From Desulfobacterales bacterium (GTDB lineage Bacteria; Desulfobacterota; Desulfobacteria; Desulfobacterales; UBA5852): a DNA stretch of 64,000 bases. The stretch lies in assembly GCA_963674755.2 (NCBI GenBank), contig CAXXVS010000002.1:1376001-1440000 (forward strand), written 5' to 3'. Below the pieces are notes generated by a model that was given only the letters and a program-made list of their open reading frames with translations, was not told the origin of the DNA and made no database searches. Within the stretch, counting starts at the first letter, position 1, and each line of letters begins with the position of its first letter. A program made the translations under genes and the position numbers. This document shows, piece after piece, positions 1 through 64,000 of the stretch.

Positions 1-222
1 GCCCTCTTCTGCGTCAAGGCCCCTCCAGCCGACCGGCCTGAAATCCGCAGCATTGTGGAGACTTTCCGCGGCCGCATCGTTGACACCGGCAAAACCCATT
101 TCATTATCGAGGTCACGGGCAGCCACGACAAAATCAATGCCTTCGCCCGCCTGCTGGAACCCTTGGGCATCAAAAAACTGGCCCGTTCCGGCATCCTGGC
201 CCTCTACCGCGAAGCCGACTGA
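1..222 (+). CDS. ilvN: Acetolactate synthase small (regulatory) subunit, C-terminal part (5'-truncated by window edge)
   Basis: Frame +1 reads ...IVETFRGRIVDTGKTHFIIEVTGSHDKINAFARLLEPLGIKKLARSGILALYREAD*, typical of the IlvH/IlvN C-terminus; absent from the ORF track because no start codon lies in the window. Confidence 0.85.
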   Translation, partial: ALFCVKAPPADRPEIRSIVETFRGRIVDTGKTHFIIEVTGSHDKINAFARLLEPLGIKKLARSGILALYREAD

Positions 223-409
223 CGCCCACCCCCGGCTCTTGGAGAAACGGCACGGTTTCGACAGTTTCCGTGCGCAACTTCACCCACATCGGACACGGCC
301 GCCCCACTCCGTTTCGTAAAACCTTTGTAAAACAGCCGCCCCGTATTCCCCCCGCCGATGAATTGGCATAAAAGAGCCCCACATTATGTAGCATCAAAGG
401 GAGCCTTGC

Positions 410-1018
410 ATGACCATTCATGATACTCTGATCATTCGGACGCTGATGCGCTGGCTGGCGCTGTTTTTCTTCCTGTGCACGGGATGGAAATCCGAAGGCC
501 ATAAACCGGAGGAAGCGCGTTATGTCGTCATTGCAGCGCCCCACACCTCCAACTGGGATTTTATCTATACCCTCGCCCTATCCTTCATTTACCGGATCAA
601 CCCCCGGATCATGATGAAAGATGCCTGGTTTCGCTGGCCCCTGGGCCCGCTGTTTCGATGGCTGGGAGCCTTGCCCATCGACCGCACCCAATCCCGCAAC
701 GTGGTAGCCCAGTCCGTGGAGGCTTTCCAGGATGCAGACCGCATGGTTCTCGTGGTTCCGCCGGCGGGCACCCGGCGCAAGGTCCAGTACTGGAAGACCG
801 GCTTCTACCACATTGCCTGCGGAGCGGGGGTGCCCATCGCCCTCGGTTTTCTGGATTACAGTCGCAAAGTAGGCGGCTTCGGACCGCTGTTCCATCCCAC
901 CGGCGAGATTGAGCGCGACATGGCGGCCATCGGCGACTTCTACCGGCCCATTAGCGGCAAATACCCTTCCCAGGAAAGCCATATTCTGGTCCGTACCGAG
1001 TTGAAGCCGCCCTGCTGA
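410..1018 (+). CDS. PlsC-family lysophospholipid acyltransferase
   Basis: APHTSNWD (HX4D) motif; block III reads PPAGTR rather than PEGTR. Confidence 0.8.
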   Translation: MTIHDTLIIRTLMRWLALFFFLCTGWKSEGHKPEEARYVVIAAPHTSNWDFIYTLALSFIYRINPRIMMKDAWFRWPLGPLFRWLGALPIDRTQSRNVVAQSVEAFQDADRMVLVVPPAGTRRKVQYWKTGFYHIACGAGVPIALGFLDYSRKVGGFGPLFHPTGEIERDMAAIGDFYRPISGKYPSQESHILVRTELKPPC

Positions 1019-1066
1019 AAGGCCTGCGCCCGACTGACCGTCACGCCCGCAGCCGTTTTTGGTGGA

Positions 1067-1178
1067 AATCGAAATCGGTATCGTGTTTTCGATCTTGCCT
1101 CCCCGACAGTCCGCCTATCTTTGCGGCCCTTGCGCTTTCAGAGGGCCTGAACAGCATTTTCCGATTCCGATTTCGATT
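1067..1178. repeat. Inverted repeat between convergent genes
   Basis: AATCGAAATCGGTATCG (1067-1083) vs CGATTCCGATTTCGATT (1162-1178), 16/17 complementary. Confidence 0.6.
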
Positions 1179-1191
1179 GGATGAGCGGTGG

Positions 1192-1410
1192 TCAGGCCTG
1201 CAGGCCCCGAATCCACTTCAATAACAGGACCACGGCCGGCGCCAGGTGGAAGATGAGATCGAAGATATCCAGGGGCCTTGTCAGGGTTCCGTTCTTCAGC
1301 ATGATCAGTTTCTCCAGAACGTGGGGCATGGGCCGAAACGGCGCCAGCAGCATAAAAACGGTCAGCACCACCAGCGGCAGGTAGGGAATTTGGTCGAGAA
1401 ATTTCAGCAC
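1192..1410 (-). CDS. Small two-TM membrane protein, unknown function
   Basis: GTG start after AAGGAAG; two hydrophobic segments flanking PMPHVLEKLIML. Confidence 0.6.
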   Translation of the reverse strand: MLKFLDQIPYLPLVVLTVFMLLAPFRPMPHVLEKLIMLKNGTLTRPLDIFDLIFHLAPAVVLLLKWIRGLQA

Positions 1411-1423
1411 GGCAGGCTTCCTT

Positions 1424-2173
1424 TCAGGCTGGAATGGTTTCCATGGCGGCAAAGCGAGGCTCGTGGAGGGGGATCAGGATGTCCGCCATGGCCTTGACCT
1501 CCTTCATGATATCGTAGGCGCGGTAAGTGTCGACCGGGGTTCCCGGAGGGATCACGTCCATTTCCATGGCCCGGATCTCCTTGGGCGGGAAGAAATTCTC
1601 CTCGATCACGCAGAACCCGGTGATGACGGCCTGTCCGGCGGCCGTCGCCACGATCACGGTCATACCGCCCTCGGTGTGCACCGGCGTGTGCATGACCCGG
1701 ATGCCGGGCAGCAGTTCACCGTCTTCGTGCACGATGTGCAGCTGGCCGTTGGCCTCGACATCTTCGATGTAGTCTTCCAGATAGCGAAAATCCAGCGGAT
1801 GGGGATCGTGCACGTGGGCGAGTTCTTTTTCATGGACGTAGATGACGGCATTGACGCATTTATAGTCGTTCTCGCAGTGGTCGTTGTGCAGGTGGGTGTG
1901 GATCACCACATCGATGGATTCCGGCGTCAGGCCCCAACGTGCCAGGCCCTCCTCGAAGGTATAGATTTTGCCGCCGATGGCCGCTTCCCGGTCCGCTGAC
2001 TGGATAGGGCTCATCTCGCCGGTGTCCACCAGAATCCGCTGGTCGCCGCCTTCCAGGTACCAGGCGTAGATCGGGATCACATAAGGCTTGCCGTAGTCGT
2101 GCTGGTACGTCATCATGCCTTTGTCAAAGGCCTTGGTACCCAGGACGATGGGATGGATCTTGTATTGGGTCAT
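1424..2173 (-). CDS. Metallo-beta-lactamase fold hydrolase, N-acyl-homoserine-lactonase-like
   Basis: LVDTG, HTHLHNDH, HTPVHT and terminal PLHE motifs; RBS GGAGG before MTQYK. Confidence 0.8.
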   Translation of the reverse strand: MTQYKIHPIVLGTKAFDKGMMTYQHDYGKPYVIPIYAWYLEGGDQRILVDTGEMSPIQSADREAAIGGKIYTFEEGLARWGLTPESIDVVIHTHLHNDHCENDYKCVNAVIYVHEKELAHVHDPHPLDFRYLEDYIEDVEANGQLHIVHEDGELLPGIRVMHTPVHTEGGMTVIVATAAGQAVITGFCVIEENFFPPKEIRAMEMDVIPPGTPVDTYRAYDIMKEVKAMADILIPLHEPRFAAMETIPA

Positions 2174-2527
2174 ATGGCGTCCTCCCCGGGAGTGAGAAAG
2201 GGTTTGCCGTACCATTCGTCCTGCCGGCATATAGGACTGATTGCACCGACACGGCCGACTTGGCGGTATGGTCGTATATCCTTCCTTTTAAAGCAACTGA
2301 AGGGCGGTCGTCAAACCCTGCCTGGGCTGCGCCAACCGCTAAAAGCGCTTTAGCCGTCACCCGACCACGGCTTCAGAAGTCAGTGGATATGAGATTTTTC
2401 TTCAATTTTTCGCATTGGACTGCTAAATTCAACCCGTATCACGGCTGACTTCGTCGGCATGCGGTCGACCATCCACATAGGGATGACAAAAACCAACCCA
2501 GAGCGACAGTTGCGGGAAAGGGCATTG

Positions 2528-4075
2528 ATGGCGGACAACGAAGGATGGCGTATCGTTCTGATCGACGACGAGGAAGGCATTCGACGCGTAACCCGCATTA
2601 CCCTCGAGGATGCCGGCTACACGGTTCATACGGCCGACAATGGGGAGAGCGGACTTGCCCTTTGCGCTGAGGTTCATCCCCAGATCGTCATCACCGATGT
2701 CCGCATGCCGCGCATGGACGGCCTGACCGTCCTTAAAAAAATCAAACAGACCTATCCCGATACCGAGGTTATCGTGGCCACCGCCTTCGGTGAGATGGAC
2801 CTCGCCATCCGCGCCCTGCAGCTGGACGCATCGGATTTCATCACCAAGCCCCTGCACAGCGACGCCCTTTCCATCGCTCTGGAACGGGCCAAGGCGCGCT
2901 GCAACGACCGCAAGCAGCTCAGGGATTACACCACCTTCCTGGAAGAAGGCTGGAATGATACCACCCGGGAGCTCATTGCGGCCTTTACCTTCCAGAACAG
3001 TCTTATTGAGAGCTCCCTGGACGGCATTATCGGCTGCGATGCCGAAGACGTGGTGGTCACCTTCAACCGGAGCGCCGGGGAGATGCTGGGATATGGCAAG
3101 GCGGAGGTGCTGCGTCAGGAACGCCTGAGCCGGTTTCTGCTGCCGGAGGATGAAGCGCGCCTTAAAGCGGCCCTGCAGGAAAAGGATCGCGGTGACGGAG
3201 GCCGGCTCCCTCTTTTCGAAACCAGCCTGTGCGGTAAAAACGGGCAGCGCATCCCGGTTCAAATGGCGGTAGCGCGTATCGTCATCCCTGAGGAAAGCCC
3301 CGGAACCGTGTGCTTCATCCGGGACCTGCGCGAAATCCGACGCCTGGAACGGGAGGTCGAGGATCAGGCCCGCATCCTGCACCAGGATAAAATGATGTCG
3401 CTAGGCCGCCTGGCGGCCAGCGTGGTCCACGAAATCAACAATCCCCTGGCCGGCATTCTGAACTACTGCCGTCTGATGCTCCGGATTCTCAAGCGGGGGG
3501 AGATTTCCGCCGAACAGCTCGAAAAATTCACCCGCTATCTGGATCTGGTGGAGAAGGAGACCAGCCGCTGCTCCCAGATTGTCTCCGGCCTGCTGACCTT
3601 TTCGCGCAAATCGCCGGCCGCCTTCGGCCCGGTGGCAGTGGACGACCTGATGCAGCGTTGCATCCTGCTCTGCCAGCACAAGCTCGAACTGAACAATATC
3701 CAGTTAGAGCTGGATATCGCCGCCGGTCTGCCTGCCATCAGAGGCGATCTCAACCAATTGCAGCAATGCATCATCAACCTTGTTTTCAACGCGGCCGACG
3801 CCATGCCCCAAGGGGGCTCCTTGACGCTTGCCGCGGCCCGCGGCCAGGCCTCATCGGAGGTTTGCCTGAGGGTGACCGACACCGGCGCCGGCATACCGGA
3901 AAAGGACCTGCCCCATATCTTCGAGCCTTTTTATACCACCAAAGACGAGGGCTACGGGGTCGGACTCGGGCTTTCCACCGTCTACGGCATCATTCAAAAT
4001 CACCAGGGCAGCGTGCAGGTGGACAGCCAGTTGGGCAAGGGCACAACCTTTGTCCTGCGCCTGCCGTCAATCTGA
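2528..4075 (+). CDS. Hybrid sensor kinase REC-PAS-HisKA-HATPase
   Basis: N-terminal IDDE/ITDVRMP/TKP receiver; H-box VVHEINNPL; DTGAG, FEPFYTTK, GLGL. Confidence 0.9.
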   Translation: MADNEGWRIVLIDDEEGIRRVTRITLEDAGYTVHTADNGESGLALCAEVHPQIVITDVRMPRMDGLTVLKKIKQTYPDTEVIVATAFGEMDLAIRALQLDASDFITKPLHSDALSIALERAKARCNDRKQLRDYTTFLEEGWNDTTRELIAAFTFQNSLIESSLDGIIGCDAEDVVVTFNRSAGEMLGYGKAEVLRQERLSRFLLPEDEARLKAALQEKDRGDGGRLPLFETSLCGKNGQRIPVQMAVARIVIPEESPGTVCFIRDLREIRRLEREVEDQARILHQDKMMSLGRLAASVVHEINNPLAGILNYCRLMLRILKRGEISAEQLEKFTRYLDLVEKETSRCSQIVSGLLTFSRKSPAAFGPVAVDDLMQRCILLCQHKLELNNIQLELDIAAGLPAIRGDLNQLQQCIINLVFNAADAMPQGGSLTLAAARGQASSEVCLRVTDTGAGIPEKDLPHIFEPFYTTKDEGYGVGLGLSTVYGIIQNHQGSVQVDSQLGKGTTFVLRLPSI

Positions 4076-4114
4076 ATCCCGGACGGGGAAACACATCTTT
4101 CCTTTCGATCCAAG

Positions 4115-4129
4115 TGTTGCAATGCAACA
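4115..4129. promoter_or_regulatory. Palindromic putative upstream activator sequence (UAS) for a sigma-54 enhancer-binding protein
   Basis: TGTTGC-AAT-GCAACA ~185 bp upstream of a -24/-12 promoter, followed by further TGTTGC/GCAAC half-sites. Confidence 0.55.
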
Positions 4130-4301
4130 TTATGTTGCGCAACTCCTGCTACACCGCAACGGGTTGTTTTTATCAGGATTGCCTTTGGCATCAATACATT
4201 GCATGCCATCTTGACCATCTGACCTGATTTTCCTTTGCACCACCCCTTATTCATACCTATCCTATTGTTTTTATTATTTTTATATCTTCATAAAGATATC
4301 T

Positions 4302-4317
4302 TGGCACATTTTATGCC
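4302..4317 (+). promoter_or_regulatory. Sigma-54 (-24/-12) promoter of Hdr locus 1
   Basis: TGGCACATTTTATGCC with exact GG-N10-GC spacing; AT-rich tract upstream. Confidence 0.75.
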
Positions 4318-4491
4318 TAGGTTTCTGCTAAAACATCCGGCGACGCCTATCAGTCCATTTTACAACGTCAGCACATTACCGCCACCACGTTTTATGTCCT
4401 TTGCACTTTCGTCGGAGCGCCTTTCAACATAGCAGGTTGCATGACGCACAGTTCGCTTTCAGCGCGTCCGATCCTATTCAAGGGAGTTGCC

Positions 4492-4995
4492 TTGTCTGCC
4501 AGTCGCACCAAAAAGCGGGTCCTGATCGTCGACGATGACAAGAATCAGGCCCTCTTGTTGCGTTCGCTGATGCAGGCCAATGGATACAAACCCTTGCTGG
4601 CCGGAAGCAAACCCGAAGGCGTCAAGATGGCCGAGCGGGAAAAACCCAGCTGCATCATCCTGAACTGCATGATGTGCGGCGAAGAGGGCTTCTGCCTCTA
4701 TCGGCATTTCAAATCCGAGATCGCCTTCCGGGACGTGCCGGTCATCATGCTGTCATCGGTAAGCCGCGATATTCTTTTCCGCTTCCGTTCCCAGGCCGGC
4801 GCTTTTGGAGGCCGTGAGGCCCCCGAGCCGGAGGCGTTTCTCCAAACCCCCCCGGATATCGGCGAGTTGGTGGACACAGTGGCGCGTTTGACCGGATCCA
4901 GGGCATCCCCTTTGATCGAATCGACGTCCGGCGACGAAGCGCTTGAACCATCTTCTTCCAATCCGTCCAGGGATCCGTCAACGTCTTCACCTTGA
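4492..4995 (+). CDS. Stand-alone atypical (Asp-less) receiver-domain protein
   Basis: RVLIVDDD acidic pocket, but phospho-site reads IILNCMMCG (D to N) and the KP motif reads FLQTPP; TTG start after AGGGAG. Confidence 0.7.
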   Translation: MSASRTKKRVLIVDDDKNQALLLRSLMQANGYKPLLAGSKPEGVKMAEREKPSCIILNCMMCGEEGFCLYRHFKSEIAFRDVPVIMLSSVSRDILFRFRSQAGAFGGREAPEPEAFLQTPPDIGELVDTVARLTGSRASPLIESTSGDEALEPSSSNPSRDPSTSSP

Positions 4996-5090
4996 CACTT
5001 CACACACGGACCCAGGGTGAAACAAAACCATAGCCATGGGAGTAGCGCCAGGAATTACCGCGTTCCCCGCCCCAATCAGGAGAGAGGTCT

Positions 5091-8000
5091 ATGGCACTAA
5101 AAATCGGTTTTTACATCTGCCATTGTGGGATCAACATCGCCTACAAAGTCCGGGTGGAGGAAGTGGCCGACTTTGTACGTCAGCTGCCCAATGTCGTGGT
5201 GTCCCGGGATTACAAGTTCATGTGTTCGGACCCGGGACAGGAAATGATCGAGAAAGATATCGGCGAATACGGTCTCAACCGGGTAGTGGTGGCCTCCTGC
5301 TCCCCGCGTATGCATGAAAAGACCTTCCAGGGGGCTTGCAAACGGGCCGGGATCAACCCTTACCTCTTCCAAATGGCCTCGGTGCGCGAACAGGTCTCAT
5401 GGGTGACCCTGGACGAGGACGAGGCCACCCTGAAGGCCAAAACACTGGCGGCGGCGGCCATTAACCGGGTACGCTACCACCACGAACTGGAAAGCCGCCG
5501 CGTGTCGGTGCATCCTGACATCATGGTGGTGGGCGGCGGCATCGCCGGCATGCAGGCCGCGCTGGACATCGGCGCTTCAGGGCACCAGACCTATCTCGTC
5601 GAAAAAAGTACCACCATCGGCGGTCACATGCTGCAGTTCGACAAGACCTTCCCCACCCTGGACTGCGCCGCCTGCATCGGGACTCCCAAGATGGTGGAGG
5701 TGGCCCAAAATCCCAACATCCACCTCCTCTCCTACAGCGAGGTCAAGGAAGTCTCCGGCTATATCGGCAACTATACCGTCAAGATCGAACGCAAGCCGCG
5801 CTACATCAAGGAGGGTGTCTGCACCGGCTGCGGGGAGTGCACCAAGGCCTGCCCGGTTACCCTGCCCAGCGAATGGGACGAAGGCCTCGGCGATCGCAAG
5901 GCCATCTACCGCGCCTTCCCCCAGGCCGTGCCGATCACCTTTTGCATCGACAAAAAGGACCGGGCGCCCTGCGTGGGGGCCTGCCCGGCCCACGCCAACG
6001 TCCAGGGCTATGTCCAGCTCATCAAGATGGGCAAGTACAAGGAAGCCCTGCAGCTCATCATGGAGAAAATCCCCCTGCCCGGCGTCCTGGGACGGGTTTG
6101 CCCGCACCCCTGTGAAAGTCAGTGCCGGCGCCAGGACGTAGATGCGCCCATCGCCATCCGCGATCTGAAGCGCTTCGCCGCCGACCAGGTGGACATGGAA
6201 ACCCTGGAGCTGCCTCCCATCGAAGAGAAGGAACAGAAGGTGGCGGTCATCGGATCCGGCCCGGCCGGTCTGACCGCGGCCTTCGATCTGCGCAAGGCCG
6301 GCTACCAGGTGACCCTTTTCGAAGCCCAGGACCAGTTGGGCGGCATGCTGCGGGTGGGCATTCCGGACTACCGGCTGCCGCCGGAAGTGCTGGATGGCGA
6401 AATCGGCTATATCCTGCGGCTGGGCGTCGATACCCGCACCGGCGTGCGTTTTGGCGCTGACATCACCTTGGAATCCCTGCAAGCCGACGGCTACGATGCC
6501 GTATTTCTGGGCATCGGGGCCCAGGAATGCATGAAACTGGGCATCCCCGGCGAAGCCGAGTGTGAGCAGGTGGTGGATGCGGTCTGCTTCCTGCGGGATG
6601 CCAATCTGGAACGCAAACCCAGCCCGGGTCGTAATGTGGTGGTGATCGGCGGCGGCAACGTGGCCATCGACGCGGTGCGGGTGGCCAAACGCCTGGGGGC
6701 CGAGAAGGTCACCCTGGTCTATCGCCGCACCGAGGCCGAGATGCCGGCCGAAGAGGAAGAGATCAAGGGCGCCCGAGAAGAAGGCATTGCTTTTCACTTT
6801 CTCACCTCGCCCCTGGAAGTTATCCAGAAAAACGGCGCGGTCGTTGGCATCCGCTGTATCACCAACGAACTGGGTGCGCCCGACGCCAGCGGACGAAGAC
6901 GCCCGGTACCCGTTGAAGGCAGCGAATTTGTCATCGAATGCGATGCCGTCATCCCGGCCATCGGCCAGCGGGTGGATCTCTCCTGGCAGGATCCCACCTG
7001 CACCCTGGACTGCACGCCCCGCAATCTGATCGTAGCCGATCCGGTCACGCAGCAGACCAGCCAGTCCCACGTCTTTGCGGCCGGGGATGCGGTAAGCGGC
7101 CCGGCCACCGTGGTGGAAGCCGTCGGCGCGACCCACCGGGCGGTGGAAAACATGATCCGCCATTTGGAAGGCCGCCCGGAAGGCAAGGCCGAGGCCCGCT
7201 CGGACAAAGCGTCCGCCAAGGCCCTCCCCGGCGCCAAGCCGTCCGCGGAATGCACCTGGAGCGATATTCCAGTGGACTGTGCCCCGCTGGCCCGCGAGCA
7301 CATCACGCATCTTGACTGGGCCGTGCGGGTAGCCGGTTTCGAGGAGGAATCCATTGGTCTTTCCGAAGACCAGGCCCGCCGCGAAGCAGAACGCTGCCTC
7401 AACTGCGGGGTCTGCTCGGAATGCATGGAATGCGTCAAGGTCTGCGAGGCCAAAGCCATCGATCACACCCAGGAGCCCGAAGAAATCGAAGTCAAAGTGG
7501 GCAGCATCATTCTGGCCACAGGTTACGACCTGCTCGATCCGACCCCCATGAAGCAGTATGGCTACGGCCGCCTGACGAATGTCTTTACGAGCCTGGAGTT
7601 CGAACGTCTGAGCAATGCCACCGGTCCCACAGGGGGCAAGATTCTGATGCGTGAGCCCGACGGCAGCTTCGTCCGTCCGCCCGAAAGCGTGGCCCTCGTA
7701 CACTGTGTGGGCAGCCGGGACGTCAACTACCACGAATACTGTTCCCGGGTCTGCTGCATGTATGCCCTCAAATACTCCCACCTGATCAAGGAAAAGGTCG
7801 GCCATCATACCAAGGTCTACGACTTCTACATCGACATGCGTTGCTTCGGGGAAGGCTACGAGGAGTTTTACCGCCGCTGCCAGGAGGAAGGCACTACCTT
7901 CATCCGCGGCAAGGTGGCCGAGATCAGCGATCAGGCCCAGTCGCCGGAGGAAGAGGGCAAGCTGGTGGCGATTGCCGAAGACACCCTGCTGGGCAAGCGT

Positions 8001-8528
8001 CTGCGCCTCCCGGTGGACATGGTTGTTCTGTGCTCGGCCATCCAGGCCCGCAGCGACGCCGTGGACGTGGGTCGCATCTTCGGGGTCAATATCGGCTCGG
8101 ACGGGTTTTTCCTCGAAGAGCACCCCAAACTGGGCCCCCTCAACACGGCTACGGACGGCGTCTTTCTGGCCGGGGTGTGCCAGTCGCCCAAAGACATCCC
8201 GGACACGGTCTCCCAGGCCTCGGGGGCCGCGGCCAAGGCCCTCTCCCTGGCCACGCGGGGCGAGGTGGCCGTACCGTCGGCCATATCCTGGATCGATCCG
8301 GACATCTGTGCCGGCTGCCAGACCTGTATCGGCCTGTGCCCCTATGGCGCCATCGAATTCGACGAGCGTCGGGGCGTCTCGGTGGTCAATGAAGCGGTCT
8401 GCAAGGGCTGCGGGAGCTGCTCGGGGTTCTGCCCGAGCGGCGCCGCGCAGGTGGCCCATTTCAACAAGCAACAGGTTTTTGCGGAATTCGAGGGCCTGAT
8501 GGATGCCCTAAAGGTGGTCGGGCAATAG
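5091..8528 (+). CDS. hdrL: HdrL-type protein: HdrA with inserted GltD/NfnB-like FAD/NAD(P)-binding module
   Basis: CHCG..CS..SCSPR N-terminus; GGGIAG, DKTFPTLDC, CVGSRD..CSRVCC, PKDIPD; inserted GRVCPHPCE, GSGPAG, GGGNVA; C-terminal ferredoxin. Confidence 0.9.
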   Translation: MALKIGFYICHCGINIAYKVRVEEVADFVRQLPNVVVSRDYKFMCSDPGQEMIEKDIGEYGLNRVVVASCSPRMHEKTFQGACKRAGINPYLFQMASVREQVSWVTLDEDEATLKAKTLAAAAINRVRYHHELESRRVSVHPDIMVVGGGIAGMQAALDIGASGHQTYLVEKSTTIGGHMLQFDKTFPTLDCAACIGTPKMVEVAQNPNIHLLSYSEVKEVSGYIGNYTVKIERKPRYIKEGVCTGCGECTKACPVTLPSEWDEGLGDRKAIYRAFPQAVPITFCIDKKDRAPCVGACPAHANVQGYVQLIKMGKYKEALQLIMEKIPLPGVLGRVCPHPCESQCRRQDVDAPIAIRDLKRFAADQVDMETLELPPIEEKEQKVAVIGSGPAGLTAAFDLRKAGYQVTLFEAQDQLGGMLRVGIPDYRLPPEVLDGEIGYILRLGVDTRTGVRFGADITLESLQADGYDAVFLGIGAQECMKLGIPGEAECEQVVDAVCFLRDANLERKPSPGRNVVVIGGGNVAIDAVRVAKRLGAEKVTLVYRRTEAEMPAEEEEIKGAREEGIAFHFLTSPLEVIQKNGAVVGIRCITNELGAPDASGRRRPVPVEGSEFVIECDAVIPAIGQRVDLSWQDPTCTLDCTPRNLIVADPVTQQTSQSHVFAAGDAVSGPATVVEAVGATHRAVENMIRHLEGRPEGKAEARSDKASAKALPGAKPSAECTWSDIPVDCAPLAREHITHLDWAVRVAGFEEESIGLSEDQARREAERCLNCGVCSECMECVKVCEAKAIDHTQEPEEIEVKVGSIILATGYDLLDPTPMKQYGYGRLTNVFTSLEFERLSNATGPTGGKILMREPDGSFVRPPESVALVHCVGSRDVNYHEYCSRVCCMYALKYSHLIKEKVGHHTKVYDFYIDMRCFGEGYEEFYRRCQEEGTTFIRGKVAEISDQAQSPEEEGKLVAIAEDTLLGKRLRLPVDMVVLCSAIQARSDAVDVGRIFGVNIGSDGFFLEEHPKLGPLNTATDGVFLAGVCQSPKDIPDTVSQASGAAAKALSLATRGEVAVPSAISWIDPDICAGCQTCIGLCPYGAIEFDERRGVSVVNEAVCKGCGSCSGFCPSGAAQVAHFNKQQVFAEFEGLMDALKVVGQ

Positions 8529-8564
8529 CCCGGCCCTGTCACGCCTATCGAAGCGGAGGAAAAC

Positions 8565-8987
8565 ATGGAAGATTTCGAACCCGTCGTTGTCGCTTTTGTC
8601 TGCAACTGGTGTACCTACACGGCCGCCGACCTGGCCGGCACGTCGCGCCTGAGCTACCCCAAGAATGTCCGGCTGATCCGGGTCATGTGCACGGGCATGG
8701 TGGACCCCCAGTACGTGATCAAGGCCCTCCTGGAAGGGGCCGACGGCGTCCTGGTGAGCGGCTGCCACCCCGGCGACTGCCATTACATCAACGGCAATTA
8801 CAAGGCCCGCAGGCGCATCAAGCTGCTCAAGGAAATTCTGCCCCAGTTCGGTTTCGAGCCCGAACGCCTGCGGCTGACCTGGATCGGCGCCAGTGACGGC
8901 ATCGAGTTCGCCGAAGTCATGCGGGAGCTCGTCGAGGAACTCAAGGCCCTGGGACCGAGCCAGGCCAAACTGTCAAAGGCGGTTTAA
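8565..8987 (+). CDS. mvhD: MvhD [2Fe-2S] subunit (all-Cys form)
   Basis: CNWCTYTAADLAG, RVMCTG, GADGV..GCHPGDCHY. Confidence 0.92.
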   Translation: MEDFEPVVVAFVCNWCTYTAADLAGTSRLSYPKNVRLIRVMCTGMVDPQYVIKALLEGADGVLVSGCHPGDCHYINGNYKARRRIKLLKEILPQFGFEPERLRLTWIGASDGIEFAEVMRELVEELKALGPSQAKLSKAV

Positions 8988-9049
8988 CCGGACGGGCTGG
9001 AACGGCGGTCTCACCCGACCGCGCTTACAATTGCGAGCATGGAGGAGCC

Positions 9050-10189
9050 ATGGCGATCACCGCAACCATTGACGTCAGTCAGCAGGATCTGCTGGCAAGT
9101 TTGAAGACATTTGCTACCACCCTTCTCGAACAGGAGGCCATCCAAGCCATCTTGGTCCCCCAGCGGCTTCCCACGAAAGGCATGGTGATGCCCACCCTGG
9201 TGACCGATCCGGCGCACCTGGACGGGCTGGATCCCCTCTCCCCGGCCTTTCCCATGAACGGGGCCAAGGTGCTGGCCAAGCTGACCCGCCGCCCCTCCGG
9301 GGGCAAGATCGCGGCCCTCCTGCGCCCTTGTGAAATGCGCGCCTTCATTGAGCTCGTCAAGCTCAAGCAGGCCCGCACCGAGGACGTCGTATTGATCGGC
9401 CTGGACTGTCTGGGGGCCTTGCGCAACACCGATTATTTCCGCTTCGCGGGCGACGATGCCGAGGCGGCCACACGCCGCTTCACCGAGGCCATGCTGTCCG
9501 GTCAGAACGGCGCCCTGGACGGTATCGAGCTGACCGCCGCCTGCCAGGCCTGTGAAGCCTCGATCCCCACCGTGGCGGACATCGCCATCGGTTTGTGGGG
9601 CGTCGACACCAACCGGCACCTGCTGGTGGAAGCGCAAACCCCGGCCGGGGAGCAACTCTTGCAGCAGATGGGGCTGCCGGCCGGCGAAGTCCCGGCCAAA
9701 CGCCAGGAAGCGCTTAAAAAGCTGCGTGAAACCCGCACGGCCCACCGGGACGAGATGTTTGCCGCCACGGCGGCGGCCACCGACAGCATCGAGAAACTCA
9801 ACGCCTATCTGGCCAATTGCGTCAACTGCTACAATTGCCGGGTGGCCTGTCCGGTCTGCTACTGCAAGGAATGCGTGTTCGTGACGGATGTCTTCAATCA
9901 CGAACCGGCCCAGTATCTGCGCTGGGCCCAGCGTAAGGGGGCCGTCAAAATGCCCACGGACACGGTTTTTTATCACCTGACACGCCTCACCCACATGAGC
10001 ACCGCCTGCGTGGGCTGCGGCCAGTGCTCCAACGCCTGTCCCAACGATATTCCGGTGATGGAGCTCTTCCGGCTGGTGGCCCATCGCACCCAGGACGCCT
10101 TTGCCTACGAAGCCGGCCGGGATGTGACGGAAAAGCCGCCGCTGTCGGAGTTCAAGGAGGATGAATTCCAGGAAGTGGTGGGACTCTAA
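9050..10189 (+). CDS. FdhB/FrhB-like iron-sulfur protein
   Basis: RPCEMRA..ELVKLKQ, IGLDCLG, CVNCYNCRVACPVCYCKEC, CVGCGQCSNACP. Confidence 0.8.
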   Translation: MAITATIDVSQQDLLASLKTFATTLLEQEAIQAILVPQRLPTKGMVMPTLVTDPAHLDGLDPLSPAFPMNGAKVLAKLTRRPSGGKIAALLRPCEMRAFIELVKLKQARTEDVVLIGLDCLGALRNTDYFRFAGDDAEAATRRFTEAMLSGQNGALDGIELTAACQACEASIPTVADIAIGLWGVDTNRHLLVEAQTPAGEQLLQQMGLPAGEVPAKRQEALKKLRETRTAHRDEMFAATAAATDSIEKLNAYLANCVNCYNCRVACPVCYCKECVFVTDVFNHEPAQYLRWAQRKGAVKMPTDTVFYHLTRLTHMSTACVGCGQCSNACPNDIPVMELFRLVAHRTQDAFAYEAGRDVTEKPPLSEFKEDEFQEVVGL

Positions 10190-10304
10190 GCGCGCATTTC
10201 CCCTGGCGCAACCGGCGCGGGGACCGGGCGTGGCAGCACCCTCGCCTGGTGTGAATACCGGCACTTCCCGCGCCGGACGGCAACAACCGGTGGAGAGAGC
10301 ATCT

Positions 10305-13300
10305 ATGCAGACGAAAATCGGCAAGGCACTTGTGATCGGCGCCGGCATCAGCGGTATTCGTGCCGCCCTGGACCTTGCAGAATTCGGCTACGGGGTCACC
10401 CTCGTCGAGCGCGCGCCGCATATCGGCGGCATCTTGAGCCAGTTGGACTACCAATTCCCGACCGACCGCTGCGGCATGTGCAAAATGCTGCCGCTGGTGG
10501 AGCGGGATGCCGGCTCCCAGTTCTGCCTGCGCAAGGGCTTGTTCCACGACAATATCGATATCCGTCTTTCCACGCAGCTGGCCTCGGTGGAAGGCGAACC
10601 CGGCCAGTTCAAAGTCACCCTGCGCCAGGAGAACAATCCGGTGGACCCGGGACTATGCATCGGCTGCGGCAAATGCGTAGACGTCTGCCCGGTGGAAACA
10701 GAAGACCGCTTCAACGCCGGCCTGGCCAAACGCAAGGCCATCTATCTGCCGGTACCCCATGCGATCCCCAATGCCTACCGCATCGATCCCGCGGTCTGCA
10801 ACCAGTGCGGCGCCTGCCAGAAGGCCTGCCCCACCGGAGCGATTCAGCTGAAAGACGAAGGCCGACAGAATTTCAAAATTCTGGTGGTGGATGACGAGCT
10901 GATCGTGCGCGACTCCCTCAAGGAATGGCTCGAAGTGGAGGGAGGGTTTGCGGTGAGCATGGCCGAGAGCGGTGCCCAAGCCTTGGAGCATATCAAGAAT
11001 GAGGGCTGCCAGCTCATGCTGCTCGACATCAAGATGCCTGGTATGGACGGGGTGGAGGTTCTCCAGAAGGCCAAGGACCTCTTTCCGGAACTGCCCGTGG
11101 TGATGATGACGGCTTACGCCACCGTAGAAACCGCGGTGGAGGCCATGAAGATCGGGGCCCTGGACTACCTTATCAAGCCCTTCGACCCGGATGCTCTGAT
11201 TCCCAAGATCATCCAAATCTATCAGGCCCTGAGCACGCCGGCCGGCCCCGAGTTGGAGGTGGGGGCCATCGTGGTCAGCGGTGGCACCAGCTACTATGAC
11301 CCCGCTCAGGGCAAAGACACCCACGGCTATGCCACCCTGCCGGATGTCGTGACGAGCATCGAATTCGAGCGCCTGCTCAGTGGCACCGGGCCCTCGGCCG
11401 GCAAGCTGGTACGGCCCTCGGACGGGCGTCCCGTGCGTTCCATCGCCTGGCTCCAGTGCGTGGGCTCGCGGGATATCCAGAGCGACGCCGATTTTTGTTC
11501 CACCATCTGCTGCATGTACGCCATCAAGGAGGCCATGGTGGCGCGTCGGCGGGCCGCCGAAGCCGGGGCTTCCATCGACACCGCGATCTACTACATGGAC
11601 ATGCGCACCTTCGGCAAGTCCTTCCAGCGCTACCGGGACCGTTCAGAAGCCGAAGGGGTGGCCTTCAAACGCGGGCGCGTGCATACCGTGGTTCCGGACC
11701 AAACGACCGACGATCTTCAAATCCGCTGGGTGCAGACCGACGGCACGGTACAGGTCGACCATGCCGATCTGGTGGTCCTGAGCATCGGCCAGCGGCCGGC
11801 CGAGGGCGCCCAGGCCCTCATGGAAACCCTGGGCATCGGGGAGAATCCCTGGGGCTTTGCCCGCACCGAACCCTTCTCCCTGACCCGCACCGCGCGTCCC
11901 GGTATCGTAGCCTCGGGCTCGTTTGCCGGTTTGAAGGATATCAGCGAATCCGTCATTCAGGCCAGTGCGGCCGCTCTGGCCGCCTCCCAGACCATTCACA
12001 GCGCCGGCGGCAGCATCGGCATCAAAGAATCCGAAGCCCCGGCCTACGAGAACGTCAGCCGGCAGCTTCCGCGCACCCTGGTGGCGGTCTGCACCTGCGA
12101 CGGTGCCGTTGCCGAACGGATCGACCGCCAAGCCCTGGAGGCCCACCTGACCCGTGATCCCGCCGTGGATCAGGTCCATTTCCAGGAACGCCTTTGCACG
12201 GCCGAGGGCTGGACCGATCTCGAAAAAACGATCCGGCGCCAGCGGCCCAACCGGCTCCTGATCGGCGCCTGTCTGCCCTATGGCTTCGTGCGTAAGCTGA
12301 AACAACTGGGCCGCGATGTTGCCCTGGATCCGCGCCTCATGGAGGTGGTGGACATCCGCACGCACACGCTGGCCGCAGAACCGGACGATGCGTCGACAGG
12401 GCCCGACCTCCCGGCAGCCCTCATCAAACGAACCCTGGCCATGGGTGTCACCCGGTTGCAGCATGCCTCGCCGCTGCCGGTGGCCACGGTACCGGTGTTC
12501 CAACGCGCTCTGGTGGTGGGCGGCGGCATTGCCGGCATGACGGCAGCCCTGTCCATCGCCGACCACGGTTTCGGAGTGGACCTGGTGGAACAGGGCGACC
12601 AACTCGGCGGGAACCTGCACTGGCTGCGCCACACGATCGACGGCGAAGAAACCACCCCCTTGCTCGAAACGACTTGCAGCCGGGTGGAAGGCCATCCCCA
12701 AATCGAGGTCCACACGGCCACCCGCATCGTGGCCGCTTTCGGTCAGGCCGGCGCCTTCTATACCACCCTCGAAGACAGCGAGGGCAAGGCCCGCCAGATC
12801 ACCCACGGGGCTGCTATTCTGGCCACCGGGGGCACTGAGGCCACCACGACCAGCTACGGTTACGGCGCCAGCGAGCGGATCATCACCCAGAAAATCCTGG
12901 AAACCCGGCTCCACGACGGCACCCTCGACCCGAAAGATCTCAAAAGCGTGGTCATGATCCAGTGCGTGGACTCGCGGGAGGAACCCCGCAACTACTGCAG
13001 CCGGGTATGCTGCCCGACCACCCTCAAGCATGCCCTGGCCCTCAAAGCGGCCAACCCCGCGTTGCCCATCGTGGTCTTCTACCGCGACATGATGGCCACC
13101 GGTTTCCTGGAAACCTATTTCACCCAGGCCCGCAAGGCCGGGGTGATCTTCATCCCCTACCGTCTGGACAATAAGCCGCAGGTCACGGCGGCCGGCGACG
13201 GGGGAACGATCGAGGTTGCCGGCCAGGAACCGTTTCTCGATCGACCGGTCACCATTGCAGCGGACCTGCTGGTGCTGGCGACCGGCATCGTACCGGCCCT

Positions 13301-13751
13301 GGCCCCGGAACTGGCCGAAGCCTACGGGGTCGATCGCGACCAGGATGCCTTTTTCCAGCAAGCCGAATCCAAGTGGCGGCCGGTGGATGCCCTCAAGGAA
13401 GGCGTCTTCGCCTGCGGGATCTGCCTGTCCCCGCGCAATGTGGAGGAATCCATCGCCACGGCGGAAGCCGCCGCCGAACGGGCCCTGCGCATCGTGGCCA
13501 GCGAGCGGGTGGCGGCGGGCAGCATCATCGCCGGCGTCCATGAAAGCCTATGCGCGCTGTGCGAACGCTGCATCGAGGCCTGTCCCTACGGCGCCCGGCT
13601 GCTGGATCCGGATGAAGACCGCATCGTGGTCAATCCGGTCATGTGCCAGGGCTGCGGGGCCTGTGCCGCCGTCTGTCCCAATGATGCCGCCTATGTAGAA
13701 GGATTCGATGCCGATCGGCTGTTGGACGTGATCGATGCGGCCCTTAATTAG
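10305..13751 (+). CDS. hdrA: Double-domain HdrA-like flavoprotein with an internal response-regulator receiver domain
   Basis: Two FAD-binding HdrA repeats (GAGISG..CVGSRD..CSTICC; GGGIAG..CVDSRE..CSRVCC), ferredoxin motifs, and a complete REC at ~10872-11231. Confidence 0.9.
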   Translation: MQTKIGKALVIGAGISGIRAALDLAEFGYGVTLVERAPHIGGILSQLDYQFPTDRCGMCKMLPLVERDAGSQFCLRKGLFHDNIDIRLSTQLASVEGEPGQFKVTLRQENNPVDPGLCIGCGKCVDVCPVETEDRFNAGLAKRKAIYLPVPHAIPNAYRIDPAVCNQCGACQKACPTGAIQLKDEGRQNFKILVVDDELIVRDSLKEWLEVEGGFAVSMAESGAQALEHIKNEGCQLMLLDIKMPGMDGVEVLQKAKDLFPELPVVMMTAYATVETAVEAMKIGALDYLIKPFDPDALIPKIIQIYQALSTPAGPELEVGAIVVSGGTSYYDPAQGKDTHGYATLPDVVTSIEFERLLSGTGPSAGKLVRPSDGRPVRSIAWLQCVGSRDIQSDADFCSTICCMYAIKEAMVARRRAAEAGASIDTAIYYMDMRTFGKSFQRYRDRSEAEGVAFKRGRVHTVVPDQTTDDLQIRWVQTDGTVQVDHADLVVLSIGQRPAEGAQALMETLGIGENPWGFARTEPFSLTRTARPGIVASGSFAGLKDISESVIQASAAALAASQTIHSAGGSIGIKESEAPAYENVSRQLPRTLVAVCTCDGAVAERIDRQALEAHLTRDPAVDQVHFQERLCTAEGWTDLEKTIRRQRPNRLLIGACLPYGFVRKLKQLGRDVALDPRLMEVVDIRTHTLAAEPDDASTGPDLPAALIKRTLAMGVTRLQHASPLPVATVPVFQRALVVGGGIAGMTAALSIADHGFGVDLVEQGDQLGGNLHWLRHTIDGEETTPLLETTCSRVEGHPQIEVHTATRIVAAFGQAGAFYTTLEDSEGKARQITHGAAILATGGTEATTTSYGYGASERIITQKILETRLHDGTLDPKDLKSVVMIQCVDSREEPRNYCSRVCCPTTLKHALALKAANPALPIVVFYRDMMATGFLETYFTQARKAGVIFIPYRLDNKPQVTAAGDGGTIEVAGQEPFLDRPVTIAADLLVLATGIVPALAPELAEAYGVDRDQDAFFQQAESKWRPVDALKEGVFACGICLSPRNVEESIATAEAAAERALRIVASERVAAGSIIAGVHESLCALCERCIEACPYGARLLDPDEDRIVVNPVMCQGCGACAAVCPNDAAYVEGFDADRLLDVIDAALN

Positions 13752-13780
13752 ATTATCAAGTTATGAAAACTTACCCAAAT

Positions 13781-13925
13781 AGTGTCCGTCCAGAGATGGT
13801 AGATTTTGGTTCCTGGCAAGGCCGCAGCCGACGGGTGCCCGCAGGCGTAGCCCGGCTACGCCGAGGACCGACAGGAGGCGAGAACGCCGCCAGGGATCGA
13901 AAGATGCCATCTCTGGATGGACACT
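13781..13925. mobile_element. MITE-like ~145-bp element with imperfect terminal inverted repeats
   Basis: AGTGTCCGTCCAGAGATGG... / ...CCATCTCTGGATGGACACT, ~37-bp imperfect IR; internal perfect hairpin GGCGTAGC-CCG-GCTACGCC. Confidence 0.6.
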
Positions 13926-13939
13926 GAAAAGGAGCTGCC

Positions 13940-14524
13940 ATGACTCTCTCGCCCCCCTCCCGCCGGGAAAGCGGGGCCCATCCCGCCCCGGAGGCCCTGG
14001 AGCCCATCCAGGAGAAGATCAGGGCCTGCATCCAGTGCGGGACCTGCACCGCCTCCTGCCCGAACGAATTTGCCATGGATCTCACGCCTCGCCATCTATG
14101 GCGCATGGTGCTCATGGGGGAAACCGAGGCCATCTTCGCCAGCCAGACCTTCACCCTCTGCTCGGCCTGCTACTCCTGCACGCTACGCTGCCCGCGTGGT
14201 CTGCCGCTGACCGAGGCCATGCACGACCTCAAGCAGATGGCCTATCGCGGCCGCATGGCACGCTACAAACCCAGCACCGCCTTTTACGGCCACTTTATGG
14301 ACACCATTCGCCGCCACGGCCGGATCCGGGAAACCGAATTCATCTCCCGCTACTTCATGACCATGGCACCCAGCAAGCCGTTGCTCCCGCTCGGCTATAG
14401 CGGGCTCGGATGGCGGCTGCTGCGTAAAGGAAAAATGGCCATCGAATACCCTTTTGCGGCCCCGGGCAAGCGTTCCCTGGAAAAGGTCTTTCAAAAAGCT
14501 GAAAGCATGGAGGCATCCGAATGA
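13940..14524 (+). CDS. hdrC: HdrC-like 2x[4Fe-4S] subunit
   Basis: CIQCGTCTASCP and CSACYSCTLRCPRG; overlaps the hdrB start. Confidence 0.85.
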   Translation: MTLSPPSRRESGAHPAPEALEPIQEKIRACIQCGTCTASCPNEFAMDLTPRHLWRMVLMGETEAIFASQTFTLCSACYSCTLRCPRGLPLTEAMHDLKQMAYRGRMARYKPSTAFYGHFMDTIRRHGRIRETEFISRYFMTMAPSKPLLPLGYSGLGWRLLRKGKMAIEYPFAAPGKRSLEKVFQKAESMEASE

Positions 14525-15402
14525 GCTACCTCTACTATCCCGGCTGTTCGCTGACCGGAACCGCGCGGGAGTACGACCTGGCCACCCGCGCCGTGATGGA
14601 CGCCATGGGTGTCCCGCTCACCGAATTGGAGGAGTGGACCTGCTGCGGGGCCAGTGCCGCCGAAGCCTGCTCCGAGTTGCTGGCCCTGGCCCTGCCGGCT
14701 ATCAATCTGGCGATCGCCGAGAAAATGGACGGCAAGCAGGACGTCCTGGTGCCCTGCAGTGCCTGCTATCTCAATTTAAAAAAAGCCAACGAGACCCTGC
14801 GGCAGGACGGCAAGACCCGGGAACGGGTCAACAGCGTCCTGGCCGAAAAGGAACTAACCCTGAAGGGGTCGGTGGGGGTGCGGCACCTTCTGGACGTGCT
14901 GGCCACCGACCTGGGGGCGGAGACGGTGCGCCGGAAGGTCAAGGTAGACCTGTCGCATCTGACCATCGCCCCCTATTACGGCTGCCAGTGCCTGCGACCC
15001 TATGCGGTGTTCGACGACCCTGAAGAGCCCCGCAGCATGGAACCGCTGATCCGGGCCACGGGGGCCCGGGTGCATCCCTGGCAGATGGGGGCCAAATGCT
15101 GCGGCGCCTCCCACATGAATACCAAGATGGAAGTGGCCCTGGAACTGGTGCACGCCATCCTGCAGGCCGCCCGTGGCGCCGATGCCATCGTGACGGTCTG
15201 CCCCATGTGCCAGATGAACCTGGAGGCCTATCAGGACAAGATCAACCGGCGCTACGGCGACGTATCCTCGGTGACGATTCTCTATTTGCCCCAGTTGATC
15301 GGCATGGCCTTCGGGATTTCCGACGAAGACCTGGGCCTGGGCCTGAACCTGGCCATCGACGACCGTTTTCTTAGCAAACACAAGACAGCCGTCCCGGCCT
15401 GA
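14521..15402 (+). CDS. hdrB: Heterodisulfide reductase subunit B
   Basis: YYPGCS, WTCCGA, PCSAC, YYGC, KCCGA, CPMCQMNL (two complete CCG domains). Confidence 0.92.
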   Translation: MSYLYYPGCSLTGTAREYDLATRAVMDAMGVPLTELEEWTCCGASAAEACSELLALALPAINLAIAEKMDGKQDVLVPCSACYLNLKKANETLRQDGKTRERVNSVLAEKELTLKGSVGVRHLLDVLATDLGAETVRRKVKVDLSHLTIAPYYGCQCLRPYAVFDDPEEPRSMEPLIRATGARVHPWQMGAKCCGASHMNTKMEVALELVHAILQAARGADAIVTVCPMCQMNLEAYQDKINRRYGDVSSVTILYLPQLIGMAFGISDEDLGLGLNLAIDDRFLSKHKTAVPA

Positions 15403-15527
15403 GTGTGCAGCGGCTCATATGGGAGTCGAGATGAAAAGAGAATTCCTGCATAATCGAAAAAGGTATCAAGGAAAACTTGGTGGGCGTCCAATGCTGGATT
15501 TCAGAAGCTGCGGCATGTTTCCCTTTG

Positions 15528-15705
15528 TCCCCGCGCCGAGTATCGGCGATGGGGCCGCAGAAAAACGCGCGGACCTGTTTGAGTCCGCCGCAGGCCGGCG
15601 AGTTTCCGCGTGCTCCGGCCTCGACGAGGACGCGCAGGACAGCCCCGTAAGGGCCGCGGGATACGGGCGTCTCCTTCTGGCTCGCTTTCTTCCACGTGGA
15701 AGAAA
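15528..15705. repeat. Structured intergenic element (nested stems ending in a perfect 20-bp palindrome)
   Basis: CCCGCG 15530/CGCGGG 15655; CGCGGA 15568/TCCGCG 15605; palindrome TTTCTTCCACGTGGAAGAAA 15686-15705. Confidence 0.45.
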
Positions 15706-15799
15706 ATGAACAGAAAGGCATGGGCAAAAGACAAAACCTATCCTGTCCCTCCATTTGAGGGGACGTTCACGGTTTAAACGAAGCATAAAGGAGATCATC

Positions 15800-17098
15800 A
15801 TGGGCGAAGCAGCCATCCAAATCGAACCTGAACGGTCCAGTGCCTTCCTATATCACGTGAAGGAGATGCTGCCGGAGGGTGGCAATCTGGACCTCTGTCT
15901 GACCTGCGGAGCCTGCGCGTCGGGGTGCCCGGCCACCGGCCTGCACGGCATGGACCCGCGCAAATTCCTGCGCATGGCCGCCCTGGGTCTGGACGAGGAG
16001 ATCACCAGCACGCCATGGGTCTGGATGTGCAGCATGTGCCAGCGCTGCATCTATGTCTGCCCCATGAAAATCGACATTCCGGCCCTGGTTTACCAGGCGC
16101 GGGCCGCCTGGCCGCGCGAAGAGCGCCCCAAGGGCATCCTGGGATCCTGCGACATGGCCCTGCGCAACGAAAGCTGCAGTGCCATGGGCGCTTCGCCGGA
16201 AGATTTCCAGTTTGTGGTGGAGGACGTTCTGGAGGAAGTCCGTGAAAGCCAGCCCGGCTTCGAAGACCTGCAGGCTCCCGTCGACAAGCAGGGGGCCCAC
16301 TTCTTCCTGAACCAGAACTCCCGGGAACCGGTCACCGAGCCGGATGAAATGGTCCCGCTCTGGAAGATCCTGCACCATGTCGGGGCGGACTGGACTTATG
16401 GCAGCAAAGGCTGGGGGGGAGAAAACTACTGCATGTTCCTGGCCGACGACGAGAACTGGAAACACGTGGTGGCCACCAGCATCGGGCAGGCCAACGACCT
16501 GGGGTGCAAGGTCTACCTCAACACCGAGTGAGGGCACGTCACGTACGCTGTCCGGGCCGGACAGAAAAAATTCAACATCGCCACCGATCTTGAAATTGCC
16601 AGTATCTACCAATACTACGCCCGCTGGATTCGGGAAGGCAAACTCAACGTCAACAGCGACTGGAATAAAGATCTGAAAATCAAGTTCACGGTGCAGGATC
16701 CCTGCCAGATCGTGCGCAAGAGCTACGGCGATCCCGTGGCCGACGATCTGCGCTACGTCGTCAAGACCCTGGTGGGGGAAGATAATTTCATCGACATGTA
16801 TCCCAACAAATCCAATAACTACTGCTGCGGGGGCGGAGGTGGCTTTTTGCAGTCGGGCTACAACGAAGAACGACGAGAATACGGCCGTCTCAAACTGGAC
16901 CAGATTCTGGCCACCGGGGCTGACTACTGCATCGCGGCCTGTCACAACTGCCATGCCCAGATCCACGATCTGGCCGAACATTTCGAGGCCGCCTATCACA
17001 CCGTGCACCTGTGGACGCTGATTTGCCTGTCTTTGGGGATTTTGGGTGAAAATGAACGGGAGTACCTCGGGCCGGATTTGGCCGAAGTCGGTTTATAG
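15800..17098 (+). CDS. Selenocysteine-containing DsrK/HmcF/HdrD-like (2x[4Fe-4S] + CCG) oxidoreductase, 432 aa
   Basis: ORFs 15755-16531 and 16691-17098 are in the same frame; TGA at 16529-16531 gives NTE-U-GH at the ECGH Cys position; QDPC..NYCCGGGGG..ACHNC downstream. Confidence 0.88.
16548..16564 (+). promoter_or_regulatory. Putative bacterial SECIS hairpin
   Basis: CTGTCCG-GGC-CGGACAG beginning after a 16-nt spacer 3' of the TGA; G-led loop. Confidence 0.75.
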
Positions 17099-17289
17099 AG
17101 GAGGAAGAGATGCATGCCGTACCATCTGCGGTGAGTCACTGCCCCGTTCATTAGGCAGATCCGCAGATGATCCGCCAACGTCCGGCTGTCATGGCATAAT
17201 GAAACGGCGTGCCACCGCATCTCCCTCAATGGCACGACCGGGCTTTGTTTTGATCCCGCGGACGGTCGCTGAAAGAAAAAACAATTATT

Positions 17290-19644
17290 ATGGTGCACCT
17301 TTTCCGGCAACTGCGCAACACCCTGGTGTTCAAACTCGTCCTGGCGGTGGGTCTGACCCTTCTGGTGAGCATTGCGGTCTGGGCCTATTTCAACATCCGC
17401 TACGAGAACACCAAGCTCACCCAGCACATTCTCAGTGAAACCGCCCGCTTCGGCAACACGATCAAGCTGGGCACCCACTATGCCATGATGACCAACGCCC
17501 GGGACGACATCAACCAGATCATCCTCAACATCGCCCGCCAGGAAGATATCGAAACGATCCGTATCTACAACAAAGCCGGCCAGATCAAATATTCCAATCG
17601 GCCGGAGGAGGTCGACCGGATCACCAATATCAAGGCCGAAGCCTGCGACGTCTGTCACCGCTGGGATCCGCCCCTGGAAACCCTGGCTCCCGAACAGGGG
17701 ACCCGCTTTTTTACCGGCCCGTCCGGCCAGCGGGTCATCGGGGTCATTACGCCCATCCTCAACGAACCGGGATGTTCGGAAGCCTGCCACTTCCATCCCG
17801 TCGGCAAAAAGGTCCTGGGGGCGCTGGACGTGGTCTTGTCCCTGGGAAAGGCCCAGGCCGAAATGCAGCGTTTCAAACGCGGCATTCTTCTGCTGGGGGC
17901 CTTTGTCTTTCTGGTCACCTCGGCCATCATCATGGTGGTGATGCTGCGCTTCGTCAATCGGCCCATCCGCCACCTGATCGACGAAACCCGCCTCATCGCC
18001 GAAGGCGATTACATCACCAAAGTTCCGGTGGACGGCGAGGACGAGATCAACCAGCTGGCCATGGCGGTCAACCGCATGGGGGATGAAATCGCCCGCAGTC
18101 AGGCGGATCTGCGCCGGCAGCGCAACGAGTACCAGAACCTCTTTGAGAACGTCCCCTGCGAAATCGCCGTGCTCGACCGGGAGTTCCGTCTGGTGAACTT
18201 CAACCGCAACTATGCCGCCAAATTCAATCCGGCTCCCGGGGATTATTGTTACAAGGCTTACAAAGGGCGCGAAACGAAATGCGAAAAGTGCCTGGTGGAA
18301 AAGACCTTCCAGGGCGCCGGGCCCCAACTGGGTGAGGAAACGGGTTGCGACAAGGATGGCCGGCCCGCCCACTGGCTGGTGGTCACCTCTCCCCTGGCGG
18401 ATGATACCGGGCAGGTTACCGGCGCCATGGAAATGAACCTGGATCTAACGGACATGAAGGTCCTGGAGGACAAGCTGCGCCGCTCGGAAATGAAATACCG
18501 GGCCTTCTTCAATAACATGCCCAATCCCGTTTTCGTGCTGGACGCGGCGGACCTCACCATCCTGGATTGCAACGCCAGCGTAAAAGCCGTGTATGCGTAT
18601 GAAAAATATGATATACTGGGCACATCGTTTCTCAATTTTTTCGTGGACGAGGAACAACAGGCTTTTGCCAAGGCGATTCCCACCTTGCCCTTCTTGAGCC
18701 GAGTCCGGCAAGTCAACAAATCGGGAACCCCGCTCTTCGTCAACATCCATATCTCCCCCGCTGATGACGAAGGCCGCAAGGTATTCCTCGTAACCACCAG
18801 CGATATCACCAAACGTCTCGAAGTCGAACAACAGCTCATACAGGCCAGCAAAATGGCAACCCTGGGAGAAATGGCGACCGGTGTGGCGCACGAATTGAAT
18901 CAACCCCTGTCGGTCATCAAAACGGCCAGCAGCTTTTTCATGAAGAAGGTTCGCAACCAAGAGCCGATCCAAGACGATATCATGCTGACCTTGACCGAGG
19001 AAATCGACAGTCACATCAACCGCGCCACCAAGATTATCAACCACATGCGCGAATTCGGGCGCAAGTCCGACATGGATATCGTCCCCGTTCAGATCAACGC
19101 GGTCATCAAGCGGGCCTTTGAAATCTTCAGCCAGCAACTTAAAGTGCGTGGCATCGATGTCCATTGGGAATTAGGGCAACATTTGCCGGCCATCGAAGCA
19201 GATCCCAGCTGTCTTGAACAGGTTTTCATCAATCTGCTGGTCAACGCGCGGGATGCCATCGAGTCGGATTGGGACGATGGTGCCGGACAGCTGCTGGAAC
19301 GGCCTTCCGACTATCCGGCCAAAGCGATTTTTATTCGCACCCGATGTCAGGACGACCACGTCATCGCAGAGGTGGAAGACAGCGGTAAGGGCATACCGGA
19401 GGGGATTCGCGACAAGATTTTCGAGCCTTTTTTCACCACCAAGGAAGTCGGCAAAGGGACTGGGCTGGGTCTTTCCATCAGCTATGGGATCGTCAAGGAC
19501 TGCCGTGGCGACATCCGGGTCGATTCCCTTCCCGGTCGGGGGGCACGGTTCATCATAAGCTTTCCCGCATCCTGCCCGGGAAATACCGGCAGCATCCTAC
19601 TGGCACGCAACCGCATGAACAATGAAGCATCAACTCCGGGATAA
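17290..19644 (+). CDS. Membrane sensor kinase: periplasmic c-heme domain-HAMP-PAS-PAS-HisKA-HATPase
   Basis: Two TM helices flanking CDVCH and [40 protein letters not shown]. Confidence 0.88.
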
Positions 19645-19648
19645 CGTC

Positions 19649-21364
19649 ATGTTTCTGCGATACGATCAGATCGGCGAAATATTCGACCTCCTGTCGCTGG
19701 GGGTCATCGTGCTATCGCCCGATCGCAAAATCGTATCACTCAATCGTACTGCCGAAACCCTAACGGGCAAACGGGCACAAGATGTCCTGGGCGAGAACTG
19801 CTTCGACATCTTTCTGGACTACCTATGCGGCGGCATATGCAAATATCAAGAAAAACCGGGGTTGGAAATCGAAACGTCCGTGTCCGAAATCGATTTCATC
19901 GCACCCAACCAGAAGCAATGCAGCCTGACCAAGATTGAATCCCCGCTTTTCGGTGCCGATCACCGCCTGCTGGGATGCATCGAGGTTTTTCAGGACCACT
20001 CCGCCTTCCGCGATCTCATCAAACGCATTCGATTCGAGGACCTTCGCCTTAAAATCATTCTGGACAATCTCGACATCGGGATTTTGACCGTCGACCGGGG
20101 CGACCATATCTCCTTTTTCAATACCATGGCGGAAAAAATTACGGGCTTTGCCCGCACCGATCTTCTGGGGAAATCATGCGCCAGGGTATTCGGCCCGCGC
20201 TTCAGCAAGGAGTTCCAGCCGCCTCCGAACCAACTGGAGGACGGCAACGGCCATTTCCGGGTCGAAACCGACCTGTCCACGCGCGAGGGTCAGCGCATCC
20301 CTGTCAGAACCAACTATGTCCCCTTGAAGAATGAGGAGGGCGAAGTGGTGGGGGGATTGACCACCATTTCCGATCTCTCCCTCCAATACCATTATAAAAG
20401 CGCCATTCGGGGGCAGTACACCTTCTATGACATGGTGGGCCGCCACCCTGAAATGCAGAAGATCTTTGAAATTATTCCGGTCATCGCGTCCAGCGATGCC
20501 ACCGTACTCATCGAAGGGCCCACCGGCACCGGTAAAGATCTGCTGGCCAAAATCATCCACAACGCCAGCGAGCGTGCGAACCGGAAAATGATCAAGGTGA
20601 ACTGCGCTTCTCTGCCCGACAATCTGCTGGAGTCGGAAATGTTCGGGTATGTCAAGGGGGCCTTTACCGGAGCCGAACGTGACAAGCCAGGCCGCTTTCA
20701 AATGGCCGACGGCGGCAGCATTTTCTTGGACGAGATTGGTGATCTGCCGCTGCCCTTGCAGGCTAAACTGCTGCGCGTCATTGAGGACCGTGAATTCTAC
20801 CCTCTCGGCAGCCGCCAAACGACCCAGGTGGATGTGCGCATTATTTCAGCCACCAACCAGAACCTGAAGCAGCTTGTGGAGGCCAAAAAATTCCGCGAAG
20901 ATCTTTACTACCGCCTCAATGTGATGCGCCTTGAGCTACCGTCCCTGAAGGAACGCAAAAGCGACCTGCCGCTGCTGATCGAACACATTCTCAAGCGCAT
21001 CTGCACCCACAAAGGCACCACCATCAACCACATCGACGAGTCGGCCATGGAGGTGCTCCTCAATTATGACTATCCCGGCAACGTCCGCGAACTCGAAAAC
21101 ATTCTTGAGCATGCCCTCATCATCTGTCGCGGCGATATGATCGAGAGAAAGCACTTTCCGCTCTGGCTTCTCAAGGATGCCCCCCAGGAACCCTCGGACG
21201 ACGGCAGCATCGGATACGTTGGGCGGGTATGGGATGAAAAGGAACGGATCATCGATGCGCTCCGTCGCTGTCGATGGAACAAAAGCCAAACAGCACGCGC
21301 TCTGAATATGGACCGCACCACCCTGTGGCGCAAGATGAAAAAATACCGGATCGGCGAAAACTGA
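19649..21364 (+). CDS. PAS-PAS sigma-54 enhancer-binding protein
   Basis: GPTGTGKD, ESEMFG..GAFTGA, FLDEIG, PGNVREL, C-terminal Fis HTH; no REC domain. Confidence 0.92.
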   Translation: MFLRYDQIGEIFDLLSLGVIVLSPDRKIVSLNRTAETLTGKRAQDVLGENCFDIFLDYLCGGICKYQEKPGLEIETSVSEIDFIAPNQKQCSLTKIESPLFGADHRLLGCIEVFQDHSAFRDLIKRIRFEDLRLKIILDNLDIGILTVDRGDHISFFNTMAEKITGFARTDLLGKSCARVFGPRFSKEFQPPPNQLEDGNGHFRVETDLSTREGQRIPVRTNYVPLKNEEGEVVGGLTTISDLSLQYHYKSAIRGQYTFYDMVGRHPEMQKIFEIIPVIASSDATVLIEGPTGTGKDLLAKIIHNASERANRKMIKVNCASLPDNLLESEMFGYVKGAFTGAERDKPGRFQMADGGSIFLDEIGDLPLPLQAKLLRVIEDREFYPLGSRQTTQVDVRIISATNQNLKQLVEAKKFREDLYYRLNVMRLELPSLKERKSDLPLLIEHILKRICTHKGTTINHIDESAMEVLLNYDYPGNVRELENILEHALIICRGDMIERKHFPLWLLKDAPQEPSDDGSIGYVGRVWDEKERIIDALRRCRWNKSQTARALNMDRTTLWRKMKKYRIGEN

Positions 21365-21408
21365 AACCGCCTGCCCCGTCTGTGGGCCCACCGGTGGGAA
21401 CGCTAACC

Positions 21409-22923
21409 ATGGCAAAGGAAAAAATACTCATCGTCGACGATGAAGAGGGTATCCGCAAAGTTCTGGGGATCTCCCTGACCGACCGGGGCTATACTGTCCT
21501 GAGGTCCGAGAACGCTGTGGAGGCCTTGCAGGTCTTTAACGCCGAGCAGCCGGATATCGTCCTGACCGACATCAAAATGCCCGGGATGGACGGCATCGAA
21601 CTCCTACGTCGTCTCAAGCGGACCAATCCCGATACGGAAGTCGTGGTCATCACCGGCCACGGCGACATGGACCTGGCCATCAGGAGTCTCAAATACGAAG
21701 CCACAGACTTTATTACCAAACCCATCGACGATGCCCATTTGGATCGGGCCCTGCAAAAATCCAGAGAACGCATCGCCCTGCGCAATCAGTTGCGGCAATA
21801 CACCGAAAACCTGGAAAGCCTTCTTCAGCAGAAATCCGAACGTCTTGCCCTACAAACGGAGAACGGTACCCAACCGAACCTGTTTGACCGTCTGCCGGGA
21901 TATGTTACCGTCCACAATGCACACTATCAGATTACCTCCGCCAACCACCGCTTTAAAGAAGACTTCGCCTTTGATCCCCCATCCGGCGCGTTTTGTTATG
22001 AAGTGGTCCGGGGACGCACCGCCCCCTGCGAAGACTGCCCGGTGGCGCTCACTTTCGCGAATGGCAAATCCCACCAATGCGAACTGACCTACAAAACCCC
22101 TTCCGGCCAGGATTGCCATCTCTTCGCCTGGACGACGCCCCTGCGGGAAACCAGCGACAAAATCGGCGCCGTGATAATGATGGCCACCGATATCTCCCCT
22201 ATTCTGGACATGCGCGACCATCTGTCCTCCCTGGGGCTGATGATCGGCTCGGTCTCCCACAGCATCAAGGGCTTGCTGACCGGCTTGGACGGCGGGGTTT
22301 ACATGCTGGACAGGGGGTTTGCCAAGGACGACGCCGATCAGATCGGAGAGGGGCTCGATATTGTCAAAATAATGGTGGGGCGCATCAAGAACATGGTCCT
22401 GGACGTCCTGTATTACGCCAAGGAACGGGACCTGGCGCTTGCTTCCTGCCGGATTTTGGACCTGGCCGAAGAAACGGCCGCTGTGGTGCGGCCACGCATC
22501 GCGTCATCGGGCATCGATCTGATCTGTGATTTCGCCGATGACCTGAACGATTTGGAATTTCAAGTCGATCCGGATCAGCTGCGGGCCGCTCTGGTCAACA
22601 TCCTCGAAAACGCGCTGGATGCCTGCCGGGAGAAGAGCGATCCGACCGGTCCGCAGATTGCCTTCCGGGTCTATCCTGAGGACCGCTACGTGGTTTTCGC
22701 CATCGCCGACAACGGGGTCGGCATAAGCGAGGAAGTTCAATCCCGCATCTTTAACCTGTTCTTTTCCTCCAAGGCCACCCAGGGGACCGGCATCGGGCTT
22801 TTCATTACCCGCAAGATCATCCGTCAGCACGGCGGCGAGATTATCGTAACCTCCCAGCCCGGTGAAGGCACCCTCTTCCTGGTCCGTATCCCCCTGGACG
22901 CTCCGCCGCCGCAAAATCCATAG
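21409..22923 (+). CDS. Hybrid kinase REC-PAS-HisKA(atypical)-HATPase
   Basis: IVDDE/LTDIKMP/TKP receiver; H-box SVSHSIKG; DNGVG, GTGIGL. Confidence 0.85.
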   Translation: MAKEKILIVDDEEGIRKVLGISLTDRGYTVLRSENAVEALQVFNAEQPDIVLTDIKMPGMDGIELLRRLKRTNPDTEVVVITGHGDMDLAIRSLKYEATDFITKPIDDAHLDRALQKSRERIALRNQLRQYTENLESLLQQKSERLALQTENGTQPNLFDRLPGYVTVHNAHYQITSANHRFKEDFAFDPPSGAFCYEVVRGRTAPCEDCPVALTFANGKSHQCELTYKTPSGQDCHLFAWTTPLRETSDKIGAVIMMATDISPILDMRDHLSSLGLMIGSVSHSIKGLLTGLDGGVYMLDRGFAKDDADQIGEGLDIVKIMVGRIKNMVLDVLYYAKERDLALASCRILDLAEETAAVVRPRIASSGIDLICDFADDLNDLEFQVDPDQLRAALVNILENALDACREKSDPTGPQIAFRVYPEDRYVVFAIADNGVGISEEVQSRIFNLFFSSKATQGTGIGLFITRKIIRQHGGEIIVTSQPGEGTLFLVRIPLDAPPPQNP

Positions 22924-23105
22924 GAAAGTGCCGTCCCGCAACGTTCCCCAGTAGCCTTCCCCCAATTCGTGGTTACTGTATTGTTAGGCCGCCAACCTTC
23001 AACACCCTATAACACGCCAACGGACGGCCCCGTGCCTCCAACGGTCATTTTTAAACACTGGAATGGTGTGGCGGCCACCCCATTTTCCTGCCTTTTGACA
23101 CCGTT

Positions 23106-23402
23106 TTACATCGTCAGATACCTAAAGATGAAAGTGCCGTCGTTGATGTCGATGGTCAGGTTGGCGCCCCGGGCGTCGGCGAACACCTGCCAGGGCGGAC
23201 GGTCTTTGGAGCCGCAGTCATAATCCGGGAAGCCCTGTCCGGTTTGGCCGTTGTACCAGGCCAACTGCATGGCATTGCGGTTGATTTCGAGGGCCTTGTT
23301 CTTGGCCCGGTCCCGGGCCGTGTTGAAATCCAGATCGGGATCGTCAATCGTCAGCTTTATGGTTTCATGGGCGGTTTCGCCCGGTTTGGTGTGGATCTCC
23401 AT
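23106..23402 (-). CDS. AF1514-like small protein
   Basis: LDFNTA..AMQLAWYN..PDYDC..PPWQVFA..GANLTIDIND..FIF pattern resembles the AF1514 family (from recall). Confidence 0.6.
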   Translation of the reverse strand: MEIHTKPGETAHETIKLTIDDPDLDFNTARDRAKNKALEINRNAMQLAWYNGQTGQGFPDYDCGSKDRPPWQVFADARGANLTIDINDGTFIFRYLTM

Positions 23403-23583
23403 TTTTGTCATCCTTTCCGGAAGGCGCAACATCGGTTTGGGCCGCCGTCTGGTGGACACCGGCGACCGTTGCGAGGATAGGATAAGGACGTCGGCCACGC
23501 CTGGCAAATTTTCGCTGCCGATCAAAGCGCGTATAGACCGTGCCGAATCGAGCCGGCGGTCGCACGCCCTTGTGGAAGGCGCC

Positions 23584-24317
23584 TCACGCCGCGGTGGTGG
23601 AAAGGTGTCGCGCGATTTTCTGGCGCACCATTTCCGCGGTCTCCTCCACGCTCAGCCGGGCAAACTGTCCATAGGGGATCTCTTCCAAAACCTCGACCCG
23701 GATGGCGTGCCGACCGTGGAAATTGAGACTGTGTTTGGGCAGGGCATTCCTGGTGCCGCTGATGGCCACGGCCAGGATCGGCAGCTTCATTTGATGGGCC
23801 AGGATAAAGGCACCCGGCTTGAACGGTTTCAATTGCCCGGTCCTGGAACGGGTGCCTTCGGGGAAAAAGAACAGCGAGCATTTCCGGGCAAGGGCTTTTT
23901 GGCAGGCCGCCATCATCTGGCGGATGCTTTCCTTGTCCCCCCGTTTGAGCCCGATATAGCGGTTGAGGACCATATTCCAGCCGATGAAGGGCAGACGGAA
24001 CACCTCGGCCTTGGACACCCATTTGAAGGGGAAAAACAGACGGAAAGCCACCAGGATGTCAAGCTGGCTCTGGTGGTTGGAAACCACGATATAGGTCGCA
24101 GCGCGCCGGATTTTTTCGCGCCCGGCCGCAGTCACGGACCAGGCCGGCATAACCCACAGGTAAAGGCAGGCCCAGAAGGAGGTGAACAAATGCAGTCCGA
24201 CCAACCGCCGGTCGAAGGGCGTTGTCAGCAGCCAGATGATCAGGGCCAGGACAAAAAAAAAGCGGAGGATACTGCCATGAAGGCCAGAAACAGGATGGAA
24301 ATCAGTCGATTGGTCAT
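23584..24317 (-). pseudogene. 1-acyl-sn-glycerol-3-phosphate acyltransferase, frameshifted at a T9 run (real or sequencing error)
   Basis: NHQSQLD and FPEGTRS motifs; the N-terminal MTNRLISILFLAFMAVSSAFF joins the main frame only if the A9 run at 24253-24261 is A10. Confidence 0.7.
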
Positions 24318-24482
24318 GGGCAGTCGCTGGGTATGGGTCGAAACGGTTCCGTAAGACGGCGATTCATATGTCCGCCGCATCACAAGCAATGGTCAGGTCA
24401 GTCTCTATTGAATTTGACAGCGACTGTCAATGCCCGATGGCGGCAAACCATTGCGATTGCCATCCGTTCATGGGTACCGCAT

Positions 24483-24770
24483 TTATTGCCCGCAGCATTT
24501 TTTATACTTTTTACCGCTGCCGCAGGGGCAGAGGTCGTTGCGGCCCACCTTATCCTCGGCAACCCTGGTTTTGACGGGGTTCTGCAACATTTCCAGATCG
24601 GTGAGATTCTCGGGTTTGTCGGGCGCCAGCTCGATTTCGCAATCCCAGCCATGGGCTTCGCACTTGGTGCGCATTTCTTCGCGCTTTTTTTCGGTTTGCA
24701 CGGAAATTTTGGCCGGGTTCTTTTCGGTGCCCAAGCGCGCCTTCTTTTTGCCGTCAAATATTTTTTCCAT
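24483..24770 (-). CDS. SEC-C motif protein
   Basis: C-terminal [18 protein letters not shown]. Confidence 0.85.
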
Positions 24771-24912
24771 TGGTCATCCCTGTGTTTTGATTTGGCTTTC
24801 CTGGTGGTCGGCCGCCGCACCGCACTCGGCCATGAAACAGCGGGTGGTCGCGAAGGGCACCCATCGTGCCGTCACCGTCCCCTCCGGGACGTTCCTGATC
24901 CGCGAATGGAGA

Positions 24913-25605
24913 TTAAGCCTTATTGTCCAGATATTCAAGGATGTCGTTCATCAGGCCGTTAATGGTGAGATATCGCTCGGGGGGGGCCGACAAGATTTCC
25001 TGCTCGGTCTGGATATACGCACCGTCGGTCAATTCATCCCGGCAATGGGTCACGATCGCCTGCGCTGAATCCGGCGTTGTTTCAAGGTGGAACTGAAGCC
25101 CGATCACATGGTTACCGATCTGAAAGGCCTGGTTCTGACATCCGGTGCTTTGGGCAAGTTGGACCGCCTGGGGCGGCAAGTCGAAGGTCTCACCATGCCA
25201 ATGGAACACGGTTGTCTCTTCCGGAAATTTGAAGGACGCTTCGTTGGATGACGCTACCGCCTGGACCGGAAACCAGCCGATTTCCTTGACCGCATTGGGA
25301 AATACCTTGGCTCCCATTGCACTGGCGATAAGCTGGGCCCCCAGGCAAATCCCCAAGGTGGGTGTTCCTGACGCGACAACGCTTCGTATGAAGGCCTTTT
25401 CGTCAACGAGCCAAGGGTATTCAAGTTCATCATTGACACTCATGGGGCCGCCCATGACCACCAGGAGATCAATCTCGTCAACCTCGGGCAACGCTTCAGA
25501 CAGATGGAACCGGGTGCTGGTGATGTCGTAACCGGCCGTTTGCAGCCATGTTTCGATACTGCCCAGGCCTTCAAACGGAACATGCTGTAAATAGTGGGCG
25601 CGCAT
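24913..25605 (-). CDS. Class I glutamine amidotransferase
   Basis: QHVPFE, GGPMS, GICLGAQL, HWHGETF, QFHLE. Confidence 0.9.
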   Translation of the reverse strand: MRAHYLQHVPFEGLGSIETWLQTAGYDITSTRFHLSEALPEVDEIDLLVVMGGPMSVNDELEYPWLVDEKAFIRSVVASGTPTLGICLGAQLIASAMGAKVFPNAVKEIGWFPVQAVASSNEASFKFPEETTVFHWHGETFDLPPQAVQLAQSTGCQNQAFQIGNHVIGLQFHLETTPDSAQAIVTHCRDELTDGAYIQTEQEILSAPPERYLTINGLMNDILEYLDNKA

Positions 25606-25615
25606 TTCTTCTCCT

Positions 25616-25745
25616 TTATTTCAAACACAAAACCGCTCCTGCAATTTCGAGTGGCGCTTCCCGGGGAAGATGATGACCGGCACCGGGAATCACCCGGCGC
25701 TCATACCGGCCGGTGGAAAAACGATGGTGATCCGCCGCCCCCCTA
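25616..25745 (-). pseudogene. Possible C-terminal remnant of an alpha/beta hydrolase
   Basis: FSTGRYERRVIPGAGHHLPREAPLEIAGAVL* resembles the catalytic-His C-terminus of epoxide-hydrolase-like proteins; no N-terminus. Confidence 0.45.
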
Positions 25746-26729
25746 TCAATAAGGGCCGCGGATTTGACTGTGAATGCTACGTCGGTACATATCGGCCAGC
25801 ACCTGGTGGAGCGCAGGGGGCAGCGCCGGGATCTCCGAAACCGCGGCATTTTCCCTTACCTGTTCCGGAGAGCTGGCCCCCGGGATGACCACCGAGACGG
25901 CATCGTGGTCGATGATCCAGCGCAGCGCCAACTGAGCCATGGACATCCCGCCCGGCCGGACCTCTTTGATCATGTCTGCCAATGCGACACCCGTTTCGAA
26001 GGGCAGGCCGGCAAAGGTTTCTCCCACGTTAAAGAACCGGCCGTCGCGGTTGTAATGGCGGTGGTCCGTTATTACGAACGTCGTGTCTTTGGTGAATTTC
26101 CCGCTGAGCAGACCGCTGGCCAGGGGCAGGCGCACGATGATGCCAATCCCCCTGGCCTTGGCCTTGGGAAGCAGCTCCGAAGCGATTTTCTGGCGGAAGA
26201 TATTGAAGATGACCTGCAGGGAAAACAGCTCCTCTTGTTCCATGCAGAGCAGGCCTTCCGCGATCGATTCCACACTGGCACCAAATTCTTTGATCAGACC
26301 GTCCTGTCTGAGTTTTCGCAACCAGTCGAAGACCTCGCCTTTCCGCAAAACCTCCGGCGGGATGCAGTGCAGCTGCAGAAGATCAAGCCGTTCGACGTGG
26401 AGTCTTTTGAGCGACGCCTCGACCGAGCGGCGCATGATGTCTTCCGAATACTTATCCGGATAAACATCATCCCCACGGCCGAACTTGGTCGCTACCGTTA
26501 CAGGGCTTGAACACGTTTTGAGAAATCGTCCAATCAGGGCCTCGCTCCGGCCGGCCCCATACACATTGGCGGTGTCGAAGAAGTTGACGCCGTTTTCAAC
26601 GGCCGTTGCCATAATGGCAAGCGCGGTCTCTTCCGGCATATCCCCGAAATCGCCACCGAACTGCCAGCAGCCCAGACCGACCTCGCCAATGCGGTAGCCG
26701 TCTTTACCCATTTGTCGTAGTTTCATCAT
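25746..26729 (-). CDS. Aldo/keto reductase
   Basis: GLGCW, FDTANVYG, ATKFG, DLLQLH, PLASGLL, VIPGA. Confidence 0.92.
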   Translation of the reverse strand: MMKLRQMGKDGYRIGEVGLGCWQFGGDFGDMPEETALAIMATAVENGVNFFDTANVYGAGRSEALIGRFLKTCSSPVTVATKFGRGDDVYPDKYSEDIMRRSVEASLKRLHVERLDLLQLHCIPPEVLRKGEVFDWLRKLRQDGLIKEFGASVESIAEGLLCMEQEELFSLQVIFNIFRQKIASELLPKAKARGIGIIVRLPLASGLLSGKFTKDTTFVITDHRHYNRDGRFFNVGETFAGLPFETGVALADMIKEVRPGGMSMAQLALRWIIDHDAVSVVIPGASSPEQVRENAAVSEIPALPPALHQVLADMYRRSIHSQIRGPY

Positions 26730-26798
26730 CACCCCTCTATTGTTCATCGGCCGAAGCCACGCCAGGTAATTTATTATCAGGCTTCCATAAGCCTCATA

Positions 26799-27395
26799 TT
26801 AATCGAACAATTTAGCCAACTCGGAGTCGATTCTGCTTTTTATCCGGGTTATTCTCTCGTTATTCACCGTTTCGCATTTATAGAACGACAAGTATCGCAA
26901 GCGGCAGTTGCGGGCGCATGCCCCCAACAACGCGAACCGCAATATCCGTTTGATGGGCCGCCACAGGACAAGGTAATCCACCCACCAGGGCGCGCCAAGG
27001 GTCGTTACGACAACAGCTTTCCGTAAGCCATCGAGTCTGGGGCGAATGGGGCCCAAATCACTGGCATGATCGTACGCGACGCCTGGTACCCATATCCTGT
27101 CGAACCAGCCCTTCAGGATGGCCGGAAAGCCAAACCACCACGTCGGAAACACCATGACCAGCGCCTCGGCCTTCTCAAGCCGCCGGACCTCATGGGCAAC
27201 GCCTGTCGCATCATAGTGATCCGCGTAATACCGTCTTCTTTCACTGTCGGATAAAACGGGATCGAATTGCGTTGCGTATAAATTCTCAACGACTATCGTA
27301 TGGCCGAAGCTTTCAAGTCTGCGGATAATGTGATCGGCCAGGGCCGTGCACAGGCTGTTTTCCAGGGGATGGGCGGTAACCACAAGGATATTCAT
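26799..27395 (-). CDS. Flavodoxin-2-fold NAD(P)H dehydrogenase (quinone)
   Basis: VVTAHP..S, FPTWWFGFPAILKGWFDR. Confidence 0.88.
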   Translation of the reverse strand: MNILVVTAHPLENSLCTALADHIIRRLESFGHTIVVENLYATQFDPVLSDSERRRYYADHYDATGVAHEVRRLEKAEALVMVFPTWWFGFPAILKGWFDRIWVPGVAYDHASDLGPIRPRLDGLRKAVVVTTLGAPWWVDYLVLWRPIKRILRFALLGACARNCRLRYLSFYKCETVNNERITRIKSRIDSELAKLFD

Positions 27396-27436
27396 AGAAG
27401 CCATTGCCATGCATATCATCAGGGATAATCGATGAA

Positions 27437-28114
27437 TCACTCGATGATCTTATACTTCTTTCGCGCTTCATCTTTGCGCATCCCATTGAAATGCCACCAT
27501 TCGTAACTCAATGGGATAAAGCCGGCTTGCTGCATCACTTGCGACAACAACGCACGGTTTTCTTTCTGGGCCGCGTTGAGATCGAACAATTTCAGTTTGG
27601 CATATCCCCAGTAAATCGACAAATCGCTTTTGTAAAACGGCGTAAATCCCATATCGATTTCGTTGCCATCGCCATCGACGATGGTGACATCGACCGCAAT
27701 ACCATAATTGTGCATGGAACCCTTTTGGGGGCCGGCTACGAATTTTTCGAACCGGGTGCCTTTCATCTTATCGTACATGCGCCGGGAAATGCTCCTCGGG
27801 CGGGCGGCGTCCATGATTAGAATGGAATAGGAAGGGAACACCGTCTTGATATGTTTCTGCGCTTTTGACAACTTTTGCGCAACTTCCCTTCGAAGGTACG
27901 CCTTATTGAGCCCGCCATAAAAATCCTCCCGGAAATAATTCTTATCCGGATCGGAGTTTACAAGATCGACGTTTATGGATTTGTCGACGGTTTGCACGTC
28001 AATAAGCCCTGCTTCAACAAACTTCTTTTCAATATCATTGGCCTGGCAATAGGGGCTTGCCAACAATATAAGTAAAACGCTTATTATTATCAAATAGTAT
28101 TCAGTAATTTGCAT
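27437..28114 (-). CDS. Exported D-Ala-D-Ala dipeptidase (M15D, VanX/DdpX family)
   Basis: Signal peptide; DAARP, SMHNYGIAVD, EWWHF. Confidence 0.88.
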   Translation of the reverse strand: MQITEYYLIIISVLLILLASPYCQANDIEKKFVEAGLIDVQTVDKSINVDLVNSDPDKNYFREDFYGGLNKAYLRREVAQKLSKAQKHIKTVFPSYSILIMDAARPRSISRRMYDKMKGTRFEKFVAGPQKGSMHNYGIAVDVTIVDGDGNEIDMGFTPFYKSDLSIYWGYAKLKLFDLNAAQKENRALLSQVMQQAGFIPLSYEWWHFNGMRKDEARKKYKIIE

Positions 28115-28160
28115 GGCGCGTTATAACCTGTGATCTCCCAATGGACGGTGCTCAGCGGAG

Positions 28161-28655
28161 TCAATAAGAGCGAATTCTAAGACGACACCTCGAATAAAGC
28201 AGAATGATTGCACCGGCCATAATTGCAAGGTCGGCAATATTGAAAATACCCGTACGAAAAGATCCAATGCCAACATTGAGAAAATCCACAACGGAACCGT
28301 TATGCATTATGCGGTCAATCAGGTTACCGACGCCGCCGGCAATAAATAATGAGACCGCCAGGACTACGGGAAAATCTAGAGATTTTGATACTAGAGCAAA
28401 AGCCGAAGCGCCCAGAAGAACGAAACAAGTACCAACCGTAAATATTGAATGCCGCAAAACTTGGGGGAGTGAATGGCCTAAGCTGAGAAATGCCCCACAA
28501 TTATAGGTGAGTTGAAGACGCAACGTATCACCGAGACATGAAAATGTCTTCATTTCAGGGAGGTGTAAAACAGCAATTGATTTAGTTACCTGGTCACAGC
28601 CAACGCAAGAAATCAATACGATAAATAACAGAACCAATCTTTTTGATAATTTCAT
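28161..28655 (-). CDS. lspA: Lipoprotein signal peptidase II
   Basis: DQVTK, NCGAFLS, GGVGNLIDR, VVDF, FNIADLAI. Confidence 0.9.
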   Translation of the reverse strand: MKLSKRLVLLFIVLISCVGCDQVTKSIAVLHLPEMKTFSCLGDTLRLQLTYNCGAFLSLGHSLPQVLRHSIFTVGTCFVLLGASAFALVSKSLDFPVVLAVSLFIAGGVGNLIDRIMHNGSVVDFLNVGIGSFRTGIFNIADLAIMAGAIILLYSRCRLRIRSY

Positions 28656-28720
28656 AAAGTCGCGATGCTTTTTGACCGTTAAGGATTTAATCAGCAACCC
28701 ACTTTGAGGGTCAACTGAAT

Positions 28721-29236
28721 TTAAAGGTCCGAGTTTCTCGGATGGTTTGATATAAAGTGGGATTCAAGTTTGAATTCCGTTATTTCTAACGAACCTTTTC
28801 TGTCCCAATCATTCAGCAATCCGATAACCTTTAAATGAATTTCGTGAAAAACACCTCTATTACCACAGTCGCATGAAAGAGATTGCACTATATCTTCAAA
28901 AAAACTTTGTTGAATAGGCTGATCGATAGAAAAGCAATCTTCTTCTATTCCCTCCGAAGCACCGACAAAGGTCAATCCGCCGATTCCCAAGTAAGGTGGA
29001 TTCTCGTTTCCGATTAGTTGTTTTTTACTTTTCCATATATTTATTTGGAACGGATGATTATTAAGCTCATCAGGGTATCTGACACGCCCATTTATTAAAA
29101 TATTATCATGGCGACTTATAGAATCCGCATCTTGACCAACGATACTCCGAATAATCGAGTATGATTCCACGGGGCACATAAGCGTCCATTCGATTTGGCC
29201 GAATCGTGAAGCGGGCTTTTCAAAATGAGCCGTCAT
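28721..29236 (-). CDS. Hypothetical protein (AT-rich)
   Basis: 171-aa ORF with AGGAG RBS; no recognisable motif. Confidence 0.5.
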   Translation of the reverse strand: MTAHFEKPASRFGQIEWTLMCPVESYSIIRSIVGQDADSISRHDNILINGRVRYPDELNNHPFQINIWKSKKQLIGNENPPYLGIGGLTFVGASEGIEEDCFSIDQPIQQSFFEDIVQSLSCDCGNRGVFHEIHLKVIGLLNDWDRKGSLEITEFKLESHFISNHPRNSDL

Positions 29237-29509
29237 TTATTGATACTCCTTGTTGAATAGTGCCACAGAACATTACGATTGCGGCTTATCGAGCATAAAA
29301 TGTCTTATGAGAAGCATCACACAGCTATTGATCAGGTACGCAAAGGGCGCACCCCAAATAGGCAGATTTTAAGGCCGGCTTTACTAATGCAGGAATACGG
29401 ACCGAACTACCATGTGGTTGGCAAATTGTAAAGATTGATAGGGAGGTCTGGATACCCCCTGCCAGGGTGGCTTGCCGCGGGGAACGCCGCAAACATAAAT
29501 CAGATGGTA

Positions 29510-30259
29510 TTAACCGTAAAGCTTACCCAGAAAATAATTCATCTGGCGATACCACCAGGGCCAGTCGTGATTGACGTCGTGGCCCCAGTAATCGATCCAG
29601 GCCGGGATGCCCTTGGCGCGGCAGACGGCATCCAACTGGCGGGTGTCTTCCAGCTCTTCTTCTTCCCAGGCTCCCTGCCCCACGCAGGCGATCAATTTCC
29701 CTTCCCGGTAGCGGTCCAGATACCAGGGATCCGTCAAGCCGGTCAGGTAGGCCAGGGGCGAATTGAAATAGACGGCCGGTACGTCGCAGGCTTGCAGACC
29801 GAACTCGGGGCGGTCCAGGCGGTAGAGGCCGCTCAGGGCAATGGTACCGGCAAAGATATCCGGATGCTTGAGGTAGAAATTGACGGCGTGATAGGCGCCC
29901 ATGCTGCAGCCGTTGGCCATGATGCGCGCCTCGGGCTGGTGGCAGTGGTCCCGCACAAAGGGGACCACCTCCGCCATGATGTAGCGGTCGTAGGCTTCGT
30001 AGCGGGCGTTGCGCTCGGCCGGCGGCACCTCGAAGCGGTACCAGGACTGGGCATCCACACTGTCCACGCAAAACAGTTTGATCTGGCCGGCTTCGAGAAA
30101 CCCGGCAATGGCATCGATCATGCCCAGGCCTTCGTAGTCGAAGTAGCGCCCCCGGGAACAGGGGAAGACGATGAACGGCGCCCCCCAGTGCCCGTATACG
30201 TTGAGGGACATCTCCTGCTGGAGATGAGAGCTGAACCAGGTATGCGTTTCACGATGCAT
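29510..30259 (-). CDS. Putative esterase (alpha/beta hydrolase)
   Basis: YGHWG, GCSMG nucleophile elbow, WGHDVNHDWPWW. Confidence 0.85.
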   Translation of the reverse strand: MHRETHTWFSSHLQQEMSLNVYGHWGAPFIVFPCSRGRYFDYEGLGMIDAIAGFLEAGQIKLFCVDSVDAQSWYRFEVPPAERNARYEAYDRYIMAEVVPFVRDHCHQPEARIMANGCSMGAYHAVNFYLKHPDIFAGTIALSGLYRLDRPEFGLQACDVPAVYFNSPLAYLTGLTDPWYLDRYREGKLIACVGQGAWEEEELEDTRQLDAVCRAKGIPAWIDYWGHDVNHDWPWWYRQMNYFLGKLYG

Positions 30260-30261
30260 GA

Positions 30262-31434
30262 TTAAGCCGCTCCATGGCCGGGGGCGTGGATGAACCGGAC
30301 GATGGCGTCGATCTCGTCCATATCGGGGGAGCGGAAGATGTAGCCGATATCCCCCAGGGCGCTGCTGAAGACCCCGGGCACACTGGCCGCCTGGACGATC
30401 TGGGCCCCATAGCGGTTCATGATCGCCTCGTGTGAATGGCGGTAGGACAGGTTGTTTTTGCGGCTGGCATAGCAGCAGTGATACTTGCGGGTATAGTCCA
30501 GATCAACATTGCCATCGACCAGGAGCCGGGCCCAGACCCGATAGATATCGATGTCGCAGGCGTAGTTGAACATGTCTGTTGTGAAGCCCCCGGGTGGCCG
30601 CATGTTGATTTCCAGTCCGATATACTTCCCTTCCGGAGTGTGGAAGAACTCGATGTGGAAAAAGCGCTCCCGGGCCTCGAAAGCTTTCACGCACTTGCGT
30701 CCCAGGGTTTCCAGCTCCGCCGGAATTTCCCGCAGGGACTCGTAGTGGATGTGGCGTCCCTCGTTGACCGTCTCCATGATGCCCTGGCTGAAGCGGTGGG
30801 AGGTGTAAAAGACCAGGCGGCCGTCACGGGCGGCCAGCCCGTCAAAGGAATAGATCGTGCCGGCCACAAAGGCTTCCAGGATGTAGTCCGCATCGGGCTT
30901 CTTCTCGAAGAAGCGGACCAGATCCGCATCGCTGTCCAGCCGGAAGGTATCCAGGGCTCCCACCCCGGCATCGGGTTTGGCCACCACCGGATAGCCGGTT
31001 CTGTCGACCAAGACGCGGGCTTCTTCTAGGGAGCGGACCACCCCGCCTTCGGCCACCGGCACGCCGGCCTTCCGAAAGGCGGCCTTCATCCTGGATTTGT
31101 GCCGGATGGTGTCGATCTGATGGCCCCGGATGCCCGGGATGTTGAAGTCATCCCGGATGCGGGCTTCGGTTTTCAGCCAGTATTCGTTGAGGGACTCGAA
31201 GCGGTCGAGCTTGCCGTAACCATGGGTGAAATACCCGCAGGCCCGCACCAGGGCATCGTAGTCGTGCATGTCCGGCACATGGTAATACGCACTCAGGGCC
31301 TGACGCACCTCGGGCGCCAGGTCATTTTCCACAGCATCGCCGATGCCCAATACGGTGGCGCCGGCCTGTTTCAATTGAGCGCAAAAGCGGTGGTAATGGT
31401 GGGGAAAATGAGGGGACAGATAGACGACGTTCAT
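30262..31434 (-). CDS. ATP-grasp carboxylate-amine ligase family protein
   Basis: SPHFP, ESLNEYWL, KSRMK, KPDAGVG, FFHIEFF, EINMRPPGG. Confidence 0.85.
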   Translation of the reverse strand: MNVVYLSPHFPHHYHRFCAQLKQAGATVLGIGDAVENDLAPEVRQALSAYYHVPDMHDYDALVRACGYFTHGYGKLDRFESLNEYWLKTEARIRDDFNIPGIRGHQIDTIRHKSRMKAAFRKAGVPVAEGGVVRSLEEARVLVDRTGYPVVAKPDAGVGALDTFRLDSDADLVRFFEKKPDADYILEAFVAGTIYSFDGLAARDGRLVFYTSHRFSQGIMETVNEGRHIHYESLREIPAELETLGRKCVKAFEARERFFHIEFFHTPEGKYIGLEINMRPPGGFTTDMFNYACDIDIYRVWARLLVDGNVDLDYTRKYHCCYASRKNNLSYRHSHEAIMNRYGAQIVQAASVPGVFSSALGDIGYIFRSPDMDEIDAIVRFIHAPGHGAA

Positions 31435-31675
31435 TCAGGCTCCCTGGCGGCATATAGGGGTAAAGACCGAAACGGCCCGCGGGGTGACCACCGCTGAAGA
31501 GAAACCATAAGCATCCGGAGGAGACCTGCAAAGGGGCCCGGAGGATCCATAAGCCCAACAGCCATTATAGGACGCACCCGGGGCGCAACGGAATGGTTCC
31601 CTTTTGGAAAAGAAGATTACCTGTGGAATGGGAAAGCCCGGATTAGCCGAAGACGCAGCCGTCTCACCGGCAGCG

Positions 31676-32014
31676 TCAATAGAGAAACTCGACGCCAAAC
31701 CCTTTGGCATCCAGACGCACGATTTTACCGCGGCGCTTGATCTCGCTCCGATCCTCGGCGAAAGGACCCGCCACCACGATATCCTGCCCCACGAGAAATT
31801 GGGTCTTGCTTTGGATATAAGTCCCACCGGCACTGAGATTCTTGATGCGACCTTCAAAGAGCTGGCGATTGGCGGCAAAATAGGTGTTTTCCGAGCATTG
31901 CGTCCGTGTATACCTTCGCGTCTGTTGGTTCTGGGACCGCCGGAGGCGTCTTTCAACAATATCGGCACTTCGCCGTATTCTGGTGTTGCCAGGCTTAGGT
32001 GATTTTCCAGTCAT
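31676..32014 (-). CDS. Stand-alone PilZ-domain protein
   Basis: RRYTR (RxxxR) and NLSAGG motifs; GFGVEF. Confidence 0.75.
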   Translation of the reverse strand: MTGKSPKPGNTRIRRSADIVERRLRRSQNQQTRRYTRTQCSENTYFAANRQLFEGRIKNLSAGGTYIQSKTQFLVGQDIVVAGPFAEDRSEIKRRGKIVRLDAKGFGVEFLY

Positions 32015-32766
32015 GGGGTTTTACCCTGATATGCGTTAAAACGATTGCATCCCGCGAAGGGGGAAGCGTGCTTAAAATTCTGAATTGCCGGCCGAATTCG
32101 TATGCAACAGGATCGCGATGAGAAAATAGAGGTAAACCAGGCAGTGACGATGTCAACGATTCGCAAGCCGGCCAGCCTGACAATGGATAGAGATCCATTC
32201 GGCTTTACACAAGCCCTACTATCCTCTAAACATAAGCAAAAATCAAGCCTTTAAGATACGTTATCATCAGATATTGTTGCGTTTGTATTAGCCCTCTTGC
32301 CTGCCATCCCCGCCAGTAACATATCCCAAGCACCCCACCATTTTTTAGTTATACTTAACTGTTAGACAGATCAACTGATCCTGCCTGCTGATTATGTAGT
32401 TTGTTACCCACAGAGAAATTATTTTCTCTATTTTTGGTGAAGAAACCACCCACAACACTTATTGGGCGATGACTTGTCGCTGATATTCCACTAAAAATCC
32501 ATAAAAGTGATTTCCTGCATAATTATTGCATAATTGCAGCGGTCAAGCGTTTTTTTCATTGGCTTATCCTTACAGCTCACTTCATAGAATACAGGCCGGA
32601 TTAACCCCAAGTGCTATCCGTTCGATCTCGAAATGATGGATCGAGCGCCGTTGTCGTGTCTTTCGGCTCAACGCCAGTCCAATGACAGTCTTCCGTGCCA
32701 AAAAGCGTGGGTGCACGCTGTCCATTTTCAGGGAAGGGTTCACCTCATAACCAAAGGAGGCTATCG

Positions 32767-34585
32767 ATGAAGAGACTGGTGGCATTAGGCATCATAGGCA
32801 TGCTTTTGATTTTTCTGGTCCAGCTCCCTGCAGGCGTGGCCGGCAACGGGTATATGGGGGGGGCGCGGTGCGATCGTGGTGGAAGATCCGCCCGCCGTGG
32901 AGGAAGGTGATTCCGCCACCGATGAGGGTGGCCTGCCGGACACGGTGGAAGGGCCGCTGAACGACAAGCTGGCGGATGCCGGCAAACTGTTTGGGGATCT
33001 CTACAAAATTTTGCGCTACGAGGGCGGCGAGGTGAAGTCGGACGACATGATTGCTATCGGCGGTGAACCGATTCTCTCCGAAGGATACGGCGTCTATGCA
33101 CTTGAGCAGTCGGACGGAACCTATAGCTTGGCAAATGCCCCCTATCCTAGTCAATGCGTCCAGCCCGTGGCAGATTACAATAAATGGGGGGATATTGGTT
33201 TGCCCAACAATCGTCTTCCCCTGGTGATGACCTATGACGCCACCTGGGGGCGGACCGAGTGCGAAGTGGGAGAACTGTCGGGGGCTTCGGTTGACCCTAT
33301 TACCGGTGAGCTCATTCTTGATATCAATGACTATTATATCGAGCCGGGCGAGCATTGCCCTGATGGCATTAAATGGGTTGATCTGGTTGACGAAGTATCC
33401 TTCGGCCGCCTCAACCTGAGCCGCTCGCCGGAGGCTGTCCTCCAGGCCGCCTTCGACGAAGCCATCACGTCCATCAACAATGCGGTCTCAATCTCACGGG
33501 ATGCCGCCGGGCGGCTGTTATTGGAAAATGAGGTTTTCAGCGCAACCGAAGTGGACGAATGCGGCGAGCCGTTGCAGCTGGATAACGTGTTCAAAGCCAT
33601 CGACTCCCCTCTTGAGAATCTGGCCCTTTACGTCAAGTTGATGAAGGACGGTCACCTTGTGACCCCGGGCGACGAACGGGCCCCCATCGACCGGTCGGAG
33701 AAAGGCGGCATTCCCCTCTGGAAGATGCTCGAACTCTCGGACGGTCCTTCCAAAGCCCTGCGGCCGACCATCGATATCGAGAAACTCGAGGGCTTTGGCT
33801 TGGGTAGCCTTGTCGACACCACGCCACAGAAATACTACACGTATTATGAGTGCTATAACGAGAACGGTGTCGCCATCCCGTGCCTGTGCGACGGCGAAAA
33901 CCACGACGGAACCCCTACGGTAGTAGCCTGCCCCGATGTCGCCAGCCGCAAACTGCTTGCCGTTGATGCGTGCCCTTTTCCCGCAACCGACACGGACCCC
34001 AACGCGGACACCTGCGAAGAGTCCTACGGCATCAAGACAGACGACAGCGCCGTCCATGGGCAGCATACAACCGGTGACGATTTTGACTTCGCCGCCGCCT
34101 TCCTGGCCGCCGCCGCCGACAAGACCGGCGATATCGGCGTGGACATGGTGGTCTATCTGAACTCGATCCTGGGTATCAACAAGGTGGTGGGCTACAGCGA
34201 ATATGACAGCGATGGCAACCCGGTTGACGGTGCCGTCAACTACAGCGAAGAACCCGTGTATTTCAATTTTAACGGTATCGGCGGCACGGATGATAACAAA
34301 TATGATCGAATGGATACCTTTGCCCTCAGGAGGGGAGACCCCGGGAGATCGGAAGGCTTCGTCCGGGTCCTGCAAGGGGGGGACGGCAGCTGGACGGAAG
34401 AAGACTACTGGATCATGGACCTCGAGTGGGATAACGGCTTTGACAATATAGGCATTAATCCCGAGGATGGCTTTCCCAGTGGCGATATCGCCGATTCCGA
34501 CATCCGCGGCTTTGCCCAGATGGCCGACGACGATCTGAGCGTCATCGAATTCGTGCACACGTATCAGATTCCGGGGCTTCGATAG
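32767..34585 (+). pseudogene. Large acidic secreted protein of unknown function, frameshifted at a G8 run after the signal peptide
   Basis: GGAGG RBS + MKRLVALGIIGMLLIFLVQLPAGVAG signal peptide; joins the 569-aa ORF at 32876 if G8 (32856-32863) is G7. Confidence 0.7.
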
Positions 34586-34662
34586 CCTCTCTGCTCAAGC
34601 GCGCGCCTATTTCCCGCTGCGGCCCCGCCGGAGTTGAAAAAAAGACGCGCTTCTTCAAGTAC

Positions 34663-34695
34663 AAAAAGCGGCCTGCCGCTATTGGCGGGCCGCTT
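34663..34695 (-). terminator. Rho-independent terminator
   Basis: AAGCGGCCTGCC/GGCGGGCCGCTT stem followed by a U-tract on the minus strand; lies between convergent genes. Confidence 0.65.
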
Positions 34696-34731
34696 ACCCT
34701 TCCCGAATAAATGCATCGGCATGAACGAACG

Positions 34732-35271
34732 CTAGGGTCGTCGCCGCCGGATCGGTACCGGCACCCGCTGTCCTTTGAAAACGCCCCGCAGCACCCGCAA
34801 CAACCCGATATAGAGAACACACGCCGCGATAATGCCCCCATCCCGAATGCTCTGGTACAGAACAGTGTGCATCACGTTCTCCCACCCGCTGAAGCCCGGC
34901 GAAAAATAGAGCTGGAAAGGCCAGAAAAGGGATACCGGCGATGAGGTGAACAGCATGTCGGCCAGCACATGGGAAAAGACCAGGCCGAAGCACAGGGGAA
35001 AACCGAGGCGCGGTATCCGATCCCACAGGTGCCAGAGATGGCTGGCGGCATAGCCGGCCAGGACGGCAAAAAGCAGGCTGTGGGTGGGACCCCGGTGAAA
35101 GAAGTTGCCGTTTCCATGGAACAAGAGGCCTGCCAGGATATCCACGTCCGGCAAATTGGCCAGGACGGTAATGAGGGCGAAAACGCCCCAACGGGAATAG
35201 TCGTGATCGTTATTTTGAGCGGTCGCGTAAGTGGCCAGACCGATGGCCGTATGTCCGAGTGGCAAGGGCAT
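34732..35271 (-). CDS. YdjM-like membrane metal-dependent hydrolase
   Basis: PLGH, LPDVD, HRGPTHSL, SHVLAD, LFWP. Confidence 0.85.
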   Translation of the reverse strand: MPLPLGHTAIGLATYATAQNNDHDYSRWGVFALITVLANLPDVDILAGLLFHGNGNFFHRGPTHSLLFAVLAGYAASHLWHLWDRIPRLGFPLCFGLVFSHVLADMLFTSSPVSLFWPFQLYFSPGFSGWENVMHTVLYQSIRDGGIIAACVLYIGLLRVLRGVFKGQRVPVPIRRRRP

Positions 35272-35378
35272 GATCAATCCTTGTAAGGTAGTTCAGGACC
35301 GTAGCGGGATCGAAACGGCCCTGGTTCTTTTTTGTGGGAGCATCTTTGGTGGATGCGCTGCCATGCGGCAGGTATAAT

Positions 35379-35394
35379 TGCATAATAGATGCCA
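35379..35394 (-). promoter_or_regulatory. Sigma-54 promoter of the YdjM-like gene
   Basis: Minus strand TGGCATCTATTATGCA, GG-N10-GC. Confidence 0.6.
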
Positions 35395-35725
35395 ACCGCT
35401 TTAGGTCGAGGGTCACGAGCGCTCCCGGGTAACGATAACCCTTGCTAAACGCCGGCGGCCCCAGCCTCGGGGGAAATAATGCGGGAACCGTTTTAGAAGA
35501 ACCATTTCCAGCGTACTGGGAAATGTTTTTACCATATTGCGGTGCGTTTCCAGCAAATAGGGGCAGGCGCAGAATAACCATCCGGAAAGGTTGCCAATCG
35601 TCAAATATGTCTTACTATGCCCCTTCACCCTGTCTTGGATTGGCAGGGTGAACTATTTTGGGCCCTACGGCCGACCGGCCCGGGACACCGACACCCATAA
35701 AACGACATCACTAGGGAGACAGGAA

Positions 35726-36292
35726 ATGGCTGACAATTCACAATTCACCCTTTACAGCGGCGGTCACCGGGGGACCGAAAGCGAATTCGGTAAGCTGGCC
35801 GAGCAATGGGGCATCGCGGAAGTCAATTTTGCATTTGAGGGCCACCGCTGCGAACGCACCCGCGGGGTCAAGGTGCTGGATGAGGGCGAACTGGCCCGCG
35901 GGGATATCAGCATGGAAATCGTTTCGGCCCGGATGGGGCGCACGTATGCCCGGGCGGACAAGATCCGGAAGGTTATCCAATCCATCTTTCACATGATCAA
36001 CAACGGCTACCAGGTGATCGCCGTGGGATGGATCCAGCCGGACGAAACCGTCAAGGGCGGCACCGGCTGGGGTGTCGAACTGGCCAAGCTGTTCAACCGG
36101 CCGACCAGTGTCTTCGATCAGGAAAAAAACCGCTGGTTCGCCTGGAAAGACAAACAATGGATCGAGGAAACCCCTGTCATTACCGCCAAGACGTTTGCCG
36201 GAACCGGCACCCGCAATCTTTCCGAAGAGGGGCGTGCGGCCCTGGCGGATCTTTTCGAGCGTTCGTTCGGATCGGCCGCAAACCGGCCCTAG
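35726..36292 (+). CDS. Conserved hypothetical protein, possibly SLOG-fold nucleotide-binding
   Basis: YSGGHRGTE, KGGTGWGVE, FAGTGTR motifs. Confidence 0.55.
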   Translation: MADNSQFTLYSGGHRGTESEFGKLAEQWGIAEVNFAFEGHRCERTRGVKVLDEGELARGDISMEIVSARMGRTYARADKIRKVIQSIFHMINNGYQVIAVGWIQPDETVKGGTGWGVELAKLFNRPTSVFDQEKNRWFAWKDKQWIEETPVITAKTFAGTGTRNLSEEGRAALADLFERSFGSAANRP

Positions 36293-36373
36293 CCTGGTCC
36301 CCCAGGCAGGAATCCCATCGGCGGCCGGAAGCGCGTCCCCAGCTTCCGGCAGGCCGGCCCCATGGCCGGCCCT

Positions 36374-37021
36374 TCAAATGAGGGCGGGCTGCATCATCCG
36401 TTCCAAAGCATCCCGCTGGGCCTCGAAGCCCGCTTCGTCGATCGTCGCCGCAAGGTGAACCGGCCGGTCGAATCGCAGCAGCACCCGGGCAAATGGCTTG
36501 GGCAGCATAAACCGATCCCAGCTGTTGAAATACCAGGCTTTGTCGGCCGTGACATAAAAGGGCACGATGACGGCCTGGGTGGCAAGCGCCATGCGGATCA
36601 CCCCGGCCTTCACCTGGCCGGCCGGTCCCCGGGGGCCGTCCACAATGTGCCCGGCCAGCCGAGAGCCTCTCAAACCGGTAATGACGTCGCGCATCGCCTC
36701 GCGTCCCCCGCGGGAGGAGGAACCCCGTACCGGATGCCACCCTGTGCGGCGGGCAATGCCGGCAATCAGCGCGCCGTCCTTGCTGCGGCTGATCATGATA
36801 TGGGGATGGAAGCGCCGATACTCCCGAAAATGTCGAATCGCCGAAAAGAACTGCTGGTGCCAGGCGCACAGCAGCACGGTCCCTCCGTTTTCGATCTGCC
36901 CCAGCCATTCCTGCTCATTTTCGACCCGAAGCCGAAAGGTCCACGCGTAGCACCGGACAAGCCGATAAAGAACGCTGATGAACCATGATGAGGTCAGTGC
37001 CCTCTTCAACCCGAATTTCAT
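36374..37021 (-). CDS. DUF374 lysophospholipid acyltransferase family protein
   Basis: AWH, ISRSKDG, VRGSSSRGG, DGPRGP, SWDRFMLPKPF. Confidence 0.85.
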   Translation of the reverse strand: MKFGLKRALTSSWFISVLYRLVRCYAWTFRLRVENEQEWLGQIENGGTVLLCAWHQQFFSAIRHFREYRRFHPHIMISRSKDGALIAGIARRTGWHPVRGSSSRGGREAMRDVITGLRGSRLAGHIVDGPRGPAGQVKAGVIRMALATQAVIVPFYVTADKAWYFNSWDRFMLPKPFARVLLRFDRPVHLAATIDEAGFEAQRDALERMMQPALI

Positions 37022-37361
37022 AAAAACCCTCTTTTCAAGGAATCTACGGTCTTAATGACCGGTGTTGAGGGTACCACAGATCCGGCGTTTCCGATAACGG
37101 TTTGCCGGAATGGGATGGGCGCCGGTTGTCGAACCCGTTTAACCGCATGATATGGTTTGCTTTTTCCCTGGAATTCCCCAAGAAATGACTTGAAGAAAGC
37201 GATAATTCCGTTATCATGGGGAAGCCGTCGAAGTAGAGTCTGGTTCCCTTTATCCGGAATATCTCCCGCACGGCAAGTGATCCTCTTCGGGGACGATTTC
37301 CTCCCCCCCGGGGAAACCATCCCTGCGGTTCCCGTCAACATAGCGATCAAGGAAAGCGCAT

Positions 37362-38309
37362 ATGACAACCCGCAAAAAGGTGGGGCTCGTGCTCGGCAGC
37401 GGATCGTCCCGCGGTTGGGCACACATCGGTGTCATCGAGGCGCTGGAAGAGGCCGGAATTCCCATTGACTTCATCGTCGGTTGCAGCGTGGGCTCCTATG
37501 TGGGTGCGCTCTATGCCTGCGGCAGCCTGGCGAGCCTCAAAGAGTTCGTACTGCGGATGAACGGCAAGAAGGTTTTCTCCTATTTCGATGTGGTGTTCCC
37601 CCGCTCAGGACTCCTGGACGGCACCCGCAAAGTCAAGGAACTCTTTTCCATGCACACGGACGTGGAGCGCTTCGAGGAACTGGGGCTGCCGGTTTCCATG
37701 GTGGCCACCGATCTCAAGCGCGGCCACAAAGTGATCCTCCAATCCGGCAATATCATGAAAGCCCTCCAGGCCACCATGTGCATCCCGGGACTGTTCGCAC
37801 CGGTGCGGATCAATGGACGCTGGCTCGTGGACGGCGGGCTGTTGGACCCCGTGCCGGTGGGGGTCGCCAAAGCCATGGCGGCCGATGTGGTGATTGCCGT
37901 GGACCTCAACAGCGGTCTGGTTTCGCGCCGGGAAGTTCGCAAACAGGTCCAGATGATCGCCGACAACGTGCCCGAAAAGGAACCCGAATATAAATATGAA
38001 CTGCTGAAAAAGCTAGCGGAGTACTACGAAAGCGCGGAAATGAGCTTCAAGACCAAGATCAGCGAGTTGTTCCACAGGGAGGAGGACCTCCCCGATATCG
38101 TCGATACGGTCATGACCTCCATCAACATCATGCAGGATCGCATCACCCGCATCAACCTGGCCGTGGAGCCACCCGACATTCTGGTGCAGCCGCGCCTGGG
38201 AAGCCTCAAGATGATGGATTTCGACCGGGTAGACTATGCCATCGAGGAGGGCTACCTGGGGGTGATGGAGCGCATCGACGACATCAAGGCCATGCTGCAA
38301 CAGGCCTGA
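37362..38309 (+). CDS. Patatin-like phospholipase (RssA-like)
   Basis: GSGSSRGWAHIG, GCSVG, LVDGG. Confidence 0.9.
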   Translation: MTTRKKVGLVLGSGSSRGWAHIGVIEALEEAGIPIDFIVGCSVGSYVGALYACGSLASLKEFVLRMNGKKVFSYFDVVFPRSGLLDGTRKVKELFSMHTDVERFEELGLPVSMVATDLKRGHKVILQSGNIMKALQATMCIPGLFAPVRINGRWLVDGGLLDPVPVGVAKAMAADVVIAVDLNSGLVSRREVRKQVQMIADNVPEKEPEYKYELLKKLAEYYESAEMSFKTKISELFHREEDLPDIVDTVMTSINIMQDRITRINLAVEPPDILVQPRLGSLKMMDFDRVDYAIEEGYLGVMERIDDIKAMLQQA

Positions 38310-38319
38310 TGGCGAGCGC

Positions 38320-39774
38320 TCAGGAGGCCTCAAGGGCCTTCTGGCGGCCTTCATGCTCGTCACGGGCCAGTTTGTAGGCAATGTAGTATTTATAAACATT
38401 GCTCACGTACTGCACTGTCTCCCGCCCGATCCTCCGGGCGGCCACGATCTCGACGTTCTGGAACCAGACATTGGGATCGAGCCCGCGCTGGGCGGCCTCC
38501 CGCCGCAGCGTGGCTACCTTGGCAGGCCCCGCATTGTAGGCTGCAAAGGTGAACAGATAGCGGTCGAGCGTGTCGATGGCCGGATCGTTGAAATAGCGGT
38601 CCTGCAAAAAACGCAGGTACTTGTGGCCGGCGTGGATGTTGTTCTCCAGTTTTTCGATATCCGTAATGCCGATGTTCTTGTCCGCGGCCGTGGCCGGCAG
38701 CATCTGCATGATGCCCACCGCGCCCACACTGCTGCGCTTGGTATTGTCCAGCTGCGACTCCTGGTAGGCCAGGGCGCCGGTCATGAGATAGTCGAAATTG
38801 TATCGATCCGCGTACCGCTTGAACAGGTGCACCACGGCATGGAACTTTTTGATCTCCTCAGGGCTCAGGGCGTTGCGGGCCCACTTGTTTTCTTTGAGGT
38901 AGCGTTTAAAAACGATATTGCCCATCAGGGTACCCTTTTTGTGACCCTTGACAAACGCATTGAGCACCTTGGCCAGTTGGGGACTGTCTTTGCGGAAGGC
39001 CCAGGCGACCTTGCCGCCCTGGTTGAGCACGATATCCGGATGCAAGGTGATATCCGGGAAGATTTCGCCCCAGAAGCGGGCCTTGTGATCGTCCACGGCC
39101 ACCATGGGAATCAGGCCGGCATTGACCATCTCGATCAGGTCCTCATCTTCCAGCAATTCACTGGCCGGCACGATCCTGACCGGCGGCCGGCCCTGCTTCT
39201 TGAAAGCGGCGTTGAGTCGCACGGCATGTTCGTAATAGCTGCTGGAGGGCCGCAGGTGGATTTCCCGGCCGGAGAGATCGGCAAGGGCGGTGATGGGGGC
39301 CGCGCTCGGGCCTGAAATGAGGATCTCCTTCACGCCGGTCAGAAGCGGATTGCTGAAATCCACCAGGCTTCGGCGTTCATCCGTGACGGTCAGGTTGGCG
39401 GCCGCAATGTCGCCGCGTCCCTGGATCAACGCCGGCAGGAGTTGATCCCGCGGCACCGGCACGAAGATGACGTGAATCGCCCGGGCACCGGTTTTCTCCC
39501 TTTTGTTGATGAACTTCTTGAATTCCCGGAACAGATCGACATTGACGCCCCGGGGGTGGCCCCGGTCCAGGAAATAATACATTTTGTTCGGCACCACCAG
39601 CACCCTCACCTGCCGGCGCTTGACCATGCCCTCATAACCCCCGCGCCAGTCCTTGATCAGGTCGCTGTCCGTGACCTGGTCCTGGTCCTGAACCTGGGCC
39701 TGAGCCCTCGTCGGGAAAACCAGGATGACCGCCAGGGCGGCCCATACGATCCACAGGAAAAGGTCGCCGTGCAT
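38320..39774 (-). CDS. MltF-like lytic transglycosylase (substrate-binding domain + SLT)
   Basis: Signal peptide, GDIAAANLT, YQESQL, GIMQM, AAYNAGP, ETVQYV; start codon uncertain. Confidence 0.85.
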   Translation of the reverse strand: MHGDLFLWIVWAALAVILVFPTRAQAQVQDQDQVTDSDLIKDWRGGYEGMVKRRQVRVLVVPNKMYYFLDRGHPRGVNVDLFREFKKFINKREKTGARAIHVIFVPVPRDQLLPALIQGRGDIAAANLTVTDERRSLVDFSNPLLTGVKEILISGPSAAPITALADLSGREIHLRPSSSYYEHAVRLNAAFKKQGRPPVRIVPASELLEDEDLIEMVNAGLIPMVAVDDHKARFWGEIFPDITLHPDIVLNQGGKVAWAFRKDSPQLAKVLNAFVKGHKKGTLMGNIVFKRYLKENKWARNALSPEEIKKFHAVVHLFKRYADRYNFDYLMTGALAYQESQLDNTKRSSVGAVGIMQMLPATAADKNIGITDIEKLENNIHAGHKYLRFLQDRYFNDPAIDTLDRYLFTFAAYNAGPAKVATLRREAAQRGLDPNVWFQNVEIVAARRIGRETVQYVSNVYKYYIAYKLARDEHEGRQKALEAS

Positions 39775-40127
39775 CCCCTTCCCCAACCTGCTCCTGGCGG
39801 TTTCCCCACCGTTCCATCTCTTCTGGCAACAGACCCGATGCTCCATAGCGATCTCTCCTCTAAATACCGCATCTCTCAACGCCGGTCGCCCCGAAATGCA
39901 TATGTCGGCCGTGGCCGCGGTATGCATGGTGCATGAACCAACGGCTGTCCGACGCCAACGATTTTCATCGTCCGAGGTGAACGGCAACTTCCTTCAATTC
40001 CCCGCGGCGGGCCTGGCGCGCTTCGATGCGCGGATAGGCCTCATCCGTATAGGATGCGATCGTCTTGGATCGCATAGGGCTCAGACTCCCTGACCGATAG
40101 AACCTGCCGTCGATAATCCACAGCCTG

Positions 40128-40817
40128 TTAGGGGGCCTGGTCCTCAGCCAGGCGGGCCCCCACCTCTTCCAGCCACCAGCGCTGGGCGCGGGGATCGTAG
40201 TAAAGCGACGTATCTTCGTCAAAATCCGTGTGCTCCGCAAAGCTGGCCTCCATGGCCGCGCGGGTCAGCGCTTCCATCTTGGCGCGCAGTTCATCCCGCA
40301 CGGCCTGGTAGGTTGCGTCGACGGCCAGGAAATTGTTCAATCCTTCCCGGGCGTCGCGGGTCAGCTGCCGGGCGGCCAGTTCGGCCAAAGCGAAATGAAT
40401 CTGTTCGTGCTGAAGCACATAGGCCCTTCGATTCCCGGGAACCTCCGGATTCCACCAGGAGCAGGCCGGCACGAAAACGGCCTCGAACCTGACTTCCGGA
40501 AAACTGCCGACGAAAAACATCTTCCCGCCGTATACGCCCTGGGTGATGCGCACCTGAGACGTCTCGGAAGGTCGGATGCTGATGCAGGAATGGGCATTGA
40601 TATGATCATTGTAAGCTTCGTATGGAGACGACAGAGACGGGGCCTTGAAATCTTCGACGGTCAAAGGGCGATAGCGAAACCCTTCACCGCTGGAGGCCTG
40701 GGTGCCGTCCAGCGCGTGGAAGTGCGGCCGGGCATACTCCGGCAGCCGGGCGCATCCGGCGATCAGCACGGCCAGGAGCAGGACCTCGATTTGTCTTTTC
40801 CATCGCGAAGGGCTCAT
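40128..40817 (-). CDS. Lipoprotein with HExxH zincin motif (DUF922-like)
   Basis: Lipobox IAGC; VLQHEQIHF. Confidence 0.65.
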   Translation of the reverse strand: MSPSRWKRQIEVLLLAVLIAGCARLPEYARPHFHALDGTQASSGEGFRYRPLTVEDFKAPSLSSPYEAYNDHINAHSCISIRPSETSQVRITQGVYGGKMFFVGSFPEVRFEAVFVPACSWWNPEVPGNRRAYVLQHEQIHFALAELAARQLTRDAREGLNNFLAVDATYQAVRDELRAKMEALTRAAMEASFAEHTDFDEDTSLYYDPRAQRWWLEEVGARLAEDQAP

Positions 40818-41054
40818 ATTGTAATACTTTTGTAAAATTCCGCCGGCAAGTTATCTTCTCTCCCCAAGTGTAATTCTTTTGTCAAACCGGATATCTTCTC
40901 TATCCAGGGCACCCCGGATGACTTAGACTACCTTTCAAAGATCGATGCTATATCGGGAATTATGTTTTCATCGGTTCATGGATGCCACCTCACCAGGAAG
41001 AAGAGGCGGCAGCTCATGTTCTTTTTCCTCTGAAACGCACTTGAGGAGTTTACG

Positions 41055-42800
41055 ATGTATTCTGATTTGGTTCCGCACCCCAAAGGCACTCGCGCCCGGG
41101 TATTGCTGGCCAGCGTCTTCGGCCCTTACGCCCGGGATGATGTTTACGGCAGCCGCGCCGTCAACCCCATGGAACTTTACCAGAACCAGGTCACACGAGT
41201 CCAGGGGGGATATTCCCTGCGCATGTTCCACCGGTCCTTCGCCCTGCTCATGCTCCAGGCCAATATGGAAGCCCCCTGCACGGTGCTCGATTTCGCCTCC
41301 CGCGATCGATTCATCCGGGAGCTGCAGGACACCCCCTACGATGTCATCGGTATCGGCGCCATCCTGCCCAACATCGGGAAAGTCAAGGAGATGTGCCGCC
41401 TGATCCGCAAACATCAGCCCCGGGCCACCATCGTGGTGGGCGGCCACATCGCCAACTACGCCGACCTCCCGCAGGCCATCGACGCGGACCATATCGTGCG
41501 GGGCGACGGCATCGCCTGGTTTCGGCAATACCTGGGGCAACCCCTGGATGCCCCGGTCAACCATCCGGCGGTCCCATCGGCCTTCGGGGCGCGCATCCTG
41601 GGCACCACCCTGCGCGACAAGCCGGGCGATACGGCCGCCATCCTGATTCCCTCGGTGGGCTGCCCGGTGGGCTGCAACTTCTGCTCCACCTCAGCCCTTT
41701 TCGGCGGCAAGGGCCACTTCATCAATTTCTACAAGACCGGCGACGAACTGTTCACGGTCATGTGCGATCTGGAACACCGTCTCAAGGTCCAGTCTTTCTT
41801 CATCCTGGACGAAAATTTCCTCCTGCACCGTCGCCGGGCCCTGCGGCTTCTGGAGCTGATGCAAATCCATGGCAAAAGCTGGATGCTGAACGTCTTCAGC
41901 TCGGCCCGGGTGCTGCGCTCCTACACCATGGAGCAGCTCGTGGGGCTGGGCATCGGCTGGGTCTGGATGGGCATCGAAGGGCAAAACAGCCGCTACCGCA
42001 AACTGGAAGACGTGGACACCCGGGATCTGGTAAAGGACCTGCAATCCCACGGCATCCGTGTTCTGGGGTCATCGATCATCGGCCTGGAAGACCATACCCC
42101 GGAAAATATCGACGATGTCATTGCGCACGCCGTCAGCCACGGCACGGACTTCCACCAGTTTATGCTCTATACGCCAATTCCGGGCACCCCCTTGCATCGC
42201 ACCCACCAGCAAAAGGGTACCCTGCTGAGCGAGGCGGATTTCCCGCTGGCCGACACCCACGGCCAGTACCGCTTCAACTACCGGCATGCCCACATCAAGG
42301 CCGGCCAGGAGGAAGGCTTTCTCCTGCGGGCCTTCAAACGGGATTTCCACGAAAACGGCCCCAGCCTGGGCCGCCTGATCCGCACCATGCTGACCGGCTG
42401 GCAGCGCTACAAAACCCACCCGGACGCCCGCCTGCGGCATCGCTATGCCCGGGAAGTCGCCCCCTTGCGCGCTACCTATGCCGGCGCAGTCTGGGCCATG
42501 AAGCAGTATTACCGCGATTCCCGGCCGATGTTCCGCCGGATGAAAGACCTTCTATCGGACATTTACCGGGAATTCGGATGGCAGACCCGAATGGCCGCCC
42601 CGCTTATCGGCGCGTTCATCTATGTGCGGCTGCTGCGGGAAGAACGGCGCCTGGATCGGGGCTGGCACTATGAGCCAACGACGTTTTACGATAAAAATCC
42701 GGCCGCCATGACATACGACGGAGCTCAAAAAAACCTGCAACCCAACCGCAAGCCCGGTGTGGTCCCGCCGCCCCTGGCCGTGCCGGTCCTGAAACCGTAA
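41055..42800 (+). CDS. B12-binding radical SAM protein
   Basis: N-terminal cobalamin-binding domain (VVGGH, GDG); CPVGCNFC. Confidence 0.88.
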   Translation: MYSDLVPHPKGTRARVLLASVFGPYARDDVYGSRAVNPMELYQNQVTRVQGGYSLRMFHRSFALLMLQANMEAPCTVLDFASRDRFIRELQDTPYDVIGIGAILPNIGKVKEMCRLIRKHQPRATIVVGGHIANYADLPQAIDADHIVRGDGIAWFRQYLGQPLDAPVNHPAVPSAFGARILGTTLRDKPGDTAAILIPSVGCPVGCNFCSTSALFGGKGHFINFYKTGDELFTVMCDLEHRLKVQSFFILDENFLLHRRRALRLLELMQIHGKSWMLNVFSSARVLRSYTMEQLVGLGIGWVWMGIEGQNSRYRKLEDVDTRDLVKDLQSHGIRVLGSSIIGLEDHTPENIDDVIAHAVSHGTDFHQFMLYTPIPGTPLHRTHQQKGTLLSEADFPLADTHGQYRFNYRHAHIKAGQEEGFLLRAFKRDFHENGPSLGRLIRTMLTGWQRYKTHPDARLRHRYAREVAPLRATYAGAVWAMKQYYRDSRPMFRRMKDLLSDIYREFGWQTRMAAPLIGAFIYVRLLREERRLDRGWHYEPTTFYDKNPAAMTYDGAQKNLQPNRKPGVVPPPLAVPVLKP

Positions 42801-42830
42801 GGCTCCCCAGCGTAGCAGGAAACCTCGGAC

Positions 42831-42853
42831 AGCCCCCCTCCCAGAGGGGGGCT
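42831..42853. terminator. Hairpin between convergent genes (likely terminator)
   Basis: Perfect 10-bp stem AGCCCCCCTC-CCA-GAGGGGGGCT. Confidence 0.55.
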
Positions 42854-42913
42854 TTACCGGATCGGTAGGGCCTCTCCGGGTCCTCCATCAGAGGTGTGAG
42901 ATTTAGATCAAAG

Positions 42914-45181
42914 CTAAGCCTTAGCGGCGCTATCGTTGGCCTGGGCCTGGGCCACCGTGATGGCAATCAGATCCACCACGCTTTCCACCGGCGCGTTGCG
43001 CTGCAGCACGTTGAAAGGGCGCGCGATACCCATCAGCAGAGGCCCCACCACCTTGGCGCCGCCCAGGCGGTCCATCAGCTTGTAGGCGATGTTGCCCGAG
43101 GCCAGGTCCGGAAAGATGAGCACATTGGCGGCCCGTCCCAGGCGGTTGAAGGCGAACTCATCGTTCAGGATAGCGTCCACCACGGCCGTATCGGCCTGCA
43201 TTTCGCCGTCCACCACCAATTGCGGATTGCGCTCCCGCGCCAGGACCGCGGCGCGGGCCACCCGCAGGGTGTCGCTGTTGCGGACGCTGCCGTAGTTGGA
43301 ATAGGACAGCATGGCCACCCGGGGCTTCATATCGAAGAAGACCGCCATCTCGGCCGCCAGCACCGCAATCTCCGCCAGATCCGCCGCATCGGGCTGCATG
43401 TTGACCGTGGCGTCGGCAAACAGCAGGGTGCGATTTTTCAGAATGACCAGATAGAGCCCGGCCACATGGGTGACCCCTTCGCGTCGCGGGATCACCTGGA
43501 GCACCGGACGAATCGCATTGGGGTAGGACTGAGCCACCCCGTGCACCTGCCCGTCCACCAATCCCTCCCGCACCATCATGGCCCCGAAGACATAGGGATT
43601 CTGCAATTGGGAGCGGGTTTCGGTGAGTTTCCACCCCTTGCGCTGCCGCATCTTGAAGAGCGTCTCGGTAAAGGCCGCCACATGGGGGTTGCAGCGGTGA
43701 TCCATGATGTCCACCCCGTCCAGGGCGATATGCAGGGATTCGGCCTTTGCACGGATCGTTTCGGGGTCTCCCAGCAGCAGCGGATGGGCGATGCCTTCCT
43801 TGACCGCATGGTGGGCGGCCCGGATAATGACGGGATCATCGCCTTCGGGCAGCACGATGCGCTTGGGATTCTGCTGGGCGCGGACGATGACCTTGCGCAT
43901 GATTTCCCGCTCCGGCCCCAGGCTGGCCTCCAGGCGCTGCATATAGGCCGCCCTATCCGGCAGGGCCGTCCTTGCCACACCGCTGGTAACAGCGGCTTCG
44001 GCCACAGCCGGCACCACCTTTAGCAGCACACGGGTATCCAGGGGCTTGGGGATGATGTACTCCGGTCCGAAGCGAATGGGGTTGCCCCCGTAAGCGCGGA
44101 TGACGGCATCGGGCACATCCTCGCGGGCCAGCTCGGCCAGGGCACGGACGGCCGCGATTTTCATAGCCTCGTTGATTTCCGTGGCCCGCACGTCCAACGC
44201 CCCACGAAAGATAAAGGGGAAGCCCAGCACATTGTTCACCTGGTTGGGAAAATCCGACCGGCCGGTGGCCACGACGGCATCCGGCCGGGCGGCCTTGGCT
44301 TCGTGGTAGTCGATTTCCGGATCCGGGTTGGCCAGGGCAAACACGATGGGATTGGACCCCATTCGTTTCAGCAAATCCGGTGTAAAGGCTCCTTTCACCG
44401 ACAGCCCCACCAGCATGTCCGCCCCGTCCACGGCCTCTTCAAGGGTGCGGGCCGCTGTTTCGCAGGCCAGTTCTTCCTTGTAGGGATTCATGCCGGCGGT
44501 GCGCCCCCGGTAGATCACGCCCCGGGAATCCACCATGGCAATATTGCCGGGAGCAACGCCCAAATGGACGTATAACCGCCCGCAGGCGATGCCGGCCGCC
44601 CCGGCCCCGTTGATCACCACCCGCAGGTCTTCCACCTTGCGCTCCGTAATCGCCACCGCGTTGAGCATGGCCGCGGCCGAGATGATGGCCGTACCGTGCT
44701 GGTCGTCGTGAAACACCGGGATGGCCATCCGTTTCTTCAGCTGTTCTTCGATATAGAAGCAGTCCGGCGCTTTGATGTCCTCCAGGTTGATCCCTCCGAA
44801 GGTGGGCTCCAGCAGTTCGACGGTCCGGATGAATTCGTCCGGGTCGGTGGTATTCACCTCGATGTCGAAGACGTCGATATTGGCGAAGCGTTTGAACAGG
44901 ACCGCCTTGCCCTCCATGACCGGCTTGCCCGCCAGGGGACCGATGTTTCCCAGCCCCAGCACGGCTGTTCCGTTGGAGATGACCGCAATCAGGTTGCCCC
45001 GGCTGGTGTATTCGAAAGACGCGTCCGGTGCGGCCTGGATCTCCCGGCAGGGCGCCGCTACGCCGGGGGTATAGGCCAGGCTGAGGTCGGTCTGGCTGAG
45101 AAACGGCTTGGTGGGCACGACCTCGATTTTGCCGGGGTGGGGTTCGCGGTGGTAGCGCAGGGCCTCTTCGTCGTAAGACAT
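42914..45181 (-). CDS. maeB: NADP-dependent malic enzyme with PTA domain
   Basis: [36 protein letters not shown]-terminal DGEMQAD, GNIAYK. Confidence 0.95.
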
Positions 45182-45384
45182 AACGGTCTCCTCTAAACGG
45201 GATCGGTTGGGGGGTGGATCATTCCTGACCGGCTGGCCGGCTTTTGATCAGGAAAACGGTCACAGCGGCCGACAAGGCGCACCATGCGGTATAGAACATC
45301 AAACGGAGGGGACGTTTTGTCAATGCCCGTAGGGGGCCGGCCAGCCATTGCGGCAAACATAAGGCGGGCCGGGGTGCGCCCGCG

Positions 45385-45825
45385 TCAGGCCAGATAGCCC
45401 TTGGCGCGGTAGCGTTCGGGGTCCGGGAAACGCGCCATTCCGGTTTTGAGCACTTCAAACCCGAACTGCCGATAGAAGTCCTGCTTGCCCGGTGCGGCAT
45501 AGATCAAAACCGGGCCGCTCCGGGGCAGCTTATCCAACAGGGCCTCCATGAGCGCCTTGCCGACGCCCCTGCCCTGGCACTCCGGATGCACCACCACATC
45601 GTAGATGGCGGACTGATAATACCCGTCGGAAATGGCCCTTCCGAATCCGATCAGATGCCCGCCCTCAGAAGCCGTGCATACGGCGTAACTGTTCGTTGCA
45701 GCGCTGCGAAGTTTATCCGGATTGCGGGTGCCCAGCGGCGCAAGCCGGATGATCTCGCACACGGCTTCCCAGTCGACATGGTCGATCCCGAATTGGATGC
45801 GAACATTGGATGCGGGCGCTTTCAT
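45385..45825 (-). CDS. GNAT acetyltransferase
   Basis: VVVHPECQGRGVG, FYRQFGF. Confidence 0.88.
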   Translation of the reverse strand: MKAPASNVRIQFGIDHVDWEAVCEIIRLAPLGTRNPDKLRSAATNSYAVCTASEGGHLIGFGRAISDGYYQSAIYDVVVHPECQGRGVGKALMEALLDKLPRSGPVLIYAAPGKQDFYRQFGFEVLKTGMARFPDPERYRAKGYLA

Positions 45826-45879
45826 CGAATGCTATAGCCCCTGTCAGCCGATTGGCAAAAAAAGCCGTCCTGAAACAGC

Positions 45880-46395
45880 CTATGCCCCGATATCCCACCG
45901 GTAGCGGAGCTTTACGCGGGCATGGACCGGGTAATAGGCCGCGTAATGCGAATCATCCCTCACGTGCGTCGTGTCGAGATACTGCGCCCCGATATAGACC
46001 AGGTTTCTTTCGGATGCGACATTATCCGCATTGCAGGTCAGCCAAATCGTTTCAAGACCCAAGGACCCTATGAACGGCTTCAGAAGAAGACAACTGCGGC
46101 CCGAGAGGTGGCCGCCCCGGAATCCTTCATATACGGTAAAGCCGATATTGCCGCGATACAATTCGATGTTCTCCGTGTACCCGGCCCGCAGGTTGATCTC
46201 GCCCATTTCCACGCCCGATCGCGTATGGACCATCTTGAACTTGTACACCGGGACGGTGGTATCCGGTTCGGATGCCAGGCCCGTTTCCTTCAGGATAAGC
46301 CGAAGCTCTTCTTCGATCAGGTTTTCAGCCTGGGTTCGTCGGAGAATCGATTCCATAATTCGTTTGAGTGCTCTCCAAAAATCTCTCCGACTCAT
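45880..46395 (-). CDS. GNAT-family acetyltransferase
   Basis: GEINLR, GNIGF..RGGH, LTCNADNVAS. Confidence 0.75.
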   Translation of the reverse strand: MSRRDFWRALKRIMESILRRTQAENLIEEELRLILKETGLASEPDTTVPVYKFKMVHTRSGVEMGEINLRAGYTENIELYRGNIGFTVYEGFRGGHLSGRSCLLLKPFIGSLGLETIWLTCNADNVASERNLVYIGAQYLDTTHVRDDSHYAAYYPVHARVKLRYRWDIGA

Positions 46396-46521
46396 GACCG
46401 GTTGTAGATGACAGGCATCTGTCCTTCCAGGCCTTCCACGTTTTGTCGTCGGTGACCAGGTCGGCCATGAAGTGGGCTACATTGGCAGATTTTTCCCGGA
46501 GAAAGACCAAGTGGTGGGGTT

Positions 46522-47907
46522 TCAATTTGCGGTAATGTTCTTCTTGGAACTGATCCCGTAACGTTTCATTCGGTTCCAGATCGTAACCCGGGTCACACCC
46601 AGCCGTTTCGCGGAGGCCGATTGGTTTCCTCCGGTCGCTTCCAAGGCTTCGATGAGCTCTATTTTTTTTATTTCTTCCCGGTTGATGGAAACACGTTTAG
46701 CGGATCTTGAAGTCTTTTTTCCGTCGGTTATATTCGTTGGCAAGTGCTCGGGTTGAATCGTTCCCCCCTGGCAAGTGACGCAGGCGTACTCGAACGCGCT
46801 TTTCAACTCACGCACGTTGCCGGGCCAGGAGTAATTCATCAGGGCCTCCATGGATTCCCGGGAGATGGCGGTGAGATCCTTGCTGACCTTCAGTTGAATC
46901 TTGCGAAAAAAAGCCTCCGCTAACAGCGGGATGTCTTCGGTCCTTTCGCGCAACGGCGGGAGATTGATCGGGATAACGTTAATACGGAAATATAGATCTT
47001 CCCGGAAAATGCCAGCATTAATCAGTTTCATAAGGTCCCGGTTGGTTGCCGAAATGATCCTAACGTCCACCGGAATTGACGCGTTGGCCCCCACCCTCTC
47101 AATAATTTTCTCTTCAAGAACCCGCAACAGCTTCACCTGAGTGGCCAATGGCAGGTCCCCGATCTCATCCAGGAAAATATTCCCCCCGTGTGCTGTTTCA
47201 AATCGTCCGGACCGGTCTTTGACGGCGCCCGTATAGGCGCCCTTGACATGACCGAACAGCTCACTTTCCAGCAACGATTCAGTCAGGGCGGCACAATTGA
47301 CTTTGACATAAGGCCCCCGATATCGTTCACTCAACCGGTGGATTGCCCTGGCCACCAGTTCTTTACCGGTCCCACTTTCACCATAAATAATTACCGGTGC
47401 ATCCGAGCGGGAGGCGTTGGTGATCAGATCGAAGACTTTCTGCATGTGCGCCGACACGCCGATGATGCCCTGAAACTTGTCAGCGGATCGCAGTTCACGC
47501 TGGTATTCGGCGATGCGGTTATCCTTTTCAATCAGGTCCGTAATGTCCGTGACCGTTTCCACCGCCCCAATGACGTTGCCATGATCATCATGAAAAACAG
47601 AAGCGTTTTTAAGGGCGTGGATGGCGCGACCGTCTTTATGGCTGAAAATGCAACGGCGCCGCCGCATATTGCCGTCCTGAAAAAGCGCACACCAGTGGCA
47701 GCCCCGTCTTTCCCGAACTTCCTGGCAGATGTCGCAGTTTAAAACCGAGCAGTCCCTGCCGATCATTTCATCTTTCGAAAACCCGGTAATGCCTTCAAAC
47801 GCCTCGTTAACATAGATAATGATGCCCTGCTCATCCACGACCATGATCCCGTCGCTGATGGTGTTGGCTACCGTGCGCCAATATCGGTCCAGTTCATGTT
47901 CAAACAT
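46522..47907 (-). CDS. PAS sigma-54 enhancer-binding protein, divergent from locus 2
   Basis: GESGTGKE, ESELFG..GAYTGA, WPGNVREL, C-terminal HTH; no REC domain. Confidence 0.92.
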   Translation of the reverse strand: MFEHELDRYWRTVANTISDGIMVVDEQGIIIYVNEAFEGITGFSKDEMIGRDCSVLNCDICQEVRERRGCHWCALFQDGNMRRRRCIFSHKDGRAIHALKNASVFHDDHGNVIGAVETVTDITDLIEKDNRIAEYQRELRSADKFQGIIGVSAHMQKVFDLITNASRSDAPVIIYGESGTGKELVARAIHRLSERYRGPYVKVNCAALTESLLESELFGHVKGAYTGAVKDRSGRFETAHGGNIFLDEIGDLPLATQVKLLRVLEEKIIERVGANASIPVDVRIISATNRDLMKLINAGIFREDLYFRINVIPINLPPLRERTEDIPLLAEAFFRKIQLKVSKDLTAISRESMEALMNYSWPGNVRELKSAFEYACVTCQGGTIQPEHLPTNITDGKKTSRSAKRVSINREEIKKIELIEALEATGGNQSASAKRLGVTRVTIWNRMKRYGISSKKNITAN

Positions 47908-47918
47908 TTAGGCACGCC

Positions 47919-47933
47919 TGTTAAATTTTAACA
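47919..47933. promoter_or_regulatory. Palindromic putative UAS
   Basis: TGTTAA-ATT-TTAACA ~145 bp upstream of the sigma-54 promoter, with extra TGTTAA/TTAACA half-sites. Confidence 0.55.
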
Positions 47934-48064
47934 CGTGTTAATCGCTAATTTTTTAGCACTTTAACATGACGGGAGCAATATTTTTTGGAAATTTTTTATT
48001 CAAGTCAGTTCAATAGGTTGAATTCTCATAAAAATCATGTGCGCTCAGATAGATAGACGCTATT

Positions 48065-48080
48065 TGGCACCATAGTTGCT
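48065..48080 (+). promoter_or_regulatory. Sigma-54 promoter of Hdr-Met locus 2
   Basis: TGGCACCATAGTTGCT, a perfect TGGCAC-N5-TTGCW. Confidence 0.85.
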
Positions 48081-48120
48081 GTTAAGAAGCTCCTGCGAGT
48101 ATCAAAAGGACTTCCTGATT

Positions 48121-48393
48121 TTGGAAAAATTAGCGGATTATACAGTGGATTTTAGAGGGGCCATTAAGTCCCTTACCTTGCTGAAATTGACGCATGTATT
48201 CAGAGGGATGAAAAGTGACGAGGTCGTACGAATCGTGGGGCTGGATCCGGACACACGCAAGGATCTTTTCAAAGTTCTGCCAGCGCTATCCTATGAATTT
48301 ATCATGGAAGAAGAACCTGACGGTGAATTTTGCAGTATCCATCTCAAAAAGAGAGATCGCAAATTGCATAAGTATCTTCACGAAAAGGAGTAG
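48121..48393 (+). CDS. TusA/SirA-fold small protein lacking the CPxP cysteine
   Basis: DYTVDFRG..LLK..MKSDEVVRI..DP..DL..IHLKK pattern; TTG start after AAAGGA, downstream of the promoter. Confidence 0.55.
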   Translation: MEKLADYTVDFRGAIKSLTLLKLTHVFRGMKSDEVVRIVGLDPDTRKDLFKVLPALSYEFIMEEEPDGEFCSIHLKKRDRKLHKYLHEKE

Positions 48394-48396
48394 CCC

Positions 48397-49716
48397 ATGC
48401 CCGAAGCGGTAATTGAACTTAATGAAAAAAAGAAGAGTCTGTTTATCGACAAGGTTAAAGAAATTCTTCCGGAAGGCGGGAATCTCAGCCTGTGCCTGAC
48501 CTGCGGTGCCTGTTCGTCAGGTTGCCCTGCGACGGGTCTGGAGGGTATGGACCCGCGCAAATTTCTGCGCATGGCCGCCCTGGGACTGGATGAGGAAATT
48601 TTAAGCAGCCCCTGGATATGGATGTGCACCATGTGCCAGCGGTGCATCTATGTCTGTCCCATGAAAATCGATATTCCGCAACTGGTCTATAACGCCCGTT
48701 CCCAGGTCCCGCGCGAAGAGCGGCCCAAAGGAATCTTGGGCTCCTGCGACATGGCCTTGCGCAATGACAGCGGCAGTGCCATGGGGACCTCTCCCGATGA
48801 TTTTACATTCGTGGTTGAGGATGTCCTTGAGGAGTACCAGGAGGCCCAGCCCGAATTTGCCGAAATGCAGGCACCCATCGACAAAGAGGGTGCCGAATTT
48901 TTTCTCAACCAGAATTCGCGAGAGCCGGTGACCGAGCCGGATGAAATGGTGCCCTTGTGGAAAATCCTGCACCTGGCCGGGGCCGACTGGACCTATGGCA
49001 GCAAGGGTTGGGGCGGTGAAAACTACTGCATGTTCCTGGCCGACGATGAGGCCTGGGAGCACCTGGTGCGGCAGACCGCCGGCCAGGCGGACGCCCTGGG
49101 GTGCAAGACGTTTATCAATACCGAGTGAGGGCACGTCACCTTCTCAGTCCTGGCAGGACTGAAAAAATTCAACGTCGAGCACAAGTTCCAAGTCAAGAAC
49201 ATCTACGAATACTATGCCAAGTGGATCCGGGAGGGCAAACTCAAGCCTAGTTCCGACTGGAACAAGGATCTGAAGATCAAGTTTACCGTCCAGGATCCCT
49301 GCCAGATCGTGCGCAAGGCCTATGGCGATCCCATTGCGGAAGACCTGCGCTTCGTGGTCAAATCCATCGTGGGTGAAGAGAACTTCATCGACATGGTACC
49401 CAATAGGTCGAATAACTATTGTTGCGGCGGCGGGGGCGGTTTTCTCCAGTCCGGTTTCAAGGACCAGCGGCTGGCCTTCGGGAAGATAAAAGACGACCAG
49501 ATCAAGGCCACCGGAGCGGACTACTGCATCGCGGCCTGCCACAACTGCCACGCCCAGATCCACGAACTCAGCGAACACTATGGCAGCCATTACCCGGTGG
49601 TTCACTTGTGGTCCATGCTGGCACTGTCGCTTGGCATCCTGGGGCCCAACGAACGCGAATACTTAGGGGACGATCTCAAGGAAGTCGCCGTGTTTCACCC
49701 CGAGACGGCAATGTAA
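48397..49716 (+). CDS. Second selenocysteine-containing DsrK/HmcF/HdrD-like oxidoreductase, 439 aa
   Basis: ORFs 48397-49128 and 49309-49716 are in frame; TGA 49126-49128 in NTE-U-GH; close paralog of 15800-17098. Confidence 0.88.
49144..49162 (+). promoter_or_regulatory. Putative SECIS hairpin
   Basis: TCAGTCCT-GGC-AGGACTGA at the same offset from the TGA as in the paralog. Confidence 0.75.
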
Positions 49717-49760
49717 CCCGGAAAAATTGCCAAAAAACGGCCAAAAGGAAGGGTGAATTT

Positions 49761-50633
49761 ATGAGCTTTCAAAGACGACTTGCATCGGGCGAATTTGTAG
49801 TTCTGGCGGAAATGAACACACCCAAAGGCGTCAATGTATCGGAGTTGGTGGCCAACGCTCGCAAGATCAAGGGGCGGGTTGACGCGGTCATCATACCCGA
49901 CATGGATAACGGCGTGATGCGAATGAGCGCCCTCGCCGGCGGGGCCCTTATCCATCAGCAGGGCATGGAGGCGATTATCCATCTCTATTGCCGGGACCGC
50001 AACCGGATGGCCCTGCAGGGCGATGTTCTCGCAGCCCACCTTCTCGGTATCCGCAACCTGGTCGTCGTGCCCAGTGAAGAAATGGCCAATGGCGACCATC
50101 GCGATGCGACCGCGGTAAATGACTTGGATGAACTGGAACTTATTGGTGCGATCCAGTCGCTCCAAAACGGGCTGGATATGGCGGGCTTTTCTCTGAACGG
50201 CAGCCCGGAGTTCATCACGGGCTGTACCCTGGGCGCTTTTGCGGACGAACAGGGCCTGGATGCCGCCGTGGCCGATCTTGAAAAAAAGGTGGCGGCCGGT
50301 GCCGGCTTCGTGGTCACCCCGCCCGTCTTCGACGTGGAGTGTTTTGCTGCCAGCATGGAGAAAATTGCCGCCTTGAATGTTCCGGTAATCGCCTCAGTTT
50401 TTTTGCTCAAGTCGGTGGGCATTGCCCGTTATATGTCCCTCAATGAGCCGGGTGCGCATATTTCCGAAGAGCTGATCAAAAGAATACGCAAGGCCCCGGA
50501 CAGGGAAATGGAATGCCTGCGCATCGCCGGTGAAACCATCGCCCAGCTCAAAAAACGCGTTCAGGGGGTCAAGATCGAAACCCAGGGCTGGGAGCATAAA
50601 CTACCCACTATTCTGGAATTTGCTGGGCTCTAA
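49761..50633 (+). CDS. MetF-like paralog with altered folate-binding residues
   Basis: MTHFR fold (RMSALA, CRDRNRMALQ, KKVAAGA), but GD is replaced by SE and TQ by TP. Confidence 0.75.
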   Translation: MSFQRRLASGEFVVLAEMNTPKGVNVSELVANARKIKGRVDAVIIPDMDNGVMRMSALAGGALIHQQGMEAIIHLYCRDRNRMALQGDVLAAHLLGIRNLVVVPSEEMANGDHRDATAVNDLDELELIGAIQSLQNGLDMAGFSLNGSPEFITGCTLGAFADEQGLDAAVADLEKKVAAGAGFVVTPPVFDVECFAASMEKIAALNVPVIASVFLLKSVGIARYMSLNEPGAHISEELIKRIRKAPDREMECLRIAGETIAQLKKRVQGVKIETQGWEHKLPTILEFAGL

Positions 50634-50670
50634 TACATCATTATTCACGTAAACAGCTTAGGATATTAAT

Positions 50671-53600
50671 ATGCCAAATCAAAACAACACAGTTCTGGTA
50701 ATCGGCGGCGGCGTCGGCGGGATGAAGGCGGCCATGGATTTGTCCGAAGCCGGCCGGGATGTCGTCCTGATCGACCAGGCGGCCGCCATCGGCGGCTTGA
50801 TGACCCGTCTCGACCGCACCTTCCCGACCAACAATTGTGATTTATGTACCATTTCCCCCAACCTGTCCGAAAATGCCCGTGAAAAACATATTGAAGTGCT
50901 GCCGCTGACCCAGGTGAGCGGGCTACAGGGGCAAGCCGGTGACTTTGCCGTCACCCTGGCACGGACCCCGCGTTACATCGACATGGAAAAATGTACTGCC
51001 TGCGGCGATTGCCACAAGGCTTTTCCGGAGTGTGTGCGCTTTGAACCCGGGCTGGACCACCGGGCACCGACCTGCATGCGTTACCCCCAGGCAACCCCCC
51101 AGGCCTTTTCCATTGATATGGAAAAATGTGAAGACCCGGCCGCCCTGGTCAAGATATGCCCGGCCGACGCTATCAATCCGGACGATAGCGCGCGAACCGA
51201 AGAACGGCAGGTGGGGGCCGTGGTCCTGGCCATCGGGGCGGAACTCTTCGATCCCGGCCGGCTCGATAACTTCGGATACGGGCTTTACCCCGATGTGGTC
51301 ACCGGCATCGAATACGAGCGGATCATGTCGGCTTCCGGACCCACCGGTGGCGAACTGGTCCGTCCCAGTACCGGCAAGCCGCCGAAACGGGTGGCCTGGA
51401 TCCAGTGCGTGGGCTCCCGCGGCATCAACCGGGAGGATGTCTCTTACTGTTCCGGGGTTTGCTGCATGTACGCCCTCAAAGAGGCCATCGTTACCAAAGA
51501 GCGCTTCCGGGATGACATTGAGACAACGATTTTCTACATGGATATGCGCACCTTCGGCAAGGATTACGAACTTTACTACGATCGTGCCAAAAAAACTTAC
51601 GGCGTGCGTCTCGAGCGTTGCCGGCCCCATTCGGTCACGCCGGATGCCGCCTCCGGGCAACTGGCCATTTCCTATGCCACGGACGCCTCCTCCACGCTGG
51701 CAACGGAAACCTTTGACATGGTGGTCCTCTCCACCGGATTCCGCCCCACGCAAACCGCCCGCCAACTGGCCGAGGTTCTGGACATCGAACTCAACGCGCA
51801 CAATTTCGCCCGCACGCAGGGTTTCAGCCCGGTAGCGACTTCACGGCCGGGGGTTTATGTGTGCGGTGTTTTTGAGAGCCCCAAGGATATCCCCGAAACC
51901 ATGATGCAAGCCAGTGCGGCGGCCTGTCTCGCCTCCAAAAACCTGATACCTGTATCGGCATCCGCCAACGGGGAAGTCGCGCTGCCGCCGGAGCGGGATG
52001 TCAGCGGCGAAGAACCGCGCATCGGTGTGTTCGTCTGTGACTGCGGGCAGAATATCGGCGGTGCTGTGGATGTGGATGCCTTGGCCGCCTACGCCGGCAA
52101 ACTGCCCGGAGTGGTCCTGTCCCAGAACGCAGGCCACGGCTGCAGTCTGGAAGCGCTTGAAACATTAAAAGCCGCCATCGGCCAACACAAACTCAACCGG
52201 GTTGTCATCGGCGGCTGTTCACCCCGGACCCATGAAAACCTTTTCCAGAACACCCTGCGTGAAGCCGGGCTCAACAAGTACCTGGTTGAAATGGCCAATA
52301 TTCGCGACCAGGACACCTGGGTCCACAGGAATAATCCGGAAATGGCCTTGGCCAAAGCCAAAGACCTGATTCGCATGGCGGTATCCGGTGTGACCCGGGC
52401 CCATGCCCTGAATGACAACACACTGCCCATGAACAAGGATGTCCTGGTTCTTGGCGGGGGGGTGTCCGGTATGAATTCGGCCCTTGAACTGGCGGATCAG
52501 GGACACCGCGTATACCTGGCCGAGCAGGCCGGGCATCTGGGCGGCATGGCCATGGCGGTGCGCAAAACACTGGAGGGTGATGATGTTCAGACCTACATGG
52601 CGGACCTGGTTGAAAAGGTATCCCAGCACACGCTGATCGAAGTCATCACACATGCCGTTATGGTCGATCACTCCGGTATGCCCGGGATGTACAAAACCGG
52701 ACTCCAGATCGGCCCCCGGATGTACTACCGGCAGATTGAACACGGCGCGACCGTATTGGCAACCGGTGCAACACACAACGTTCCCCGGATGTACCGCCTT
52801 GGGGAGCATGCCGCGGTTACGACCCAGATTGAGCTGGACAGCCTGATTGAGGACCAGCCGGAACGCGTTAAGGCCTGGGAACAACTGGTCATGATTCAGT
52901 GTGTCGGATCCCGCGTTCCGGAAAACCCCAATTGTTCGCGCATTTGCTGTCAGAGTGCCATTAAAAACGCCCTGCGGGTGCTTGACCTCAACCCCGAAAT
53001 GCGGGTGTTCGTTCTTTATCGGGATATGCGCACGTATGGGTTTTCCGAGGATTACTATGCCGAAGCCCGTCGGCGCGGGGTGATATTTGTGCGCTATGAG
53101 ACGGATACGCCGCCGGAAGTAACGCCGCATGGCGCTCAGGTAAAGGTTGCTTTTAGCGACCCGATCCTCCGCCGCAAGCTTGTGATCACCGCGGATTGCC
53201 TGGCGCTGAGCACCGGTATGGCGGTCAATCAAGAGGCGACAGAAGACCTGGCCACGATCTTTCATCTGAACCGGGCCCTGGAAGGCGGCTTTCTGGAAGA
53301 ACATGTCAAACTGCGGCCTACGGATCTTACCGTTCCCGGCTTTTTCGTGGCCGGCAGTGTTCATGCCCCCAAGAATATCAAAGAGTGTATCGCCCAAGCC
53401 CAGGCTGCGGCCGGCCGGGTCCTGGCCATGCTCTCCAAGGATACGATCAACCTGGGTGCCACGGTGGCCCGGGTCGATCCTGAAAAGTGTGCCACCTGTC
53501 TGGCCTGTGTACGAGCTTGTCCTTACGGAGTCCCCTTTATCAACGAAGATCGCTATTCGGAGATCGACCCGGCCAAGTGCCACGGCTGCGGAATTTGCGC

Positions 53601-53694
53601 GGCCGAATGTCCGGCCAAGGCGATCGAGCTTACCCGGTTTGAGGATGCGCCGATCCTGGCGCGCCTTGAAGTCCTGTTTGAAAGGAGTGCCTGA
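50671..53694 (+). CDS. hdrA: Double-domain HdrA-like flavoprotein
   Basis: LDRTFPTNNC, CVGSR..CSGVCC, PKDIPE, CDCG..GCSPR, second FAD domain CSRICC, terminal ferredoxin. Confidence 0.9.
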   Translation: MPNQNNTVLVIGGGVGGMKAAMDLSEAGRDVVLIDQAAAIGGLMTRLDRTFPTNNCDLCTISPNLSENAREKHIEVLPLTQVSGLQGQAGDFAVTLARTPRYIDMEKCTACGDCHKAFPECVRFEPGLDHRAPTCMRYPQATPQAFSIDMEKCEDPAALVKICPADAINPDDSARTEERQVGAVVLAIGAELFDPGRLDNFGYGLYPDVVTGIEYERIMSASGPTGGELVRPSTGKPPKRVAWIQCVGSRGINREDVSYCSGVCCMYALKEAIVTKERFRDDIETTIFYMDMRTFGKDYELYYDRAKKTYGVRLERCRPHSVTPDAASGQLAISYATDASSTLATETFDMVVLSTGFRPTQTARQLAEVLDIELNAHNFARTQGFSPVATSRPGVYVCGVFESPKDIPETMMQASAAACLASKNLIPVSASANGEVALPPERDVSGEEPRIGVFVCDCGQNIGGAVDVDALAAYAGKLPGVVLSQNAGHGCSLEALETLKAAIGQHKLNRVVIGGCSPRTHENLFQNTLREAGLNKYLVEMANIRDQDTWVHRNNPEMALAKAKDLIRMAVSGVTRAHALNDNTLPMNKDVLVLGGGVSGMNSALELADQGHRVYLAEQAGHLGGMAMAVRKTLEGDDVQTYMADLVEKVSQHTLIEVITHAVMVDHSGMPGMYKTGLQIGPRMYYRQIEHGATVLATGATHNVPRMYRLGEHAAVTTQIELDSLIEDQPERVKAWEQLVMIQCVGSRVPENPNCSRICCQSAIKNALRVLDLNPEMRVFVLYRDMRTYGFSEDYYAEARRRGVIFVRYETDTPPEVTPHGAQVKVAFSDPILRRKLVITADCLALSTGMAVNQEATEDLATIFHLNRALEGGFLEEHVKLRPTDLTVPGFFVAGSVHAPKNIKECIAQAQAAAGRVLAMLSKDTINLGATVARVDPEKCATCLACVRACPYGVPFINEDRYSEIDPAKCHGCGICAAECPAKAIELTRFEDAPILARLEVLFERSA

Positions 53695-54128
53695 TGGAAC
53701 AGTTCGAACCGACGATTGTGGCCTTCTGCTGCCACTACTGTGCTTACACGGCCGCGGATATGGCGGGCAGTATGCGCCTGGAATACCCCGCGAACGTCAA
53801 GGTCATACGGGTACCCTGCAGTGGCAAGGTCGATGCCATCCACATCATGAAGGCGCTGGAAAAAGGGGCTGACGGTGTTCTTGTGGCCGGCTGCCTGGAA
53901 GGGGATTGCCACTTTAAAACCGGCAACGTCAAGGCGCTGCAACGGGTGACCTATCTGCGGCCGCTCCTGGAAGAGATCGGGATCGAGCCGGAACGCGTGC
54001 AGATGGTGAACATGTCCGCGGGCATGGGCAACCGGTTTGCCCAAATTTCCACCGAATTCACGGAAAAGATCAGAGAACTTGGGCCTAATCCTATAAAAGC
54101 GGGCGTATCCCGTTTGGCGGCGTCCTAG
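53694..54128 (+). CDS. mvhD: MvhD [2Fe-2S] subunit
   Basis: CHYCAYTAAD, RVPCSG, GADGV..GCLEGDCHF. Confidence 0.92.
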   Translation: MEQFEPTIVAFCCHYCAYTAADMAGSMRLEYPANVKVIRVPCSGKVDAIHIMKALEKGADGVLVAGCLEGDCHFKTGNVKALQRVTYLRPLLEEIGIEPERVQMVNMSAGMGNRFAQISTEFTEKIRELGPNPIKAGVSRLAAS

Positions 54129-54156
54129 CCCACTACCGTAAGGAGATGAAACGACA

Positions 54157-54822
54157 ATGATTACTGCTGAACGAAAACCGTTGGATGAAATATTGGAAAG
54201 TATCGACGGTTGCAGCCGGATTCTGCTAGTGGGCTGCAATGAGTGTGTGACGGTCTGCGCAGCCGGCGGACGCAAGGAAGTCGCCCTGCTGGCCTCGGCG
54301 CTGCAAATGGCTTCCATGAAAAAAGGGCAGGCGCTGGATGTCCGTGAAATAACGCTGGAGCGGCAGTGTGATCCTGAATATATCGAAGAACTCACACCCC
54401 ATATCGATCAGGTGGACGCCGTGGTGTCCATGGCGTGCGGCTGCGGGGTGCAGGAGGTGGCACGGCGGTTCAAAAAAACCTTCGTGTACCCGGCTGTGAA
54501 CACCAAGTTCATGGGGGCTTCCGAAGGACCGGGAATCTGGGCCGAACGGTGCCAGGGCTGCGGTGACTGCCTGCTGGGACTCACCGGCGGCATCTGTCCC
54601 ATCGCCCGCTGCGCCAAGCGGCTGATGAACGGGCCCTGTGGCGGTTCAACCAACGGCAAATGTGAAATCAGTGACGAGGTGGATTGTGCCTGGCATCTTA
54701 TCTGGGAACGCATGAAAGAATTGGGCATCGAAGATCGCTACGAAGACGTCATTTCAGCCAAGGATTGGCGAACCGGCCGGGGCAGCGGCCCCCGCAAAAT
54801 TCTCAGGGGGGATTTGCAATAA
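54157..54822 (+). CDS. metV: Methylene-THF reductase Zn/FeS subunit MetV
   Basis: GCNECVTVC, RQCD, ACGCGVQ, CQGCGDC, CPIARCAK..NGPCGG..CE..CAW. Confidence 0.88.
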   Translation: MITAERKPLDEILESIDGCSRILLVGCNECVTVCAAGGRKEVALLASALQMASMKKGQALDVREITLERQCDPEYIEELTPHIDQVDAVVSMACGCGVQEVARRFKKTFVYPAVNTKFMGASEGPGIWAERCQGCGDCLLGLTGGICPIARCAKRLMNGPCGGSTNGKCEISDEVDCAWHLIWERMKELGIEDRYEDVISAKDWRTGRGSGPRKILRGDLQ

Positions 54823-55745
54823 TGAAAACGGAAAGTGTGCTGGAAAAAGTATTGGCATCGGGTGAACTGGCAGTAACCGGAGAATGCGGCCCGCCGCGAG
54901 GGGCCCTGCCTGACGTTGTCAAGGAGAAAGCCGCCCTGCTCAAGGGCTATGTGGACGCGGTCAATGTAACGGATAACCAGACCGCCATGGTTCGCATGTC
55001 CAGTTTTGCGGCGAGCCTCTTCCTGCGGCAGATGGATCTGCATCCGGTCTTTCAGATGGTTACCCGGGACCGCAACCGGCTCGCCATGCAAAGTGATATC
55101 ATCGGTGCGTATTCGCACGGGATCAATACCATGCTTTGTCTCTCCGGTGACCATCCCAAATTCGGCGACCACGCCATGGCCGCCAACGTGCATGACCTGG
55201 ATTCCCTGCAATTGATTCAGACCGTTCGGGGCATGCGGGACGAAGGCTGTTTCCAGGGCGGGGCGGAGATCAAGAATCCGCCTAAAATGTTCATCGGCGC
55301 GGCAGCCAACCCCTTTGCGGATCCCTTTGAGCTGAGAGTTTCCCGCCTGGCCAAAAAGGTGAAGGCCGGCGTCGATTTCGTACAGACCCAGTGCATCTAC
55401 AATATCGACAAGTTCGAGACGTGGATGGAAGGTGTCCGGGAGCGCGGCCTGCATGAGCAAGTCTACATCATGGCCGGCATTACCCCGATGAAATCGGCCG
55501 GCATGGCCCGGTATATGAAAAACAAGGTCCCGGGGATGGACGTGCCGGATGAATTGGTTAAACGGATGGCCGGTGTGCCGAAAGACAAGCAGGCCCAGGA
55601 GGGGATTGATATCTGCGTCGAATCCATTGAACGCCTGCGGCAAATCGAAGGCGTCTCCGGGTTTCATATCATGGCCATCGAGTGGGAGGAGAAAGTGCCC
55701 GAAATCGTGAAGCGGGCCGGCCTCCATCCGCGCCCCAAGGTATAG
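54822..55745 (+). CDS. metF: 5,10-methylenetetrahydrofolate reductase
   Basis: ECGPPRG, NVTDN, RDRNRLA, LSGDH, QTQ. Confidence 0.9.
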   Translation: MKTESVLEKVLASGELAVTGECGPPRGALPDVVKEKAALLKGYVDAVNVTDNQTAMVRMSSFAASLFLRQMDLHPVFQMVTRDRNRLAMQSDIIGAYSHGINTMLCLSGDHPKFGDHAMAANVHDLDSLQLIQTVRGMRDEGCFQGGAEIKNPPKMFIGAAANPFADPFELRVSRLAKKVKAGVDFVQTQCIYNIDKFETWMEGVRERGLHEQVYIMAGITPMKSAGMARYMKNKVPGMDVPDELVKRMAGVPKDKQAQEGIDICVESIERLRQIEGVSGFHIMAIEWEEKVPEIVKRAGLHPRPKV

Positions 55746-55807
55746 CCTCCGGGAGATACCTGGCGCGCGGAACAGGTTAAATGCAGCACTAATTGTGAAT
55801 AGGGAGA

Positions 55808-56197
55808 ATGGCGATGAGCAACGACAAATTAATTCTGGTCGTAGACGACGATCCCGATCTGGTGGAATCGGTCTCCATGAGATTGGAAAGCGAGGGTTTT
55901 CAGGTCGCCAAAGCATATGACGGTGTTGAAGCATGGGATCGCATCAAAGATGCAAGACCGCAGATGCTGATCCTGGACGTCATGATGCCCCGCAAGAACG
56001 GCTATGAACTATGCAATGAAATCAAAAATGATCTCAACTTCAAGGATATCACCGTCCTTCTTTTAACGGCGGTGGCCGACGCAATACCGTACACAACCTA
56101 TACGCATATGGATGGAAAGACCACCCTGGCGGATGACTTCATTCCCAAGCCTATTGACTTGGATAATCTCATGGAGATTGTCAAAGATAATCTGTAA
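55808..56197 (+). CDS. Stand-alone receiver-domain protein
   Basis: VVDDD, LDVMMP, LTA, PKP. Confidence 0.9.
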   Translation: MAMSNDKLILVVDDDPDLVESVSMRLESEGFQVAKAYDGVEAWDRIKDARPQMLILDVMMPRKNGYELCNEIKNDLNFKDITVLLLTAVADAIPYTTYTHMDGKTTLADDFIPKPIDLDNLMEIVKDNL

Positions 56198-56208
56198 GCG
56201 CAGCTGAT

Positions 56209-56739
56209 ATGGCAACGATCGGCATCAAGGGGTTGAAAATCAGCGCAGAGCTTTGCCTGGTGCGTCTGCGGGCGGGACCCCGGAGCAGCGGTCTACTGCC
56301 GGCCTTTTGCAGTCGACTGGCCGGCAGCCAGATCAACATGCCGTTTTTATCAGCCGAATCCCAGACCGGCAGCATTTTGGTTAGCTGCTGCGTGGATGCC
56401 GCCCAGCAGGCATTGTTAAAAAAAGTGCTGAGCGCTGAACCGGTGCTGCAGGAGCGCGCCGAATATACCGCGGGGGTCGGGTTGCTGACGCTGTTCCCGC
56501 ATCAGTCCAGCCTGGGGTTGTTTGGCCGGTCGTTGCGCGCCCTGGCCGCGGCGGACCTGCGGGTTTTCGCAATGGCCTCCTCGATCGGCGCCCTGACGTA
56601 TGTGCTCGACTATACCCAGCTCAATAAGGCCGCCGCCGTCATACAAGTATGTTTTGAACTTGTCTCCAACCATGCACCTTTTAGGGCCGAATTTACGGTG
56701 ACGCAGGGAACCCAGCTTAGGCCCGACCGCAGGGACTAG
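56209..56739 (+). CDS. ACT-domain-like protein
   Basis: Resembles tandem aspartokinase-type ACT repeats (INMPFLS; PHQSSLG..AMASSIGALTYVL). Confidence 0.5.
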   Translation: MATIGIKGLKISAELCLVRLRAGPRSSGLLPAFCSRLAGSQINMPFLSAESQTGSILVSCCVDAAQQALLKKVLSAEPVLQERAEYTAGVGLLTLFPHQSSLGLFGRSLRALAAADLRVFAMASSIGALTYVLDYTQLNKAAAVIQVCFELVSNHAPFRAEFTVTQGTQLRPDRRD

Positions 56740-56742
56740 GGC

Positions 56743-57240
56743 ATGGAAACCATCGCCATGTATTGGGAGCCGCAGATCAAGACCTACGGTTTCCAGGTCG
56801 TAACAAATCTGGCCCTCTATAAGTACCGGATACCCGCCGATCTGCCGGCCGAATGGACGCGCGCGATCAAGCGCGTCGAAGATGGGCCCAACCGTTTTCT
56901 TCTATTGTTCGCTCAACTTAGTGCCTCATCGGAGCTTGATTTAGGACTGCTGTGCGAACCTGAGCAGGGCCTTTCCCTGGCGCGCCGCATAGCGGCTGAA
57001 ATACCCGCGGCAGATGACCGGCCCAAGGTCACTGTCCCGGTTGAGTTGATTTTCTTTCAGGGGCCCCATTTCGGGGACCGGTTCGGCATCGCTGATTTTA
57101 CCTACAAAGCCCTCAAAGAAAAGTCGGACGTGCTGCTGGCAGCCGTTTTCACATGTGCTTCTATTTATTTGATTTTGCCCGAAGGGGCGGCGGACGAGAC
57201 CCGAGCTCGCCTGGCGGCTGCCTTCCGGATACCGGGTTGA
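56743..57240 (+). CDS. ACT-domain-like protein
   Basis: C-terminal QGPHFGDRFGIA..AL..ASIYLIL ACT-like segment. Confidence 0.5.
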   Translation: METIAMYWEPQIKTYGFQVVTNLALYKYRIPADLPAEWTRAIKRVEDGPNRFLLLFAQLSASSELDLGLLCEPEQGLSLARRIAAEIPAADDRPKVTVPVELIFFQGPHFGDRFGIADFTYKALKEKSDVLLAAVFTCASIYLILPEGAADETRARLAAAFRIPG

Positions 57241-57247
57241 ACGACGA

Positions 57248-58759
57248 ATGAACAAGAAGCTTTTCAAAGAAATAGACTGGCGGGTGAAAGTTTTTGACTC
57301 CCTGTCCTACCCTACCCTGATAATGACGCCTGACAAAACGATTGTGTCCGGCAACCAGGTGTTCTTCGATAAATTTAAAACCACCCTCGATGATATCGTT
57401 GGCAAAGCCTGCTACGAAGTTTTCTACAATGCCCCCAAATGCCCGAATGAGCAATGCCCGCTGCCCACGGTGATCGCTGAGCGCAAAGGGCAGAGCATGC
57501 TCCACAGCGTTAACACCAATTCCCGAAACAAACTCTGGGAGGACCGGGTTTTTTCACCGATTCTCGGCGATGACGGCGAGGTAGCCTACATTCTTGAGAG
57601 CGTGCGGGACGTTACCCGTCTCAAGAATATGGAGATTGCGCTCAAGGAGACCGAGGCCTTTTTAGAAAAAATTATCACCGGATCGCCCATTGCCATTGTG
57701 GTCTCAGACAACTATGGCAATATCCTGTTGATGAACCCCGCCGCCCAGGAGCTCTTCGGGTATCCCAGCTGGGAAGCCATTACAAATGTCAGCGCGGCCG
57801 CCCTTTATCCCGAAGGGGTTGCCGCGCAAATCCAAGAGAGCCTCAAAGACGAAAAGATCGGCGGCAAAGGTAAGCTGCGCAGTATGACCACCACCATCTT
57901 GAAATCAAGTGGTGAAGAAATCCCCGTTGAGATAACGGCTTCCATTATCTATGAAGATGAAGAAGAGATTGCCATCGTCGGCATCTACACCGACCTGCGG
58001 GAAAAGCTGGCGGTAGAAAAAAAACTAAAGGATACCCGGGCCAGATTGGCGCAATCGGAAAAAATGGCGTCCATCGGCCAGCTGGCCGCCGGGGTTGCTC
58101 ATGAAATCAACAATCCCCTGACCGGAATTCTGTTCTACGCGGAAATGAAACAGGTCCAATTGGCGGCAGACGACCCGGAACGGGGAGAAGTTGCGGACGT
58201 CATTGAGGACGTCAACCGTTGTCGGGACATTGTCAAAAACCTGCTCGCCTACAGCCGCCAGTCTAATCCAACGAAGGAGATCATCCAGCTCAACGAGGTC
58301 GTAGACCAGAGCCTGGCCCTTGTTCGTGATCCGAAAGCGTTGATGAATATTAAAATTGTCAAAGAGAACTACGCAGGTAAAATTCTGGTCCACGTGGATC
58401 GGAACCAGATGTGCCGGGTTATCATCAACCTGGTAATGAACGCCGTATCCTCCATGGAAGGCCACGGCAAGTTGACGTTTCGGACGTATCGGGATACAGC
58501 GCGGCAGAAAGCTGTGCTGGAGATCGAGGACAGCGGCTGCGGGATATCCAAAGAGCATTTACCCAGAATATTCGACCCCTTTTTCACGACCAAGAAACTC
58601 GGCGAGGGCACCGGGCTGGGATTAAGCACGGTGTATGGACTTATCCATGAGAATAAAGGGTCAATCGAAGTCAAGCAGACCAGTGCAAAGGGAACGACCT
58701 TCCTGGTGGAATTGCCCCTTCTCCATTCGATCGAGAGGGCCGGGCAGGAGGACCCTTAA
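57248..58759 (+). CDS. Cytoplasmic PAS-PAS histidine kinase
   Basis: VAHEINNPL, DSGCG, FDPFFTTK, GTGLGL; no TM segment. Confidence 0.9.
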   Translation: MNKKLFKEIDWRVKVFDSLSYPTLIMTPDKTIVSGNQVFFDKFKTTLDDIVGKACYEVFYNAPKCPNEQCPLPTVIAERKGQSMLHSVNTNSRNKLWEDRVFSPILGDDGEVAYILESVRDVTRLKNMEIALKETEAFLEKIITGSPIAIVVSDNYGNILLMNPAAQELFGYPSWEAITNVSAAALYPEGVAAQIQESLKDEKIGGKGKLRSMTTTILKSSGEEIPVEITASIIYEDEEEIAIVGIYTDLREKLAVEKKLKDTRARLAQSEKMASIGQLAAGVAHEINNPLTGILFYAEMKQVQLAADDPERGEVADVIEDVNRCRDIVKNLLAYSRQSNPTKEIIQLNEVVDQSLALVRDPKALMNIKIVKENYAGKILVHVDRNQMCRVIINLVMNAVSSMEGHGKLTFRTYRDTARQKAVLEIEDSGCGISKEHLPRIFDPFFTTKKLGEGTGLGLSTVYGLIHENKGSIEVKQTSAKGTTFLVELPLLHSIERAGQEDP

Positions 58760-58926
58760 GGGAAACGCCTCTAAGTGGCCCCTTTTCAGGTGCCGATCCA
58801 TCCTGCCGGCCATCGCAGCACAGGCCAGGATTGAACGGTACGCTTTTTGGGGGATTGCCATCCGGTCGGCTCAACAACTGCAACCGCAGCCCTTACTTAG
58901 CGTCCGTCCATAAGAGGAGATTTTCC

Positions 58927-60429
58927 GTGCCCATTTCGGACCCTGCGATAAAAGCCCCGGACAAAGACCGCTCAGCACTCTTTTCCAAGCCAAGCGTCCT
59001 CGTCATCGATGATGAAAAACGCATTCGCGATGTATGCCTGAAGATGCTCAGCGGCGAAGGTCATGAGGTTGCCGAAGCGGAAACTGCCGAAGTCGGCTTA
59101 CAGATGATCAAAAACAGACACTTTGACATCATCCTGCTGGATTTGATGATGCCGGGCATTTCGGGAATCGATGCGCTGGTGCAGATTCGCGCCGCGCATC
59201 CCGATACGGTGGTGATTGTCATTACCGGGTATGCCACATTAGAGCACTCGATCGAGGCCATGAAAAAAGGGGCCTTCGATTTTCTACCGAAACCATTTTC
59301 ACCCGGTGATCTGCTCATCGTGATCAACCGGGCCGTCGAGCATATTCGAACGCTTGAGGATATTGCCACCGAAAAGTCCCGCATGCGGGTGATGATCAAT
59401 CAGTTGGCCGACGGGGTGATGACCACTGACAATCAGAAACGGATTGCCCAGGCCAATCCTGCCTTCCTAAAAATGACCGGATATCACGGGCCGCGCCCGG
59501 TCGGTCGGCCAGCTGACGAGATTGTGGGCATCAAATCTCTCAACGAAATGATCGACAAGGTTCTGGACGCTCCGGAAGATGAATTCGTCGAGGTCTCAGA
59601 AGAAGTGTGGTTGGAACCGTGCGCCAAAAACGACGAAATCATCATTGGCGCCCACTGCGTGCCGTTCCGGGATCGCCTTGGACGGAACCTGGGAACCATT
59701 ACCGTCCTGCATGACATCACAGCCTTGAAACATAAGGACCAGCTGAAATCCGATTTTATCGCCATGGTTTCCCACGAAATCCGCAGTCCTATGAATTCGG
59801 TCCTGATGCAGTTGAAAGTGATTCTGGGCGGTCTGGCCGGTGAAACGACCCCTAAGCAAAAAGACATCCTGGGAAGAGCTTCGGAAAAGATTGCCGCTCT
59901 AATTAAACTTGCGTCGGAATTGCTGGATCTGGCCAAAATTGAATCCGGGCTGATTACCCGAGAACGCGAAGAAATCCGGATTGCCCAATTGCTTGAGGAT
60001 CAGGCGGCCTTCCACCAGGCTGCGGCCCAGGCTAAATCAATCCAATTATCCATAGAGGATCTGCCGCCATTGCCGACCGTGATGGCCAACCGGCTCAACC
60101 TGGAAGAGGTTTTTTCAAACCTTATCGGCAATGCCATCAGCTACACCCCCGAAAACGGCAAAATTACGATCGATGCCAGCGTGGAGGGCGATTATGTGTG
60201 TGTCCGGGTAACGGACACGGGCATTGGTATTGCCGAGGAAGATCTCGATCGCATTTTTGACCGTTTTTTCAGGATCAAAAATGACAAGACCCGGTTTGTC
60301 ATCGGCACCGGGCTGGGGTTATCCATTGTCAAAAGTATTGTGGACGCCCACCAGGGCTTGCTTCGTGTTGAAAGCAAACCGGACCACGGGACAACGTTTT
60401 CTGTGCTTTTTCCGTCTATTTCTTCTTAA
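58927..60429 (+). CDS. Hybrid kinase REC-PAS-HisKA-HATPase
   Basis: IDDE/LLDLMMP/PKP; VSHEIRSP; DTGIG, GTGLGL; GTG start after GAGGAG. Confidence 0.9.
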   Translation: MPISDPAIKAPDKDRSALFSKPSVLVIDDEKRIRDVCLKMLSGEGHEVAEAETAEVGLQMIKNRHFDIILLDLMMPGISGIDALVQIRAAHPDTVVIVITGYATLEHSIEAMKKGAFDFLPKPFSPGDLLIVINRAVEHIRTLEDIATEKSRMRVMINQLADGVMTTDNQKRIAQANPAFLKMTGYHGPRPVGRPADEIVGIKSLNEMIDKVLDAPEDEFVEVSEEVWLEPCAKNDEIIIGAHCVPFRDRLGRNLGTITVLHDITALKHKDQLKSDFIAMVSHEIRSPMNSVLMQLKVILGGLAGETTPKQKDILGRASEKIAALIKLASELLDLAKIESGLITREREEIRIAQLLEDQAAFHQAAAQAKSIQLSIEDLPPLPTVMANRLNLEEVFSNLIGNAISYTPENGKITIDASVEGDYVCVRVTDTGIGIAEEDLDRIFDRFFRIKNDKTRFVIGTGLGLSIVKSIVDAHQGLLRVESKPDHGTTFSVLFPSISS

Positions 60430-60950
60430 TGGTTCTTGCTTACAAGCAGCCTCGCAATGCCTTCAGATGCCAGTTTGGCCTTTGCAAGTTCAGCTAAGGA
60501 TCCGCCTTTCCCCAGTCAGTAGGGACAATCGTCTCAAAGGCGGTTTGCAACTGGTCTTTGTCTGTTCCCTTGCGGTATTCCTGAGATGTCATGGCGTAAG
60601 CCGTCGAATATTTGCGCCCGGATAGCGCCTTTGTGAATTCCAAAGCAACTTTTCGATAATCCGCATTTTCTGTTGATGGCCTCATTTTAACAAAAAATAT
60701 TATTTTGATACACTTTTTACAAATTTTATTACTTTTCGGTAAATTGTAAAAAACATCACCCCGGCACAATGTCGATTTATAGCGACTATGGCTGATGATC
60801 CATGCCCATGCCGAACGGGATGTATTCATTGACAGGATGCATATGGTGTATAATTGATCCTTACTGGCGTTTTATCCTCCCACTTCAGAAAATGAGAGCC
60901 ATCGCGAGCCAAGGGCTTTGTTTTTATTTTGCAAACGCTAAGGAGAAACC

Positions 60951-61934
60951 ATGAAGGCATTTGTCTGCGCCGAATTCGGCCCCGTCGATCAGTGCCGCGT
61001 TCAGGAGATCGACATCGCGGCACCGGGTAAAGATCAAGTTCTGATCGAGGTCCAAAGCGCCTCTTTGAACTTCCCGGATGCACTCATGATCGAAGGCCGC
61101 TATCAGTTAAAGCCCGACCTCCCTTTCGTGCCGGGCGTGGATCTGGCCGGTATCGTTCGTGAGGTGGGGACGAATGTCGACCATGTGGCAGCCGGTGACC
61201 GGGTTATGGCTTTTGCGGAAACAGGCGCCTTTGCCGAAATGTGCCTGGCCCACAAGACGAAAGTATTTCCCGTGCCCGAGGGCATGACGTTTGATGCGGC
61301 CGCCGCCTCCGGCATCACCTACCCCACCGCGATCCACGCGCTTCAGGATTGCGGACGCTTGCGGCCCGACGAAACCGTGCTGGTACTGGGGGCGGCCGGA
61401 GGGGTTGGCATCGCGGCCATTGAAGTGGCCAAAGCAATGAACGCCCATGTCATCGCCGCCGCTTCCACGGATGAGAAGCTCGCCCTTTGCCGCACGGTGG
61501 GCGCCGATATGACCATCAACTACAGCGAAGAAAATCTGCGCGCCCGCTGCCTGGCGCTGACCGAAGGCCGGGGGGTGGACGTGGTCTTTGACCCGGTCGG
61601 GGGTGACTATACGCTGGAGGCCTTCCGTGCCACCGCCTGGGGCGGGCGTCTGCTGGTCATCGGTTTTGCCGCTGGTGACATCCCGAAACTTCCGCTCAAT
61701 TACGCCTTGCTGAGCGAACGCGCCATTATCGGTGTCTTCTGGGGCGCCTGGACGGCCCGCAGCAGAGAAGGACAGCACCGCAATATGGAAACGTTGGCCC
61801 GCTGGTTCGCCGAGGGTAAAATCAACCCGGTCATCGATTCGACGGTTGCCCTCGCCCAGATCCCTGACGCCATCAAACGGCTGATGGCCCGCGAAGTCAA
61901 AGGTAAGGTGGTGGTAAAGTTGCAGGAAAAATAG
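60951..61934 (+). CDS. NADPH:quinone oxidoreductase (MDR family)
   Basis: LNFPD..GRYQ..PFVPG, GAAGGVG, DPVGG, IGFAAG. Confidence 0.92.
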   Translation: MKAFVCAEFGPVDQCRVQEIDIAAPGKDQVLIEVQSASLNFPDALMIEGRYQLKPDLPFVPGVDLAGIVREVGTNVDHVAAGDRVMAFAETGAFAEMCLAHKTKVFPVPEGMTFDAAAASGITYPTAIHALQDCGRLRPDETVLVLGAAGGVGIAAIEVAKAMNAHVIAAASTDEKLALCRTVGADMTINYSEENLRARCLALTEGRGVDVVFDPVGGDYTLEAFRATAWGGRLLVIGFAAGDIPKLPLNYALLSERAIIGVFWGAWTARSREGQHRNMETLARWFAEGKINPVIDSTVALAQIPDAIKRLMAREVKGKVVVKLQEK

Positions 61935-62418
61935 AAGAGACCCTCCCCTTGCCTCGCCATGCCTGATGTAAAATCCGGGCCGCCACAACCGCAATTTGAT
62001 TGCAAATTTTTTCCCTGTGGGTATATATTTTCATATATTTTGGTTAACACGGTTTACAGATTTGGCCCCAAACTACAGTATGCCGCGCTTTTTCCAATGA
62101 TTTTTTCGATATCTTGTGTCCGGTACACTTATTGCTGTCTGCAAATCAGTACGTTCCTTCGTGAAGCCCAACCGTTTACTGGTGATGTCAAGAATCATTG
62201 CCCATACCAACCCGGAGGGACGGTCGCGAATGGGCGCTCGTCTTGGCCATCAACGGGGCACCTTGCGCCGGCCGGGAGCATAGTGGGGCAATGGGATGTC
62301 ATCGATACGGTCCTGACTGTATTGACGATCATCGCTGCCGATCTAAAATTCTCTGAAACTACGCCATTCGACAACGATGCCCTGATTCGTCGCGCAACGG
62401 ATACCAGGGAATGCAATT

Positions 62419-63828
62419 ATGGAAGCTATCAGCGTGATCTCAACCTGTGAATATTCATTAAAAAGCCACACCTCCTCCCGGATCCGCATGACGACGATGA
62501 TCGCCGTTGCCGCCTTGGTTGTCATTAGCCGGCCGGCACCCGCCAAAGCTTTTGATTCGGGCCGATTGCTGCCCGCAAAACATGCGTTCGAAAACCAGGT
62601 CGCACTTCATTGGGGGCGTAACCGGGCATGGCGCCTCGCTTCCCACCTGCCGGGCCGGTTAGGCACCATTTCCGCGGCCGCCGTGGATGCCCATCGGGAA
62701 ACCGTCGGGGGGTTCGCCAGCTTCGGAAACAGCGCCCGCTGCGATATCATACTGGCCGATCTCTGCCGGGAATGGCGGCATCTGGTTCCCGGGGCACCAA
62801 AAGCCCCCGATCAAAAGAAATCGCGCCGGGAAAAAGTGGCAACCCTTGCCCTACGCGAAAAGTTCCGTGTCTACCTTGTGCGGCGGGGGGATTCCTTGTG
62901 GGACATCGCACGGCAGTTCGACATGGACTACCGGACGTTGGCAACCATCAACGGACTCAAGACCGGTGCTGTTCTTCAGGTGGGCCGTCCCCTCAAAGTG
63001 GCCGTCTCGTCGTCGCGCGAGCTGACGCTGGACCTGACCTCGGGCACCCTGGCCAACCATCCGTCCCTCCTGGACCAAATCCGTTTGATCGACGGGCGCC
63101 CGGTCCCTCACTGGATGGTGACGGATTATGTGGCCGACATCATCGACAAGCGCTCTCCGGAAGCAGAAAACCGGGATTGGCTAGCCGGCATGGAACCCCT
63201 CACCATTGTGATCCATTTCCAACTGGTGAAAAACCTTCTGGAAGGGCGGGCGCGCTTATACCAGCCGCTGATCGTGACCCATGCCAAAAAATACGACCTT
63301 GACCCGGCCCTGGTCATGGCCATGATCCATACCGAATCCGCCTTCAACCCGCATGCCCGTTCAAACGCCTCGGCCTATGGGCTCATGCAACTCGTTCCCC
63401 AAACCGCGGCCAAGGAAGCCTACTACCGGATTTACGGGCAGCGGCGCATGCCGACCCCTGAATATCTTTTCGATCCCGACAACAACATCGAATTGGGGAC
63501 CGCCTATCTCCATATCCTCAGCAGCCGGTACCTGGGATCGATCGCCGACCCCCTGAGCCGCATCTATTGCACCGTGGCGGCCTACCATGCGGGTCCTTCG
63601 AGCGTGGGTCGGGCGTTTACCGCGCAGCCGTCGATCAAACAGGCCGCCCTCATCATCAACAGCTTAACGCCTGCCGATGTCTATAAGCGCCTCGTGGAGG
63701 CCCTGCCTTCCGTTGAAAGCCGAAACTACCTGCGGGATGTGATCAGACGTTTCCACCGCTACAGCGTCCGGTATTTGAAAAGCAACGATGTCCAGGCATC
63801 GAACAATTTGGACTTGGCGAGTATCTGA
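62419..63828 (+). CDS. LysM + SLT lytic transglycosylase (MltC-like)
   Basis: YLVRRGDSLWDIA LysM; IHTESAFNP, GLMQL, NIELGTAYL, AYHAG; start codon uncertain. Confidence 0.8.
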   Translation: MEAISVISTCEYSLKSHTSSRIRMTTMIAVAALVVISRPAPAKAFDSGRLLPAKHAFENQVALHWGRNRAWRLASHLPGRLGTISAAAVDAHRETVGGFASFGNSARCDIILADLCREWRHLVPGAPKAPDQKKSRREKVATLALREKFRVYLVRRGDSLWDIARQFDMDYRTLATINGLKTGAVLQVGRPLKVAVSSSRELTLDLTSGTLANHPSLLDQIRLIDGRPVPHWMVTDYVADIIDKRSPEAENRDWLAGMEPLTIVIHFQLVKNLLEGRARLYQPLIVTHAKKYDLDPALVMAMIHTESAFNPHARSNASAYGLMQLVPQTAAKEAYYRIYGQRRMPTPEYLFDPDNNIELGTAYLHILSSRYLGSIADPLSRIYCTVAAYHAGPSSVGRAFTAQPSIKQAALIINSLTPADVYKRLVEALPSVESRNYLRDVIRRFHRYSVRYLKSNDVQASNNLDLASI

Positions 63829-64000
63829 CATCGATGGCGTGCTGCCGAAAAAAGTCCGTCGATTGCGGGGGCGGTTTATCGCAGCACCCCGAACGTCTCG
63901 CTTTGGAAACACCTAAGCCGATAAGGGCCGGCATGAAAATGAGGAGTGAATCTCCTTTCTTAGAGCGTACCGCATCAGACAGCCCCGGAAGGGGGCTTGG

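Follow-up and report, generated by a model that had tools for sequence, protein, structure and literature searches.

Does the signal of a sensor kinase act on an HdrA-type enzyme itself rather than on its gene? Complexes of this type are an energy-coupling core in methanogens, in many sulfate reducers and in anaerobic aromatic degradation. The question is raised by a gene in the window analysed here (the whole stretch of 64,000 nucleotides from a Desulfobacterales genome), in which a receiver (REC) domain lies inside an HdrA, and the arrangement described below suggests that the signal does act on the enzyme.

Domain architecture of the HdrA-type protein

The open reading frame at 10305..13751 (plus strand) contains no internal stop and encodes P0001, a protein of 1148 aa, which was characterized by translation, Pfam, phmmer searches of PDB sequences, an AF2 model (mean pLDDT 92.9, pTM 0.92) and Foldseek. 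The best Foldseek matches of the model are the HdrA chains 8rvy_A, 7bkd_A and 5odc_A, and four stretches of P0001 match one HdrA chain in the phmmer search. Module 1 (aa 1-560) consists of a TrxR-like FAD domain with an inserted 2x[4Fe-4S] ferredoxin and the REC domain. Module 2 (aa ~589-1148) consists of the HdrA N-terminal Fe-S domain (aa 589-756, corresponding to HdrA 1-164), a second TrxR-like domain and a C-terminal ferredoxin. Pfam Fer4 families were found at aa 113-181 and aa 1076-1128, the former being the inserted ferredoxin domain (10641..10847, plus strand). Its Cys ligands (C118, C121, C124, C128, C165, C168, C171 and C175) are all invariant in 16 diverse REC-bearing homologues (alignment A2). 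The same is true of the module 1 FAD residues K408 and E355, which align with K409 and E356 of HdrA (5odc_A). GxGxxG motifs are located at aa 12-17 and aa 739-744.

The inserted ferredoxin, the C-terminal ferredoxin and the N-terminal Fe-S domain are each present in one copy and are divided between the two modules; C56/C59 occur in module 1 only and the N-terminal domain in module 2 only. The chain thus has two TrxR-like modules and a complementary N-terminal domain and Cys197-type ligand, the complementarity being a hallmark taken from the available part of PMC9012536. By these features, P0001 is classified as a fused double HdrA (type II / BamE-like) that would serve as its own heterodimer. 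The plain label 'HdrA', given to the protein in a sequence-only reading of the window, understated this double organization. Assignment to the HdrA type, with predicted bifurcating activity, is based on the domains, the FAD residues and the HdrB, HdrC and MvhD genes alongside; none of the NCBIfam HdrA models reaches its cutoff (HdrA2, 642.6 bits versus 1100 needed).

A complete receiver domain in module 1

The REC domain (10872..11231, plus strand; aa 190-309) matches PF00072 far beyond chance (E 1.4e-30; 106.1 bits versus a cutoff of 30.2; aa 192-301, model positions 1-109 of 111). The nucleotide span is the one that the sequence-only reading had given for an intact receiver within the HdrA reading frame, and all motifs quoted there were found in the translation: CQKACPTGAI, VVDDE (aa 194), LLDIKMPG (aa 239), MMTAY (aa 267), LIKPF (aa 289) and EVGAIVV (aa 318). 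In the AF2 model, aa 191-310 adopt the (βα)5 fold, with pLDDT values of 82-95 in 10-residue blocks, and DSSP assigns β1 to 191-195, α1 to 199-212, β2 to 216-220, α2 to 223-233, β3 to 237-241, α3 to 248-259, β4 to 265-269, α4 to 274-283, β5 to 285-290 and α5 to 295-310.

Active-site residues were located in the translation and the model (all codons on the plus strand). They are the acidic-pocket residues D196 and D197 (10890..10895), the predicted phospho-acceptor D241 at the end of β3 (11025..11027, the codon already proposed for the phospho-Asp), the switch Thr T269 at the end of β4 (11109..11111) and the conserved Lys K291 just after β5 (11175..11177), which is followed by P292. D196/D197, D241, T269 and K291 make up the full receiver active-site set at canonical positions, and the domain is predicted to accept phosphate.

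The REC domain is most like the receivers of ZraR, AtoC and NtrC: in the NCBIfam search, only aa 187-300 match these models, far under their cutoffs. PF00158 and HTH_8 were looked for in P0001 with Pfam and neither was found. Judged by domain content, P0001 is not an NtrC-family response regulator, and the REC domain alone resembles the receiver of that family. In a complex prediction run without controls, REC (aa 186-311) was paired with three other parts of P0001 (aa 1-185, aa 312-575 and aa 576-735); the score of 0.00 (mark 0.32) counts neither for nor against contacts.

Insertion site and junctions

The REC domain is inserted at the end of the inserted ferredoxin domain, between the matches to HdrA residues 309 and 311. 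In the phmmer alignment with 8rvv_A, aa 6-184 of the query correspond to residues 141-309 and aa 312-518 to residues 311-513, and the insertion therefore occurred without loss of HdrA sequence. The paralogue P0002 (50671-53694; 1007 aa, 38% identity) contains no REC, as had been noticed before, and its alignment with P0001 is broken only once, cleanly, over aa ~190-315 and picks up again at QVGAVVL. Both comparisons uphold the earlier view of a clean in-frame domain insertion rather than a fusion of neighbouring genes. Recent acquisition of the domain from a paralogue in the same genome was rejected, the best paralogous REC being only 47% identical.

Support across the junctions was checked as the earlier reading had proposed. 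Both junctions are bridged by independently assembled contigs from three studies, one run of which may be the source sample. The span 10500-11534 is contained in X1 record 1 (0 differences) and 10500-11700 in X3 record 9 (2 differences); of X5, record 17 covers 10500-11038 and record 22 covers 11009-11700. No RNA run is listed among those that contain the stretch.

Conservation, distribution and origin

In the aligned REC-bearing homologues, D241 is Asp in 135/135, T269 is Thr and K291 is Lys in 134/135 each, and P292 is Pro in 135/135, and among ungapped sequences D196 is retained in 134/134 and D197 in 133/134; these counts are over related sequences and do not represent independent events. 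REC is the best-conserved segment of P0001, with 65.0% mean pairwise identity in the 16 diverse homologues, compared with 28-62% elsewhere. The active-site loops are nearly invariant and α4 is the best-conserved helix (5 of 10 positions invariant); the variable parts are α2, α5 and both linkers. Judging from these alignments, the domain is under strong purifying selection.

To describe its distribution, genomes with the junction-spanning segment were counted among 401 sampled genomes of the order and 401 of the phylum. The segment was found in 187 of the former, representing 92 of 174 genera, and in 10 of the latter; roughly half of the Desulfobacterales species sampled carry the HdrA-REC family. 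Its cultured carriers include Desulfonema magnum, Desulfatirhabdium butyrativorans and Desulfobacterium sp. N47, which makes HdrA-REC testable. The sequence-only reading had allowed for automated database entries, and the architecture is indeed common there, under the names 'response regulator' or 'FAD-dependent oxidoreductase' at NCBI and 'heterodisulfide reductase subunit A' at JGI.

In an HdrA tree built without the REC columns, 54 of the 55 REC-bearing tips form one clade (support 0.74), which is nested among REC-less tandem HdrAs. This topology points to an essentially single origin of the REC insertion. In one basal lineage, P0126, the domain is retained but its pocket has degenerated (DP, with G in place of T and H in place of K), and one sequence within the REC clade, P0124, has no REC; the enzyme can therefore exist without a working switch. 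When P0124 was compared with the 401-genome sample of the phylum, the best match showed 52% identity.

Gene neighbourhood

The genes surrounding HdrA-REC are on the plus strand and encode putative partners of an Hdr-like complex. The first, P0003 (5091..8528; Pfam and NCBIfam), is an HdrL-type subunit, i.e. an HdrA split in two by an NfnB/GltD-like module for NAD(P)H, in which aa 4-289 correspond to HdrA 5-291 and aa 774-1136 to HdrA 289-641 (PDB phmmer). It is followed by an MvhD-like [2Fe-2S] adaptor (8565..8987; PF02662, E 7.2e-56) and an FrhB/FdhB-like Fe-S flavoprotein (9050..10189; PF04432, E 2.1e-8, and Fer4 families). Downstream of HdrA-REC are an HdrC-like subunit (13940-14524; Pfam) and an HdrB-like subunit with CCG domains (14521-15402; Pfam). 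The synteny, hdrL-mvhD-fdhB-like upstream and hdrCB downstream, is conserved: HdrL is upstream of HdrA-REC in 39/47 loci, and MvhD-like, FrhB/FdhB-like, HdrC and HdrB genes are present in 56/59, 65/68, 48/65 and 44/61 loci, respectively. The Desulfonema magnum locus (L038) gave no match for any upstream partner.

The locus also contains several signalling genes on the plus strand. The candidate cognate sensor kinase, P0274 (17290..19644; 784 aa; Pfam and NCBIfam), comprises a transmembrane segment, an extracytoplasmic domain, a second transmembrane segment, HAMP, two PAS domains, HisKA (H534) and HATPase. Its extracytoplasmic domain carries the motifs CDVCH (aa 119) and CSEACH (aa 162). In NCBIfam it comes closest to AtoS (3.2e-66) and ZraS (3e-43), reaching the cutoff of neither, and kinases of the AtoS/ZraS type are cognate to ZraR, AtoC and NtrC, so that the type of kinase matches that of the REC domain. 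An AtoS/ZraS-like kinase is located downstream on the same strand in 37 of the 53 loci with enough flank, and in 16 of the 53 a membrane kinase is not immediately downstream. Among 41 kinase sequences (the window copy and 40 orthologues), CxxCH is kept in 36 and CxxxCH in 37.

Other signalling genes, identified with Pfam, encode a REC-PAS-HisKA-HATPase hybrid kinase (2459..4075), a PAS-AAA+-HTH sigma-54 activator lacking REC (19622-21364) as well as a REC-PAS-HATPase hybrid (21274-22923), and the claim that kinases flank the HdrA gene thus holds. A single-domain receiver-like protein, P0273 (4441..4995; PF00072, E 3.2e-11), has Asn at the phospho-site (IILNCMM); this residue is Asn in this genus and Asp in many orthologues, and a P0273-like gene precedes hdrL in 32/46 loci. 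Because the sigma-54 activator contains no REC and P0273 has Asn, HdrA-REC and the RECs of the hybrid kinases are the only intact acceptors at the locus. The genome contains at least 142 REC matches, and the partner kinase is therefore not assignable from adjacency alone. A search for the sigma-54 -24/-12 consensus (<=1 mismatch) found no site upstream of the hdrL-hdrA operon; overall, there were 3 matches compared with 2.5 expected.

Proposed function and alternative explanations

We give a probability of about 0.6 to the reading in which HdrA-REC is an enzymatic response regulator whose activity is tuned through phosphorylation of D241 by a sensor kinase; phosphorylation, kinase and effect are all inferred. 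A soluble Hdr-like complex (HdrL, MvhD, FdhB-like, HdrA, HdrC and HdrB) would have P0001 as its flavin/iron-sulfur core, and the complete NtrC-family-type receiver lies at the C-terminal border of the one inserted-ferredoxin domain that P0001 possesses. The phosphate on D241 would come from a sensor kinase, for which the conserved AtoS/ZraS-like membrane kinase downstream, with its extracytoplasmic CxxCH motifs, is the most likely candidate. The conserved α4-β5 face would then rearrange and alter the packing of REC on the enzyme or on a partner subunit, and this altered packing would in turn tune a conformational gate, the path of electrons on the ferredoxin side or complex assembly. Gating of electron flow or assembly, which the sequence-only reading had put forward, is plausible and in keeping with the conservation pattern.

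In HdrA and BamE complexes of solved structure, the inserted-ferredoxin domain is the low-potential exit. HdrA-type complexes operate through conformational gating, as recent structures show; such gating, and a low-potential route via the cluster of the N-terminal domain and the inserted ferredoxin domain, are described in the available parts of PMC13518236 and bioRxiv 10.64898/2026.04.10.717634. A more specific version of the proposal, which we regard as tentative and rather doubtful, is that electron bifurcation is under direct post-translational two-component control. The membrane kinase would read the periplasmic or extracellular redox state with c-type heme and phosphorylate D241, and the α4-β5 face would lock or release a mobile low-potential arm composed of the N-terminal-domain cluster and the inserted ferredoxin. 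If so, a cytoplasmic Hdr-like complex would have its electron flow on the ferredoxin side switched within seconds and not via transcription. In the literature searched, no description was found of an external signal acting on the conformational gate of HdrA-type complexes, or of a REC domain in HdrA (main texts; supplementary domain tables could mention the architecture).

It is also conceivable, but unlikely, that REC is phosphorylated and the enzyme is not the output, HdrA-REC acting as a phosphate sink, as a branch point or as an input device. In the last case, REC would take up or hold phosphate differently according to the redox or conformational state of the enzyme, and the change would pass through the hybrid kinases and the sigma-54 activator to transcription of the locus. 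Two-component systems are known to include phosphate sinks and branched relays. The richness of the locus in signalling parts (two REC-kinase hybrids, a PAS-type sigma-54 activator and a receiver-like protein) and the presence of a kinase without an adjacent DNA-binding partner bearing REC fit this explanation. A sink, however, needs only a free single-domain REC, whereas the domain considered here occupies one exact site in an enzyme of 1148 aa in about half of the sampled species of the order, and its α4 face is more conserved than expected of a surface without a partner.

Somewhat more improbable is a role independent of phosphorylation, in which REC would be a structural or docking module, e.g. 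binding HdrL, the FdhB-like subunit or ferredoxin, or stabilizing the pseudo-dimer, and the conserved pocket would bind a metal or another ligand. In favour of such a role, P0126 retains the domain despite its degenerate pocket, Asn occupies the phospho-site of the neighbouring receiver-like protein in this genus, and atypical receivers that need no phosphorylation are known, e.g. in D. vulgaris (PMC3333781, available part). Against it, 133-135 of 134-135 homologues retain the five catalytic residues, whose conservation the earlier reading had named as a check, and the active-site loops hardly vary, which is the signature of a working phospho-switch; in addition, the conserved neighbourhood includes a kinase of the matching family.

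That the insertion arose from chimeric assembly or from an artefact of the reading frame can practically be dismissed and was rejected, because contigs of three studies bridge both junctions, the frame is open throughout, and the same architecture occurs at 79 genome loci in different species and in the 187/401 genomes of the order, nothing in favour of it having been found in this protein and only the database homologue P0029 looking mosaic (N-terminal half like the REC clade, aa 561-730 like the paralogue type).

Comparison with known systems

According to the available part of bioRxiv 10.64898/2026.04.10.717634, the class II benzoyl-CoA reductase of Geobacter metallireducens contains BamE, a subunit in which an HdrA dimer is fused into one chain, and BamE resembles P0001 in having a Cys pair near residue 59 of the N-terminal module (C56/C59 in P0001) and MvhD-like and HdrB/C/D-like partners; the Bam complex is conformationally gated. 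Unlike P0001, BamE has no REC, and the word 'receiver' does not occur in that paper. The Bam complex also includes the tungsten enzyme BamB and HydABC-like BamGHI, both absent from the HdrA-REC locus, and the second FAD of BamE is held by Gln, whereas P0001 has a Lys aligned to HdrA K409 in both modules (K408 and K908).

The type II or fused HdrAs of ANME and methanogenic archaea (HdrA3/HdrA4) and the HdrA of Moorella MetFV-HdrABC-MvhD share with P0001 two fused units forming their own heterodimer, the complementary N-terminal domain and Cys197-type ligand, and clustering of their genes with FdhB-like, MvhD and HdrBC genes (PMC9012536 and PMC12054007, available parts). No REC is reported for them there, and the available text of PMC12054007 gave 0 matches for 'receiver' or 'response regulator'. 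The domain order of P0001, which starts with the module lacking the N-terminal domain, is permuted relative to ANME HdrA3/4, and its host is bacterial rather than archaeal.

Methanogen HdrAs of the HdrABC-MvhAGD, Fdh-Hdr-Fmd and Elp-Hdr complexes (5ODC, 7BKB/7BKD and 8RVU/8RVY) are the best matches in sequence (E 3e-114 to 8e-110) and fold (TM 0.77-0.78 normalised to target; Foldseek). They have in common with P0001 the FAD residues aligned to K409/E356 and the eight-Cys inserted ferredoxin. In contrast to the double unit with REC in P0001, methanogen HdrA has one unit of ~650 aa, assembles into homodimers and contains no REC.

In the enzymatic response regulators CheB, PleD/WspR, RpfG and RssB, a REC domain and a non-DNA-binding effector share one chain and phosphorylation sets the activity. 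The REC domain of these proteins is N-terminal with one linker, whereas that of P0001 is internal, with two linkers, in a redox enzyme fold. Two-component control of an Hdr-type complex through an NtrC-family receiver is also found in the sulfate reducer Desulfovibrio vulgaris, where DVU2394 is the sigma-54 response regulator of the adh-flx-hdr operon; there, the control is transcriptional and acts via a separate DNA-binding protein, whereas the receiver of P0001 is part of the enzyme (PMC3333781, available part). Enzymatic response regulators are known as a kind, and P0001 would be a variant with the receiver inside a core redox enzyme, to which the outputs of two-component systems would be extended if the proposed function is correct. 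As a natural, widely conserved variant with a standard phospho-switch at the low-potential arm, HdrA-REC may offer a handle on the gating of electron bifurcation.

Receiver domain inserted in HdrA-REC

The HdrA-REC gene (P0001; 10305-13751, plus strand) is translated without internal stops into a protein of 1148 aa. The longest reading frame begins at position 10161 and would overlap the upstream gene; the start at 10305 is supported by the lengths of the homologues (~1140-1160 aa). A receiver (REC) domain (PF00072) was identified by Pfam at aa 192-301 (E = 1.4e-30; 106.1 bits against a cutoff of 30.2), flanked by 4Fe-4S ferredoxin motifs (aa 113-181) and pyridine-nucleotide-disulfide-oxidoreductase/FAD motifs. 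All motifs quoted in the sequence-only reading are present in the translation, and the phosphorylatable Asp is D241, whose codon (11025-11027) is as that reading gave it. Its description of the domain as a clean insertion also holds, because the alignment with the REC-less HdrA paralogue of the window (P0002, 50671-53694; 38% identity) contains a single gap at aa ~190-315. In the comparison with the solved HdrA chain 8rvv_A, aa 6-184 correspond to residues 141-309 and aa 312-518 to residues 311-513, which places REC between two neighbouring HdrA positions with no HdrA residue deleted. An AF2 model of the protein, built from a 129-row alignment (mean pLDDT 92.9, pTM 0.92), has the HdrA chains 8rvy_A, 7bkd_A, and 5odc_A as its top fold matches. 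In this model, aa 191-310 adopt the canonical (beta-alpha)5 fold of REC, and three active-site residues lie where strands end (beta3 for D241, beta4 for T269, and beta5 for K291).

An assembly artefact at the REC junctions was ruled out by bridging contigs and by the presence of the same gene in 79 genome loci from different species. Three studies, one of whose bridging runs may be the source sample, supplied Logan contigs that span both junctions: a contig of set X1 (record 1) covers 10500-11534 with 0 differences, one of set X3 (record 9) covers 10500-11700 with 2 differences, and two of set X5 (records 17 and 22) cover 10500-11038 and 11009-11700.

Organization of the host protein

Two sets of matches to one solved HdrA chain were found in P0001: besides the segments given above, aa 589-756 correspond to residues 1-164 of 8rvv_A (the N-terminal Fe-S domain) and aa 969-1148 to residues 465-643. 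By this comparison, the protein is a fused double HdrA. The first module comprises a TrxR-like FAD domain with a Cys pair (C56/C59), the sole inserted ferredoxin domain (eight Cys), and REC, and the second comprises an N-terminal domain, a second TrxR-like domain, and the sole C-terminal ferredoxin. Type II HdrA is described in PMC12054007, and BamE of class II benzoyl-CoA reductase is a fused HdrA dimer according to a 2026 preprint (10.64898/2026.04.10.717634). K408 and E355 of P0001 align with K409 and E356 of 5odc_A, which PMC12054007 gives as key residues for the bifurcating FAD.

Gene organization of the locus

Upstream of HdrA-REC, Pfam searches identified genes for a REC-PAS-kinase hybrid (2459-4075), a receiver-like protein (4441-4995), HdrL (an HdrA interrupted by an NfnB/GltD-like module; 5091-8528), MvhD (8565-8987), and an FrhB/FdhB-like protein (9050-10189). 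Those downstream encode HdrC-like (13940-14524), HdrB-like (14521-15402), and ferredoxin-like (15755-16531) proteins, a membrane kinase (P0274; 17290-19644, plus strand), a PAS-AAA+-HTH sigma-54 activator without REC (19622-21364), and a REC-PAS-HATPase protein (21274-22923). Synteny is conserved: among the related loci with enough flank to be counted, the FdhB-like gene was found in 65/68, mvhD in 56/59, hdrL in 39/47, hdrC in 48/65, hdrB in 44/61, and the receiver-like gene in 32/46, and the membrane kinase lies downstream on the same strand in 37/53. Between the ferredoxin-like gene and the kinase, ~760 nt (16532-17289) contain no plus-strand ORF of at least 80 aa; the most closely related loci (L003 and L004) have a gap of similar size, and a promoter or a small gene may be located in it.

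Similar to the Moorella MetFV-HdrABC-MvhD type, a second Hdr locus (46522-55745) contains a divergent PAS-type sigma-54 activator gene, ferredoxin-like and MTHFR-like genes, the REC-less double HdrA (50671-53694), a MetV-like gene (DUF5981), and metF. A perfect TGGCAC-N5-TTGC sequence (48065-48080) lies 317 nt ahead of the first gene in this locus; matches across the window do not exceed the number expected by chance.

Conservation of the receiver domain

The active-site residues, on whose retention in homologues the sequence-only reading had made its proposal depend, are almost invariably kept. In an alignment of 135 REC-bearing sequences (the query, 119 other database matches, and 15 of 16 cluster representatives at 50% identity that carry REC), D241 was present in 135/135, D196 in 134/134, D197 in 133/134, T269 in 134/135, and K291 in 134/135; these sequences are related, so that the counts do not represent independent events, and their span reaches ~42-48% overall identity. 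Mean pairwise identity across 16 diverse full-length homologues is highest for REC (65.0%), followed by the FAD-N/ferredoxin segment (61.8%), the other catalytic parts (49-52%), and the linker plus N-terminal domain (28.2%). Within REC, the active-site loops are near-invariant and alpha4 is the best-conserved helix (5/10 positions invariant); alpha2, alpha5, and both linkers are variable. Such a pattern would be expected if REC is a working phospho-switch and a conserved, putative partner contacts its alpha4-beta5 face.

Distribution and origin

The architecture is already present in databases under automatic names. A junction query of 191 aa (aa 150-340; ferredoxin end, REC, and HdrA restart) matched 187/401 sampled genomes of the order at E <= 1e-40, including 140/278 high-quality genomes and 92/174 genera, with near-full query coverage among the matches listed. 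Across the phylum, sampled evenly, 10/401 genomes were matched, namely the window's genome, three others of its order, and six in four other families. REC-less tandem HdrAs are far more widely spread, P0124 (a REC-less homologue) as query matching 166/401 phylum genomes at E <= 1e-200. Among the best 150 cluster representatives (50% identity), REC was found at the same site in 16 and was absent in 134. A single in-frame TGA is found in many of the REC-less tandem HdrA matches from other Desulfobacterota genomes, and none in the window's copy; these codons may specify selenocysteine, which has reportedly been found in HdrA/HdrL of D. autotrophicum.

In a midpoint-rooted FastTree phylogeny of 129 sequences picked for full length (55 REC-bearing and 74 REC-less; 989 columns, REC columns removed), 54 of the 55 REC-bearing tips fell into one clade of 55 (support 0.74), which is nested among REC-less proteins; the nodes next outward have supports of 0.976, 0.942, and 1.0. 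The remaining member of the clade, P0124, is read as a loss of REC on its placement. In P0126, a homologue at the base of the clade, the inserted domain is kept but its pocket has degenerated (DP, with Gly and His in place of Thr and Lys, respectively). The REC-bearing P0029 was placed elsewhere; it combines an N-terminal half of the REC clade with a paralogue-like segment (aa 561-730) and looks like a mosaic, the product of recombination or of chimeric assembly. Within the same genome, the closest paralogous receiver shares 47% identity with that of HdrA-REC, and the top NCBIfam receivers were ZraR, AtoC, FixJ, NtrC, and NtrX; an NtrC-family regulator is therefore the probable donor, and the insertion is old.

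Candidate kinase and proposed mechanism

In P0274, an extracytoplasmic stretch (aa ~36-197) carrying CDVCH and CSEACH (~17644-17658 and 17773-17790) lies between two hydrophobic segments. Of 41 sequences (the window's and those of 40 orthologues), 36 retain CxxCH (4 gapped, 1 different) and 37 retain CxxxCH (4 partly or wholly gapped). A sub-threshold match (E = 6.8e-4) was obtained to Mcp40H-20 (PF21563), a family of heme-c PAS-like sensors, and the first PAS region is Cys-rich (C320, C331, and C334). P0274 may thus sense redox state through heme c or a metal, a reading supported by the sub-threshold Pfam match. Its HisKA residue H534 lies within the motif HELNQP, found in 40/41 sequences, and NCBIfam places the kinase closest to AtoS and ZraS, a kinase type that pairs with NtrC-family receivers. 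The adjoining sigma-54 activator, whose gene overlaps the end of the kinase gene, has PAS domains in the receiver's place, and the HdrA receiver may have been moved or copied from an ancestral activator. The receiver-like protein has Asn for Asp at its phospho-site in this genome (IILNCMM); among 24 aligned sequences (the window's and 23 orthologues), many have Asp and others Asn or Ala. Because the activator lacks a receiver and the receiver-like protein carries Asn, HdrA-REC is the most obvious local acceptor, adjacency not being proof of partnership.

In solved HdrA-type complexes, as described in PMC13518236 and the BamE preprint (10.64898/2026.04.10.717634), the low-potential branch runs from FAD through the mobile N-terminal-domain cluster to the inserted ferredoxin domain, and electron transfer along it is gated by conformational flexibility. 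REC is joined to the C-terminal end of the inserted ferredoxin domain. Phosphorylation of D241 would alter the packing of the REC alpha4-beta5 face, which could in turn tune the gate, the ferredoxin-side path, or assembly.

In HdrL, the NAD(P)H module enters at HdrA ~289-291, ~20 residues before the REC site (309/311). Two genes of a single operon thus carry different domains at a shared edge of the inserted ferredoxin domain, an edge of the fold that therefore tolerates large insertions.

Comparison with known systems

No description of a receiver in HdrA was found in the searched literature, main texts being covered, which included two surveys of HdrA domain architectures (bioRxiv 10.1101/2024.09.26.615249 and PMC12054007). 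The protein should interest specialists in electron bifurcation and two-component signalling, and the existence of cultured carriers makes it directly testable. HdrA-REC is proposed to belong to the enzymatic response regulators, a known kind. The genome paper of Desulfobacterium autotrophicum HRM2 (PMC2702500) describes its locus VIII and mentions no receiver in HdrA; the gene order there, in which hdrL/hdrA4 occur together with hdrCB beside response regulator and kinase genes, corresponds to that of the locus described here.
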